Shown here: positions 1 through 64,000 of the stretch, in pieces
Numbering within the stretch: position 1 is the first letter of the stretch
How the letters are laid out: every line of letters begins with the position of its first letter
NCBI GenBank assembly: GCA_001179505.1
Contig: CDMY01000055.1
Span: 136,063-200,062, forward strand
Length of the DNA: 64,000 bases
Direction of reading: 5' to 3'
From: Vitrella brassicaformis CCMP3155
Taxonomy: Eukaryota; Protista; Chromerida
Program-made: the position numbers and the translations under genes
Notes under the pieces: model-generated
Told to the model about the DNA's origin: nothing
Seen by the model: only the letters and a program-made list of their open reading frames with translations
Databases searched by the model: none

Positions 1-493
1 TCTTGATGGAGCGGGGATTGATCCCTCCTCCCCTTGAGCCTGTTTGAGTCTGCGTGCTGATGGGACTGTATTTGTATGAGTATCACGGACACACAGACGA
101 GTGTTACGGTTAATGACAGTTTCCCCCCAAAAAATGATTAATGAGGTGGGTGGTTCATTTTTGCTCATTCTCGCTCCTTTTCGTACCGCAACCGTTCATT
201 CATCGATCATTTGTGTGTCCAGCAGCACAGCACGACACCCAACGTCCTTCCCCAAGGCATACACACCACCCCCACCCATGCTGCAGCCAAGACGGAGAGA
301 GAAAGCGGACAATCCATCAATCAGAGACGCAGACAGACCATGGCGGGTACCGAGACACGTGACGGCATGCACAGCCAGCCCATGGGCATGCGCGGCTAAC
401 ACCACGCCAGCCAGCCAGTCAGCCATTCAGCCCATCCACACCTCCCTCCCCCCTTCCCCCACCCCTATCACACATCCATCCGCTCATATGCGC

Positions 494-1578
494 CTACTGC
501 AGCAGCAGCAGCTGCTGCGGCTGGGCGAAGGGGCTCTCGGCCTGCTGCAGGCCGGGCAGGTTGGCCTCATCAGCCGCCCCGCCCTCAGCAGCAGCAGCAG
601 CCGCCCCGTCCCCCGCCCCGCCCCCCGTGTGGGCCTGGGTCTCGCCCAGCTTGCGCTTGCCGGTGAGTTTCTTGCCCGTCCCCTCCTCCCCCAGATGCGC
701 CACGCGGATGTGGATCATGATGTTGTTCGGAGGGTTTCTTCTGCAGCACCTTGCGCTTGATCGTGATCGGATGTTTCGTCGCATGTCAGCTTCGCACTGA
801 ACTTGTCAACTACCTGAAAGCGACGCAACACACATACGTTCAGGATAAGACCTACACGCCACGCCCTGCAGATGGATACCTGAACCGAAACCTTCGCCAC
901 CGTCTCGTGTAGCCCAACTTCTTGGCGTGGTGCGTGATGCTGTCTTTGAGCTGAGCCGCTACACTATGGACACCGTCTTCTCCTCCGCCTTGTCCAGCTT
1001 CCCCTACACTCACACCCACACACCCACACGTCGGTGCGTCCATGTATCCATCGCTGTCGTACCGTTTTGTTCGCCGAGTTGGTCGACAGCTGCTGCGCCT
1101 GGCTCGGCATCGCGCCCCCGCCCCCCCCGCCCCCGCTCGATGATGACGCCCCAGGCAGGCTCACTATGCCCTTTCCCACCAACATCTGCTGCTTCTGCAC
1201 ACCGAAACCAACAACGTATCACAAGATCTATGCCGAAAGGAAGCCTCCCAGTTGCCCACCTGTGTTTTGCTCATGAAGTTGCGCATCTTGGCTCGGTCCT
1301 TGAGCTGCTCCTTGACAATATCGACGTGGGCGGGCTTCCACACATCCTTCTCCTTGCCCTTCTTGCACCTCGCAAGGAACTTATCGAACATCTCGACGGT
1401 CATCTGTCGCAAAGCGACCATCGCAATGGGGGGTGAAGCCTCACCACAGAAATTCAGCCGGTCTATCGTATCCGTCAGCCATGAAGGACTCCACTTCCTC
1501 TTTCGTTAGATCCTCAAGCAGGTGGGGAAACCCATTCTGCAACTGCTTCCAAGCTGGGGCCGGTGGCGGATCTTCCAT
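494..1578 (-). CDS. Hypothetical multi-exon protein; N-terminal ~70 aa resemble a SAM-like helical domain
   Basis: Coding-like segments MEDPPPAPAWKQLQNGFPHLLEDLTKEEVESFMADGYDRPAEFL / MTVEMFDKFLARCKKGKEKDVWKPAHVDIVKEQLKD / QKQQMLVGKG / DSITHHAKKLGY / IHIRVAHLGEEG are separated by microsatellite introns. One splice junction (~1400-1445) does not phase cleanly and the 3' end is uncertain. Confidence 0.5.
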
Positions 1579-1952
1579 GCTGTGATCTTCACCGGCAGAT
1601 GGCCGAGGGGCGGGGTCTTCAGGAGAAGGCTGATGGTGGATGGGCTGGGCGGCATTGTCCGATTCGGCTGCTGACGGCACCTGGCGCGGACGGCTGCCCT
1701 TCACTAGTCCATACAGGCTCGTCTGCATCAGGCCGGCTTAGCACCGCAGCAGTGCCTGCAGGTGTCAGAAACACAGCCAATTCACGAGAGCAAATGAATA
1801 AATCAATGAATGAGGGGATCATCAAGCAAGCTGCTTGCCTTGCTGTACCACCCTATATAGGTACTACCACAGTCTTGCCGCCAAGCGTCGTTCGCGCTCG
1901 GATCGCCGCGCATCTCGCACACCAAAAAAGAGAAAAAAGAGAAGTAGAAGTG

Positions 1953-3567
1953 ATGGAGGCGTTGAGTTCACCGCCTCTTTGGAGCTCCATCGCCACCGGC
2001 ACAGTGCGTAGAGGATCCTTGGTGGAGGTGGCGCCCGCAGTGGTGACGGGGCGCAGCAGATCCGTCCGCGGCTCCGTGGCTGAGGTGATAGAGGTGAGTG
2101 AGGATGGGATGTTTGTCGACCTCCAGCTGCTGCGGAAGAGGGACCTCGAGCCTTTCAAGAGGCCTGCGGAGGGCATCAAAAGGTCAGCCGGATGCGTCAT
2201 TTGGCAATGCATCGTCCTTGCATGCATGCACTCTCTGTTTGGGTGTGGATGCGTCTGTTTTTAGAGGTGTGCTTCGAGATGCCATCGTCAGCGTGCTGCA
2301 GCCGGTAGGTCAGATGGCTGCGGCTGCCACTGCGCACCCCAGACTTCGCTCCGCACTCTCATCACGAGGGCCCGCCCAATCCCGATCCCCACTCGCGGCT
2401 GGCTCGGCAGACAAATGGTGCCGACTGACTGTGCCGCCATCCGGCGCCCTTTTCATCTTCTGGGTAAGAAACCTATACGCCATGTCTCGCTGTGGTTTGC
2501 CCATGGGTGTGTTTCCTCATGTAGGATTTGGAGACCAATGAGGGATGCAGGCTGTGTAATGCCATCACCCAGATAGCTGCGGTGGCGCGGCTGTTTAGGG
2601 GTGGAGAGTTTGCGGGCATCGGCGCACCCGACTACGAGCGGTACGTCACGACGGGCGCCCCCATGAACACCGTGGCGAGCAAGATGACGGGCATCACCAA
2701 GACTCTGCTCAGCAGACAAGGTAGGTGGCAACACGACACACGAGAACGCACGTCTGTTCGTCATGTCTTCCTACGTGTTGCATCAGGCGTGTCGTTGCGT
2801 GAGGCCTTGTTGGCCTTCGAGCAGTGGGTGCAGTCGGTGCACCAGCACATCCTCCCACTGCCGGCACCCTCATCCCATCTGCCGATCGGCGATGACGGGG
2901 ACGACGAGCTCCATGACGCCATGTCCGAGCCAGAGGACGATGGCGTGGACGGGGAGGGGGATGGTGTGATGCCGGTGGTTATGGTGTCGCATCGCGGGTT
3001 CATCTGCGACCTGCCGCTGCTGTTCCAGTCGGTGGACAAGACGCTAAACGTCAAGGGCCCCGACTTCCTGCAGGTACTGAGGGATTGAAGGATGTGTCTC
3101 ACGTCGTGGAGGCGTGTGTCTCTCTCTTCGTGGGTTTGTCGTCGACCAGCGTGCGGGCGTCTTTCATGTTGCTGACTCGTACTATGTCGCCCTCGATATG
3201 CGCCAGAAGGGAAAGGCATTCACAGGTAATGAGTGATCGGCCACCGATTCATCGATGGATGTGTGCGCCTATGGGCAGGTCGTGAGAGCCTGGGTCTGTC
3301 CGAGCTGCACACCCGGCTGGTCGGACGACCACATGGCAACGCACACAATGCCCTCGGTCAGTGAGCGATGAGTACACAGACCGTCCAGAGGCTCTGATCA
3401 ATCCATCATGGTGCCTGCCTGCCTGCCTGCATGGCTGGCTTCCTGTAGGTGATTCGCGGGCGTTGGCTGCCGTCTGTGGGCGCGAGCCGCTGCTAGGTGC
3501 GTGGCGAAGCGAGAAGGTGGCCATGCGTGTGAGCGACTACGTGCGTGAGAAGCAGCAGAGATCGTGA
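1953..3567 (+). CDS. DEDDh-family (DnaQ/TREX-like) 3'-5' exonuclease with N-terminal extension
   Basis: The spliced model phases throughout: ExoI ALFIFW|DLET (intron 2464-2524), ITQIAAV and TGIT, ExoII SHRGFICDLPLL, VADSYY, and ExoIII AHNAL|GD (HxAxxD). All junctions are GT-AG. Confidence 0.85.
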
Positions 3568-3593
3568 GCTGCCGTGGCCATGGATGGATGGGG

Positions 3594-3624
<31 letters not shown>

Positions 3625-4085
3625 GGGACAGGGGGAGATGGATGGATGGATGGATGAGGGAGGGAGGGAGGGAGGGAGGCGAGACACGACATGAATGAGC
3701 GAATGAGTATGAGAGGTCCCGGCATCCCTATGTGTAGATATACGTGCATACATGTGTATATTAGAGACGTGCAGACACATGCATATGCATTTGTGCGAAT
3801 GTGTGTATAATTGATGAAATGTCATCTGCTCAAACGTTATTGCAGCCAGAGTAGACGAGTCAGTCCAAAGTTCACCAGCACCAAAGCAGAATCTCGTCTC
3901 GCTTTCTCCTGTGCAGACTCCCATTTATCCATCCCACCATCTACGCCATTCTCTCTCTCTGCGCAGCCCTCAACCCTCTCCCTCTCTCAGAACACCAGTG
4001 TACTCAACTCGACAGACCGACACTATATATACGAACAACAGCCCATACATACCTCTCAGGCGGCAACAAGTCATAGCCGTTTGAT

Positions 4086-4908
4086 TTAGTCTTCTTTGTG
4101 TTGTGTGTTGGTTGTGTCAGGGGGAGTGCAGTCGCCCGTCTTGGCGCAGCACTGGCCCGCAAACATAGACCGCCAGATGGGGCACCTGATCTGTTCCAAC
4201 AGCCAGTTGCCCGGCCCACACCTGCACACGGCCTGGATCTCCGGAGTCTCAGAGCACTGCTTTGCGCATCGAGTGGCCTGGAGTGTGGTGGTGCCGGTGG
4301 GGCACTCAGGCTCGACAGCCGGCACACAGAGCTTGGGCTTTTGCTGTTGAAGGAGACAAATTAGAGCGACAAATACGATGAACCACGTACGAGACACACC
4401 AGGAATGAACGCACCTCTCGGATGCAGAAGCCATAGTACTCCGTGGCCCGGCACACTGCGGCGCATGTGGTGGAGCGGGCCTGGTACGTCACCATGTCGC
4501 ACCACATGAGAGAGTTGCCGGGCCACGGAGGATCGGGAACACACGTGTCCCTGACCAGAATGAGGCACACCAAACAGTCGACAAGAGTCCATCTTTGCAT
4601 TTGGTGTGCCCCACGTCATCATTGGTGTTTGTGTCAGGCGCGTCTGACCGGCAGTGGGTGTCATCCGGTGCGCAGCTTGAGCAGCGTGGCTTGAGGCCAC
4701 GGAGGGGCCCATGAGATTCCTCTGCATGAAGCACCGTGCGGAACACCCACACGAGCCAGAAGGATGTATGATGATGGATCATCATGCCACTGTGGCGTAT
4801 GTCTATACCAGTGTGAGATGATGTGTTCCCTCCAGTCACTGCAGCGGCTGGAGGAGTGATGATCACCAGAAAAGCAGCAACAAGGAACGACAGGTGAGGC
4901 CTCGTCAT
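4086..4908 (-). CDS. Secreted cysteine-rich small protein (~200 aa)
   Basis: Signal-peptide-like MTRPHLSFLVAAFLVIITPPAAA, then Cys-rich exons (CSSCAPDDTHC; WCDMVTYQARSTTCAAVCRATEYYGFC; LCVPAVEPECP...CAKQC...CRC...CCAKTGDC) ending in TAA at 4086. Confidence 0.65.
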
Positions 4909-5406
4909 GGGGGAGGGAAGGGGGATGGATAGCGTCGGTGCGGGGGCACGGTGGGGGCGAGACGGCAATAATTGGCCACAAACCAACTAACTGGATGCGT
5001 GTACAATTAAGTCCTTTTGTCCGCTTTGTTCCCTCCCTCCCACCCTCCCAATTAGTCCAGTATGTGTGTGTGGATGCCTTTGTGGTGTGTGGTGGTCGAC
5101 TGACTTCACTTGACAGACCAAGAGCAGACTCCAGTCACCAGGCGAAACGAGAGAGTGAGAGCAGAGTGGGTGATATTGTGTGATGTGGTGTGGTGTGATG
5201 TGTCGGCTCACTTTGGCCGGGTCGGCCTTTTACTACCTCCAAAAACCAGAAAGAAAAGACACGCACGAACGGCCTCTCTGTCTATGATATACTGGCTTAC
5301 TGACTAACACGACACACTAAGGACAGTCTCTCTCGACATCGATGTGTACGGCCATACCACGATTACACTGACGATATGATGCAGCCGTTTGTCTGCCTGT
5401 CCGCTT

Positions 5407-8144
5407 TTATCGGCATCGGGATGTGCAGCAGGCGCGCGCAGGGACTGCACACACAGATAGATCGGAAACGGCACAACAATCACTCACATCCTGTTGGTTG
5501 TGTGTTGGCAGTGCTTTGGCTGATCGACCTGGGGGGCGCTGGACCGGCTGGGCGGGAACTGGCTGTGTACACAAAGACATCATCCATGGAGACATACACT
5601 CATAAGAGCAAGGCAATGGCGATATGAGGACATGTGTCAGTGTGCCTCCCCCTTACCACAGCTGTGGCGACGAGCGGGGCGCCGGTGTAGCCGCACTGCT
5701 CGGGAGTCAACTTGTGCTCGTTCATCTAGCCCACACATACACACACACAGATACATGTCCATCATCCCTCTCGCCCGTGTCTCTCTCTTCTCTGTATGTC
5801 ATGTGCATCGCAGCGTACGATGTTGATCTGTTCCTGGTTGGGTGTCCATCCCGCCGGCGGCCCCTCGAGCTTCGTCTCGATGACGTCGCCCACCGGCTCG
5901 GGTTTGCCGGTCCACGTGTGGCCGTCGCGCATGTGTGTGGTGGGCGGTAGGGGGCCAAAGGCATCTGTTGGCCAGGGCTTGGCGTCCTTGAGCTGCTCCG
6001 GGAAGGCCGCTGGGATGGGCTCCTGGATGTGTTTGAACAGGTTGAGGTCAATGCCGTTCGTGGCGAATAGCTCGACCAACTGCATCTAGCTGATGCTCAC
6101 ACCTGACACCACACACCAGGGCACACACATCGCAACAACACAATGGACAGACAGAGACAAAGACACGACCATGTGAGAAGGTGCGGGCATGTGTACCAGG
6201 AGGTATGTCAATGTTGAGTGTGGCTTTGATGATTGGCGGGACGACCACGTGGGTGGGACTGGGAGGCAGCATCGTGGTCGTACGGTGGGGAATCACCTAC
6301 ACACACACATCAACACACAGACACTTGGGAGTCACCTGTGCTGTGTTGTGGTGTGTGTGTGTGTGTGTGCGCGCGCTGACAGACCGACCACGGGGTATTT
6401 GTTGTACTTGTACTCGTATACGGGCACCTCATAGGGCTTCTCAATGTCCTTGTACCTGCACACACACATTGCACACCGAGACGCCGGCCAGCCCATGTGT
6501 GGGGCCCTGGTTGTGGCCGTGTGTCTGGTGTAATGTGCTGACTTGACGACCTCGACCTCCCGGTCGACCACCACCTCTCTGTGAGAGGACACACACAGAC
6601 ACACACAAAGATTGATGGGATGGCAGGGGAAGTCTTATTGCATGCGGGGTGTGGTGACTGCATACTTCTCGACGACGACCTCCTTCCAGATCGGCACCAC
6701 CTCACCCGGTACAGGCACATGACGCACCTGCGAAACACACAACATCCACTCACACAACGAAATCATTGGCCCCGAGTGCGTGTGCCCGCCAATTGCCTGG
6801 CTGACAGACCTCTTCTTTGACGATGTACTTGGGCACTTCCTTGACGACCTCGACGGGCACGTCGACGTAGTGGGGCACGGGGACCTCCTGCACGCGCTCG
6901 ATGGTCTTGACCTCCACCTTGGGGACGTACTTGATGACCGGCACGTGGATCTGCACACATGGACACAAAGAGGGAGGGAGAGGGGATAAGGCATGCATTG
7001 ATGATGCCCTCCCTGTGTGTGTCTGTGGGTCGGTTACGTCGATGGGGACCGCCTTGGGGACCTCCTTGACCACCTCCACCACATGAGGCACCTGTGGGTC
7101 CAATCACAACGAAGGGCCGCAGGTGTGTGTGGGGATGGGGGGAGGGTGAGTGAACACTGCTATGCTGTGTTGGTTTACCTCGACGACTTTGTCTTTGTAT
7201 TCGACGACGGGGACCTCCTGGATGCGCTCGACCGTCTTGACCACCGTCTTGGGCACCACACGCTCCTGGACCAACAGCGGACACACACACAGAGAGGGAG
7301 GAGGGGCAGGAGAGACACGGATTAACGGACCGTGTCTCTCTCCATTCATCTGTGTGTGCGGCTTACGATGGTTTTGACTTCGACTTTGGGCACATATTTG
7401 TTGACCACCTGCACCTGTGGCACCTGAACTCTCACACCACACCCACATGGACCGTGATGGACGGCGTGCCTCCGTCACTCTCCATGTTTGTGCGTTGTGC
7501 GGTTGGCCTACCTCGACGACTCTGTCGACGTGCTGGACGACGGGCACCTCGACTTTGCGCTCGATCCATGAGTGGCTGAGCTCCGGCACCTGGCGGACGA
7601 CCTCATGGACCTCCGGCTTGGGGACGATCTTCTGCGTGTAGACGGGCACCTGACGCTCGGCCACGACGTCCTCGTAGTGCACATCGCTGTAGACGGGCAC
7701 CTCCACCTCAACCTATATTGGCAGACCGCACACAACACAAATCCTGCGGCCTGCTCATGAATGTCTTGCCCCTGTCTGTCCCCCTGCTGTTCACCGACTC
7801 ACTCGTCGAGTCCCGGTCTGCACTTGTCCCGCTGGTGTGGTTGTGCGACCCAGGCGGACCAGCTGGGACTGTGTCATCTCGCCCTCACCTCCTGCATGCA
7901 ATAAACACGACACATGACACATAACACAGAGCCCCTCAGCCCTCAGCCTCATTTCCCCCATGGACAGCCTTCCCTCCCGCGTGTGCCTTTGCCCCTTTCT
8001 CCCCTCCCCCGCCCTGTCATCTGCTTCACCTTGTTGCTGCTGTCCGAGTGCGTCCCGCACACTTACAGGCTGCCCCGCTGGGGGGCTGGCGGCCTGTGCG
8101 AAGGCGGCCGCCAGAGGGGAGCCGGGAGGGGCCGGGCCACTCAT
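5407..8144 (-). CDS. Alveolin / IMC1-like (articulin-type VPV-repeat) cortical cytoskeletal protein
   Basis: Many short exons with EVPV/VEKIVEVP-type repeats (VEVPVYSDVHYEDVVAERQVPV, VERIQEVPVVEYKDKVVEV, IERVQEVPVPHYVDVPVEVVKEVPK). The protein starts MSGPAPPGSP and ends PARACCTSRCR*, with terminal Cys typical of palmitoylated alveolins. Confidence 0.85.
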
Positions 8145-8449
8145 GATGAAATCAAGTTAGATGAATGAGGGGCGGGGCGCGGTGCGTTGACAGACGACGA
8201 AGGACGGCCGGAACAGAGCACAAAAAAAACGCCTGTCCAAGCTCGCAGCCGTTTGAGCTCGCGTCACGATCATCGCATGACATTTAGGTCAACAAACCAG
8301 CCAACCCGGTCCGAAAGGGGAGGAGAATGATCGAGTGAAAAAAAGTGGTCTGATTCTGTCTGTCTGTCTGCTGTGGTTCTTCCCATCCGTGCAGATCTCG
8401 TGAGTCCTGTGTTCGACCAGCGGCTGCATCGCCACAAACAAATCACTGA

Positions 8450-8490
8450 CTGACTTACGTCGGGTGAGCAAAACACCCGACGTAAGTCAG
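8450..8490. repeat. Perfect 17-bp inverted repeat with 7-nt loop
   Basis: CTGACTTACGTCGGGTG-AGCAAAA-CACCCGACGTAAGTCAG, in the divergent intergenic region between the alveolin and Family X copy 1. Confidence 0.95.
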
Positions 8491-8678
8491 AGTGGCTCCA
8501 GATGGATGGGCTGTGTGTGTGTGTGGTGCATGTGTGCAGACTCGATTTCCTTTTTCGCTTATCACATCGCCGCTGGCTCGCCACCAGCTCACGTAAGGAG
8601 GCAAACAAGGCGCTCTAGACATACAGCCCGTCTGCATGTCACTCTGTGATGTTCATTTTGCAGACATCTCAGTCACTC

Positions 8679-9676
8679 ATGGCGTCAGACTCTGTTCCCT
8701 CTCTGTGGCCCTCTCACTCAAGACGGCCTCACACACACTCAATGACCCCACCAGGCGGCCGGCACTCGTCACACAGATCGACAAGCAGCCGCCCACAGAG
8801 ATCCCCAAAGGCGTCAAGCTGCCGGTCGTCCTGCAGCAGCGCATCGAGCGGGCCATGCAACCCGAGGACCTTCATGACCTTTTGGCCTTCGACATTCCTG
8901 ACGTGGCGGGGGCCCTCAAGACGGCCTACATGCTGGAGCGATGCAGCGGCCACTGGAAGGTGATGAAGGCCTTCATCGCCCTGGCCTTCATCTACCGGCT
9001 CACCCCCAATGCGACGCGGCCCCTCATGGTGTCGGCCGATTCGCTGCCCACCACTTTAGAGTTCGATGAGCTGCCCCTCACCATGGCCGCCTACAAAACA
9101 TTCGGCCACCTGCTCAGCCACCGGGGGACCAGCCTGGCGTTGCGGCGAGCTGCCAACGGTGCCTATCGGATCGGCGATCATTCGTTTCGTGTGGTGCCGC
9201 TGAGTGAGCTGCGGGCTGAGCACCCCTACCGCAGCGGATACAAGGATAGCGACCCCGCCATCCGCTGGGGCCATTATCTCTACCCATCATTCACGGCATT
9301 CATCACGCGAACGGTTCTGATACAGTGGTGTTACCAAAAGGGGGTGGTGAGGAAGCCACTGGGAACAGCTCGTGTCGGTCGTGACGACACTCGCTATCGG
9401 TCCCTGCTGACGGCACCGTCCATCGAGGGCTACAAGACCGTCGACTACATGTACACCGTACATGTCAGGGGACAGGAGGGCTACTACCGCCGTCGACTCA
9501 TCGTGCTCAAGGGGACGGGGGGGACCGACACGATCGTGGCCTTTCTGTGGGTGTCCGATGGCTGCATCAGCCTCTTCACGACTGAGGCGCCGACAAAGGG
9601 CAGACACGTTGCAACTGCGGCGGCCGCCCGCCCTCTGCTGGCCAGCTATGGGCTGGATCAGCGTATGCTGGGATAG
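8679..9676 (+). CDS. Family X copy 1 (uncharacterised lineage-expanded protein; core motifs LTP..PL, FDELP..AYKTFGHLL, YRIG, HPYR, SDP.IR, YPSFTAF, RYRSLL, LKGT, TTEAP)
   Basis: Intron-free ORF 8636-9676, homologous to 13035-14003, 23640-24837, 25738-26916 and 43158-44650. The true start is uncertain because the ATG at 8679 is out of frame with the core. Confidence 0.7.
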
Positions 9677-10485
9677 ATCAATTCGATGACGAAATACCGG
9701 TGAGGATGGATGGGGGGGAGGGAGGGGGGCTGTAGGTTGTGAGGGAGAGAGAGTAGGTATGACCGTCATCTCATTTCCTGTGTGCCGTGCTGCGTTGATT
9801 TCTGTAGGTGTCGCATTACTCTGTTGGCGTGACAGTGGGGCGGATTGCTCCAGGTGCCCGTAAGGACGGGTGGGTCTCACCATGAGGGAGGCCTGATGAA
9901 GCGGGGGTGGTAGACAAGGTGGTGCTGTGGGTCCGCAGTGACCGTAGCAACCCCGGCCGTGATGTAGGTCCCTCCCTCTCTCCCGTCTCGCTTTTATTCT
10001 CCCCGTGCGTGTGACAGCCGGTGGTGCGTGTTGCCAAGTCACCCCCTTTTCTTCCTCTCTGTCCACCTGTCTGCCTGCCCGGTGTGCGGGTGAGGTTGCG
10101 AGTCTTCCTTGCAGACACAGAGAGGCTTCGTCTGACTTGATTACATGGGCGTGCGAGTGAGGAAGGTGGTTTGGTGTGTCGTCGAGATGCCTGCCTGCAT
10201 AGAGGATAACTGTAGTCCCTATGATCATAAAACAACCTGTGTGTGTGTGTTTATATATGTGAATGCGTGAATTGTCAGACCGGTGTTGGTTGCACCTGCA
10301 TTGCGTGTGTGTGCTGCGCAGTCTGTGACTGATTTACAAGTGCTGATTGCCAGGGAGGTGGCGACACGAACAGTAACAAATACACTCATTGTGCTGTTCC
10401 ATCCCTCCATCCATCCATTCGTTCATTCGTCCGTCATCGACTGACTGACTGACTGAGTAATGCATCTCCCGCACAAAGTCACAAA

Positions 10486-11347
10486 TACATCCAGCGTCGC
10501 TGTGTTGTGAGTGACCGCCACGACTCGCTACGACGGCACTCGCATCATGCATCACGTTCCGCTACGTCATGAGGCGAGCCAGTATCATCATCCACACAAC
10601 ACCGTCCGTCTGTTTTGACGATGTGTCACGACAGACGGACGGACAGACAGACACACAGACACCCAGACAGAGAGACAGACAGACAGACAGACAGAGACAC
10701 GAACGCCGCCCTTACCAGGTATGAAAGCACGCGCATCAGGAATGCAGTCAGTCAGTCAGGTCATCCGGTCCGGCCCCCTTTAATTGTCCAACAAGAAGCC
10801 TGACGGCCCCGTATACACACACATGCACACACCCCCACCCCACCCCACCCCACCCTGTCTGCCGTCGACATGCGACGTCCATTCCATGCAATTCCCATCT
10901 ATCTACTGCTATCCATCCCATCCCTAATGACTGGACTGGGTGAGTGAGTTGTCCGGGCTGTGTGCTGCGTGCTGGTGTACGTGACATGTTTCGCCTACGT
11001 AGGTGCAGACACAGACACAGACACAGAGACAGACAGACCAGTAAGAAAAAGTTCATGCCATAAAGACCAGCACCAACACACATCCACACGCGCCAATGAA
11101 TGCCTAGAGGCCATCGATGAAACTCTCAGCCACGGCGACCTTCCTGCTGGCCACGGCCGCCAGGTTGCCCAGCACCCTCAGGCTGGCCCCTCCCCCCCGC
11201 GTGGCCATCACCTGGTCGCGAAGGTCGACCTCCATCTCGCCAATCCTGACTGTCGGCCGGTAGTGCTGCATGGCCTCGCTGATGGCACGCTGAAGGAACT
11301 CCTGGCCTTCATCGGTGGGCGACGAGACGAGGGTCATGTTGTAGCCC
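10486..11347 (+). repeat. 862-bp segment apparently identical to 17096-17957 (both abut N gaps)
   Basis: Constant offset of 6610; identical ORF translations (10615 vs 17225, 10748 vs 17358). Confidence 0.9.
11104..11347 (-). CDS. 3' fragment of the carboxylesterase gene (cut by gap)
   Basis: MTLVSSPTDEGQEFLQRAISEAMQHY...AESFIDGL*, identical to 17714-17957. Confidence 0.75.
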
Positions 11348-11647
11348 NNNNNNNNNNNNNNNNNNNNNNNNNNNNNNNNNNNNNNNNNNNNNNNNNNNNN
11401 NNNNNNNNNNNNNNNNNNNNNNNNNNNNNNNNNNNNNNNNNNNNNNNNNNNNNNNNNNNNNNNNNNNNNNNNNNNNNNNNNNNNNNNNNNNNNNNNNNNN
11501 NNNNNNNNNNNNNNNNNNNNNNNNNNNNNNNNNNNNNNNNNNNNNNNNNNNNNNNNNNNNNNNNNNNNNNNNNNNNNNNNNNNNNNNNNNNNNNNNNNNN
11601 NNNNNNNNNNNNNNNNNNNNNNNNNNNNNNNNNNNNNNNNNNNNNNN
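11348..11647. other. Assembly gap (300 N)
   Basis: Run of N. Confidence 1.
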
Positions 11648-12677
11648 GTGTCGGGGCCGGGGGGGGGGTGGGTGAGTGTGCTATGCTGTGTTGGTTAACC
11701 TCGACGACTTTGTCTTTGTATTCGACGACGGGGACCTCCTGGATGCGCTCGACCGTCTTGACCACCGTCTTGGGCACTACACGCTCCTACATCAACAGCA
11801 GAGACACACACAGAGAGGGAGGGCAGGAGAGACACGGATTAATGGGCCGTGTCTCTCTCCATTCCTTTGTGTGTGTGAGGCTTACGATGGTTTTGACTTC
11901 GACTTTGGGCACATACTTGTTGACCACCTGCACCTGTGGCACCTGATTTCTCACACCCACATGGACGGCGTGCCTCCGTCCGTCACTCTCCCTCTTTGTG
12001 TTTGTGCGTTGTGTGGCTGGCAAACCTCGACGACTCTGTCGACCTGCTGGATGACGGGCACCTCGACTTTGCGCTCGATCCAGGAGTGGCTGAGCTCCGG
12101 CACCTGGCGGACGACCTCGTGGACCTCGGGCTTGGGGACGATCTTCTGCGTGTACACGGGCACCTGACGCTCGGCCACGACGTCCTCGTAGTGCACATCG
12201 CTGTAGACGGGCACCTCCACCTCAACCTATATTGGCAGAACACACACAACACAATCCTGCGGCCTGCTCATGAATGTCTTGCCCTGTCCCCTTGTCCCCC
12301 TGCTGTTCACCGACTCACTCGTCGTGTGCCGGTCTGCACTTGTCCGGCTGGTGTGGTTGTGCGGCCCAGGCGGACCAGCTGGGACTGTGTCATCTCGCCC
12401 TCACCTCCTGCATGCGATAAACGCCACATAGGACGACATAACACAGAGCCCCTCAGCCCTCAGCCCCATTTCCACTTGATTTCCCCCACAAACAGCCCTT
12501 CCCTCGACGTGCGTGTGTCCTTGCCCCTTTCTCCCCTACCCCGCCCCTGTCGTCTGCTTCACCTTGTTGCTGCTGTCCGAGTGCGTCCCGCACACTGACA
12601 GGCTGCCCCGCTGGGGGGCTGGCGGCCTGGGCGAAGGCGGCAGCCAGAGGGGAGCCGGAGGGGGCCGGGCCACTCAT
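11648..12677 (-). CDS. Alveolin duplicate, 5' half (truncated by gap)
   Basis: MSGPAPSGSPLAAAFAQ... and EVPVYSDVHYEDVVAERQVPV exons are collinear with 7130-8144, with the same intron positions and SNP/indel differences. Confidence 0.85.
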
Positions 12678-13008
12678 GATGAAATCACGTGAGATGAATG
12701 AGGGGAGGGGCGCGGTGCGTTGACAGACGACGAGGGACGGCCGGAAGAGCCGTTTAAGCTCGCGTCACGCCCCTTGCGCAAGCAGTGCGGCATCATCGGT
12801 GGGGGGAGGAGGGTGAGCGAGGAAGGAAAGTGGTCTGATTCTGTCGTGTACATGTATGTCATGCCTGTCTTTCCATCTCCACAGATCTCGTGAGTCCTGT
12901 GTTCGACCAGCACACGTAGGGAGGGGAGGGAGGAGGCAAACAAGGCGCTCTCATACATCCCGTCTGCATGCTACTCTGTGTCGTTCGTTCTGCAGATATC
13001 ACTCACTG

Positions 13009-14003
13009 ATGGCGTCTGACTCCGTTCCCTCTCTGTGGGCCTCTCACTCACGACGGCCTCACACACACTCGATGACCCCACCAGGCGGCCGGCACTCGTC
13101 ACACAGATCGACAAGCAGCCGCCCACAGAGATCCCCAGAGGCGTCACCCTGCCGGTCGTCCTGCAGCAGCGCATCGAGCGGGCCATACATGAGGAGATCC
13201 TTCATGACCTCTTGGCCTTCGACATTCCTGACGTGGTCGGGGCCCTCAGGACGGCCCATGTGCTGAAGCGATGCAGCGGCCACTGGAAGATGATCAAGGC
13301 CTTCATCCCCCTGGTCTTCATCCACCAGCTCACCCCCAATGCGACGCGGCCCCTCATGCTGTCGGCCGATTCGCTGCCCACCACTTCAGCATTCGATGAG
13401 CTGCCCCTCACAATGACCGCCTACAAGACATTCGGCCACTTGCTCAGCCACCGGGGGACCAGCCTGGCGCTGCAGCGAGCTGACAACGGTGCCTATCGGA
13501 TCGGCGATCATTCGTTTCGTGTGGTGCCGCAGAGTGAGCTGCCGGCCGACCATCCCTACCGCGGCACATACAAGGAGAGCGACCCCGTCATCCGCTGGGG
13601 CCATCTTCTCTATCCATCATTCACGGCATTCATCAAGCGAACGGTTCTGATACAGTGGTGTTACCAAAAGTGGGTGGTGAGGAAGCCACTGGGAATAGCT
13701 CGTGTCGGTCGTGACGACACTCGCTATCGGTCCCTGCTGACGGCACCGTCCATCGAGGGCTACAAGACCGTCGACTACATCGATGAGGATCCATTCGCCC
13801 CGGGAGACGACGGCCGCCGACGATTTATCATTCTCAAGGGCACCGCAGCCAACGACACCACTGCGGTCCACCTGTGGCTGTTCGATGGCCACATCCGCCT
13901 CTGGACGACCGAGGCGCCGACAAAGGGCAGACACGTTGCAACTGTGGCGGCCGCCCGCCCTCTGCTGGGCAGCTATGGGCTGGATCAGCGTATGCTGGGA
14001 TAG
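13009..14003 (+). CDS. Family X copy 2
   Basis: Intron-free ORF 13035-14003, highly similar to copy 1 except for a divergent patch at ~13781-13910. The ATG at 13009 is out of frame with the core. Confidence 0.7.
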
Positions 14004-16083
14004 ATCTATTCGATGACGAAATACTGGTGAGGATGGATGGGGGGGAGGGAGGGGTGCTGTAGGTTGTGAGGGAGAGAGAGTAGGTGTGACCGTCCCGTCA
14101 TCTCATTCCTCGTGTGGCGTGCTGCGTTGATTTCTGTAGGTGTCGCATTACTCTGTTGGCGTGACAGTGTAGCGGATTACTCCAGGTGCCCGGAAGGACG
14201 GGTGGGTCTCACCAGGAGGGAGGCCTGATCAAGCGGGGGTGGTAGACAAGGTGGTGCTGTGGGTCAACAGTGACCGTAGCAACCCCGGCCGTGATGTAGG
14301 TCCCTCCCTCTCTCCCGTCTTGCTGTCTTCTTTCCCGTGCGTGTTGCCACGTCACCCCCCTCTCTCTCTGCCTGCCTGCCTGCCTGCCCGGTGTGTGGGT
14401 GAGGCTGCGAGTTTTCCTGGTCGACGAGTGGATGGGCCGGTCGAACGGCCAATCGCTCCCCGGCCGCTCACTGACCGACTCACTGGGACTTGGCAGACAC
14501 AGACAGACAGAGGCTTCTTCCGCTCTAACTAAATGGGCGTCCGAGTGAGGAAGGTGGTTTGGTGTGTCGTAAGTATCTTGTGTTGCGGTGCGGCTTGTTG
14601 AGATGCCTGCCTGCATAGAGGATAACTGTAGTCTCGATGCAGAACCAAAAAACCTGTGTGTATGTCTGTTTTATGTGGATGCGAGGATGAATTGTCCGTT
14701 AGACCGGTGTGCCCTTGCATGTGTGTGATGCAATGTTGACTGCCAGGGAGGTAGGTGGCAACACGAACAGTAACAAATACACTCATTGTGCTGTTCCATC
14801 CATCCATCCCTCCATTCGTTCATTCGTCCGTCATCGACTGACTGACTGACTGACTGAGTAATGCAGGCACCGCACAAAGTCACAAATACATCCAGCGTCG
14901 TTGTGCCGTGAAAGACCGCCACGACTCGCTACGACGGCACCCTGCATCATGCATCACGTTCCGCTTCGTCATGAGGCGAGCCGGTATCATCATCCACACA
15001 ACACCGTCCGTCTGTTTTTGACGATGTGTCACGACGGACGGACAGACAGACAGACACACAGACAGACAGAAGAGAGACAGAGAGACCGACAGACCGAGAC
15101 ACGAATGCCGCCCTTACCAGGTATGAAAGCAAGCGATGATGGATGGATGGATGGATGGATGGATCGCTCGCTGACACTGTGCACGGATTGATTGCCCCCC
15201 CACCCCACCCCCATTCCCTGGCCAGCCTAGCTGCACGTACGTCGTGAGAGATCGGCTTGGCTTGCAGCGCGCCCCTTTTCGGCACATGCAAACACCGAAA
15301 CACAACGCAACACGCACACAGCCGCCTGACCGACTGGACCGATTGCCGCAAGTGAGTGCCACAGAACGAACATAGAAGAGTACATGTGTGCCGTGTGTGT
15401 GGACTTGGCAGACAGAAACGAATGCGCCAGAAGAAAGTCGGTTCGGCATCGTGAAAAAGAAAGCTGATACACCATTTGTGTAAGAGTGTGGACACCACAG
15501 CTTCTCCCTCCCCTCTCTCTCTCTTGGTGAAAACAGATGATCACACTGATTGTCAGTGAAGCCACACAACACAACGACATGGCATAGTGAGGAACTCAAG
15601 GCAGCTCTGTGAATGCACATACATCAACAAACAGCGGCACACAACTTGCACTGTCTGTCTGAATTGGACGCCTAAGGGCACTTTTTCTTGCCTGAAAGCG
15701 ACACACATGGACGGATACATTGCATCAGTAATGCAGTCAGTCAGTCAGGTCATCCGTCCGGTCCCCTTGAATTGTCCAACAAGAAGCCTGACGGCTCGTA
15801 TACACACACCACACCCTGTCTGCCGTCGACCGACACGTCGGCGACGTCCATTCCATTCCATGCAATTCCCATCTATCTACTGCTATCCACGTGTGAGCCA
15901 GCGGGTGAATGAATGAATGGAGTGAGGTGAGTGAGTTGTCCGGGCTGTGTGTGCTGCGTGCAGGTGTACGTGACATGTTTCGCTTACGTATGTGCACACA
16001 CAGACACAGACACAGACAGACCAGTAAGAAAAAATGCCAAAAGACCAGCACACACATACACATACACACTCGCCAATCAACGC

Positions 16084-16795
16084 CTAGAGGCCATCGATGT
16101 AACTCTTAGCCACGGCGACCTTCCTGCTGGCGACGGCCGCCAGGTTGCCCAGCACCCTCAGGCCGGCCCCTCCCCCCCGCGTGGCCATCACCTGCTCGCG
16201 AAGGTCGACTTCCATCTCGCCAATCCTCACTGTCGGCCGGTAGTGCTGCATGGCCTCGCTGATGGCACGCTGAAGGAACTCCTGGCCTTCATCGGTGGGC
16301 GACGAGACGAGGGTCATGTTGTAGCCCATGGCCGCCCAGGTCAGGTCCGTGGGGTCGCTCTGCGCCACGACGTGCATGCTCGAGGCGCTCACACACGAGT
16401 AGCGGGGCACCACCGAGGAAAACAGAGACAGCGCCCTCGCGGCGTGGATCTGACAACAACAGCAAGCAGTGAGTGACACGCAGAGTGCAACCCCGTGCCA
16501 TGTTGTGGTGGGGTGTTGTGTGCACTACTCGCTGGTTTACCTACCGGGTCATCTGCGAGCCACTCTTCCCAGCTGCCTCCGCCCAGCGATGGCATATCCA
16601 CATTGGCCGTCGTGACGCACACACTGCCGCTGGGGCACTGAAGCGACCCGCACTCGCCGCCCTCACTCTCGCCATAGCGCGCCTGCCTGGTTCTGTCGGC
16701 GTATCCTTTCCATGAGACATCGTACTTTGGAATGATGCTGTCCCAGAAGCCGCACTCGTCGTTCATGTAGCCGGCCTCGCTGAGGGCACGGCCAG
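16084..16795 (-). CDS. 3' fragment of a second carboxylesterase copy (cut by gap)
   Basis: Collinear with 17714-18425 (offset 1630) with several SNPs (AKSYIDGL vs AESFIDGL). Confidence 0.75.
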
Positions 16796-17095
16796 NNNNN
16801 NNNNNNNNNNNNNNNNNNNNNNNNNNNNNNNNNNNNNNNNNNNNNNNNNNNNNNNNNNNNNNNNNNNNNNNNNNNNNNNNNNNNNNNNNNNNNNNNNNNN
16901 NNNNNNNNNNNNNNNNNNNNNNNNNNNNNNNNNNNNNNNNNNNNNNNNNNNNNNNNNNNNNNNNNNNNNNNNNNNNNNNNNNNNNNNNNNNNNNNNNNNN
17001 NNNNNNNNNNNNNNNNNNNNNNNNNNNNNNNNNNNNNNNNNNNNNNNNNNNNNNNNNNNNNNNNNNNNNNNNNNNNNNNNNNNNNNNNNNNNNNN
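16796..17095. other. Assembly gap (300 N)
   Basis: Run of N. Confidence 1.
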
Positions 17096-17713
17096 TACAT
17101 CCAGCGTCGCTGTGTTGTGAGTGACCGCCACGACTCGCTACGACGGCACTCGCATCATGCATCACGTTCCGCTACGTCATGAGGCGAGCCAGTATCATCA
17201 TCCACACAACACCGTCCGTCTGTTTTGACGATGTGTCACGACAGACGGACGGACAGACAGACACACAGACACCCAGACAGAGAGACAGACAGACAGACAG
17301 ACAGAGACACGAACGCCGCCCTTACCAGGTATGAAAGCACGCGCATCAGGAATGCAGTCAGTCAGTCAGGTCATCCGGTCCGGCCCCCTTTAATTGTCCA
17401 ACAAGAAGCCTGACGGCCCCGTATACACACACATGCACACACCCCCACCCCACCCCACCCCACCCTGTCTGCCGTCGACATGCGACGTCCATTCCATGCA
17501 ATTCCCATCTATCTACTGCTATCCATCCCATCCCTAATGACTGGACTGGGTGAGTGAGTTGTCCGGGCTGTGTGCTGCGTGCTGGTGTACGTGACATGTT
17601 TCGCCTACGTAGGTGCAGACACAGACACAGACACAGAGACAGACAGACCAGTAAGAAAAAGTTCATGCCATAAAGACCAGCACCAACACACATCCACACG
17701 CGCCAATGAATGC

Positions 17714-20700
17714 CTAGAGGCCATCGATGAAACTCTCAGCCACGGCGACCTTCCTGCTGGCCACGGCCGCCAGGTTGCCCAGCACCCTCAGGCTGGCCCC
17801 TCCCCCCCGCGTGGCCATCACCTGGTCGCGAAGGTCGACCTCCATCTCGCCAATCCTGACTGTCGGCCGGTAGTGCTGCATGGCCTCGCTGATGGCACGC
17901 TGAAGGAACTCCTGGCCTTCATCGGTGGGCGACGAGACGAGGGTCATGTTGTAGCCCATGGCCGCCCAGGTCAGGTCCGTGGGGTCGCTCTGCGCCACGA
18001 CGTGCATGCTCGAGGCGCTCACACACGAGTAGCGGGGCACCACCGAGGAAAACAGAGACAGCGCCCTCGCGGCGTGGATCTGACAACAACAGCAAGCAGT
18101 GAGTGACACGCAGAGTGCAACCCCGTGCCATGTTGTGGTGGGGTGTTGTGTGCACTACTCGCTGGTTTACCTACCGGGTCATCTGCGAGCCACTCTTCCC
18201 AGCTGCCTCCGCCCAGCGATGGCATATCCACATTGGCCGTCGTGACGCACACACTGCCGCTGGGGCACTGAAGCGACCCGCACTCGCCGCCCTCACTCTC
18301 GCCATAGCGCGCCTGCCTGGTTCTGTCGGCGTATCCTTTCCATGAGACATCGTACTTTGGAATGATGCTGTCCCAGAAGCCGCACTCGTCGTTCATGTAG
18401 CCGGCCTCGCTGAGGGCACGGCCAGCCGGTGCGTCGTCGCTGAGGATGGACAGCTTCATATACAGCCTCTCGTCGCGAGTGTAGGGGGGCCAGGGGGGCA
18501 GGGAGGAGCCGGCAGCAGAATCACCATCACCAGCACCATCTGGCACGCCAGTGTTGGCAAAGTTTCTCCAGTACTGGTGGACTGTCTTGACGGCCTCCTC
18601 CTCGGCAGACGTGAAAGCGAAACCTGAACCGGACACACCATTCATCCCATCCATCCATTCATGTACCCTCCCGTCAGCTTCTTCTGTGTTGGTTGCACTG
18701 CTGACCCTCTGGCATTCTGCGTGCGCTTTGCAGCAGCCATGGCTGGTCCTCCAGGTGGCATCTGATCTCATCCGTGCCGCAGAAGCGGTTGAGGGAGTGG
18801 AAATACGATCCGGGTGCACTCTTGGCGGTGAATTTTTCACTCTCGGTGTACGACCACCTGGGCACACAAAGACACACACAAAGACACAACACACACTGCA
18901 TTGCCTTTTCCGTATCTCTCTCTCTGTGCTTCTACCATGCCCTCCCACCCTGATTCGTATGAGGCGAGGTAACACGTGCCCGTCACATTGGCGCACAGCT
19001 GCCTCGTCGAGCACGAGAATTCCGAATGGCCGAAGGCACTGCTGAAGGAGGATGCCGTGTCGGGCCTGTCGGGCGTCAGGCCGATCGTGGCGGGTTCACC
19101 CACACCATCAAGAGGGTACAGCTCGAGGAACTCGTCCTGGGTTCACACAGAAGACGAGAGAGGGACAGCATAGGATGCCAAATTTGGAAGAAAATTCGGC
19201 GTGTGGTTGTTTCTCTCGTACCGCCCTGGCGCCGAAGAGCCCTTTGATGGTTGCCATCCATGTGACCGGATTGAAGACGACCTGGGTGAGCATGTCGGCG
19301 AAGTCGCGCGCAAAGAAATTGATGGCTTGGCGGATGATCACCGTCCCTTCGTGCGGTGTCGACGACAACATCAGCGGCACATCAGTGTTGTACTCGCCCT
19401 GCACTCACACAGGACAGACACATAGCGCCAATCACCGGCCGCATGCAGCGATGGTTGGACGGGCACGTCCGCCTATTCTCACACACCGTGACAAGAGGGT
19501 CATAGCAGTTGTTTGAGAGGACCTCCCCGTCTTCCACCAGCCGCCACGGCGCCAGTATAAAGAAATCCTCAAGAATGAGGTACATATTGCCCAGCAGATT
19601 CGCCGCAAGAAGGTCCTTCACAGGTGCGGTCTTGATGCACTCGATGTAGGCGTCCAGGTCCCTCTCGGCCTTGTGGACGGGACCGCACGAGGGCGTCAGG
19701 GCGGTCAGGGCAAAGTTGCTCTGCGCCGTGGCGAGCTGACAACAGAAGAGAGAGAGGCAATTGCGTCAGCCTGGTCTGTGGTCCATTCCCTTTGTGAGCT
19801 CACCTCGAGGGATCTCCCGCTTTGGCAGCAGTCCTGCGATACTGCAATCACCTTCTTGAACAGCCGTCCTGCGCTCTCTGACGCGAGATGGCAGGCGGCA
19901 CTCACAGCACCCGCACTGAAGCCCACTAGTGTGACGTCACGCGAACCGCCGAAGTGCTGCACACAGACACACATTGTGTAGGCCGGTCTCTCTCGTCTGC
20001 TCTGTCTGGTGTGGCGTGGTGTGCGTGTGTGCGTTGGTCACGTGTATGTATTTCTGTATCCACTCAAGGGCCACGCGCTGGTCCAGAAAGCCCAGATTCC
20101 TCGGCAGATAATCGGTGACGATGCCGCCGAAGATACCCAATCGATAATTTAAGCCCACGACCACAAGACCTGACCATACCAGCACAGACACAAACAAGGC
20201 GATATCAGCTGAGCAAGTGAAAATCTCTCTCTCCCCCTCTCTCTCCCTCTCTCTCGCGCCCTCACCTGTCCTTTGCGCCAGTGCCGCCCCATCAGTGAAT
20301 GCCGCCCCTGATGTGCCGCCGTCCCAACCCCCCCCGTGGATCAGCGCCAACACATTTCTCTTTTCGCCTCGCTCTCGCACGCCTTTGGGCACCCACACGT
20401 GGAGGTACAGACACTGCTCCGCCAGCAAGCCACTCTCCGACAAGCAGAACTGCGGCGACCCAACGACCTGCTTGCACGCGGACGGACAGGCGGGCCCCTT
20501 GTTCGTGGCATCGATGTGGCCGCCTCCCAGAGGGATGAGCGTCGGCTTCTCAAATCTTGGCGCGTCTCCGAACTGGATGCCCAGGAAGGCCTCTGTGTCG
20601 GTATCTGCCTGGTCGATGCCCCGGATCTCTGTACCTGGTATTGCACGTGTCACGCACAGCCACAAAGTGTCACTCAGAAGTGTGTGTGGCACTGCTTTTG

Positions 20701-20810
20701 TGAAGTGTGTGCCCACCATCCGGTAGCTCGATGACGACCGCTTCTCCGCAGCTGGCGAACACGGCGAGCAACAGCCAGACACAGACACCTCCCCTCGGCA
20801 CACAGACCAT
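17714..20810 (-). CDS. Secreted type-B carboxylesterase/cholinesterase-family alpha/beta hydrolase with C-terminal extension
   Basis: Signal peptide (MVCVPRGGVCVWLLLAVFASCGEA); motifs AFLGIQF, EQCLYLHVWVP, LIHGGGW, NYRLG, NLGFLDQRVALEWIQ, nucleophile GFSAG, VPLMLSSTPHEG (Glu), RCHLEDQPWL (His), WPPY and CGFWD. Confidence 0.9.
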
Positions 20811-21034
20811 CTCCCCTTGGCATCTCAATGATCTCATCAGCGCGGTACGCGAGATTTGCGTTCGCTGAGGCGCCTGATGAGCGTTAAACCAACGAGAGGG
20901 GGTAGAGCTCTCGGTAGCTTGGCCCCTATCTCGGCGGTTATCGTTACCGCTCCCCGCCGTTCCCCCTTCAGCTGTTCCCGAGCTCGCGGTAAACTTGAAG
21001 AATCCCCCGCGGGTCCGCAATATTACCCTTCCCC

Positions 21035-21320
21035 ACGTCCGCAGACGATCAAGAGTGCTCACCACTGGAGCGCTCATGAACGCACCCCAACTCCTGGTAG
21101 GCCCTGCCCTCATCTCTCTACTGAGCGTCTCTCTCTCTCTGTGTTAAATCTCTGCCGATGTGTGTGGGGCTTACTGCGTGCAGGGGTCACATCACTGGCT
21201 CTGAGGTCTTCAGTGTGAGTGCTAAGGTCGCCCTGTCTCTCTTTCCCATGCGGACAGTCAGGCGAGCGAAGCCCTGACAAGCATATTCCCTGCCCAACTC
21301 CCAAGGGCCCCGTCCGATGA
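21035..21320 (+). pseudogene. Decayed 5' flank and first codons of the TM-LRR-EF gene (inverted copy of 58891-59146)
   Basis: Strong nucleotide similarity to the reverse complement of 58891-59146. ATG CGG ACA GTC AGG CGA GCG AAG CCC TGA lacks 4 nt relative to MRTVRRASEAL..., giving an early stop. Confidence 0.8.
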
Positions 21321-21507
21321 GAACATGCCAAGCTGTGCTGTCATGCTGTCTTGAAGGCTTAGCTTCAGGGGACCAGCACGCGTAGCCCCACGAACATCGT
21401 AGGCAAAAAGAAGATGCCGAGGCACACTTCATGCGTATCTGTGTGCCCTGCTTCTTAAGACTTGACCTCCGGGTGCCTCGATTGGCCAACACTCGCGCCT
21501 TCGAACG

Positions 21508-22692
21508 ATGTCGCTATCTTTTTCTCTCTCTCGGCTTCCATCGCTTGCCCGTATCTCGAAGATGACGACGGCTCGTGTGGCCCCTGAACCACAGACGATG
21601 GCCAAGACGACAAAGAAGGAGCCCGAGTACATTGTGAAGATTCGAGAGGCATCGGCGGCATCGACAGTCGAAGGGGCCGGGCGGGTGGTCCAGGAGCGTT
21701 TCTGGCAGCTGCCTACCCTGTTCTTCGTCATGCTTTCGGCTCCTTGCGGGGTCTTCCTGTACTTTTTCCTCAGCAGCGTCGCCCAAGGAGACGATTTTTG
21801 GATGCGCATGATGTGGATGGGGCTCTTTGTCATCTGGTACATCCTCTATCTCATTCTGACGGCTTTGGTCGGCCCCATTTCTCTCCACCTGCGCCGTCTG
21901 GTGTCATGCTATCGCTGGAGTCCAACCGCCGCCTTTGCATTGATCCAAAAGGCCCGTCCCTACTGCGTCATCACCGGCAAGATCATCCGTGTCGGCTGCT
22001 GTCGAGGCAAACGAGAAGGGGGATGGGTGAAAGTGGGAGTGCTTGGGGCCGTCCACGATATGACGCCTGAGCTGCCGCCGACATCGAATCTCTTCGAGCG
22101 CTTCCTGCTCATTCGACTGAGAATCTACCTGTGTCCGGTCTATGGCGAGAGTGTCGATGCGGATGTGAATCACATTCTAAAGGACTTCAAGCAAAGCTTC
22201 ATCACGAAGGCGAAGCGATTCGAGATACCAAAAGCCGAGCGGCCGGGCGATCGCGACGACTTCACCGTTCAATGGAAACTCAAAGAATTAGCCCCTTCGT
22301 TGATCCGAGGCGCACGACTTTCATACGAGTCGCGACGAGTGCCGGTGCTGATGCTGTACAACGAGGGGAAGAACGGCGGACCCACCTCCCCATTGCTGTC
22401 CCTTCCCGTGGCACTCCTGATGTGGATCCTGTGTCTCGACTTCCCCTACCGCTTGTTCCTCGAAGTCTTCTGCACAGGCAAGCAGAGGCTACTAGAGGGT
22501 GGACCGCAGTCCGAGTATCATGATGTCTCGTTTGTCTCTTCCTGGTTAGGCCGCCTCGACGTGGAAGTAATCAAGAAGGTTCACAAAATCAGTGACGAGA
22601 ATGGGCGATTCCACATACGCTTTATCGATTCACATCACCGGTTCGAGAAGGCGTACACCGTCATTGAGTACATGGACATGTACGATGACTAG
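21508..22692 (+). CDS. Intronless membrane protein, TMEM151-like architecture
   Basis: 394-aa single ORF: two N-terminal TM helices, a soluble region, then C-terminal LLSLPVALLMWILCLDFPYRLFLE...VIKKV, which resembles the TMEM151 C-terminal motif. The family call is from memory of the motif. Confidence 0.6.
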   Translation: MSLSFSLSRLPSLARISKMTTARVAPEPQTMAKTTKKEPEYIVKIREASAASTVEGAGRVVQERFWQLPTLFFVMLSAPCGVFLYFFLSSVAQGDDFWMRMMWMGLFVIWYILYLILTALVGPISLHLRRLVSCYRWSPTAAFALIQKARPYCVITGKIIRVGCCRGKREGGWVKVGVLGAVHDMTPELPPTSNLFERFLLIRLRIYLCPVYGESVDADVNHILKDFKQSFITKAKRFEIPKAERPGDRDDFTVQWKLKELAPSLIRGARLSYESRRVPVLMLYNEGKNGGPTSPLLSLPVALLMWILCLDFPYRLFLEVFCTGKQRLLEGGPQSEYHDVSFVSSWLGRLDVEVIKKVHKISDENGRFHIRFIDSHHRFEKAYTVIEYMDMYDD

Positions 22693-23639
22693 GACCAGCA
22701 TCGGAGCATAAACGCGGAGGTGAGCTGAGAGATGTCCCAGGTCGAGTCATGCATACGTCTCTGTGCACCTTGACGCATGTTCAGGTCAGCTTTAGGTTGA
22801 CAGCTGTGAACTGTGCCGGTTCCGAGTGAATTACGTCGTTGAGACTCGTTCTATGCGCTGTGGCGTATGCATGATATGGCTTGAGACGCTCACTCATGTG
22901 TATTATACGTGAAAATATAATATGCTGTCTCGGTACGCCAACAGAGAGCAGAGGCAGCGATTAGCAGAGAGGAGAGCGAGACAAAAAGACACGGGGTAAG
23001 CTTATGTACATCAAGTAAGTCCCGACAAAGAGACCCAGCCAGCCAGCCAGCCATCCATCCAGCCATTTGTGTGTCCGCTTGAGAGTCGAGTTGGACTCAC
23101 TTCCTCAGTGAATGAGTGACTTGTTCATGTCTGTCTGCCCGTGTAAGGGGTACAAATGGGTGGCGCGATGCGGACAAATGGATAGATGGATTGACAGACA
23201 ACATACTGGTGACTGATTTGTCAGAACCAGAGTGCGGACAATTGTCGACGCAGATCGAGTGTGTTCGTCCACATCAAACACAGACAGTCACACAGTCATG
23301 AGCAGTCAGGCTGCTACCCACTGCACGCACATGGGCATGGCAGCAGCAGCAGCACACCATCAGATCACATCACGTCACATCAACCGTCAGCAATTCAGTC
23401 ACTCGCTGCCATCGGTGCCGTCAGCGCCAGTTGAGCTGGGTTATCAAAGGCTGGCCACGTCACCTTCTTCGCCAAACGCTGATCGACCACCCAACCCCCC
23501 TCGTCGGCTGCACGAATGCGACACCTACAATCCATCAATGCAGCACGACAGACAAGAAATGAGAAGAGCCAAGACACACGCGCACACTCCCTCACACAGC
23601 CCCTCGTGTACCTCACCAGTGTGTTGCTATGCAAGGTAT

Positions 23640-25110
23640 CTATCCCAGCACTGTCCTCTCGAGCCCATGTGTCGCCAGCAGCCGTCTGGCGACCCGCACG
23701 GCCGTGGGTTACCGCTCGATGGCCGTCCTGCCCTCTGTCGGTGCCTCGGTCGTCCAAAGGATGATGTTGCCATCAACCATATCTAGGTAGGCCACAGTAG
23801 CATCTGTCGCCTTGCTGCCCTTGAGCACGATGATCCGCCCGCGGCTGTCGTCCCTCTGCGCCACACGCTCAGCCATGATGCCGACTGTCTTGTGGCCGTG
23901 GATGGGCTCCGTCAGCAGGGACGTAGCGGCTGTCAGCACGACCGAGACGACCGACAGCCACCAGCTTCCACTCCACCCTCCCTTGACCCCCCCAGTGCTT
24001 CAGGACCATCGCCGTGAGGAATGCCGTGAAGGATGGGTAGAGATAGATCCAATGGCGAATGACGGGATCGCTCTCCTTGTATGTGCGACGATAGGGGTGG
24101 TTGTTGGGCAAATCGGATAGGGGGACTGTCACGAAGTCGAGATCGCCGATCTCATAGCGCCGTCTCGTCACCCCACCCCCACCATCACCATGCTGCCCCC
24201 CCTGATCGCTGCCCGCTGTACCGGCCTCGGCACTCGCGCCGTCAGCTCCATCCTGCTCATCCACCCGCTCCAGCGTTAGGCTCTCCCCTTTGTAGCTGAG
24301 CAAGTGGCCGAATGTCCTGTAAATGGCGAGGGCGGCCGGCATCTGCAGGAAGTCGCCCCTGCTGGCCAGGTGGTCCCCCATCCGCTTGGGCGACAGCCGC
24401 AGGGGCAGTGTCTTGATGAGCTTGTAGTTGCGCGCCAGGTGGATGAAGTCGGTCATCTGCACCCACACCGCCCCGCCCCGCTCGAGCGCATAGGCGCATT
24501 TGCTGTAGTAGCCGAACATTGACCGATACACGTCGACGAGGCCGGTCAAATGGTTGCTGTCGAGGAAGCCATCGATGCGCTTGAGCATGAAGGCCTCGTT
24601 GATGAGCTGTGTGCCGAAGAGGGTGTTGGCTGCCCTCGCCGGGCTGATGGCCACGTCGACAGGGAGATAGCCCACGATACCGTCACAGTACACATCGGCG
24701 GGCAGCCGATTGGCCGTCACGTCCACGGCATTGTCGCCATCAGCAGCAGCTGTGGTGTCTGGCTGAGATGGGGGAGGGGGCGGGGCGGCAGAGATGTGGT
24801 GGGCGATGGTCTGAATGGCAGCCGAGAGGGTCGACACGCTCGACTTGACAGATGACCAATCCTGTGCGACGATGGGAACCTAGCGGCAGACGGTTTCGCC
24901 CACACAGAAGAGGCAAATCCATGTATTGAGCCATTTCTTTCTCTGTGTGACCCACCTGGTCAGCGGCAATGGATGTCATTACTAAGGGCTCAACATCCGA
25001 CACCTCGGTCGCCACCTGCCACACGAGTCGAGTCTGTCAGTTTGGTCAGGTCGCATGTCAAACTTGTGTGTGCCATTCACCTGCTCCATGAGCGACTGTA
25101 TGGCCGCCAG
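23640..25110 (-). pseudogene. Family X copy 3, pseudogene (F-box-like motif, frameshift and premature stop)
   Basis: RLPADVYCDGIVGYLPVDVAISPARAAN (F-box-like) followed by the core. There is a frameshift at ~23925 (CGCTACGTCCCTG vs family CGCTATCGGTCCCTG) and an in-frame TAA in IER*PTAV. The N-terminal exons are homologous to those of copy 7; the 5' end is approximate. Confidence 0.8.
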
Positions 25111-25737
25111 CCGATGCCCCACGCCACACACAGCACCGGCAGACATCCCTGACACCGGCAATTAAGATGGGTACAGAGTGACAGCCAGCCGGTCCATCTT
25201 TCGCCTCGTCTGCTCACCGACAGAAGATTTGACAGAACAAGGAGAAGCAGCTGCTCAGACACCAGAGATCCACGCAGCCAAAACTGCTTGTGGATCACGA
25301 CCCACACCACACGTGCAAAGACAGCGCGCGAGCCGGCGTTTCGAACAAGCACGTCAGGCCCACTCACTCCTGTGTGCGGCAGGCCACTGGAGGCACTGCG
25401 ATTTTTTCAGGCTGTGCGGGACTAAGCTCGCAGACTATTCGCGATCCGCGACAAAACTGCTCTTTCTCGGGCGTCCTCGTCTCCCCAGTTTTGTCGCTGA
25501 GAGGCCTTGCCAAGGCTCTACGGGTTCATCGGAGAAACAAAAAAGGAAAAAGATCGACGAAGGGACGACGACATTGAGCATTGCCTTTTGGTGTTGGTGT
25601 TCGACAGCAACGCCCGCCGCGTGCGACAGCGACGCAGGTGAACAGAGCCAAGCCAAGAAGTCTTGTTTCGCATTACAATGATGTCAGATCTTTTGCGCGT
25701 TGGCCGTGTGTTCTTCAGTTCCGCTGGGCTGGGTGCG

Positions 25738-26916
25738 ATGTCTGATCTGCTGCCTGAGGAGCTTTGGCGTGAGCAGATTCTGCCCTTCCTTGTCGTCTGT
25801 GACGTCGTTGCCCTGCGAGCGACCAGCAGGGCCAAGGCGGCTCTGATCACGGCTGGCCTGCTGCTGCAGCGGATTGACGCCTGCCTCGAGAGGAATGAAC
25901 TGAATGGCACTGTTGATGTCGACCGAGTGTGGAGTGCTGGGGATGCGAATCAGCTTGGCGGGCTTGTTGGCCTGATTCTTTCCTACGTCAGGCGGCTTCC
26001 GGCATGCCCAAGACGACTGACGGGCCGACGGGCAAATGGGATGACGCACGTCGGCTATCTACTGCGATGCCTTTATGTGCTGGAGCAGGGCGGCAGTAAG
26101 TGGCGTGTGATGGGCATGATTGTCCGGCTGGCCGCTATCTATCAGCTGACCCCCAATGGGCTGCCCTTGACCATGTCGGTTGCTCATTTGCCGACCCGGT
26201 GGGCCTTCCATCAGATGCCAGTCATGATGTCCGTCTACACGACCATCCAGCACCAGCTCAGCTACCGAGGGAGCAGCCTGGCCCTGCAGCCGGCAGCAAT
26301 CAACATTGACGGGTCAACATTCCTATCGTTGCTGAGATGGTGCCTCATGGCCGGCACTGTCGGGCCCTTTGGTGTGATGCCTCACGGCGAGATGCCGGCC
26401 AGCCACCGCTATTTAGTGGAATACAAGAGCGAAGACCCCGTCATCCGCTGCGGACCGCGGCTCTTCCCCTCCTTCTCGGCATTTCTGGTGCGGAGCCTCT
26501 GCTGCCGGTGGTCGGATCAGGAGGCAGCGGGTGACAGGGAGGTGCTTACTGCACACATAGGCGACAGACATCCCTGCTATTGGAAGCTTCTCAGGGCCGA
26601 CGACGTGCCTCAGCAGCTGGGCATGACTGTGGACCATCGATATGACAATGGCGACATTCATCGGGCACATCCAGCCGAGTATCGTGGTGTAGTTGTGAGC
26701 GGCTTTCGGCCTGGCGACGCTGTTGCTGCTCGTCTGTCGGTGGGGTTTGGGCGGATTCAGCTGCATTCGACCGAGCCGCCCGTTGCTGGCCCGGCTGCAT
26801 CGCTGGACGAGGTGCTCGATGTGCGTTTCCCGGTGTCGATGCCCATGTGGCGCAGTGTGTTGAAGCGGTTCGACCTCGAGGAGGACGTCATCAACAGAGG
26901 GAGAGTGCTGGTGTGA
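25738..26916 (+). CDS. Family X copy 4, intact, N-terminal F-box-like motif
   Basis: Intronless ORF starting MSDLLPEELWREQILPFLVVCDVVALRATSR (LPxELWxxILxFLxxxDxxxLRxTS) and containing QLTPNGLPL, YRGSSLAL, SEDPVIR, FPSFSAFL and LHSTEPP. Confidence 0.8.
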   Translation: MSDLLPEELWREQILPFLVVCDVVALRATSRAKAALITAGLLLQRIDACLERNELNGTVDVDRVWSAGDANQLGGLVGLILSYVRRLPACPRRLTGRRANGMTHVGYLLRCLYVLEQGGSKWRVMGMIVRLAAIYQLTPNGLPLTMSVAHLPTRWAFHQMPVMMSVYTTIQHQLSYRGSSLALQPAAINIDGSTFLSLLRWCLMAGTVGPFGVMPHGEMPASHRYLVEYKSEDPVIRCGPRLFPSFSAFLVRSLCCRWSDQEAAGDREVLTAHIGDRHPCYWKLLRADDVPQQLGMTVDHRYDNGDIHRAHPAEYRGVVVSGFRPGDAVAARLSVGFGRIQLHSTEPPVAGPAASLDEVLDVRFPVSMPMWRSVLKRFDLEEDVINRGRVLV

Positions 26917-27529
26917 AACTGCTGTGAGGGGGCTAGTAGTCTAGTAGGCTAGTAGGTGGTATAGACCATGACCATTACACGGACGACATGACGGAGGCGT
27001 ATGGGTAGAAAAAGGCCGGTACGGGATTTGTCTGGTGCCATGTCGGTGCTGTGCTGTGCTGTGCTGTGCTGTTCTGTGTCTGTGTGTGTAGCCAATCCGT
27101 CAAGCGAATGGGATAGCGATAGCTCATTCGTACGGCTATGTGTAGACGTGTGTTTGTGAGTGACTCGTTGATGGGACACCTGGGTGTAGCTGGTGAAGCG
27201 TATGAAGCGTGAGACAAAACCTCACTTTGCAGCGCACCGACGAGTCAGGTCGCGTCATGGATGAAGGACACAAAGCTCAAAGACACTTCAGTAAGCCAAG
27301 TAGTCGCTAATACTGCAAATCCCTCTTCCCGACCACACACTTGCCAGCATTACGTACTCAGCCTGGCCAACACGCATCCATCCAACACAGGTGACAAGAC
27401 ACGATGATGGATGGACACAGCAATCAGCAATGGGTCTCTCCTGGTGCTTCTCACCTGCAGGCATGTCATGTACGTCGGCTTTCATCATTCACCCGAGGAC
27501 CGCTCGGGGGTCGGGCTAGTCCATGTCTG

Positions 27530-27880
27530 ATCAGCAGGGGACAGCAACTGGGAAGCGCTCGATGTGCGTGCTGCCCTCGATCGGTGCCCCGGTCGTGTCA
27601 AGTTCGATGCCGCCACTGCCGACCCACAGGTAGGCCGCAATGGTGTCGGTGCCCTTAAGGATGATTCGCCGGCGACCGTCGTCTCCCTGGCCCCCCGACC
27701 GGGCCTATCTGGCCCAGTGATTGAGCCCGGAGGGCGATGGAAGAAGGCCCCAGATCTCCCTGCTAACAGCGAATGGTTCGCCAGCCAGGCAGGCAGCCAG
27801 CCAGCCGTTCGTTCTTTTGCAGCGGCACAAGCTCAGAAGGAAGGCCAGGCCTGCACACTCACATGATGACAACGAACACG
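27530..27880 (-). pseudogene. Family X copy 5, degenerate C-terminal fragment
   Basis: Translates to GDDGRRRIILKGTDTIAAYLWVGSGGIELDTTGAPIEGSTHIERFPVAV, with weaker upstream similarity (AFLLSLCRC) and an in-frame stop. Confidence 0.65.
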
Positions 27881-28554
27881 TGCCATTGATCGATACACTT
27901 GCCGTGGTCTTTGGCTCAACCACTGTCCAGAAGTGATGGCGTGGCGTGTTGTTCGATGCCGGCGGCCTCCACACACCAATAAGACACCATCAAATCAACC
28001 AGGGAGGACAGGCCATCATGTTAAGGATGGACCCATCCACGGACGACACAGAGTCCAGACCTGCAAGCAGAGAGGCAGGCAGTGTCGCCGCAGCGAGGCA
28101 ATGAACACATCTGGAATCAGCCTTTCGCCTCATCGGACTCACTCACCTCTTCGCTACGATGGGGAGGCGGCCTTTCCTTAATTGCCTCTCTCTGCATCCC
28201 GAGCTCGCGAATAGATCGGCATTGGGGAAACGACGGGCTTCCTGGAGGCCAAGCAGCGCTGGAGTGTCTGGAGGTGGCATGAGGAGCTGAGGGATGCTTT
28301 CGATCAATCGATGACGTTCAGCTCTGATGCAGATCTGCTGACGCCTACTCTGCACAATGAAGGTCCGAATGGCGGTGGAGAGCAAGAGAGCCCACATGTT
28401 TGACATTCCTACTTGCTTGCATTTCCTTCAGAAGCGAGGTGGTTTTGATGAGTGACCAGGGCAGATCTGCTGTGAGAAGAGGCTGTCGGACGCCGGCCTG
28501 CTAACTTCCCCGCCTCTGTGTGTGCCTATGTGATGGGTATTCTGATGAGATCAG

Positions 28555-31500
28555 ATGGCCATGGCCTCCCCTTCTCTCCGGTGCTGTTCGTCCTTCCTGG
28601 TGGTCGCCCACAAAGATCCCTCCCAGCTCCTGGCCTACCGCACGCAGAGCCTCTCACCGCAGCAGCCGTCCTCAGGCCCGTCCGTCGCGCCACTCGTGTT
28701 TGCCGCCCACCCGGATGCCGTCGACGTGACGATGGACGTGCAGGACTTCAGGGTGGAGGAGAGGGAGGAGGGGCCGCTGCTGAGTGCGGTCCTCGCGTGG
28801 CGGGGGCGGCAGCAGGGGGGCAAGCTCGTGGCCAGGGAGCTGGTGCTCGCCAACCTCTCGCGGCTGTATGAAGGTGAGGTACCGATGGCTGGCTGCACGG
28901 AGGGGGGTGCATTCGATGTGCGTCTGGTTTGCCTGGCTGGCTGGCTGCCTCTCTGGCTGGCTGCAGAAACGACGGAGGATTTCCTGGGCGTCAAGCCCGT
29001 CGACCTCCCCCCTCCCTCTCTATCCCCCAGCCCGTCATCCGCATCTCATCACACCATCCAGTGGGTGCAGCGGTGTGACCTCTCCAGGCTGCCACCACTC
29101 CTGCACCGCCCCTCACAGCCCCTCCCCTCCCTCTCAATGCAGATCATGAGCACAGCCCTCCCTCTGGCACTCTTGGAGGTGTCCATCGAGCTGGAGCACC
29201 CTCTGCTATCCCTCGCCCCACTCAAGCCATCGGTGACTATCGCTGTCGGTCTCCGGGAAGAGAATGCGGCGCAGGAGGCGCCATGTGCGGCCGCTGCAGC
29301 GGCTGCCGCTGGTGGTGGTGTAGAGGATTGGTGTGGTGATGAGAGTTCGGGTGGAGTAGTGGTACATGAGGTCAATGTGTCGTCGGTTCTCACGTGTGAC
29401 ATCAGGTGCGTCGGGCGGGCGGGTGGGTTGGTGGATGGCCTACCCCTCCCTCACTTGTTGTGTTGTGCTGTGCTGTGTTATGTCGGTCAGCCATGCGTTG
29501 TGGCGCGGCCTGACGGGAGGGGATCCTCCAGGTGACATATGGGACATGGGCGATGCTGCCGATGACGACAATGACATTGAGGACCGTTGCGGTAGAGCGG
29601 CGCCGCCCACCGACACTGCAGGCGGCATCTCAGTGGTCATCTGGGTGGACAAAAAGGGCGGGTGAGTGGGCGGGCGAATACACACCACGTAGATCTCATC
29701 TTGCGTGTGTTGTGCTTCAGGGTGTACATCGCATCCGCCGCGGCATTCTCGGATAGCCTCATGGCGATGGTCAACTCGCCAGCATCTTCACCACCACCGG
29801 ACGACATCGACACATCCGGCCCGCCCGATCAGCTGCCCGTCACCATCTGTCCCAGAACTCTTCCTCCCGCTGGCAGCAATGCAGCTTCAAACACCGATCG
29901 CCCCCAGCCGTCCCTGTCACACGCGCTGATGCCCTCGTCATCGATGTTTGCCATCGGAGAGAGGCCTCATGCCTTCCTGCTGGCACTCAAGCGTGCGGAC
30001 GACGATCGGCATGCCGCGGACGCCATCGCAGTGATATCGTAAGAGGAACAGGAGACGAGAACATTCGAATAAATGCTTACCGACTTGGTCTGTGTGTGCG
30101 CTTGCAGCGATGAAGGCGAGGTGTGGGTGGCGTCGTGTGGGTCAGGTGGTGGTGAGAGGGGGCCGAGGGGTATCATGGGTGCGGTGGCGCCCATCTGCCG
30201 CGGTGGGGCCATCCGCTTCCGCAACGAAGAGGATGGTGGTAATGGCACAGAGAGGGCCGTCCATGTGCAGCAGGTCGACTGCGCCAATGACCAACAGGTA
30301 CACAGCCTTTTGATTTGATGCCCTTGTGCTGGTGGTTTGGGTTGGATGGGTTAATCTCAAATCAATCAGGTGTATGTGATGGGCGACGACGGCACCACAT
30401 GGCGGGTGGACCTCAGTGGGGCGTCCTGGCCCCCCCTCGCCCAGCCAATGCCCATAGCCCCAGCCACACAGGCAAGACATACCGACACTCACCCACCCAC
30501 CCCTGACCAACCCCCCTGTGAGCTCAGATATGTGTGTTTGGGCATGCTTCGCCGTGGTTGGCGTACGTGACGGTGCTAGACGAGGTGAGGCGACACCGCA
30601 TCGAGCCCCCCGCTGGCAGGGCAGCACGAGAGAGGGGCGACGGGCCCAGTGGTGCGGGTGCATTGTCGCCTCGTGTGTCGGAGCTGGCAGAGATGGGCAA
30701 GCGCCTCCACGACCAGATTCAACGACTACAGAAGGAGAAGGAGGTAAGTCAGCACGTCGACGGGCACTCAACCACACTCTGCCCTGGTCTCTCTCTCTCT
30801 CCCTCTCTGTCCTCCAGATGAACAGCGCTGCTCTGTCGTCCCTGAGCCGGCTGTCGTTGGTGCTGGCGGTGCCCTGGTACCTGCACGTCGCCATCAAACA
30901 GCCCGGGGGGCCCAATAGGGGCGGTCTGTCCGGCCGAGCACCATCTTCATCATCGTCGTCACTGCATGTGACCGTGAGGCCCCGGCCGATGTCGCTCGGC
31001 AGTGCCCACATGGGTTTGATCAAGGCTCTCCTTGCCGGCACGTCGAATGAGGACATGCAGACCACAGGCGCCGGTGGTGGTGGTGGTGGTGGTGCGGGCA
31101 TCATGCAGGCTGACGGTAGGCAACAAGCAGAGAGGCAGAGCGGCAGGGAGGGAGCGATTCCCACGGATTCATCTGTGGATCATTTTTTGTCTGTTCTGTG
31201 TGGGCGCGGCGCGTATGTGCGTGCAGTGGTGTTGGTGCTGGTGCGGACGGGCGTCCCATCGTCGAGTGGAATGAGCCGTGCAGAGAGCCACCCGCCCACA
31301 GCATCCTCACCGAACCCAGACACGCTGCTGCTGAGAGGCCTGGCCACACTGTGGGCCGGCGAATCTGGGACCCCTGCGATGCGGCCAGACAGCCTCGCCG
31401 ATATGCTGCACTGGTAAGTGATAGGGAGAGAGCGAGTGAGAGTGGGAGGGCAGTTGCGCGTGTGTGACGCATGGTGTCCGTTGGTATATGTGTGTGCGAT

Positions 31501-32126
31501 GCAGGCGTGTTGATGTGTGTTCGTCGGGCTGTGTGGGGTGCGCCACGGCCCCACCCACTCTTGCACAAGTGTGGATCATACACCCAGGTCACCACATTGA
31601 CAAGTAGATAGACAGACCGGCAGAAAGACAACACACCAGGACAGACGCGCAGTTTTTTTTTTTTGGTCGCGTGTTTTGCCCTTGGTTGCGCCAGACGTGG
31701 GCCGTCCGCTGCTGCTGGCTCAGAAGGGCGCGATCGACGACCACATCAATGCAGCGGTGGTCAACGCATTTGACCATGACGGCAATGACAATGACGACGT
31801 GATGGCGATGGCTGGCCGACGGCAAGGACAAGACGGCAACGCGCCCTCACATAACCAAACTGCCGCATACCTGCAGGTGGGTGGGTGAGTGAGTGAGCCG
31901 GCAAACAGAATCCCTCCCGTCTGTGTGAGCATTCATTGGTTGTGTCTGCGTGCAGTTGGCGGGGATAGCGGCCCTGAGTCTGCCGAAGGTGAGGGCCATA
32001 GGTGTCGTGCCCGCCATGACGAGCCGCGAGGCCGCGCAGCACAAGGCGGCCCTCGTGGACATCTACACCAAGATCAGACAGATCGACATCCACAAGGGCG
32101 GACAGACAGAGATGGACACAACATAG
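28555..32126 (+). CDS. Hypothetical multi-exon protein (beta-rich N-half, coiled-coil segment)
   Basis: A series of GC3-rich exons bounded by GT-AG microsatellite introns, e.g. VDVTMDVQDFRVEE, HAFLLALKR, VYVMGDDGTTWRVDL, ELAEMGKRLHDQIQRLQKEKE and KAALVDIYTKIRQIDIHK...TT*. No family recognised. Confidence 0.6.
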
Positions 32127-32250
32127 GTAGATGGCATATGGCATAGCAGCTTCCCGACCGGTCGATCATCCATCTGTGACGTGACCAGAGCGGATGGTGT
32201 GTGTAGAGAGACACGCCCACAGGCGTGTGCGTCGTGGTGGTGGTAGCTAC

Positions 32251-32454
32251 TAGGTCGGTCGGCATACATGTGCAGATCTTCCGTATTAATTGCGGCCGGC
32301 AGTGAGCGCTATTCGACTGACTGACACGGATGTCTGTCTGTGTGTAGATAACAACAATACGCATAATTCTGGAAGGTTGCTTGGCGCCGCACAGCGAGCA
32401 GCAAGGCCGCACCACAGCAGCACGCATCATTGAGGCTCGACACATATGAAGTCG
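32251..32454 (+). repeat. Dispersed ~205-bp repeat, copy A (copy B at 42870-43082)
   Basis: Direct-orientation similarity (TCGGTCGGCATACATGTGCAGA...GTATTAATTGCGGCCGGCAGTGAG...GATAACAACAATACGCATAA...GAGGCTCGACAC). Confidence 0.9.
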
Positions 32455-33003
32455 CCATTCTTCCTTGTGTCAGTAATAGCAATGAGGCATTTGGAGTTTG
32501 GAGTTTGGCATTTGGAAATGGACTCTTTTTCCAAGTGCACTCCTCTACGACTACCACTGGCACACGTGGCATCACCAAGTTGTCACCTACGTTGCGTGGC
32601 TAGCTGTTCTACACCCACCGACGACACACCCACACGCCCCTTCTGTCTGCCTGTCTGTCTGCCTGCCTGCCACGCTACAACAGAGGTCTGCATGTGCATA
32701 AAGCCTTCAGATCACCGAGCCAGTCATACGAACCAGCCAGAGCGGTGCATGTCCATATATATCTTGAGGTGCATGTATGGACAAAAATATACATGTATGT
32801 ACACAAAAATATGTATGCATATATGTATATACACAAAAGTATTTATGTACACAGAGTCGTGTGTGCGCGCACAGCAGATCGAGTGTGTTGCCGTCGGCCA
32901 GACCGACACAAAAAATAAATGCTGCCTCACTCTCTCACTCGCAGCACGAAAATAAATCGACATATACTCAGCACTTCTCTTCTTGCAAATGTACGCGCGT
33001 CGA

Positions 33004-36000
33004 CTACGACGCAGCGGAAGAGTGCTGGCAGACAGCCACGGCGTCATAAACGGCCTCGGCCGACACGGACAATGCCACACTGTCCTCCTCGTCACTGCTC
33101 AGCCGGTGCCAATCGACACGCATGAGATGATGGCAGGGGGGCGTCAGGGCGGCCGTGTGGGGGTCGCTCTGCAAGTGCGACTGGGTCGAGCTGACAGGCG
33201 ACACCGAGCCGGTCATAGGCACCTCATCTGCTGCATCGCCACATGGCGTCTCGACCACTGTGGGCGCGAGGCTGACGAGGGCCTCTGGGATGGCATCCTG
33301 CAGACAGCAGAAGAGACGGCCTTGGCCATACTCACAGACACCCCCGTAAATGTATCTCTGGCTGACCGGTGGGCTGCCTTTATCGATGAGTGCTCGTTTG
33401 GCCTTGCGGAACGCCTCATAGAGCCCCCGCCAGCCGCCAGTGTGCTGCTGGGGGTCTGTCGGTACCTCGGTGGCGGCCTTCTCGAGATCACTGCCGTCGG
33501 CCGTCCGTTTGAGCTGGTGCATCTGCTCTCTCGTGACGAGCTCGTCCACCACATAGGACAAGTTGGCCTGCAGGTCGTGCAATGTGATGCCCGCAGACAC
33601 CTCTGAGGGCACCGGCTGCTCGCTTGGTTCATCAGTGGACGTCTTGCCGGCCTCCGATTGGATCGATACTGCACACATCACCATCCCGTGATAGCACGAA
33701 TCAGTGTGGTACGTATCATGGTCCATGCAGTAAACCGACCGTCGCTAGAGCGTCGACTGCGAAATACATTGGAGAGGTCGCTCGTCCGCATGTGCCGCAG
33801 ACCCTGGGGGACACACACAGGCCGATCGACCGTACAGACGGGGGGTCTTCTGTCCTTCGCCTCACCGTCACTGTGCGGTCGTCGGGTCTTGGCAGATGGA
33901 CGACCACATGGCCTCGTCGACGGCTGCGCATCTCCACTCGCTTCTGCCGCAGGCCCTGCACCAGGAAGGCGTGGCTCCACAGAAACTCATGGCTGGCCAA
34001 ACCACCAAACACACACATACACACAGACAGCAGAAGACATCGGGGCGCGTGTTGGTATGCTTACAGGTCGCTGGGCACGTGTGTGAGTTTGAGTCTCTCG
34101 ATGGCGTCCTGCATGGCGGCTGACGTCAGCTGCATGGCTGTCACCGCACGATGTACCGGCCACCCGACACACGGATGGCACCCCTCTGATGCAGCGGGGG
34201 GGCCGTCGGCAGAGAGAGCAGCACTGGACCAGTCATAGAAGACCTTCGGTGAGATGCGCCGTTTCTCCTCCTCTCTGTTGATGAGCCACGACAAAAGAGG
34301 GCCCGTCACACGACCGGACATCATACGGGCTGAAAGGACACGACAGGGCACAAGCAGCCAGATGGAACCGAGCGTGCTGATTGGATGCTCTTCCGTTGCC
34401 TACCAATAGCATTTTCGCGGTCGGTGATGGCCGTGTATCTGTAGCCGACTTGCAGCAGGCCATACCGACATACCTGCGCGGCCAGCAAAATATGATGCAC
34501 CAGATTGGCCAGAATGACAACGAGCACGAGGCCGATCGTCAACACAAGAGAGGTCCCCTCGGGCAGCATGACAACGAACTGCATGACGAGCAGCGACACG
34601 AACCACACCAGCAGCCCACGCAGCTCAGACCGATTGAGGATGTCCATGCTGCTTCGGTCGAAGGGCCAAACAGCGAATTGCAGCGCCAGACACACACTGG
34701 CGACCACAGTCCAGCCGAGCAGCTGCTGGCGGGGCTGCGCCGTCGCTCGCTGTGCGATCAGCAGCACCAACACGCGCCTCATGGCCAGCACAAAGTCCCA
34801 GTAGTGGAAGTTCTTGCGATAGCCTACATAAAGGAAGCCCACCCTTCTGCGCGTGTGGGGGTCCTGCAGGCGGTCTCTGTGCCGCCACAGAAACGCCACG
34901 CCACACACCATTGGTGCGAGCGTCCACAATAACAGACCAGCCACAGCAACCCACAAGAACGGGGCATGCTCGGCAGATCCGAAGAGAACATGGGAATCGA
35001 GGTCCATTCTCGAGCGCATGTCATCCATCGGATCAGTGGGCAGCAGGCTGACACTCTCTCCTGAGGCGATAGGGGTAGGCGAACCCACATAGGGGAAAGG
35101 CCGGCAGCGCAGGAGGGCCAGCATGCTCTTGGTCACGGTGGGATAGAGAAAGGTGAGGTTGACGACCATCATGGTCCCCCTTTTGTCGAGCCACTGCCGC
35201 CATCGGCCGCTCTTGTGGGCCTCCGTTAGGGAATGCTGGCAGGACGGAGGCGTCACTGACTCGGTTCGAAAGTCCTCCTGAAATGTGACTGACCGCTGGC
35301 GAGGGCAGTGAGCGGCAGGTGTGTCTGTCTTGCCGTTGGCGACGGATGGCGGTGCCGAGAGGGCCCGGATGTTTGTGTCGGTGGCGAGTGAGGCTCGTTC
35401 GTTGCTGCCAACGCGCCGTCTTGACTTGAAGGCATCACGCACTCGGTCAAACCCGCTCGCTGCAGCCACGACACGAGCCACAAATGATCACATGCATCGC
35501 CCCCTAGAGTGTGTGTTCGTGGTTACCAATGATAGGCACAGCAGTGAGCCAGACGAGTGGCAAAGCCAACCACACGGCATTGCGGTACAGAACGCACTTA
35601 TCGCCCACGTATGGCCTCAGCAGGGACTCCCACACTCCTCGCAGCTGAGGAACCCCGCCGGTCCAGGCGAAGAACCCGCCGAGCAGTGAGGATATCTGGC
35701 CGCCCCAGACGGACGACTCGTCAAACGCGAGAAAGGCCAAACCACATACCTGCACACACACACACATACGGCAACATCATATACAGGCGATGGAAGGTGG
35801 GTGCATGAGTTTCTGTTTATCCGCCATTGCGTACAGCAGTGATGTGTGAGAGGCCGATTTTGATCAGCTGAGACGGCACCTGAGCGCGCAGAGACGACGA
35901 AGCCCTGACACACACCCGTAAGCTCAACACGAAGATTGATCGAATTAAAACTTTGCGTGAGAGATGGACCTTTCAGCAAGCGCCGTGAGTATGAAGATGG

Positions 36001-39000
36001 CCATCAGAGTGGCGAGAACGAGCAACACGTTGACAAGCACAATCTGCCATAGTGGGTTACATGGGGCGCAGGGCTGCTGTGGCGTCTGACGCGAGAAGCC
36101 GGCCTTGCACCGAGAGCACACAAAACCCTCGTGACCCTCCTGAGACAGAGACAAGGCGAGAACGAAAAAATGGCGTTTCTCGGAGGGATGCAGTTGGCTG
36201 TTACCGAGCATATGTTCAGCCCGTCTGTCTTGTTAGTGCCTTTGCAGGCCGACGGCAATGGACACGACATCACTATCGGCAACGAAGTCAACCCAGAGCC
36301 ATATCTAAAACACGCCAAAACACGCACACTCCCTCATATGGCTCGTACAGTAAGACCCATCTTACGTTGTCACTTCTCTTGTGGTGTTGTGAGACGGGCG
36401 ATCCGACTGTAGCTGGACAGTGAGCTGGAAGAAGCCCGGCAGCACACTCGCATTGTAGTTGATGGGGACCGAGCAGTTCAACCCAGGCAAACAGTCCTGG
36501 CAGATCCACGCGCTGCGACTTCCATCAGCGCCGCCTTTGCGCACGCCGATAGACCCAGCCGTACACGGCTCGCACGGCTCCTTGCCGCGCTGGTGGCCAA
36601 GACGGCAATAGCACGCAGGTGAGCCCTCGTCAGAACCTGCAGACAGACGCGTAGACCAACAATCTAAGTCGCAAGGGCCTATTGTCATGTGTTTCTTCCA
36701 TCTCTGACCTGCATCATCGGGACATTGTGAGCATGTTTGTGTGCCAACTTGTCTGTTGCTGTATGAGTCAGGGGGGCACTTGGTGCAGTTGATGCCGATG
36801 CCCTCGTATCCGGGCAGGCACCGACATAGGGCATCCGAGTCGAAGGTGTAGTCGAAAGGTGCGAGCAGGGAGAACACTAGTGAGCACAGTGGGTACAATC
36901 AGCACGTGTACTCGTTCTGTGTACTTAACCATATGGAATCTGACCTCTAGCCTGTTGAATACCGAGCAAAACTCTGTGCACTCGAACCGCTCCTCACCGT
37001 TCTCCAACGTCCGCACGACATATCCTGCACAAACCATTTCCAACCACATGCACTGATGTGGACTGACGCACTGCAGTGGGTATCTGCTCTGCGTGTGCTG
37101 TGACGAGGATCCTACCCTACCTTGCGGGTCGGGCACCAGTGGCGTCAAGTGTGGATCGTCGGACGCGGTCAATGATGGGCACCAACTGAAGTTTTGATGC
37201 GCACCGCTTGACCGACGCAAATCATTACACTTCTAAACCACATACACACCCCACAGACACCGATAACAACACACATATATCGGCCACCAATTATACATAC
37301 AGAGGCTCTCTGCTCTTTTTTCTCACCTCGATGGGTGTAACGCTGACACACACCGATGTCTGCTTCACATCGAGGTCTGGATTGTCCGTGAACCTCGCGT
37401 AGTCGGATGAAAACAGCCTAGAATCAGGCCTTTTCACTCGTCTCAGTGAGTTGTTTCGCATGTCGACGTGGTAGAGCCGTGACGGAAACGCTTGAAACGT
37501 CTCGATGGCGGTGATGTTGTTGTCCCTCAAAGAGATTGATCCCAGATAGTGGAATACAGAGTCCAAGAAGAAATAGCTGTCAGCCATCTGAGAACGCACA
37601 AAAGACTGATGGTTGTGCGTTCGCCTGTCTGCAGCAAAGATCGATTACAGATGTCAATTGGTTAGCCACTCTCAGGGGGAATCCAAAGAAGGCTTCACAG
37701 CGCATCGCACCGGAAAGACTGCAATTCGATGCATCCAGCACGACCAGACTGTCACGCACACGAAGGCACAGAGCAGGAAGCGAATGCCACAAAGCCAATG
37801 ATGCTCAGTTACTTGTTCTGCCATTTAAGGGGCATGAGGAATTCGGTCACGTCGAGGTTGATGGGGTTGTTTGACACATCCAGCTCATGCAGACTGCCCC
37901 AGTCAGGCGGATCCAGCGCCGACAGCAAGCCCGACCAACTCCACCCGCCCATTTCTGTAGTTTTGTCAAACACATTTACACAAAGAATACAAACCGCACG
38001 CCTGTGTGCCTGCCTGTCCGGATGTGTGTGCATGACAACGAGCTCACCCAAGTGCCCATCTATGTAGCAGACGCCTTTTGGTGTGGAGCCCCACTTAGGC
38101 CACTGGCTAATGCGGTTGTTGGTGAGGTGCAGCTTCTTCAAGTTAGGCATTGAGCGAAAACCCTCTGGCAGGGTGGTCAGCAGGTTGTCGCGCATACTCA
38201 AGAATCGCAATCTGACACAAAACGGTATCCTGTATTCGCCTATGCCATTCTCTACGGCCCTTCCTTGCTGACAATTGTGGGATGCTGCCGGTGACTCTCG
38301 TGATGAGATTGTGGTCGAGCCAGGCGTCCTCGAGGTTGGGAAAGACAGACAGATCAACGGCTCTACTCAGACGGTTGAATGAGAGACTCAAGAGCCGAAC
38401 ACTTTCATATCCCGGGCCGCTGTGTTCGCGATCCACCAATCCGACCAGCCTGACAATCCACAGGTCCAAACTACTACGTGTGTCGGCGTTTATCTCGCAT
38501 GCAGCGCACCGGTTGCTATCTGCCATTATTCGATTGAGATTCTCCAAACCCCGAAAGCCGACAGGCAGGTGACCCTCAAACTGAAACATGGTATGACAAG
38601 CTTTTACTAAAGCTCGCTTGCTCGTCATGTTTCTCACCGAGTTGTTGTTAACCCGCAGTGCGCTGAGCGACGTGAGGTCGCTAAGCGGCTCAAGCGTGCC
38701 GGAAAAATTGTTGTTGCCCAAACTCAGAAGCATGACCGACTTCCAGCCACTCAACGTATCTGGCAAGGCACCCGAGAGCTGCACAACAGGAATGCGTGCG
38801 GCGTCCTGTGCTTTTTCTGGGAATATGTACCCGATTGCCCTGAAAGTGGACGGAGATCAGGTTTCCCGCATTACCTAGCGAAGACGGCAGTGGACCAGAA
38901 AACTGACAGTAAAGAGAAATACAGTTCTCAAAACACACATCTACGTTTGTGTTGGCTGTGTGCTACGTACGTTGTTCCGCGACACATCTAAGTGTTGTAG

Positions 39001-40112
39001 GCTGTCCATCTTGCTACCCAGACCATAAGGCAGAGAGCCAACGAGGCCGTTAGAATGGACATCCAGTCGGGTCAGGTTATGGCAAGACGTCACACTGGCC
39101 GGAAAGGGCCCTTCCATCCGCTTGTTCTCCCATATCTCCAGGATCCGTAGGCGCCGAAGTCTGCCGATGCCTTCGGGGATGGGTCCTGAAAGATCTGTCT
39201 TCACAAGCCAGAGAGCCTCGAGGCGCGAGAGGTTGGTGATGGAGGGCGGGATGGGGCCGGGTGTTGAATTCATGAACCCGAGGTACAGGCCCTTGAGATA
39301 TGGCAGCTCGCCAATTGTAGCCGGAAGGAGCCCATTCATGCCGCCCTGACATTATAGTTAGCATCAAAACAAGTGCGCGCGTAAATTAATGTGCGCATCA
39401 GATGTAACTCACCACTTCACGCAGCCCGATAGCGCGAAGAGAGGTCACTCTGGCGATCCCATCACCCAAGCTTCCCTGCATAGGCAGGTATATGGCCCCG
39501 AGGCCGACCACGTGACGCAGCCGATAAAAGGCCTCCGAGGAGACGAACGGCGCACCCCCCCGCTGTGCCAATATCCCCGGCACATCCGATACCTCCATAT
39601 GCTCAGGCCACCCTGTGAGAGCAATGATGTAGCCCTCCCGCGGACCGCCGTCCGCCCAGCGCCTCACTCAGCCGCACACACGTGATGAAGGACACGACGC
39701 ACAGGTTGTCCTCGAAGACGGACTTGGTGTCGTTGTCCACCAGTCCGGCCTCGTGAGACCACTCAAACAGAGCCGCTGCATCCTCCCGACACGAATCGCA
39801 GCGCACGAGCTCCTCCATTTCGGTATAGGGGAGGATGTTGTCGCCTCGCTGCACTTTGCCATCTGAGGTCACTACGTCAGCCGGACGGAAGACCCACAAG
39901 AGTTGCAGGAGCTTCAGCCGCCTTGGGTCACGCCAGCCGGGAGGGAGGGGATCCGACTCATTGGCGGGCTGGAGCCAGGGCTGGAGGATCCGCCGGAAGG
40001 GCGAGCAAGCCACGAGCGACGATGAGATGGCAAGAAAGACAGCGCAGAGAGGAATCCTTATCGGATACCGTCTCATCCCCTCCATCTCCCGCACTTCTAA
40101 GCTCGCATTCAT
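33004..40112 (-). CDS. Large surface receptor-like protein: signal peptide, plant-type LRR ectodomain, Cys-rich repeats, multipass TRP/Flc-like (CRMP-type) membrane domain, cytoplasmic tail
   Basis: Signal IPLCAVFLAISSSLVAC; repeated LxGxLPxxIGxLxxL LRRs (GLLPATIGELPYL, GPIPPSITNLSRL, GPIPEGIGRLRRL); CRCLPGYEGIGINCTKCPPDSYS and CEPCTAGS; GHEGFVCSRCKAGF; TM block with RVGFLYVGYRKNFHYWDFVLAMRR and WPF...NRSE. Confidence 0.8.
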
Positions 40113-41058
40113 TCATTGATCACTTGCCAAGTCGGTTTTCTCCCATTGCAAGTGCGTTCTGAGGCGGCTGCCGTGCTCCTCTGAACAGTAATGATGCGTG
40201 GGGCTTTCCAATTTAGTGAATGCGGGGGTTACAGCACCAACGTACAGAATCGTTTCAACGAGACTTTCAAAGAGCATCGTTCGCAGGCCGTTGGCACTGT
40301 TTGTCATCGCAGGCCGCTACATTGCTACCTTCGCGGCCACCTTATTAACGCCCCGCGGCCACTCTGCCAAACACAGCCAACATGATTCTGACGACATGCA
40401 GAGACACTCAGTGCATCGCTGAGGCAGACACACCGATGGCGCCTTCAGCCTTTGACACGTGCGAGGCGTGAGTAGCACACGCTTGGCTCACTCAGCCACA
40501 CACACACAGATAAACAGGTAGACAGACACAGAAATGCGCCGACAGACAGAGAAACGCACCCAAACAGATACACACAGACACGCAATTCTGCGGCCCACGG
40601 CAGACTGAGACAAGCTGCTGCGTGCCCAGCTAAGTGGCAGGGACCTGGCAGGCTACAAAATGATGATGTCCTGACGACATGGCCAAAGTGTCCACACACG
40701 TATGCTATCCACACGGACGGCATTGATCAAAAATCCCCCGACCGACGCCCACCAATGCAACTCGTGCAACTCACGGGCCGCCAAAACCAATCAACTCCTA
40801 CCCAGCCATCCACGCAACGCGCTGCGCTGGCAACACCTTTCAACGCCACATGCGTGCAAACACACACATGCACTTCACTCCCGTCCCGCCACGCAACGAC
40901 ACACACCGACTGACGACAGTCTGTCTGTCTGGCTGTCTGTCTGTCAGGGTGTGCATCATGCAGCCTCGCTGGAGAAATGACCAATAAAAGACAGACACAC
41001 AGATAAAAACCCACACGTCACACACATGTTGGTTGCATTCATTTGTGTCATTCAGGAC

Positions 41059-41720
41059 TCAGAGGCCTGAGACGGCCTCCAGTATGGGCACCACGCTGCG
41101 AGTGAAAGCTCCCTGATGCTCGTTGTTGACAGTGTCCACCACCGCCAGTCTGCTACCCTGCGAGTTGCCGAAACCGACGTGGCCGTACACATAGCCGAGG
41201 CCGATCCCATCCATCTGCAGCTCCATCGTGCCCAGACCTGCAGGCATTTGATACACCCACACACACACACCACAAGCCTGGGTGCCAGTGAGAGCTTCTC
41301 TCTCTGTGTGTGTCAGTGGTCGTTTTACCGTAGTAGATCCAATCAGCATTGCTGAAGGAGGAAGCTGCCTGCCCTGCGTCGAGGGCGTGTGCCAGTGCGT
41401 CGGGGGGGATGATCCGGCCCTCATGAAGCCGCGGATGAAGATGCTCGTGTCATGCACCGCTCCAGCACGTAGGCCGTCTTTAGGGCCTCCGCCACGTCAG
41501 GAATGTCGAAGGCCAAGAGGTCATGAAGACCTTCCTCATGCATGGCCCGCTCGACGCGCTGCTGCAGGACGGCCGGCAGCTTGACGCCCTTTGGGATCTC
41601 TGTGGGCGGCTGCTTGTCGATCTGTGTTTGGAATGCCGGCCGCTTGGTGGGGTCATCGAGCATGTGAGAGGCCTTGTTGAGTGAGAGGGCCCACAGAGAG
41701 GGAACAGAGCCGGACGCCAT
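41059..41720 (-). pseudogene. Family X copy 6: 5' fragment fused to an unrelated spliced 3' gene fragment
   Basis: MASGSVPSLWALSLNKASHMLDDPTKRPAFQTQIDKQPP...AYVLERC, then homology stops at ~41452. An unrelated frame follows (HDTSIFIRGFMRAG...GSTT|GLGTMELQMDGIGLGYVYGHVGF...SGL*) containing its own intron. Confidence 0.7.
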
Positions 41721-42869
41721 GAGTGAGTGAGATGTCTGCACAACGAACGACACAGAGTGGAATGCAGACGATGTGTGAATGCGCCTCGTTTGTCTCCTTA
41801 CATGTGCTGGTAACGGCCGTGCAGGGCTGTCTACGGGAAGCGATACAGGTGACATGCCAACTCGAAACCAAAAACCCAAGCTGCACACACGCACGCGTCG
41901 ATGAGAACAGATGCTTTTGACGCGTGTGCAGTGGTCTTTCGCCCACCCGACGTAAGTCAGTCAGTGGCGATGGGAGTGCCGATGCAGAGGCCGGGAACAC
42001 ACAACACGAGATCTGCAGTCAACATCCCTACAGACCGACAGACAGGCGGGTGCGGAGCAGAGCAGATCAGCTGCCATCTTCATTGCTCAGTGTCCTCTCA
42101 CCGCGGGCAGACGGACAGACGGGCCAGACAAACGATCAGCCAGAACAAGCGAGTGACTGAGTGAGTGAGGCCAGGGAGTGGGCGAGTCAATTGCCCGACA
42201 CGAGTCGCAGCACCCATCGCCAGGCGACCTGGAGAGGTCAGCTAACCCCCAAGACCGCATCCTTACATCCAACGTGGAGTTTGCGGTGGGCACACATGTC
42301 GATGGACAGATGAAGAAGATGAACAGATGCATCATGGGTGGCTATACCTGCGAAGGGTCGTTGGTTTGTGTGCGTTGCGTGTCGACAGTGGTTGTCGACT
42401 GCTATGGCGCCAAACCTGAATCGAGTGACACGACAGACAGACAGACAGACAGACGGCAGCGCGTGAGGAAAACAGCGCCTGCCTGCCTGTGCCGTTTGGG
42501 TGTATGAGTGTGTGCGTGTACCTTTTGAGTGCGGTGTATTCCGCACCATGCAGGCATATTTGCTCCGGATCTGTGCGCCAACTCGGGCGGCGCTGGTCGG
42601 CAGCGTCCTTGACACCCTGCCTCTCCTGCCCAACCCCATCAATCAACTGTTGTTGTGTCTTCCCTGTGTTGGCCCTCGCTCATTGCACTCACCTTCCTTT
42701 CCTCGACAGTCCCACTCCACTCATCCAACACCTCCCATTGGACCGCCAGGTCTCAAAATGCGAGAACATACACTGAACTGAACGCACACCCACGCAGTCA
42801 GAATGAGTGTGTCGTGTGAGAGTGCCGTGTTCGATGCCCACCTTGCTGCCGTAGCCCAGAAGAGAGAGC

Positions 42870-43082
42870 TAGATCGGTCGGCATACATGTGCAGACTTTC
42901 GTATTAATTGCGGCCGGCAGTGAGTATCAGTGTTTTTGGACCGACTGACACGGATGTGTGCGTGTGTGTGTGTAGATAACAACAATACGCATAACTCTAG
43001 AAGGTTGCCTGGCGCCGCACAGCAGGCAGCAAGGCCGCACCACAGCAGCACGCATCATTGAGGCTCGACACAAATGAAGTCG
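42870..43082 (+). repeat. Dispersed ~205-bp repeat, copy B
   Basis: Similar to 32251-32454. Confidence 0.9.
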
Positions 43083-43157
43083 ACAAAGATGCACGAGCAG
43101 AATCTTCACTCCCCCCCCACACACACCCTCCTCACCAGTGTGTCGTCAGCCAGCAGA

Positions 43158-45068
43158 CTATCGGAGCACTGTCCTCTCGAGCCCACATTTGGCCAGCACT
43201 CGTCTTGCGGCATTCACAGCAACGGCGTAGCGCTCGATGTCTGTGTTGCCGTCTGTCGGCGCCTCGGTCGTGTAGAGGCGGATGCGGCCATAGCCTATCG
43301 CCCGGTAGGCAGCAATGGTGTCGTCGGCTGCGGTGCCCTTGAGGATGATAAATCGTCGGCGCCCGTCATCTAACGGGACGAATGTATGCTCAGCCATGTA
43401 ATCGATGGTCTTGAAGCCATCGATGGTCGGTGCCGTGAGCAGGGACCGATAGCGAGTGTCACCAGGACCGACATAAGTATCAGTCACCAGCTTCTTCTCC
43501 ACCCCCTCTTGGTCGTACCACCGCTTCAGGACCGTCTCCTCGATGAAGGCCGTGAATAATGGGTAGAGGCACTCCCCACAGCGGATGACGGGATCGCTCT
43601 CGTCGTATGTGCTGCGGTAGGGATGGTTGGGGGGCAGATCGGACAGGGGGACGGTCGTGAAGTACTGAGTGCCGATCCTATAGCGCTGCCTCGCCACGCC
43701 ACTACCATGACCATCACCCTGCTGCCCTCCTGACCCATCGCCCCCTGCCCCCTCCTGCTCCTGCTGACCCGCGGCATCGTTGTCTCCTTCGTCCTGCTCG
43801 CTCCCATCGCCCATGGCATCGTCGCCGATATCACTGTCACTGTCACTGTCGCTGTCACTGTCACTGTCACTGTCGCCATCCTCCTCCATCTCCTCCTCCA
43901 CCCGATCCAATGCCAGGCTGGTCCCTTTGTGGTTGAGCAAGTGGCCGAATGTCTTGTAGACGGCCACGGTGAGGGGCAGCTCATCGAAGGCCATCTTGCT
44001 GCCCAGCTGCTCGGCCATCCTGTCTGCTGACAGCCGCAGGGGCAGTGCCTCGATGAGCTTGTGATTGTGCGCCAGGTGGATGAAGTCGGTCATCTGCCGC
44101 CACACCGCCCCGCCTCGCTCGAGTGCATAGGCGGACGCCGACAGATAGCGAAACCGCCGGATGCGGTCCGCTGGCGTGGCGGCATCGCTGGTCGGCTGTG
44201 GGTGTGTCGGGGGGCCACCGGGGAGGTCGGTGTCTGCTGCCGTGGGTGTGGGTGTGGGTGTGGCTGTGGCTGTGGGTGGGGTAGGACGCTCGACATCGAT
44301 GAGTCCGGTGAGTGAGTGTTTCTTGAGGTCCTGGTCGATGCGCTTGAGCATGAAGGCCTCATCGACGAGCTGGCTGCCGTGTGTCTTGCTGGTCGGGCGG
44401 GCCGAGCAGACGGCCTCACACACAGACAGCATCGGGTAGATGTCCCCACGCCACACGTCGGCCGACAGGTCGTCGCCCAAGTGTCTGGGTGGCGGCGGCT
44501 TAGCCCAGCCGATCGGCCGGCAGGTGCCCTTGACGCCGTCAGCAATCTCACGCAGACCTTCGGCAGCCGACGAGAGAGCCGACAACACGCCAGGCCACTT
44601 CTGGGCGAGAAATGGCGTCTGCAGGACAGACACAGACACAGACACACAGTGGGAGAGTGTGCTGATGGCCTCATTGTGTGTTTGTGTGTGGTTGACTTGG
44701 GCTGCGACTGTCGTGTTGAAGAGCTCCTGCACATCGGCAGCCTCGCGAGTGGCCTGACAGACACGCAAACAGCCGACGGCAACACAGACAGTGAGAGCCC
44801 ACTGGACGGATGGCGTCACGACACTGTGAACGTGTGGGTACCTGTTCTATGTGTGAGTGAAGTGACGCGATGCGCTCCTCCAGTCGAGCCATACCCTCAG
44901 CGATGGACTGAAACACAACAGACAGACAGACAGACAGAGTGATGTGACCACGAGTGCTCTTCTGTCAGTCAGTTGCCTCACCGATTTGCTGTCAGATGCG
45001 GTCATTTCCTCTCCTCCCTGTGTGCGGGGCCGTTTGGGCGGCGCGCCGCCCTCGTCACTCATCGACAT
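43158..45068 (-). CDS. Family X copy 7, apparently intact; NLS-like leader, F-box-like motif, acidic (DS)n loop
   Basis: MSMSDEGGAPPKRPRT plus short exons, then a long exon with DLSADVWRGDIYPMLSVCEAVCSARPTSK and the full core to GLERTVLR*. Confidence 0.8.
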
Positions 45069-45412
45069 GACTGCAGCAAACACACACAGGCACACCGAAC
45101 CGGAGCAGCATACACCTTGAGTGGATGCGGCCATTGTCGTGCTCACCTTAGGTTTCTCGTCGAGTCACGTCGGTAACGCGGCTCTGTCTGTCGGTCGGCC
45201 TGAATGCGCCAAACAGACAGAGAGCTATGAGCGATTCTTTCGCACCTGCCGTCCTTCCCAGTAAAACACGGAAAGGCCGGCGACTCTGCCACGAGTGAAA
45301 GCTGCGGTCGTGCATGAGAGAGAACTTTCCGTTTGACGGACATTCTGGGCCAAACTCCAAACCCTGAACCCTGAAACCGCGAGGCTGCAAACAGGACCTC
45401 TCTGATTCCGCA

Positions 45413-45911
45413 ATGCATCTTGGCGCTTTGCTCTCACCTCTGCTTGTGGTGGCAGCGTCGACTGTCGCCGCCTTCGCCCCGCCGCCCTCCCTGACCACCC
45501 CACTCCACCGCACCTCCCCCCTCCCCCTGTCGTCCCTGTCTGCCAAGGCCAAGGACATCAAGATCTACAAGCGGAAGCGCAACCTCAAGTACGCGTCGCA
45601 GCACATGTTCACACCCGACGGCGATCTGGTGCGGGTGGTGCGCAAGGAGCGGCGGCGACTCAAGAACCTCGACGCAGAGAGCGTGGCGATGATCGGCATG
45701 TTCCGCACGCTCGACGAGGACCAGCTGGAGGAGATGCGACAGGCCGACTACAGGGCCAAGGAGGGCATTCTACAAATTAGGTGAGTCAGGGAGGCGCGGG
45801 GATTCACACACAGCCAGCACACACTGCATCCACACGTGTGTGTGTGTGGTTGTGTTGATTGTGTGTGCGCGTGGCGTCAGGGTTGAGGGCGAGGAGGGCG
45901 ACGAGGACTGA
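45413..45911 (+). CDS. Small basic nucleus-encoded plastid-targeted protein
   Basis: Signal peptide ending VAA-FAP (ASAFAP-type motif), an S/T/P-rich transit peptide and a K/R-rich mature part. One intron (IR|VEGEEGDED*). Confidence 0.75.
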
Positions 45912-46207
45912 GTTCACGACGTGATCGAAGGCTGCTCTGGCGAATGAAGCAAAACGATGACAGGACAGTGTGCATAGCCCGTTTTTGGGCGAACGGAGGG
46001 ATAGTCAGTTTGCGATGAGGTCACTCACTCACTGTTGTCTGACATGACTTGGGGGTCGCAATGCGACCAGACTTTGAATGAATGATGACTTACTTCATTC
46101 GATGCAAACCACTCACTCTCAAACGCGATGCACTCACACGATGCTGCAAGCACCTGCACCCCTTTGCACTGCATCGCTGACACCTGGTGGGCCGGTCGTC
46201 TGTCTGG

Positions 46208-49200
46208 TCATTCCTCGGCCTTCTCTCCGACCTCTGCCTGTGCTTCTGGCTGGAGCAAGCTGTCCACTTGTTGAACGAGCACCTTGACTGTGTCGCGGAT
46301 GGCTGATGCTCGGTCGGTCAGGGGCGCAGGCGACAGCTGACGATGACCCCTGCCTGCATCAGTTGCAGCTTCGCGAATAATGCTGCCTGATTGACGGAGA
46401 GAGAGAGAGAGAGAGGAGCACACACACAGACAGTGGTTGGACGGTCAGTTGTCGGTGTGCAAGGCGTGGCGTACCTGCTCCTCTGTGACTGACGGCCAGC
46501 TTTGCCAGCTGCTTTGCAAACATGTGGCAGACCTCATACGCGTCACTGCGCGCTCTCAGGCCAGCTGCAGTGCTCTCTTGGAAGCGAATCGCTTCAGCCC
46601 TCTCTTCGTCAGTCAGAATCAGTGGGCTGCCTTCCACGCGGCTCTCGTGCGGCGGCTGCTGCTGGTGCACGATGCCCCTCCAGGCGACAAAGTACTTGGC
46701 CGATTTGTGCAGCCGCGTCCAACACTGAAACACAGCCACAGACAGAGACACACAGAGACACACGGATTGAGTGGCGTCTCCTCTGAATGACTCTATCTAC
46801 CCGTTTCACAACGGCTTCATCCGTCTCATCGTAATCGTCTCCAGGTTGCTTGGTGCTGAGGTGCATGGGCACTCTCGAGGTCACCGATGTGCGCCTGCCG
46901 CTCTGCTTGTGGAGCGAGGCCGACACGGCGAACATCTTGCCAGCGGCACGGAAGGAGATGCGGGGGGAAGAAGCGGCTTTGTGTAGCTCCCTCTGTATGT
47001 CCTCGATGAGCTTGCGGGCCACCGGAATGAGCGACTCGGATGAGGCGCCGGCTGACGAGCGGGGCGTATTGGGGCACTCGGAGGCTATCCACAAGTCCAA
47101 ATCTGGAAGAATGGAATAACCATTGCAATACCATGTGTGTGTTGTGTCTCATGTGTCAGCCTACCAGTGGCCGCCCATGACAGCAAATCTCTCTGAAAGG
47201 CAGTGTTGGTGAACACTTCCGTCTCGTCCACAGCGGCCTTTGCGGCCTTGCCCCTCTCCCTCGAGCCGTCGCGCGATGCGCCAGGGAAAATGGACCCTCT
47301 CCTGCCCGACTGCCGCCGCTGCCAATCGGCCATCGACACAGTGCTGCCGATGCTGCTTCGCCGCTTGGTGAAGGCCGGCTGGGGGGCCGACAGGAGAAGG
47401 GGGGCTCCTGTCTGCTCAGGGGCCTGGCTGGCCTTCATCGCGTCTCGCAGAAGGTTGACGAATGTCTCGCTGTCGATAGATGAGGGAACGCCCGAGTGCT
47501 CAAGTGCCTCGGCGAACACGGACAGCACGCCGTATGTGAGGGGGCCGTCATGTCCTCCTGCCTGAGGGGTGTACGGTGAGCCGCCCTCCGCCGTCATCCG
47601 CTTGGAAGATATACGCCTCTTGAGAGAGCTCCGCGGGGACAGCGGCTGTGTGTGGCCATCGTCCACAATGCGCTGCTCTTTCATGGCCTGGATGAAGTCT
47701 TTCGGCGAGACCACACACCCTGACAGCCCCGTCGTGCAGTGGGTCTTGAAAGTGCGTAGCAGCAGCACGTCCTCTGCAGCCCTCGCCGTTTGCCACGCCA
47801 GCACCAAATGCCGCACCATGTCGCCCAGACGGACATAGCCGTTCCAGCGAAGCGACGGCGAGGTGGGCGAGAAGGGCGAGGTGGGCGAGGTGGGCGAGCC
47901 GCACTCACTGTCAGCTTCTCCCCCCGCCATGGCCTTTGCCGACATGCGTATGTTGTGCCGCTGGATGAGTGAGAGGTTGGCCAGGGGGTTGGGAAGAGAG
48001 AGGGGGTTCAACTGAGAGGCGACCGCTGCCTCCTTGTTGAGGGCATGGGTGGGGGATCGGTGGGGGTCGACGGTGGAATGCACCACATGGCTATCAACAA
48101 ACTCTATCAAGCTCTGCAATTGTTCACACAGACACATATATACCTTAACCATGATGAGGTAGGAAAGTGAGTGTGTGAGGGCAGTCACCGTGTATTGGTT
48201 GGGATGCGTGGTCGGGTCACACAGCCGAGGCAGCAGGCCCCTCAAACGGTCCAACGGCAACGCTAGGGTGGGAGGATGTAGCGGGGCCTTCTCGCTCAAC
48301 CGTGTCTCCGTCCCCCGACTGATGGCCCCAACAAATGACGGCGAAGAGCCAGTGTCCCCGGGAAGGGCACAGAAGAGCTCCCTCAGCGCTTGAGAGACAT
48401 ACACACCCAAGTCACGCCTGAAGAATGGGTTCTCGTCAGAGAAGATTCCCACGATGCGACCGAACAGGACGCCAACAGAGGACAGCTCCGTCGCCCCCAC
48501 GTCATCTTCAGGAAGCGCCCGCTGTTCGTACTCGCCATCCAGGTACGCACTGCACGATTCATGTTCCCTCCCTCCGCCCTTCGTGTAGGCGTCATCGCCT
48601 CCAGGGAAGAAGTAATGAAGCGACCGCAGAAACGAAAACAGTTCCACCTTAGCGAATGGGACCACTTGGAACTGGTGTAGAAAGTAACAGAAGGTCACGT
48701 GGGCGAGGGAAGGCAGCCTGTTCTGCGGCACATTGTCGTAGAGAGATGGCGCTTGCTCATCGTCTCTCGGCGTCGTCGGTTGCTCGGGTGTGGACACCTG
48801 GCTTGGCACCACAGTCAGCACAGGGCGGCCCTTGCGTCCCGTAGGCGATGATGGCTTCGATGACGGCACGCGAGACAGCTGGACAACAGAGGAGGTGGGC
48901 TTGTGGTAGCTGCGAAGGATGCCGTCATAGTAGGCAAAGATGTGAAGAACCGTCTCGAGAACAAGAGAGAGCGGGCGGAGGGGGAACAGAGTCCATGCAG
49001 AGGTGAATGCCGTGTCGGGCGCCTCCCCACATCGACTGCCGACCAGAAAAGAGTGAAAGTCACCCAGCGGCGGTAGCAATGAAGGGTCCCTGTACACAGT
49101 TGTGGGCAGAGAAAGGACGGCTGGGGTGGCTGGGGCGTGCACAGCTGCTGAGACGGGGCGGACGGCGAGGAATTCATTCCTTGACAGAAAATCCTCGAGC

Positions 49201-51240
49201 AAAGCTGACTCCTGTCGACACCAGCCAGAGCTTGAGGGGATGTTTTTTTTACACCCACCCACCTCAGTCTGCGTCTCGATGGATATGTGCCGCTCCCGAT
49301 ATCGGCGCTTCGGTGACAAATCGAGCTCGGTCACCGCAACCGATGTATCCCGTTCCACCTCTGCTGTTCTCCCAAGGTCGATCTTCAATTGGGAGACCTC
49401 AGATCTCACTGGACTGATGTCGTCCTTGTGCAGCGGGGATGCCTCGCTCCTGTCTGCGTCTTCCTCCTCCAAATGATCCTCGTACAAGAGGTTGTACCGT
49501 GCCCGGGATAAATCGATGCGCCGAATGGTCTGCAGGCGTGACAGCCGTGAGTGGATCCGATGATTCCAGGCATCTCACCTGCTGCAGGTCGCTGCACTTC
49601 GTCTGCAGCCGGAGGTTGATGTTGAGCTGCTCAGACATGACCTTGTGAGCGTCCCTGGCGCGCCGCGTCATGGCGTGCAGCGCCTTGTGCTGCGTGTCTC
49701 GATATTTGTTCAATGCCCTCAGAAGTTCCTCCCAGTAATCCATGACGAAGATACGTAGATGCTGCACACACGGGGCGTGGCTCGGGAGGGAGCTGACTAG
49801 GTGACGCTGAGGCAAGGACACAGGGGACTCCGGAGATTCACAGAACGTCTGAAAGTAGCTTACTTGCAGTTCCAGCATCTGACCCTCGTATACTTCTAGA
49901 ATCCTCCTGAACTCACTCAACATGCCGTCGCTGGCTTCACAACATCGCCATGCCTCATCGATGTCGTCAACCAGCCAGTCCTTGCGCAGCAGAGTGTCAA
50001 CACTCTCGACACTTTTTTCGCACTTCACGGCCTCTCCTGCCTCTTCCGTGTCTTCCACTTCATCTTCTCTCAGCCCGGCACCGCGCAGAAACGAGTCATA
50101 GAAGGTCTTGGGAGGCGGCAGCTTCTCACTACGAAGCATGTTGTACAGGGATGCGATCAAGTACCGTGCGTCCTCCTCGCCAACGCCGCACTCGGGCTCT
50201 TGTGCCGGCTTCTCGGTCGTTGTATCTTCCTGTGTTTGCTCGACCTCTTTCTCCGCCTCTCTCCATCCTCTCTGCTGTGTCGCTCCAGCAGTGGTGGGGA
50301 GACGTGTGGATGACGAGGCCGTGCGAGACGCCGGCGAGACCGCCCTTTCACTCGTCTCGACAATTGCCAGCTGGGCCTTTTGCTTCGGCGATGGCCGGCG
50401 GGGTCTTGCTGGAGCAGTCCGCGAGGGCGATTCCTGTCTCTCTCCATGTTTCTCGGTCATCGCTGCCTCAGACACCGGCAAAGGCGCAGGCCCTTCACCG
50501 AGATGAATTGTAGTCGACGCGGGCCGCCGCTGCTGTCCCAGCTCGATAGGCTTGACCTTGGCAGATGCCGCCGTGCCTGGACACGATGGGCCAATGCCTC
50601 GCAGGTCGGTAGGCTCCCTCAAGGACAGGGAGAACCGGTGTGACATGTTTGGCCGGGACAAGTCTTGTCTCTGCATGAGCTCGGTCATCGGCCGACAGCC
50701 GTCGCACTTGCGAGAAGGGGGATGGCCGGGGGAGGGGGAGGGAGGGGGGGACGATGCGGCGGGCGAGGGCTGCCTCCTTCTTTTCTTGGCCTTGGTTGAC
50801 GCCTCCTCGCGGAGCACAGTGGTCGTGAGGTCTGTTGCTGCTGGCTGTGGGTGCATCCGCTCAAGCTCCGCAAGATACGACTCAAAGCCTGGATGAATGA
50901 ATCCACCCAAAACACACAGGTCTGTAGAGTGCCTGTCTGCCTGTGTCCGCTCGTGCTGCTCATTGCTTGGTCAGATTACTCAAGAGACTTTCCACAGCCC
51001 CACGCCACTCCTGATATGAACTCTGTGGCGGCTCGTCCGGCAGCGTCCTTTCGTCGCTGAACATGCTCAGACCTGCGTTGTCAAAGAGCCTGCATTCATA
51101 CGACACAGTGTCACACAGTGATGGCGCAGGAGGATGGCCGGCCACGAAGACACTATCAGATCCTTCATCTCCAGCCCCGACCTGTCATCTGTTTCGTCAG
51201 CTTTCCCCCCAAGACGCGATGCCTTGAACGGTGTTTTCAT
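46208..51240 (-). CDS. Large hypothetical protein with coiled-coil and low-complexity S/P/R regions
   Basis: Long exon ORFs of 503 and 800 aa (49399-50910, 47085-49487) with a coiled-coil (ELLRALNKYRD...LRLQTKCSDLQQ) and a helical block FCYFLHQFQVVPFAKVELFSFLRSL. The 5' start is approximate. Confidence 0.7.
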
Positions 51241-51475
51241 CCCAACATTCTCAACTCGGTGGGTGAAGGGATACCTTCCAACTTCACAAACAAAAGAGCA
51301 TGGGGTGTGACTCACAATAAATCACTCTCACCTGTCGTGTTTTCCTCTTGCAAGGGGCGCATAGGATTCATTGTCATCGTTTTCTTCATGGCAGTTGGCG
51401 AGCTTAGCCCGCTGGGGGCTTCCTGGGGGCGAGACGCAAACTTCAACAAAGCATTCAATTGTCAGCTGTAGCGCA

Positions 51476-54400
51476 ATGGCCAGAGTCATGCAGGATTCGG
51501 CTACTGCTTTGCTGCGGCATCTTGCAGTCCGCAGCAGAGAGGATGACATCGCAGCGTCTGATGTGTTCAGCCCGGTGCCTCACGGCCGCAATGCATCGGA
51601 GGGCCTCAACCCGACGGTGGTCTACTTCGTTATCGGCCTCTACATCCTCTGCGGTACCCTACTGCTCGTGGCACTCAATGCAGATGCCGCAGACAGGCGG
51701 TTCAAGGCACTCAAGGCCAAGGCGGAGAAGAGCAGCACGCAGCAGGGACGGCGCAAGTCGTCCCTCATGTCGCCCGTGTCCTACAGAGGCTCACTTGCCA
51801 GGATCGAGCAAATCGTCGGTAAGAAATCGCTGCCGGAAGACGTGATAGCGTCGGCATTGGCCGACCAGCTGATGAAGGAAGCGGTGACAATTAAGCAGTT
51901 GGGGCTGCAGACGGCTAATGGGGAGGCGGAGGGCTCTGCAAGGGCGTCCGGGAGGGGCTCCGGGAGGCGGAGCACGGTGTATGAGGACCCCGCCCCGTTT
52001 GTCTTCTCGATGGAGGGGGACTTGTTGGTCAAGCCTATATCGAGCAGCGGATACTTCAGCATCCAGCTGAAAAGGTGATGGATGCGTACTGTGTCTGCTC
52101 ACCGCATACGTGCATTCCCTGTTCTCCGCCTGTGGGTGCATGCATGCAGTTTTCTGTCCTTCTTCCTGAACCACCACCTGTTCCTCTCTCTCTTTTCGGC
52201 CTCCCTCCCGGCCTTCTCGCGCATCAAGCGCACCTTCTATGCGTGCTGGGTGCTGCACATGTGCTGCCTCCTGGCCGGCATCGTCGTCAACTACCACGAG
52301 CTATCGCTCGACAGCGGTGAAAGCCACGACATGCTGGCCACGGTGCAGGGCAGTGTCTATGCCGCCATTGTGCTGTATCCCTTCTACCGGTACTTTCTGT
52401 ACCTGTTGCGCCACACCTACTACCACGAGCTGAACCCTTTGTTTCGGCCTGAGTTCCCGCCACTCAACATTCGGAAGTTTGCACACATCCCCGATAAGAC
52501 ATTTCTCGAATGGGTGAGTTTGTGAGTCGGACTGGCTGAGCTGGTGGTATCTGAATCAGCATGCTGTCTCTGTGATCGCTCAGGTGTTGTGCATGCGAAA
52601 TGCGCACGAGCGTCGGCTGGTGTGGGTATTCCAGCAGCGGGGTCTCAGCCACCGGTTCTGGACAGTCCTGTGGCGGTCGATCCGATCCACACTCACAGGC
52701 AGCATTTACAAGAGATACGGGTGGGTCAAAGAGGCACGAGAGGAGAGACACACAGACACGCGCACAAAAAAGGACGTTGGTTTGTGGTGGCTCGTGTAGT
52801 CGGCTGACGTCCTTTCTGCTGCTCTTGACATTGCTGATATCAGCTGGCTTGGCCACGGCCTACCTTTTAGAGGTCACCGGGCGCCTGCCCAGCGACGTCA
52901 TCCAATACTGGTAACACCTGACACACATGTGTGGACACGAGAGACACATATATATGTCTCTCTTTTTTCTGCCTTGGCTGTACCCACACATTCACTCCTG
53001 GATATATGTCAGGGCAGTGGGTTTGGTTACTGTGTTTGTGGTGTTGGTGTTTGTGCTGGAGCCGCTGTCGCTCTTCTTCTGGCACGTCATCTACACGTCA
53101 TGGGTGCGCGCAGGGGCGAGAAAACACCAGGTAACCACCCACAGCCAGCCAGTCAGCCAGCCAGTCAGCCAGCCAGCCACGGACTCACCTGCTTCTACGT
53201 GTCAGTTTGCCTACTGTGGCCGCGAGCTGGTGGGCCTTCCACAGAACATCGAGCTGGCAAAAGTGGCAGACAACAACGTGTTCAAAGTGAGTGAGACAAG
53301 ATGAGATGAGACGACGCGAGACCCAACCGACGGGTAATGCCTCATTGGTTATTGCCTACATCGATCAGCGTGCAGAGGAGGTGGCTGCCCGTCGGCTGCA
53401 GCGCTTGTGGCGGTCCAAGAGCGCGTCATGGGTCGACCGGGGCGAGAAGGTCCGCTCCGTCACCAAGATACAGGCCGCCAGGAGGCGGACCATCGCCCAA
53501 CGAAAGTAGGATCTCATCCCACTCCTCAACACAGACAGACCGCAGGGCGTCCACATACCCATCGACACGTGCTTGGCATACAGATATGCGCGTGACCGCC
53601 TGTGGCACATGGACATAGAGGTGTTCGCCTGCAAAAAGCTCAGGTCAGCTTTGACGCATGCATCCATCATGCGGAGACCACTCGGTCACTTCGTGTGTCT
53701 CTGTGCCCCATGCAGGATGGTAGCTCTCGAGGGTTTGATGAACCCTTTTGTCCGCTTTGCGTGCGACAAAGGTGATCAATCCACAAATGCAAAACTGCTG
53801 GCACATCGTGTGTGTCCGTGTGGTGTGGTGTGGTGTGGTGTGTATGCGGCCAGGCAATCCTGAGACATATGAGACTGACGTCGATTGGGAGGCCAACCAG
53901 AACCCGAAATTCAAGGCCAACAACCGATTCAAAATAGACATCAAAGTCAGCAATCGACACAGTCTGTCTGTCAATCATCTTCTCACCCAGTCGACACGTC
54001 ATGTGTGTGCGCTACAGGATGCAGCCCTCTTGTGGGTGTCAGTGTGGAACAGGACCATTCACACGGATGACTTCATCGGTGAGAGACAGACATGTGTGTG
54101 TGTACAGCCTGTCTCGCAGCTGCCGTGTCTCACTGGCTGTTCGTCCATATCTCTCCCTCGTCTGGCTGCCTGCATCTGTTCTGTCTGAATGTGTGAGCAG
54201 GCCGCGCCACCTTGGTGTTTGATGAGTACAAGAGCAAGAAGCAGAGGACCACCGACCTGTGGATACCGTTGTATGACAGAATACAAGAAGACCCGGTCAG
54301 TCAGTCAGACAGACACACAGACAGACAGACGCACACGCACCAATACGGAGGCGAGGGACTGATTTGCGCCATTCTCGCCCATGCTTGTGCAGTCTGCGGT

Positions 54401-54686
54401 CACCGACAAGGCTTCGGAAAGGCCGCTGGGCAATCTGTCTGGCGAAGTGCACATCAGATTCACATTCAAGGACCCCCTCAAGGTCAGTCGCCCACAATGA
54501 GACCAGACCCGACTTGTATACACACGTTGGCCACTTTGATGGTGCAATATGTCAAAACGGCCTTTGCAGGAGGACTGCGGTGACGATTCTTGGATGCTGC
54601 CCAAGCACAAGATTCTGCTGCAGAAGGGCGCCGCCAGCACGGCGCCGCCCGCGACAGTTGTCACCGCACCGACAAGAAAGTATTGA
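51476..54686 (+). CDS. Multipass membrane protein with polycystin(PKD1)-like TM segment, two IQ motifs and a C2 domain
   Basis: FLNHHLFLSLF...PAFSRIKRTFYACWVL resembles PKD1-like HxWxSxFxxPxxSxFTRxQR. IQ motifs AARRLQRLWRS and VTKIQAARRR. C2 strands MDIEVFACKKL, MNPFVRF, NPKF, LLWVSVWNR and DDFIGRATL. The last exon ends RKY*. Confidence 0.75.
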
Positions 54687-55021
54687 TTGCCTGGCGGTGC
54701 AAGGTGAATGTGCGTGTTTCTATTGTCGTTGCTCCACAGCACTCGACTCGATAGATGCGTGTCTCCGTCTTTATTTGTGGATTCATCCGTTGATACATCG
54801 TGACGCCATTAGCACTGGCTGGATTTCTTTCGGTGCAGTCAGTTTCGCTAAGGCAATGTCATGCACGCCCCACGCAGCCAAGAAAAAAAGGACCTAATCG
54901 GTCCGCACACAGACTAGCCCCCACACAAGGCCACGCACACAGTAAGCCACAAGTATACGCGACAAGCAGCCAAAGTCACAGAAACAAGGCAGCTATAGAT
55001 TCCCTACGACGTGGGCACCGC

Positions 55022-58000
55022 TCATGAACTCAGTTCGGCTGCCCATGAGCAGTCCTGACAGTCACTGACGCCGCTCGTCGCATAGATGGACATAACCCGC
55101 CCCGTGGCACAGCCGTGATCGTCTTCAGCAGCATCCTTGTGCTCATGAATGACCTCCCTGAACCGTGTCACGTTGCCCCCTGCATGAATGCATCAATGCA
55201 CCACACGGACACAGACAAGCCTGCAAGGTTGACGCTCCTCCGCGACTGATTTGCGCACATGAGGGTCGGCGTTCGAGAATGTACTGCTGGTACTCGTCGA
55301 CGCAGACAAGGCCATCCTTGTTCGTGTCCATTGTGTGCCACAGGGCCCTGCCGAGCTCGCAGAAGGCCACGCAATCGGACGGGAAATCCACGATATCGTA
55401 TGTGACTCCACATGGCTTCCATTTGTTCACCACTGACAGAAACTGCACAGGCACAAACAGAGACCACAGGCCATCAACGCCCCAAGAGGCTGTTGTCTCT
55501 CACTTACACTTTTCGATTGGGTGTGGAAGCAGTCGGTATAGCATATCGGATTGTACTCCAGCAGTAGCAACTCCAGCGTGTCTTTCATTTTTGTGATGCT
55601 CGCTGGCAGGCTTGTCACACTGTTGACCCGCAGGTCGATGAATCGGAGACGTGGCAGGCTCGCGATCCACTCTGGCACCTCAGAGATACGGCTGAGAGCA
55701 AAGTTCACGTACTCAAGATTTGGCAGTTTCTCAAGCCCACGAGGGACCTCCTAGAGAGGACATACACAGAAAGACGCACTCATGACGTCTCTTCTTTGTT
55801 TGTCAAAAAAGTCTGTGTGTACCTCTAGTTCGGTGTGCCATCCTGTGATATACCTCAAGCTTTTTTGCCTAGCCAGTCCTTTGCTGCTCAGCTCTCTTAT
55901 TGGGTGGCGGAGGACGGTCCCATTGTCGGCACTGTCAGCCTCTATCGAGCCAAATCCAATCCCTGCTCACCAGCGGGCCACGTGCACACAGAGACAAATC
56001 TGTCACATCCATTCGCGAGCGCCTTCAGCAAACCTTGCAACGTCGAAAAGAAGTCCAATCCAGCGTTTATGTGGGCGGCTGACATGTTTGTGACTTTAGT
56101 GCAAGCCATGTAGACACAGTTGCAGGGGAGCCCGCGTGGGAGACCACGCAATATCTGATACGGGACGACGACTGGGTAGGTCTGCACATATGTCCACAAA
56201 CAGACGCAGGCGTTTGCGTGAAGGACGTTATCGATCCTACTTGCCTTTTGTATACACTGTCCCCAACTCGGTATGTTGTCCTCCGTACACACGTAGTGAG
56301 CCCGTAGACGATTGACGACCTCATGAATTGCGTAGAAAGATGTGAAAGCCAGCCAGAGAACACCAAGGGCCAAGAAGATGGTCTCTTTACCACAGAGGAA
56401 GACAAAGAGGGGAGAGAGAAGTCAGAAGAATCCAAGAGTGTCTCTACCACAGCGACGAATCCAGACAGAATCGCCGCGGATCGCTGCAAGACAAAGAGAG
56501 CGCGAGAAGTTCTTGCGTATGCACATTTGTTTCTCTCTCTGTTTGCCTACAGCTTCCTCTGTTGGCGATGAATTCAACGCCGACACTGCCTCCTCTCCGC
56601 GAGACACACGGGACCTCAGTGCTGCCACGTGTCTCCCGCAAAGCCAACTTGCGAGAGCAGAACTCTCTCTCCTCCCGCATTGCCTCCTCCTCTTCCTCCT
56701 TGATAAAGTCTTCGACTTGTAATACTGAGGTGATCTGCCTTCGGATCCGTTGCGCACTCTAAAACATAAAATAGCAGCGATGAGTCAAGATTTGTGATGT
56801 GGTTGGTCTTCATGTTCTTAGCTCACAAGATCATGGGTCTTCATCCTTTGCAAAGCCATCGATGCCATCCGAAACAGGGAAGGCTTAGCCGGCACATGCT
56901 CACTCTCACTATCATCGCCCAGGGTGTCGTCCGAAGGGAGAATCTTCTGCAGTCGCCTCGGCGAGTTGCCAGTCTTGTCCTCCAAACGAGCACCTTCTGG
57001 TGAGCAACCGGTCATCTCGACCATTGAGTGGCGCGCAATGCTGTGATCTGCCGATTTCTTGGTGGATCGCAGAGAAGCTGTGCCTTCGATAGTCCATCTT
57101 TTGGCATGGGTGGAGCATAGGGAGACACTTCTATCGTTGTCTCTCTCAGGCTCGGGCTCGGTCAGGAGTAACGACGATAGCTCGGAATCGGTGGATAGCT
57201 GCCTGCCTTGCAGACCCCCCTCTTCATATGCCTTGACTCTTGGCACAGTCACACTTCCTTCCACTGGGATGCTCTCCACTGAAGCTCTCATCGACTCTGC
57301 ACGTGTCTCGCCGCTGATCTTCTCGGCGCTATGTTGTTGCTCATTCTGGTCGTCCTCGGTCAGCGTTCGATCGGCAGACAGCTGATGCTGTACTTGTCGC
57401 TCCAGTTGTTGCAAGTGCCACAAGTCAGAGAAGCCCTTGCATAGCATGAGGGCATGGAGGGTTCGCAGCTCATGTAAAGCCATCGCGCTTGGCAGATAAT
57501 ACGTCAGGAACGCAAACTGGTTCTGGCTTGTGAGGGCTCGCCAGTTCCCGCCCCACGAGGGATTCAAATAAAGCTGAGATGCCACCGTATGAAATGCGTA
57601 GCAAAGACTGAAAACGAGGCTGACGCTGATGCCGAAGCCGCGTTTCTTCCGAACGAAGGCAATGACCATAGAGAGAGCGTGTAGACAGATCATGGACGAA
57701 AGAATAAATCACAGACCCCAGGTGGAGGCGGGCACGTCCTGTAAAACAAAAAAGAGACATGACGGAGTGAACAATCTTTTGCGTGTCTCATACTTGCAAG
57801 GAGAGACGCGGCCACAACTCTTCGTCATACACGGTTATAAGCTCTACCACAAACCAACTCATAACTAAGAATGTCCGTAAAGGCCTGCTTCCTACCGAAA
57901 CCACCGAGCACCATGTTGATATGCGTCTGCAGCATCATTTTTACGAGTTCTCTCAGCCAAATCAACACCCAAAAGCCACGCCCACTGATACCTACCCATC

Positions 58001-58967
58001 GATACCTAAACAAACCATAGAAAAAAGATTCGCTTTCATTCGCTTCACACATCCATTCTTACACACCAGAAAAGATACATCCTTGTCTGCACCACGGACA
58101 GCACTGTTCGGGTGCTTTCGCATATTGTCAGTCGCTTCTCTGTGCCGTCGTCAATGCTGCTGAGGATGGTGCCACTCCGCCATGTGAGTGACTGTCGTTG
58201 TAGGGCCGAATCGCAAGTAATGGCCCGTTTATATCGCCAATAGCGTTTGAACCGCCACACCTGCACGGTCCTTCGCCAGAGACACGTGTGATTAATGAGG
58301 ACGGCCAGTGCGGCGAGGAAGTAGCAGAGCCAGGCTGTTGAGTAGAAGAGTGTCAGTGGAGTCCACTTGACTCGCACATCCTTCGGTCTCGGGCGAACGA
58401 CAGCTTTCGCAAAGTATTCCGCCTGCATGCACGTCCACACACCAATGTTTCAAATGTTGTATCTCTTCAGCTGACAGCACTTTACATTTTGGAAACGCGG
58501 TATCTCGTCTTTTGAGTACATTTCTGCATCCACAACAAACAATGTATCGTTTGCGGGTTTGGGTTCCTCAAGCACCACGCACCAATCGGTAGTGGCTCCA
58601 GGCATTCGGCCTGACAGCGTAGAATGGCGATTGTCCCAAGCAAGACGAGCACGACTAAAAGGAGATAGTTGAAGACCGTCGTCACGTCCCTGTAGTGCGA
58701 TTGCTTGAGGAAGCTCAGCTCATCATCCTTCAAATTCCCAAGCGTCGTGCAAGTCACCGAGCCCTTCCTCCCATGTTTCTCGCTCCCGTCAGCCAGCGAC
58801 TTGCGGCGTCTGCGGGGCGCAATGCTTGGGGCGATTTCATCGAGGTCGTCGGCGAATGCTTGAGCTACCCGCGTCTTCGTGACCTCATCGTCATCGGACG
58901 GGGCCCTCGGGAGTTGGGCAGGGAATATGCTTGTCAGGGCTTCGCTTGCTCGCCTGACTGTCCGCAT
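55022..58967 (-). CDS. Multipass membrane protein with C-terminal LRRs and an EF-hand
   Basis: Several TM segments (VFNYLLLVVLVLLG; AWLCYFLAALAVLI; GISVSLVFSLCYAF; LGVLWLAFTSFYAI), LRRs VPRGLEKLPNLEYVNFALSRISEVPEWIASLPRLRFIDLRVNSVTSLP, and EF-hand loop DTNKDGLVCVDEY. Confidence 0.7.
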
Positions 58968-59967
58968 GAGAAAAAGAGAGACGGGGCGACCTCAGAGCCA
59001 GCGATGTGACCCCTGCACGCAGAAATTTAACACAGAGAGAGAGAGACGCTCTCAAGAAGTAAGAAATGAGGGGAGGGCCTTACCACGAGTTGGGGTGCGT
59101 TCATGAGCGCTCCATTGGTGAGCGCTCTTGACCGTCTGCGGACGTTCACGACCCCCCAAAAGCACCCAGCTGAGGGGAGTGCTCTAGGCTACTTTTTTTC
59201 CGCCCGTTCGTCGGATCGGTCCTTCCGGGGTTGCCAATCGACAGTTCGCCGAAGAAAACAACACAGACACACGAAAAGACGCCAGAAAAGCGCGTGCGGA
59301 AGAGAGGGAGAGAGAGCAGCGTCGGAGGCCTCCTAAAAGGCCCTCACGCACACGGCGAACAGAGCTCGGGTGAGAAACACACAGTATGGCGATATAAAGC
59401 AGACTTACCTCGTCATTCTTGACGTGTATGTGTGCCAGATCAGCAGCCAGAGAGCGTTGGAGGTGAGAGGACCGTCAGCCTCTCGAGTAGCCAGAGCAGC
59501 GTCAGAGGTGAGAGGACATTCAGTTTGTGGTGTATCACCCAGGTATTACCTGTGATCGTTACGGTATTACTCTTTTCTGGTGGCGTAGGTTTCGTACGGA
59601 CGGTCGGTCGGTCACTGCCTAAGGTGCGAGACGGTGTGTTTCATATGAGACAGACGTTCCAAGACGAAGATGTAGAAGAGAACACAGACAACACCATGAC
59701 AAACATGTACGAAAACACGTAAGGACACGCAACAGAAACCATCGATTGTCAACAGGCCAAGACACCGAGGCGTCTGGACATGCACATCGTATCAAATCAC
59801 ACGCAAAAAGGTGAGAACAGTCCTGGCGATCAATAGAGAGACACATACAGCACTGGCACGGATGCAGACAGAGCATGAGCATTGCAACACGACAGAACGA
59901 CAAGCAGGACAGCTAATAGTAAGCCAATAAATATACACATGCACTGCACACATATACACAAAGAAAG

Positions 59968-60287
59968 CAAGACACGCTTAACGGACCTCCGTTGCTGGCA
60001 ATATACACCCCATTGCCGTCGGTGACCTCCATTGCTGGCAACGGACTTTCATTGCTGGCAACAGACCTCTGTTGCGGGCAATGACCCTCATTGCTGGCAA
60101 CGGACCTTTGTTCCCAGCAATATTGAAGGTCTGTTGCTGGCAACAAAGGTCCGTTGCCAGCAATGAGGGTCCATTGCCCGCAACAGAGGTCTGTTGCCAG
60201 CAATGAAGGTCCGTTGCCAGCAATGGAGGTCACCGACGGCAATGGGGTGTATATTGCCAGCAACGGAGGTCCGTTAAGCGTGTCTTG
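59968..60287. mobile_element. 320-bp foldback / MITE-like near-perfect palindrome of ~20-bp subrepeats
   Basis: Arms of ~153 bp start CAAGACACGCTTAACGGACC and end GGTCCGTTAAGCGTGTCTTG. I found three differences between the arms and a ~13-nt centre. The repeated core is TTGCTGGCAA/TTGCCAGCAA. The palindrome is certain; mobility is inferred and no TSD was found. Confidence 0.7.
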
Positions 60288-60494
60288 AGGACAGTGAGGC
60301 TTACTAAAACGGGCAGACATCTGAGTCGAACACAGCGAGGACTTGATGAGCGGGCAGTCTCTCTATCAGGGCCTCGACATTTGATCCTGACAGCTTCCTC
60401 GGCCCACACACAAACGCCACATACACACACACACACACATCCACCCACACCTCCCACACAGCGACGCCTCTCTCTCTCTCTTCTCTGTGTGCAG

Positions 60495-60664
60495 AGTTCA
60501 GCGACGCCATCGACGCAAACGACAAGGACGCCGTCCAACTGTGGGCTGCTCTCGCCAAGGCCGATGACCAGTCGGTTCTGGGCAAGCTCCTCAAGAGCGT
60601 GGCCCCCAACAAACTCGACATCAAGAAGGCCAAGGACATCAAGAAGAAGCTGGACAAGAAGTGA
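60495..60664 (+). CDS. Orphan terminal exon of a small Lys-rich protein
   Basis: After an acceptor (tgtgtgcag): EFSDAIDANDKDAVQLWAALAKADDQSVLGKLLKSVAPNKLDIKKAKDIKKKLDKK*, with strong GC3 codon bias. Upstream exons were not identified. Confidence 0.55.
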
Positions 60665-61263
60665 TTCCACACACACACACACACACATACACATATCTCC
60701 TTATCGGTCATTTTGTGTTGACGCCCTGGCTTGCCATCGTTTTAATCTGCACCTCCCGGCCGAACCACACCTGCTCTGCCTCTTCATGCTTGCTCGTGCT
60801 GCGCTGCGCTGTGCTGTGCTGTGCTCTGCTGTGCTGTGCTGTCTGCTCGTCCTCGTGCCTGCTTCATGCTGCGTATTGGTCACCCTACACCACACACACA
60901 CAGACACAGACACACAGACACACAGAATTGCATGATCTGTGATGTGCCGTGCCTTCTCTTTATTCAAGCCACTCACTCACCTTCATGCTGTTCCATGATG
61001 GGATGCTTCACGTATGGACACACCTCCCCATTCTCCTTCAACAGCGCTGTCACCTGTGGGGGTCGTGCATCGCGCTCAGCTCGCTGGGCGCCTTACTTGT
61101 GGAAAAGGGTAGCATTGCGGGGGGTGGAGAGGAGTTTACGGCGAGCTCAAGGATATCAGCTCGCGTTCTCGAAAGACCCTGCCCAGACCCCTCGTTGCTT
61201 TGACGCTCATTAGGCACCTCAGCGAACGCAGATCTCGCGAACCGCGCTGATGAGATCGTTGAG

Positions 61264-64000
61264 ATGCCAAGGAGAGGTGTCTGTGTGCCGAGGGGAGGTG
61301 TCTGTGTCTGGCTGTTGCTCGCCGTGTTCGCCAGCTGCGGAGAAGCGGTCGTCATCGAGCTACCAGATGGTGGGCACACAGTTCACAAAAGCAGTGCCAC
61401 ACACACTTCTGAGTGACACTTTGTGAACGTGCGTGACACGCGCAATATCAGGTACAGAGATCCGGGGCATCGACCAGGCAGATACCGACACGGAGGCCTT
61501 CCTGGGCATCCAGTTCGCAGACGCGCCAAGATTTGAGAAGCCGACGCTCATCCCTCTGGGAGGCGGCCACATCGATGCCACGCACAAGGGGCCCGCCTGT
61601 CCGTCCGCGTGCAAGCAGGTCGTTGGCTCGCCGCAATTCTGCTTGTCGGAGAGTGGCTTGCTGGCGGAGCAGTGTCTGCACCTCCACGTGTGGGTGCCCA
61701 AAGGCGTGCGAGAGCGAGGCGACAAGAGGAATGTGCTGGCGCTAATCCACGGTGGGGCTTGGGACGGCGGCACTTCAGGGGCGGCATTCACTGACGGGGC
61801 GGCACTTGCGCAAGGGACAGGTGAGAGCGCGAGAGAGGGGGAGAGAGAGATTTTCACTTGCTCAGCTCATGTCGCCTTGTTTGTGTCTGTGCTGGTATGG
61901 TCAGGTCTTGTGGTCGTGGGCTTAAATTATCGGTTGGGTATCTTCGGCGGCATTGTCACCGATTATCTTCCAAAGAATCTGGGCTTCCTGGACCAGCGTG
62001 TCGCCCTGGAATGGATACAGAAATACATACACGTGACCGCCCAACGCACACACGCACATCACGCCACGCCACACCACACCAGACAGAGCAGACGAGACCG
62101 GCCTACACAATGTGTGTCTGTGTGCGCTGTGTGCAGCACTTCGGCGGTTCGCGTGACGTCACACTAGTGGGCTTCAGTGCGGGTGCTGCAAGTGCCGCCT
62201 GCCATCTCGCGTCAGGGAGCGCAGGACGGCTGTTCAAGAAGGTGATTGCAGTATCGCAGGACTGCTGCCAAAGCGGGAGATCCCTCGAGGTGAGCTCACA
62301 AAGAGAATCGACCACAGACCAGGCTGACGCAATTGCCTCTCCTCTCCTTCTTGTGTTGTCAGCTCGCCAAGTCGCAGAGCAACTTTGCCTTGACCGCCCT
62401 GACGCCCTCGTGCGGCCCCGTCCACAAGGCCGAGAGGGACCTGGACGCCTACATCGAGTGCATCAAGACCGCACCTTTGGAGGACATTACGGCGGCGAAT
62501 CTGCTGGGCAATATGTACCTCGTTCTCGAGGACTTCTTTCTCCTGCTGGCGCCGTGGCGGCTGGTGGAAGACGGGGAGGTCCTCCCAAACAACTGCTATG
62601 ACCCCCTCGTCACGGTGAGAATCGGCGGGCGTGCCCATCCCTCCATCCATCGGTGCACGCGGCCGGTGATTGGCGCTATGTGTCCTGTGTGAGTGCAGGG
62701 CGAGTACAACACTGATGTGCCGCTGATGCTGTCGTCAACGCCAAATGAAGGGACGGTGTTCATTCGCGGGGCCATCAACTTCGCTGTGCGCGACTTCGCC
62801 GACATGCTCACCCAGGTCGTCTTCAATCCGGTCACATGGATGGCAACCATCAAGGGGCTCTTTGGCACCAAAGCGGTACGAGAGTAACAACCACACGCCC
62901 AATTTTCTTCCAAATTTGGAATGCTATCCCTCTCTCCTCCTTCTGTGTGAATCCAGGACGAGTTCCTCGAGCTTTACCCTCTTGATGGTGTTGGTGAGCC
63001 CGCCACGATCGGCCTGACGCCCGACAAGCCCGACACGGTATCCTCGTTCAGCAGCGCCTTCGGCCACTCGGAATTCTTCTGCTCGACGCGGCAGCTGTGC
63101 GCCAATGTGACGGGCACGTGTTACCTCGCCTCATACGAATCAGGGTGGGAGGGCATGGTAGAAGCACACAGAGAGAGATACGGAAAAGGCAATGCAGTGT
63201 GTGTCTTTCTTTCTGTGTGTGTTTGTGTGCCCAGGTGGTCGTACACCGAGAGTGAAAAGTTCACCGACAAGAGTGAATCCGGCTCGTATTTCCACTCCCT
63301 CAACCGCTTCTGCGGTGCGGATGAGATCAGATGCCACCTGGAGGACCAGCCATGGCTGCTGCAAAGCGCACGCAGAATGCCAGAGGGTCAGCAGCGCAAC
63401 ATACATACAGAACAAGCTGACGGGAGGGCACGTGAGTGGATGGATGAATGGTGTCTCTCGTTCAGGTTTCGCTTTCACGTCTGCCGAGGAGGAGGCCGTC
63501 AAGACAGTCCACCGGTACTGGAGAAACTTTGCCAACACTGGCGTGCCGGATGGTGATGGTGATTCTGCTGCTGGCTCCTCCCTGCCCCCCTGGCCCCCCT
63601 ACACTCGCGAAGAGAGGCTGTATATGAAGCTGTCCATCCTCAGCGACGACGCACCGCCTGGCCGTGCCCTCAGCGAGGCCGGCTACATGAACGACGAGTG
63701 CGGCTTCTGGGACAGCATCATGCCAAAGTACGATGTCTCATGGAAAGGATACGCCGACAGAACCAGGCAGGCGCGGTATGGCGAGAGTGAGGGCGGCGAG
63801 TGCGGGTCGCTTCAGTGCCCCAGCGGCAGTGTGTGCGTCACGACGGCCAATGCGGATATGCCATCGCTGGGCGGAGGCAGCTGGGAAGAGTGGCTCGCAG
63901 AGGACCCGGTAGGTAAAGGAGCGAGCAGTGCACACAACACCCCACCACAACATGGCACGGGGTTGCACTCTGCGTGTCACTCACTGCTTGCTGTTGTTGT
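61264..64000 (+). CDS. Secreted carboxylesterase, inverted paralog of 17714-20810 (runs off window)
   Basis: Same exon structure and catalytic motifs (GFSAG, STPNEG, RCHLEDQ); starts MPRRGVCVPRGGVCVWLLL. Confidence 0.88.

What the first reader, a model, noticed from the sequence alone, without database searches (positions are those of the whole stretch)
9451..13910. Sharply bounded swapped patch between Family X copies 1 and 2 (gene-conversion-like diversification)
Copies 1 and 2 differ at only 3 of 56 aa before the patch and 2 of 32 aa after it. Inside it they are very different: MYTVHVRGQEGYYRRRLIVLKGTGGTDTIVAFLWVSDGCISLF (9451-9583) vs IDEDPFAPGDDGRRRFIILKGTAANDTTAVHLWLFDGHIRLW (13781-13910). 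In copy 2, nt 13815-13860 match the distant, otherwise divergent copy 7 (43316-43361, reverse strand) at 44 of 46 nt. The best-preserved part of the remnant at 27.5-27.7k also covers this segment. Inference: paralogs exchange a C-terminal cassette, with pseudogene fragments as possible donors, as in antigenic-variation or immune gene families. Which copy was converted cannot be told from this window.
Basis: partly seen in the sequence, partly recalled or inferred. Interest (0 to 1): 0.78.

Follow-up and report, generated by a model that had tools for sequence, protein, structure and literature searches.

The report
Foreign patch in tandem Vitrella paralog
Two neighbouring, nearly identical copies of a gene from a large family known only in the alga Vitrella brassicaformis differ sharply in one 130-base stretch, most likely because copy 1 received that stretch from an unknown relative by gene conversion; it looks like a single event, not an organised variation system.

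Summary
Copy 1 (8636-9676) and copy 2 (13035-14003) are 92-94% identical in the coding sequence. They are only 62% identical in 9449-9577 versus 13779-13904 (Fisher p 1e-14).

The direction can now be told. Copy 2's patch is typical of the family, at 76-86% to 12 other loci. Copy 1's patch is an orphan. It has no other DNA match in the 72.7 Mb Vitrella brassicaformis genome, and its best partial match is 79% over 96 bases.

Synonymous divergence in the alignable part of the patch is about ten times that of the flanks (0.58 against 0.04-0.05), and the patch and flank trees disagree. This fits import from a divergent paralog that is missing from the assembly. It does not fit selection on point changes.

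The donor clues do not hold. The 44/46 match lies in the subfamily's best-conserved block, and the 27.5k remnant is no donor. Among 5,345 paralog pairs, none shows a transferred patch. Both copies share a frameshift near the start and evolve at dN/dS of about 1.1, so they may be pseudogenes.

The short-read, gapped tandem array cannot be fully trusted. The finding is ordinary ectopic gene conversion in an undescribed family found only in Vitrella.

The parts
8636..9676 (+). Family copy 1: a 346-codon open frame from an upstream ATG. The canonical start (MASDSVPSLW) is out of frame.
8700..8712 (+). Site of the 1-base deletion in the G/C run just after the canonical start in copy 1. It shifts the frame relative to intact paralogs.
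9365..9448 (+). 84-base block identical in copies 1 and 2 and 86-93% conserved in 13 other paralogs (a 14th matches only in part, 82%). It is the likely hidden upstream end of the tract and is longer than the assembler's k of 75.
9449..9487 (+). Patch part A in copy 1 (13 codons, a hairpin loop). It has no DNA homology to any paralog and is unique in the genome at up to 3 mismatches.
9488..9577 (+). Patch part B in copy 1 (30 codons, beta strands). It is family-like but closest to other paralogs (79% to C141) rather than to copy 2 (72%). dS against copy 2 is 0.58.
13035..14003 (+). Family copy 2: a 322-codon open frame from GTG only. The public gene model bridges the frameshift with an intron.
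13030..13045 (+). The same frameshift site in copy 2. It differs from copy 1 there by one substitution, which fits a deletion that predates the duplication.
13779..13904 (+). Patch in copy 2. It is family-typical, at 76-86% DNA identity to 12 other loci.
11348..11647 (.). Assembly gap between the two tandem units, in or beside the second IMCp gene. It does not touch either family gene.
10486..11347 (.). 862 bases abutting gap 1 that are 100% identical to 17096-17957 abutting gap 2. This is a sign of a collapsed or mis-scaffolded array.
43316..43361 (-). The block in copy 7 that matches copy 2 at 44/46. It is the conserved core (RRRFIILKGTAA.DT), not donor evidence.
27540..27692 (-). Pseudogene fragment of 51 aa, running from the loop end to 25 aa past the patch, with two in-frame deletions. 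It is not a donor of either patch.

Best explanation
A short ectopic (interlocus) gene-conversion tract, or an equivalent templated repair event, replaced about 130 bases of copy 1. The true length could reach about 240 bases if the invariant edges are counted. The source was a divergent member of the same family that is not in the current assembly, because it was lost or never assembled.

Shown:
- The two 4.3 kb tandem units, each holding a family gene and an IMCp/alveolin gene, are 88-94% identical throughout except in the patch.
- Copy 2 keeps the family-typical patch, and copy 1's patch is the derived one.
- The patch still encodes the family's invariant residues and keeps the reading frame.

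Inferred:
- The tract ends lie in the two nucleotide-conserved blocks that flank the patch: 84 bases upstream and about 34 bases downstream. Diverged paralogs can pair there. This also explains why the borders look so sharp.
- Both copies share an early frameshift and evolve at dN/dS of about 1.1. The event is therefore probably a neutral by-product of recombination in a clustered family, not programmed diversification.
For: - Divergence shows a sharp discontinuity (Fisher p 1e-14).
- In the alignable part of the patch, dS is 0.58 against 0.05 and 0.04 in the flanks, with dN/dS 0.56. The silent sites are old too.
- Of 27 differences in part B, 25 fall on columns that vary in the family (p 1e-4). 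Copy 1's base is seen in another paralog at 20 of the 27.
- Part B is 79% identical to C141 and 78% to C55:91k, but only 72% to its twin.
- The flank tree joins copies 1 and 2 at 99/98 with path length 0.057. In the patch tree, copy 1 sits alone on a 0.57 branch and copy 2 pairs with another paralog. The AU test rejects a copy 1 + copy 2 clade at p 0.0285.
- Copy 2's patch matches 12 other loci at 76-86%, and copy 1's matches none.
- The flanking blocks are conserved at the nucleotide level across paralogs.
- Downstream of the patch, copy-1-specific bases begin after 34 bases, which is less than the k of 75. A simple k-mer chimera with a distant paralog therefore cannot explain the join.
Against: - No donor exists in the assembly. 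The best DNA match is 79% over 96 bases, the best protein match is 66-68% over 34-41 aa, and the first 39 bases match nothing.
- No independent sequence carries the patch. Records of the window's own genome may have been hidden from the metagenome scans.
- The AU p value is modest, and copy 1's long branch makes its placement unsafe.
- The locus is a gapped short-read tandem array with exact duplicate contig ends.
- Public transcript-like proteins of this family are clear chimeras, so mis-joins happen in this family.
Confidence: 0.55

Rival explanations
1. Assembly artefact. The array holds more units than were assembled, and copy 1 as printed is a composite. The patch may belong to a hidden unit, or gap-closing may have placed it.
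For: - The assembly used Velvet at k=75, then SSPACE, GapFiller, IMAGE and ICORN (PMC4501334).
- The 84 bases upstream of the patch are an exact repeat longer than k.
- Two N gaps flank the array, with 862 bases repeated exactly at their edges.
- The end of the contig is an inverted 92-98% copy of 16453-20899.
- JGI and MMETSP proteins of this family are exact mosaics of 2-5 genome paralogs from different contigs.
Against: - Patch 1 has no other home in the assembly, and no dangling contig ends in the 84-base block.
- The downstream join is covered by copy-specific k-mers.
- A swap between tandem units would move the patch but would not remove the mosaic. Some unit of this array would still carry a divergent patch between array-type flanks.
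Confidence: 0.17
2. Old divergence kept as an island. The two copies are older than they look. Repeated conversion between the neighbours has homogenised everything except the patch, which selection keeps different.
For: - Part A, the loop, is the most variable segment family-wide. Its mean amino-acid identity is 0.32, against 0.45-0.54 elsewhere.
- The other two close pairs also show patches somewhat less alike than their flanks: 0.79 vs 0.90 and 0.81 vs 0.89.
Against: - The non-coding parts of the unit are 88-90% identical. The patch (62%, dS 0.58) is far more diverged than the duplication itself.
- Copy 1's part B is nearer to other paralogs than to copy 2.
- dN/dS of about 1.15 and the shared frameshift argue against selection maintaining anything here.
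Confidence: 0.15
3. Local burst of mutation or error-prone repair within copy 1, with no donor.
For: - Part A matches nothing in the genome.
- Part A starts with a short palindrome or direct repeat (TACATGT ... TACATGT at 9446-9466).
- Part B holds a run of C-to-G changes that creates a G-rich stretch.
Against: - Changes in part B fall on family-variable columns (25/27) and mostly on states used by other paralogs (20/27).
- The frame, the invariant residues R287 and G293, and a confident fold are all kept.
- This would need about 45 changes plus two codon-length indels in 129 bases, against about 3% change per lineage in the flanks.
Confidence: 0.1

Closest known systems
Ectopic (interlocus) gene conversion in multigene families, specifically the 'outer-sequence fragment' class of Sawyer's GENECONV method (from my own knowledge)
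   Same: A short tract with sharp borders inside otherwise near-identical paralogs. Silent-site divergence is raised in the tract, the patch and flank trees disagree, and no source is present in the alignment.
   Different: The donor is unidentified. This is a single event, in genes that may be pseudogenes, in a short-read assembly.
Segmental conversion systems of antigenic variation (Trypanosoma brucei VSG mosaics, Neisseria pilE/pilS, Plasmodium var; from my own knowledge)
   Same: A large clustered family with pseudogene fragments. Nucleotide blocks conserved across paralogs border a variable segment.
   Different: There is no archive-to-expression-site layout. No recurrent transfers appear among 5,345 pairs. 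The organism is a free-living alga, and the two copies carry a frameshift and evolve neutrally.
SUKH (SMI1/KNR4) superfamily, including FBXO3 and bacterial immunity proteins such as YobK
   Same: The middle domain model (pLDDT 92) aligns to FBXO3 (Z 5.5, 123 residues), 2icg (5.3), 2prv YobK (5.0), 2pag (4.2), Knr4 (3.7) and Syd (3.5). The protein-language-model neighbours are all SMI1/KNR4 clusters, with score 0.84. Two distant Vitrella relatives are named F-box proteins, as FBXO3 is.
   Different: All Z scores are below the level that excludes a common arrangement. Foldseek finds nothing. There is no Pfam or PDB sequence match even at E of 10. This is a lead only.
TBP-like fold (beta-alpha-beta4-alpha), as in phosphoglucomutase domain 4
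   Same: The C-terminal domain (about 235-346) has that order of elements. It aligns to PGM domain 4 at Z 6.8 (82 residues, rmsd 3.1) and to archaeal TBP at Z 5.0. The patch covers most of the four-stranded meander.
   Different: The Z scores are weak, there is no sequence similarity, and no function can be inferred.

Membership tests
Ectopic gene-conversion tract | Abrupt change of divergence between two paralogs at both borders | tested here: met
   Identity runs 92-94%, then 62%, then 94%. Fisher p is 1e-14.
Ectopic gene-conversion tract | Silent-site divergence raised inside the tract, meaning a different coalescence and not selection | tested here: met
   dS is 0.58 in part B against 0.05 and 0.04 in the flanks.
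Ectopic gene-conversion tract | Patch and flank phylogenies disagree | tested here: met
   Flanks give 99/98 support for copy 1 + copy 2. The patch AU test rejects that clade at p 0.0285. The result is weak because of a long branch.
Ectopic gene-conversion tract | An identifiable donor with a near-identical tract | tested here: not met
   There is no DNA match in the genome. The best is 79% over 96 bases and 66-68% at the protein level. Part A is unique.
Programmed cassette or antigenic-variation-like system | Recurrent transfer of the same segment among family members | tested here: not met
   Across 105 C-termini and 5,345 pairs, no pair has a patch much more alike than its flanks. The largest excess is +0.17, at 0.57 flank identity.
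Programmed cassette or antigenic-variation-like system | Silent donor fragments that match the expressed variants | tested here: not met
   The remnant 27540-27692 is 71% identical to patch 1 and 69-83% to patch 2, and it is not patch-shaped.
Programmed cassette or antigenic-variation-like system | Conserved recombination blocks bordering the variable segment | tested here: inconclusive
   The 84-base upstream block is 86-93% conserved in 13 paralogs and there is a conserved downstream block. Both encode conserved protein motifs, so ordinary constraint may explain them.
Programmed cassette or antigenic-variation-like system | Intact, selected recipient gene | tested here: not met
   Both copies share a 1-base deletion after the canonical start. 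dN/dS outside the patch is 1.15.
SUKH (SMI1/KNR4) superfamily | Sequence profile match to SMI1_KNR4 or SUKH Pfam models | tested here: not met
   None of 27 members hits at E up to 10. A profile search of PDB sequences gives nothing.
SUKH (SMI1/KNR4) superfamily | SUKH fold | tested here: inconclusive
   VIA-align gives Z of 3.5-5.5 to six SUKH structures, each covering most of the domain. Foldseek gives none.

The most novel reading that the evidence does not exclude
The family comprises at least 138 loci and 178 clusters at 50% identity, with every named member from Vitrella. It could be a rapidly evolving recognition repertoire built from a SUKH-like domain plus a TBP-like domain, with some members tied to F-box or BTB ubiquitin-ligase adaptors. 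Segmental conversion would reshuffle the beta-sheet face of the C-terminal domain, giving an immune-like or conflict-driven system in a free-living relative of apicomplexans. Patch 1 would then be the visible trace of an exchange with a pool of unassembled variants.
Probability: 0.1. Interest if true: 0.65.

Novelty: new member of a known kind. Interest (0 to 1): 0.3.

Why it matters
On its own, this is a textbook-style conversion tract in one pair of tandem paralogs that may be decaying. It matters mainly as a caution about the short-read Vitrella assembly.

The family is the more useful lead. It is a very large, clustered, fast-evolving gene family found only in Vitrella, with paralog dN/dS of about 0.5-1.0. 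It has no Pfam family and no clear known fold. If its weak links to SUKH and F-box adaptors hold, it would parallel the expanded ubiquitin-adaptor families of nematodes and plants.

Tried and rejected
- **Donor searches.** All were negative. I ran DNA and protein searches of the whole genome with each patch and a 36-mer pattern with 3 mismatches. I also ran sensitive blastn against 112 fetched loci, a word search of 5.8 billion proteins with the patch region, and two exact-pattern scans of metagenome contigs.
- **Copy 7 as donor.** Rejected. The match sits in a conserved block with graded matches in other paralogs.
- **Remnant as donor.** Rejected.
- **GENECONV-like run test on 14 subfamily members.** The significant runs all sit in the conserved 55-base block upstream of the patch. 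They reflect rate heterogeneity, not transfers.
- **Homogenisation of the gene block relative to non-coding flanks.** Dropped once global alignments gave 88-90% for the non-coding blocks.
- **Fold assignment.** Foldseek on the full model and on the middle domain found nothing.
- **F-box in copies 1 and 2.** No Pfam support.
Full report
**Source and family**

The window is scaffold C55:136063-200062 of a 72,700,666-base, 1064-scaffold genome. Protein hits name it Vitrella brassicaformis CCMP3155. The size and scaffold count match the published assembly (PMC4501334).

It has no Pfam family, even at E of 10, and no sequence relative in the PDB. A profile search of 1.84 billion representative proteins returns 178 hits. 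The eight of ten sampled distant hits that carry a name are all from Vitrella. The family is therefore known only from this lineage and appears undescribed. Two literature searches found nothing on it.

**The observation**

Copy 1 (8636-9676) and copy 2 (13035-14003) sit in two units of a roughly 4.3 kb tandem duplication. Each unit also carries an IMCp/alveolin gene on the minus strand (PF12314). Non-coding blocks of the units are 88-90% identical and the coding sequence is 92-94% identical. The stretch 9449-9577 versus 13779-13904 is only 62% identical.

The last 84 bases before the patch are identical. After the patch, identity returns at once. Differences are concentrated in the patch with Fisher p 1e-14.

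**The assembly gap**

The N run 11348-11647 lies between the two family genes, in or beside the second IMCp gene. It does not touch either patch. Continuity across it cannot be established.

The 862 bases left of this gap are 100% identical to the 862 bases right of the next gap, at 16796-17095. In addition, 16453-20899 is repeated in inverted form at the contig end. The assembly was made from short reads with Velvet at k=75, followed by scaffolding and two gap-closing programs. The number and order of units is therefore unsafe.

The mosaic itself is harder to explain away. Upstream, the 84-base exact repeat exceeds k, so the two copies could have swapped upstream halves. Downstream, copy-specific bases start after 34 bases. 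A chimera with a distant paralog would need that paralog to be copy-1-like anyway.

**Which copy changed**

Copy 2's patch has 12 other DNA matches in the genome at 76-86%. In a 17-member codon alignment it is 66-85% identical to the other LKGT-type paralogs, like its flanks at 61-82%. Copy 1's patch has no other DNA match and is 59-70% identical to every other LKGT-type paralog. Copy 1 is the derived copy.

**Import or in-place change**

The patch has two parts.

- **Part A (9449-9487)** is a hairpin loop. It aligns to nothing, is unique in the genome at up to 3 mismatches, and shares only 4 of 16 differing bases with any paralog.
- **Part B (9488-9577)** is family-like. Of its 27 differences from copy 2, 25 fall on columns that vary in the family (p 1e-4). 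At 20 of them, copy 1 uses a base seen in another paralog. Part B is 79% identical to the C141 paralog and 78% to C55:91k, but only 72% to copy 2.

Synonymous divergence between the twins is 0.58 in part B, against 0.05 and 0.04 in the flanks, with dN/dS 0.56. Selection on amino-acid changes would not raise dS tenfold.

The trees agree with this. The flanks join the twins at 99/98 support with path length 0.057. In the patch tree, copy 1 is a lone 0.57 branch, copy 2 pairs with another paralog, and the AU test rejects the twin clade at p 0.0285.

The patch keeps the frame and the family's invariant residues, and it is modelled confidently. The best reading is import of a segment from a divergent family member.

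**The missing donor**

No locus in the assembly is close enough to be the donor. Given 6-12% divergence between the units, a surviving donor should be at least about 85% identical. The best found is 79% over 96 bases. The assembly holds 931,689 N and this array is gapped, so the donor may be unassembled or lost. No independent sequence carries patch 1, although records of this genome may be hidden from the metagenome scan.

**Why the borders look sharp**

The 84 bases before the patch are 86-93% conserved in 13 other paralogs, with a 14th matching only in part. The block after it, encoding LWTTEAPT, is also conserved at the nucleotide level. A tract ending anywhere in these blocks leaves no trace, so the true tract may be up to about 240 bases long. 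These blocks are natural pairing sites for diverged paralogs. They also encode conserved motifs, so they need not be special recombination signals.

The 44/46 match between copy 2 and copy 7 lies in the subfamily's best-conserved block. Other paralogs score 42, 40, 39, 39 and 38 there, and copy 1 scores only 33, the lowest of the 16 best-matching sequences. About 0.8 such windows are expected by chance at the 80% background.

The remnant at 27540-27692 is a 51 aa fragment with two in-frame deletions. It starts inside the loop and runs 25 aa past the patch. It is 71% identical to patch 1 and 69-83% to patch 2. It is not a donor and is not shaped like a cassette.

**Is cassette exchange a family habit?**

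I extracted 105 distinct paralog C-termini from 112 loci and compared patch and flank identity in 5,345 pairs.

- Patch and flank identities correlate at r 0.82.
- No pair has a patch much more alike than its flanks. The largest excess is +0.17, at 0.57 flank identity.
- Only this pair combines flanks of at least 0.94 with a patch of 0.65.
- The two other close pairs show mildly lower patch identity: 0.79 vs 0.90 and 0.81 vs 0.89.
- Family-wide, only the loop (part A) is hypervariable, with mean amino-acid identity 0.32 against 0.45-0.54 elsewhere. Part B is average at 0.48.

There is thus no sign of a recurrent exchange system in the assembled genome.

**State of the two genes**

Intact paralogs start with MASDSVPSLWALSLK. 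Relative to them, both copies lack one base in the G/C run just after codon 10, and they differ there by a single substitution. This fits a frameshift that predates the duplication.

Copy 1 keeps a long frame from an upstream ATG, with a novel 24 aa start. Copy 2 has only a GTG, and the public model bridges the site with an intron. Outside the patch, dS is 0.063 and dN is 0.073, a ratio of 1.15. Both may be pseudogenes or remodelled genes, which weakens any claim of adaptive diversification.

**What the protein looks like**

An AlphaFold2 model of copy 1 (pLDDT 87, pTM 0.84) shows three regions:

- an N-terminal helical part;
- a middle alpha/beta domain;
- a C-terminal beta-alpha-beta4-alpha domain.

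The patch (residues 272-314) covers most of the four-stranded meander, with part A at the first hairpin. Foldseek finds no match. VIA-align gives weak matches for the C-terminal domain to TBP-like folds: PGM domain 4 at Z 6.8 and TBP at Z 5.0.

For the middle domain modelled alone (pLDDT 92), VIA-align gives weak matches to six SUKH-superfamily structures. These are FBXO3 at 5.5, 2icg at 5.3, YobK at 5.0, 2pag at 4.2, Knr4 at 3.7 and Syd at 3.5. The protein atlas independently lists only SMI1/KNR4 clusters, at a score of 0.84 that is below its trust level.

Among distant Vitrella relatives, two are named F-box proteins. One has a BTB domain and one carries a ubiquitin. Others carry TPR or HMG domains, and some of these fusions may be gene-model errors. 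This makes a SUKH-like adaptor role a lead, not a finding.

**A warning from public proteins**

The JGI proteins P0004, P0005, P0008 and P0010 and the MMETSP transcript P0011 are exact mosaics of two to five genome paralogs lying on different scaffolds. They are most simply read as de Bruijn assembly chimeras that switch at shared conserved blocks. They show that this family is prone to mis-joins. They should not be read as evidence of recombination.

**Verdict**

The most likely cause is one short ectopic conversion from an unsampled paralog (0.55). The rivals are assembly composite (0.17), an old island among homogenised flanks (0.15), and local mutation (0.10). The analogy with antigenic variation is not supported. 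Interest is modest, and the undescribed Vitrella-only family is the more valuable by-product.

Noticed in passing
window 7104-7706 (-) and 11951-12220 (-): Each tandem unit also carries an alveolin/inner-membrane-complex gene (Pfam IMCp, E 6e-12 and 1e-8). The second copy runs into the assembly gap at 11348-11647.
   Followed up: partly
window 10486-11347 and 17096-17957: These 862 bases are 100% identical, and each abuts an N gap. The scaffolder or gap closer probably placed one contig end twice, or a tandem unit is collapsed.
   Followed up: partly
window 16453-20899 vs 61188-64000: An inverted duplicate of 92-98% identity links the region after copy 2 with the very end of the scaffold. It includes a carboxylesterase-like gene (19937-20803, PF00135, E 2e-28).
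   Followed up: no
proteins P0004, P0005, P0008, P0010 (JGI) and P0011 (MMETSP): Public proteins of this family are exact mosaics of 2-5 CCMP3155 paralogs from different scaffolds. They are probably transcript-assembly chimeras that switch at conserved blocks.
   Followed up: partly
window 8700-8712 and 13030-13045: Both tandem copies lack one base in the G/C run after the canonical start codon, which is a shared frameshift. The public model of copy 2 hides it with an intron.
   Followed up: yes
window 9446-9466: The copy 1 patch begins with a short repeat or palindrome (TACATGT, six bases, TACATGT). Its meaning is unknown.
   Followed up: no
family-wide (loci L001-L112): Paralog comparisons give dN/dS of about 0.5-1.0 in the C-terminal half. 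The family splits into an 'ILKGT' type and a 'VSGFRP' type. Many members lie in clusters on C55, C240, C350, C377 and C274.
   Followed up: partly
window 23643-24501 (-), 41454-41757 (-): Further family pieces lie in the window. One is a copy split by a frameshift. The other is an N-terminal-only fragment 86% identical in DNA to copies 1 and 2.
   Followed up: no
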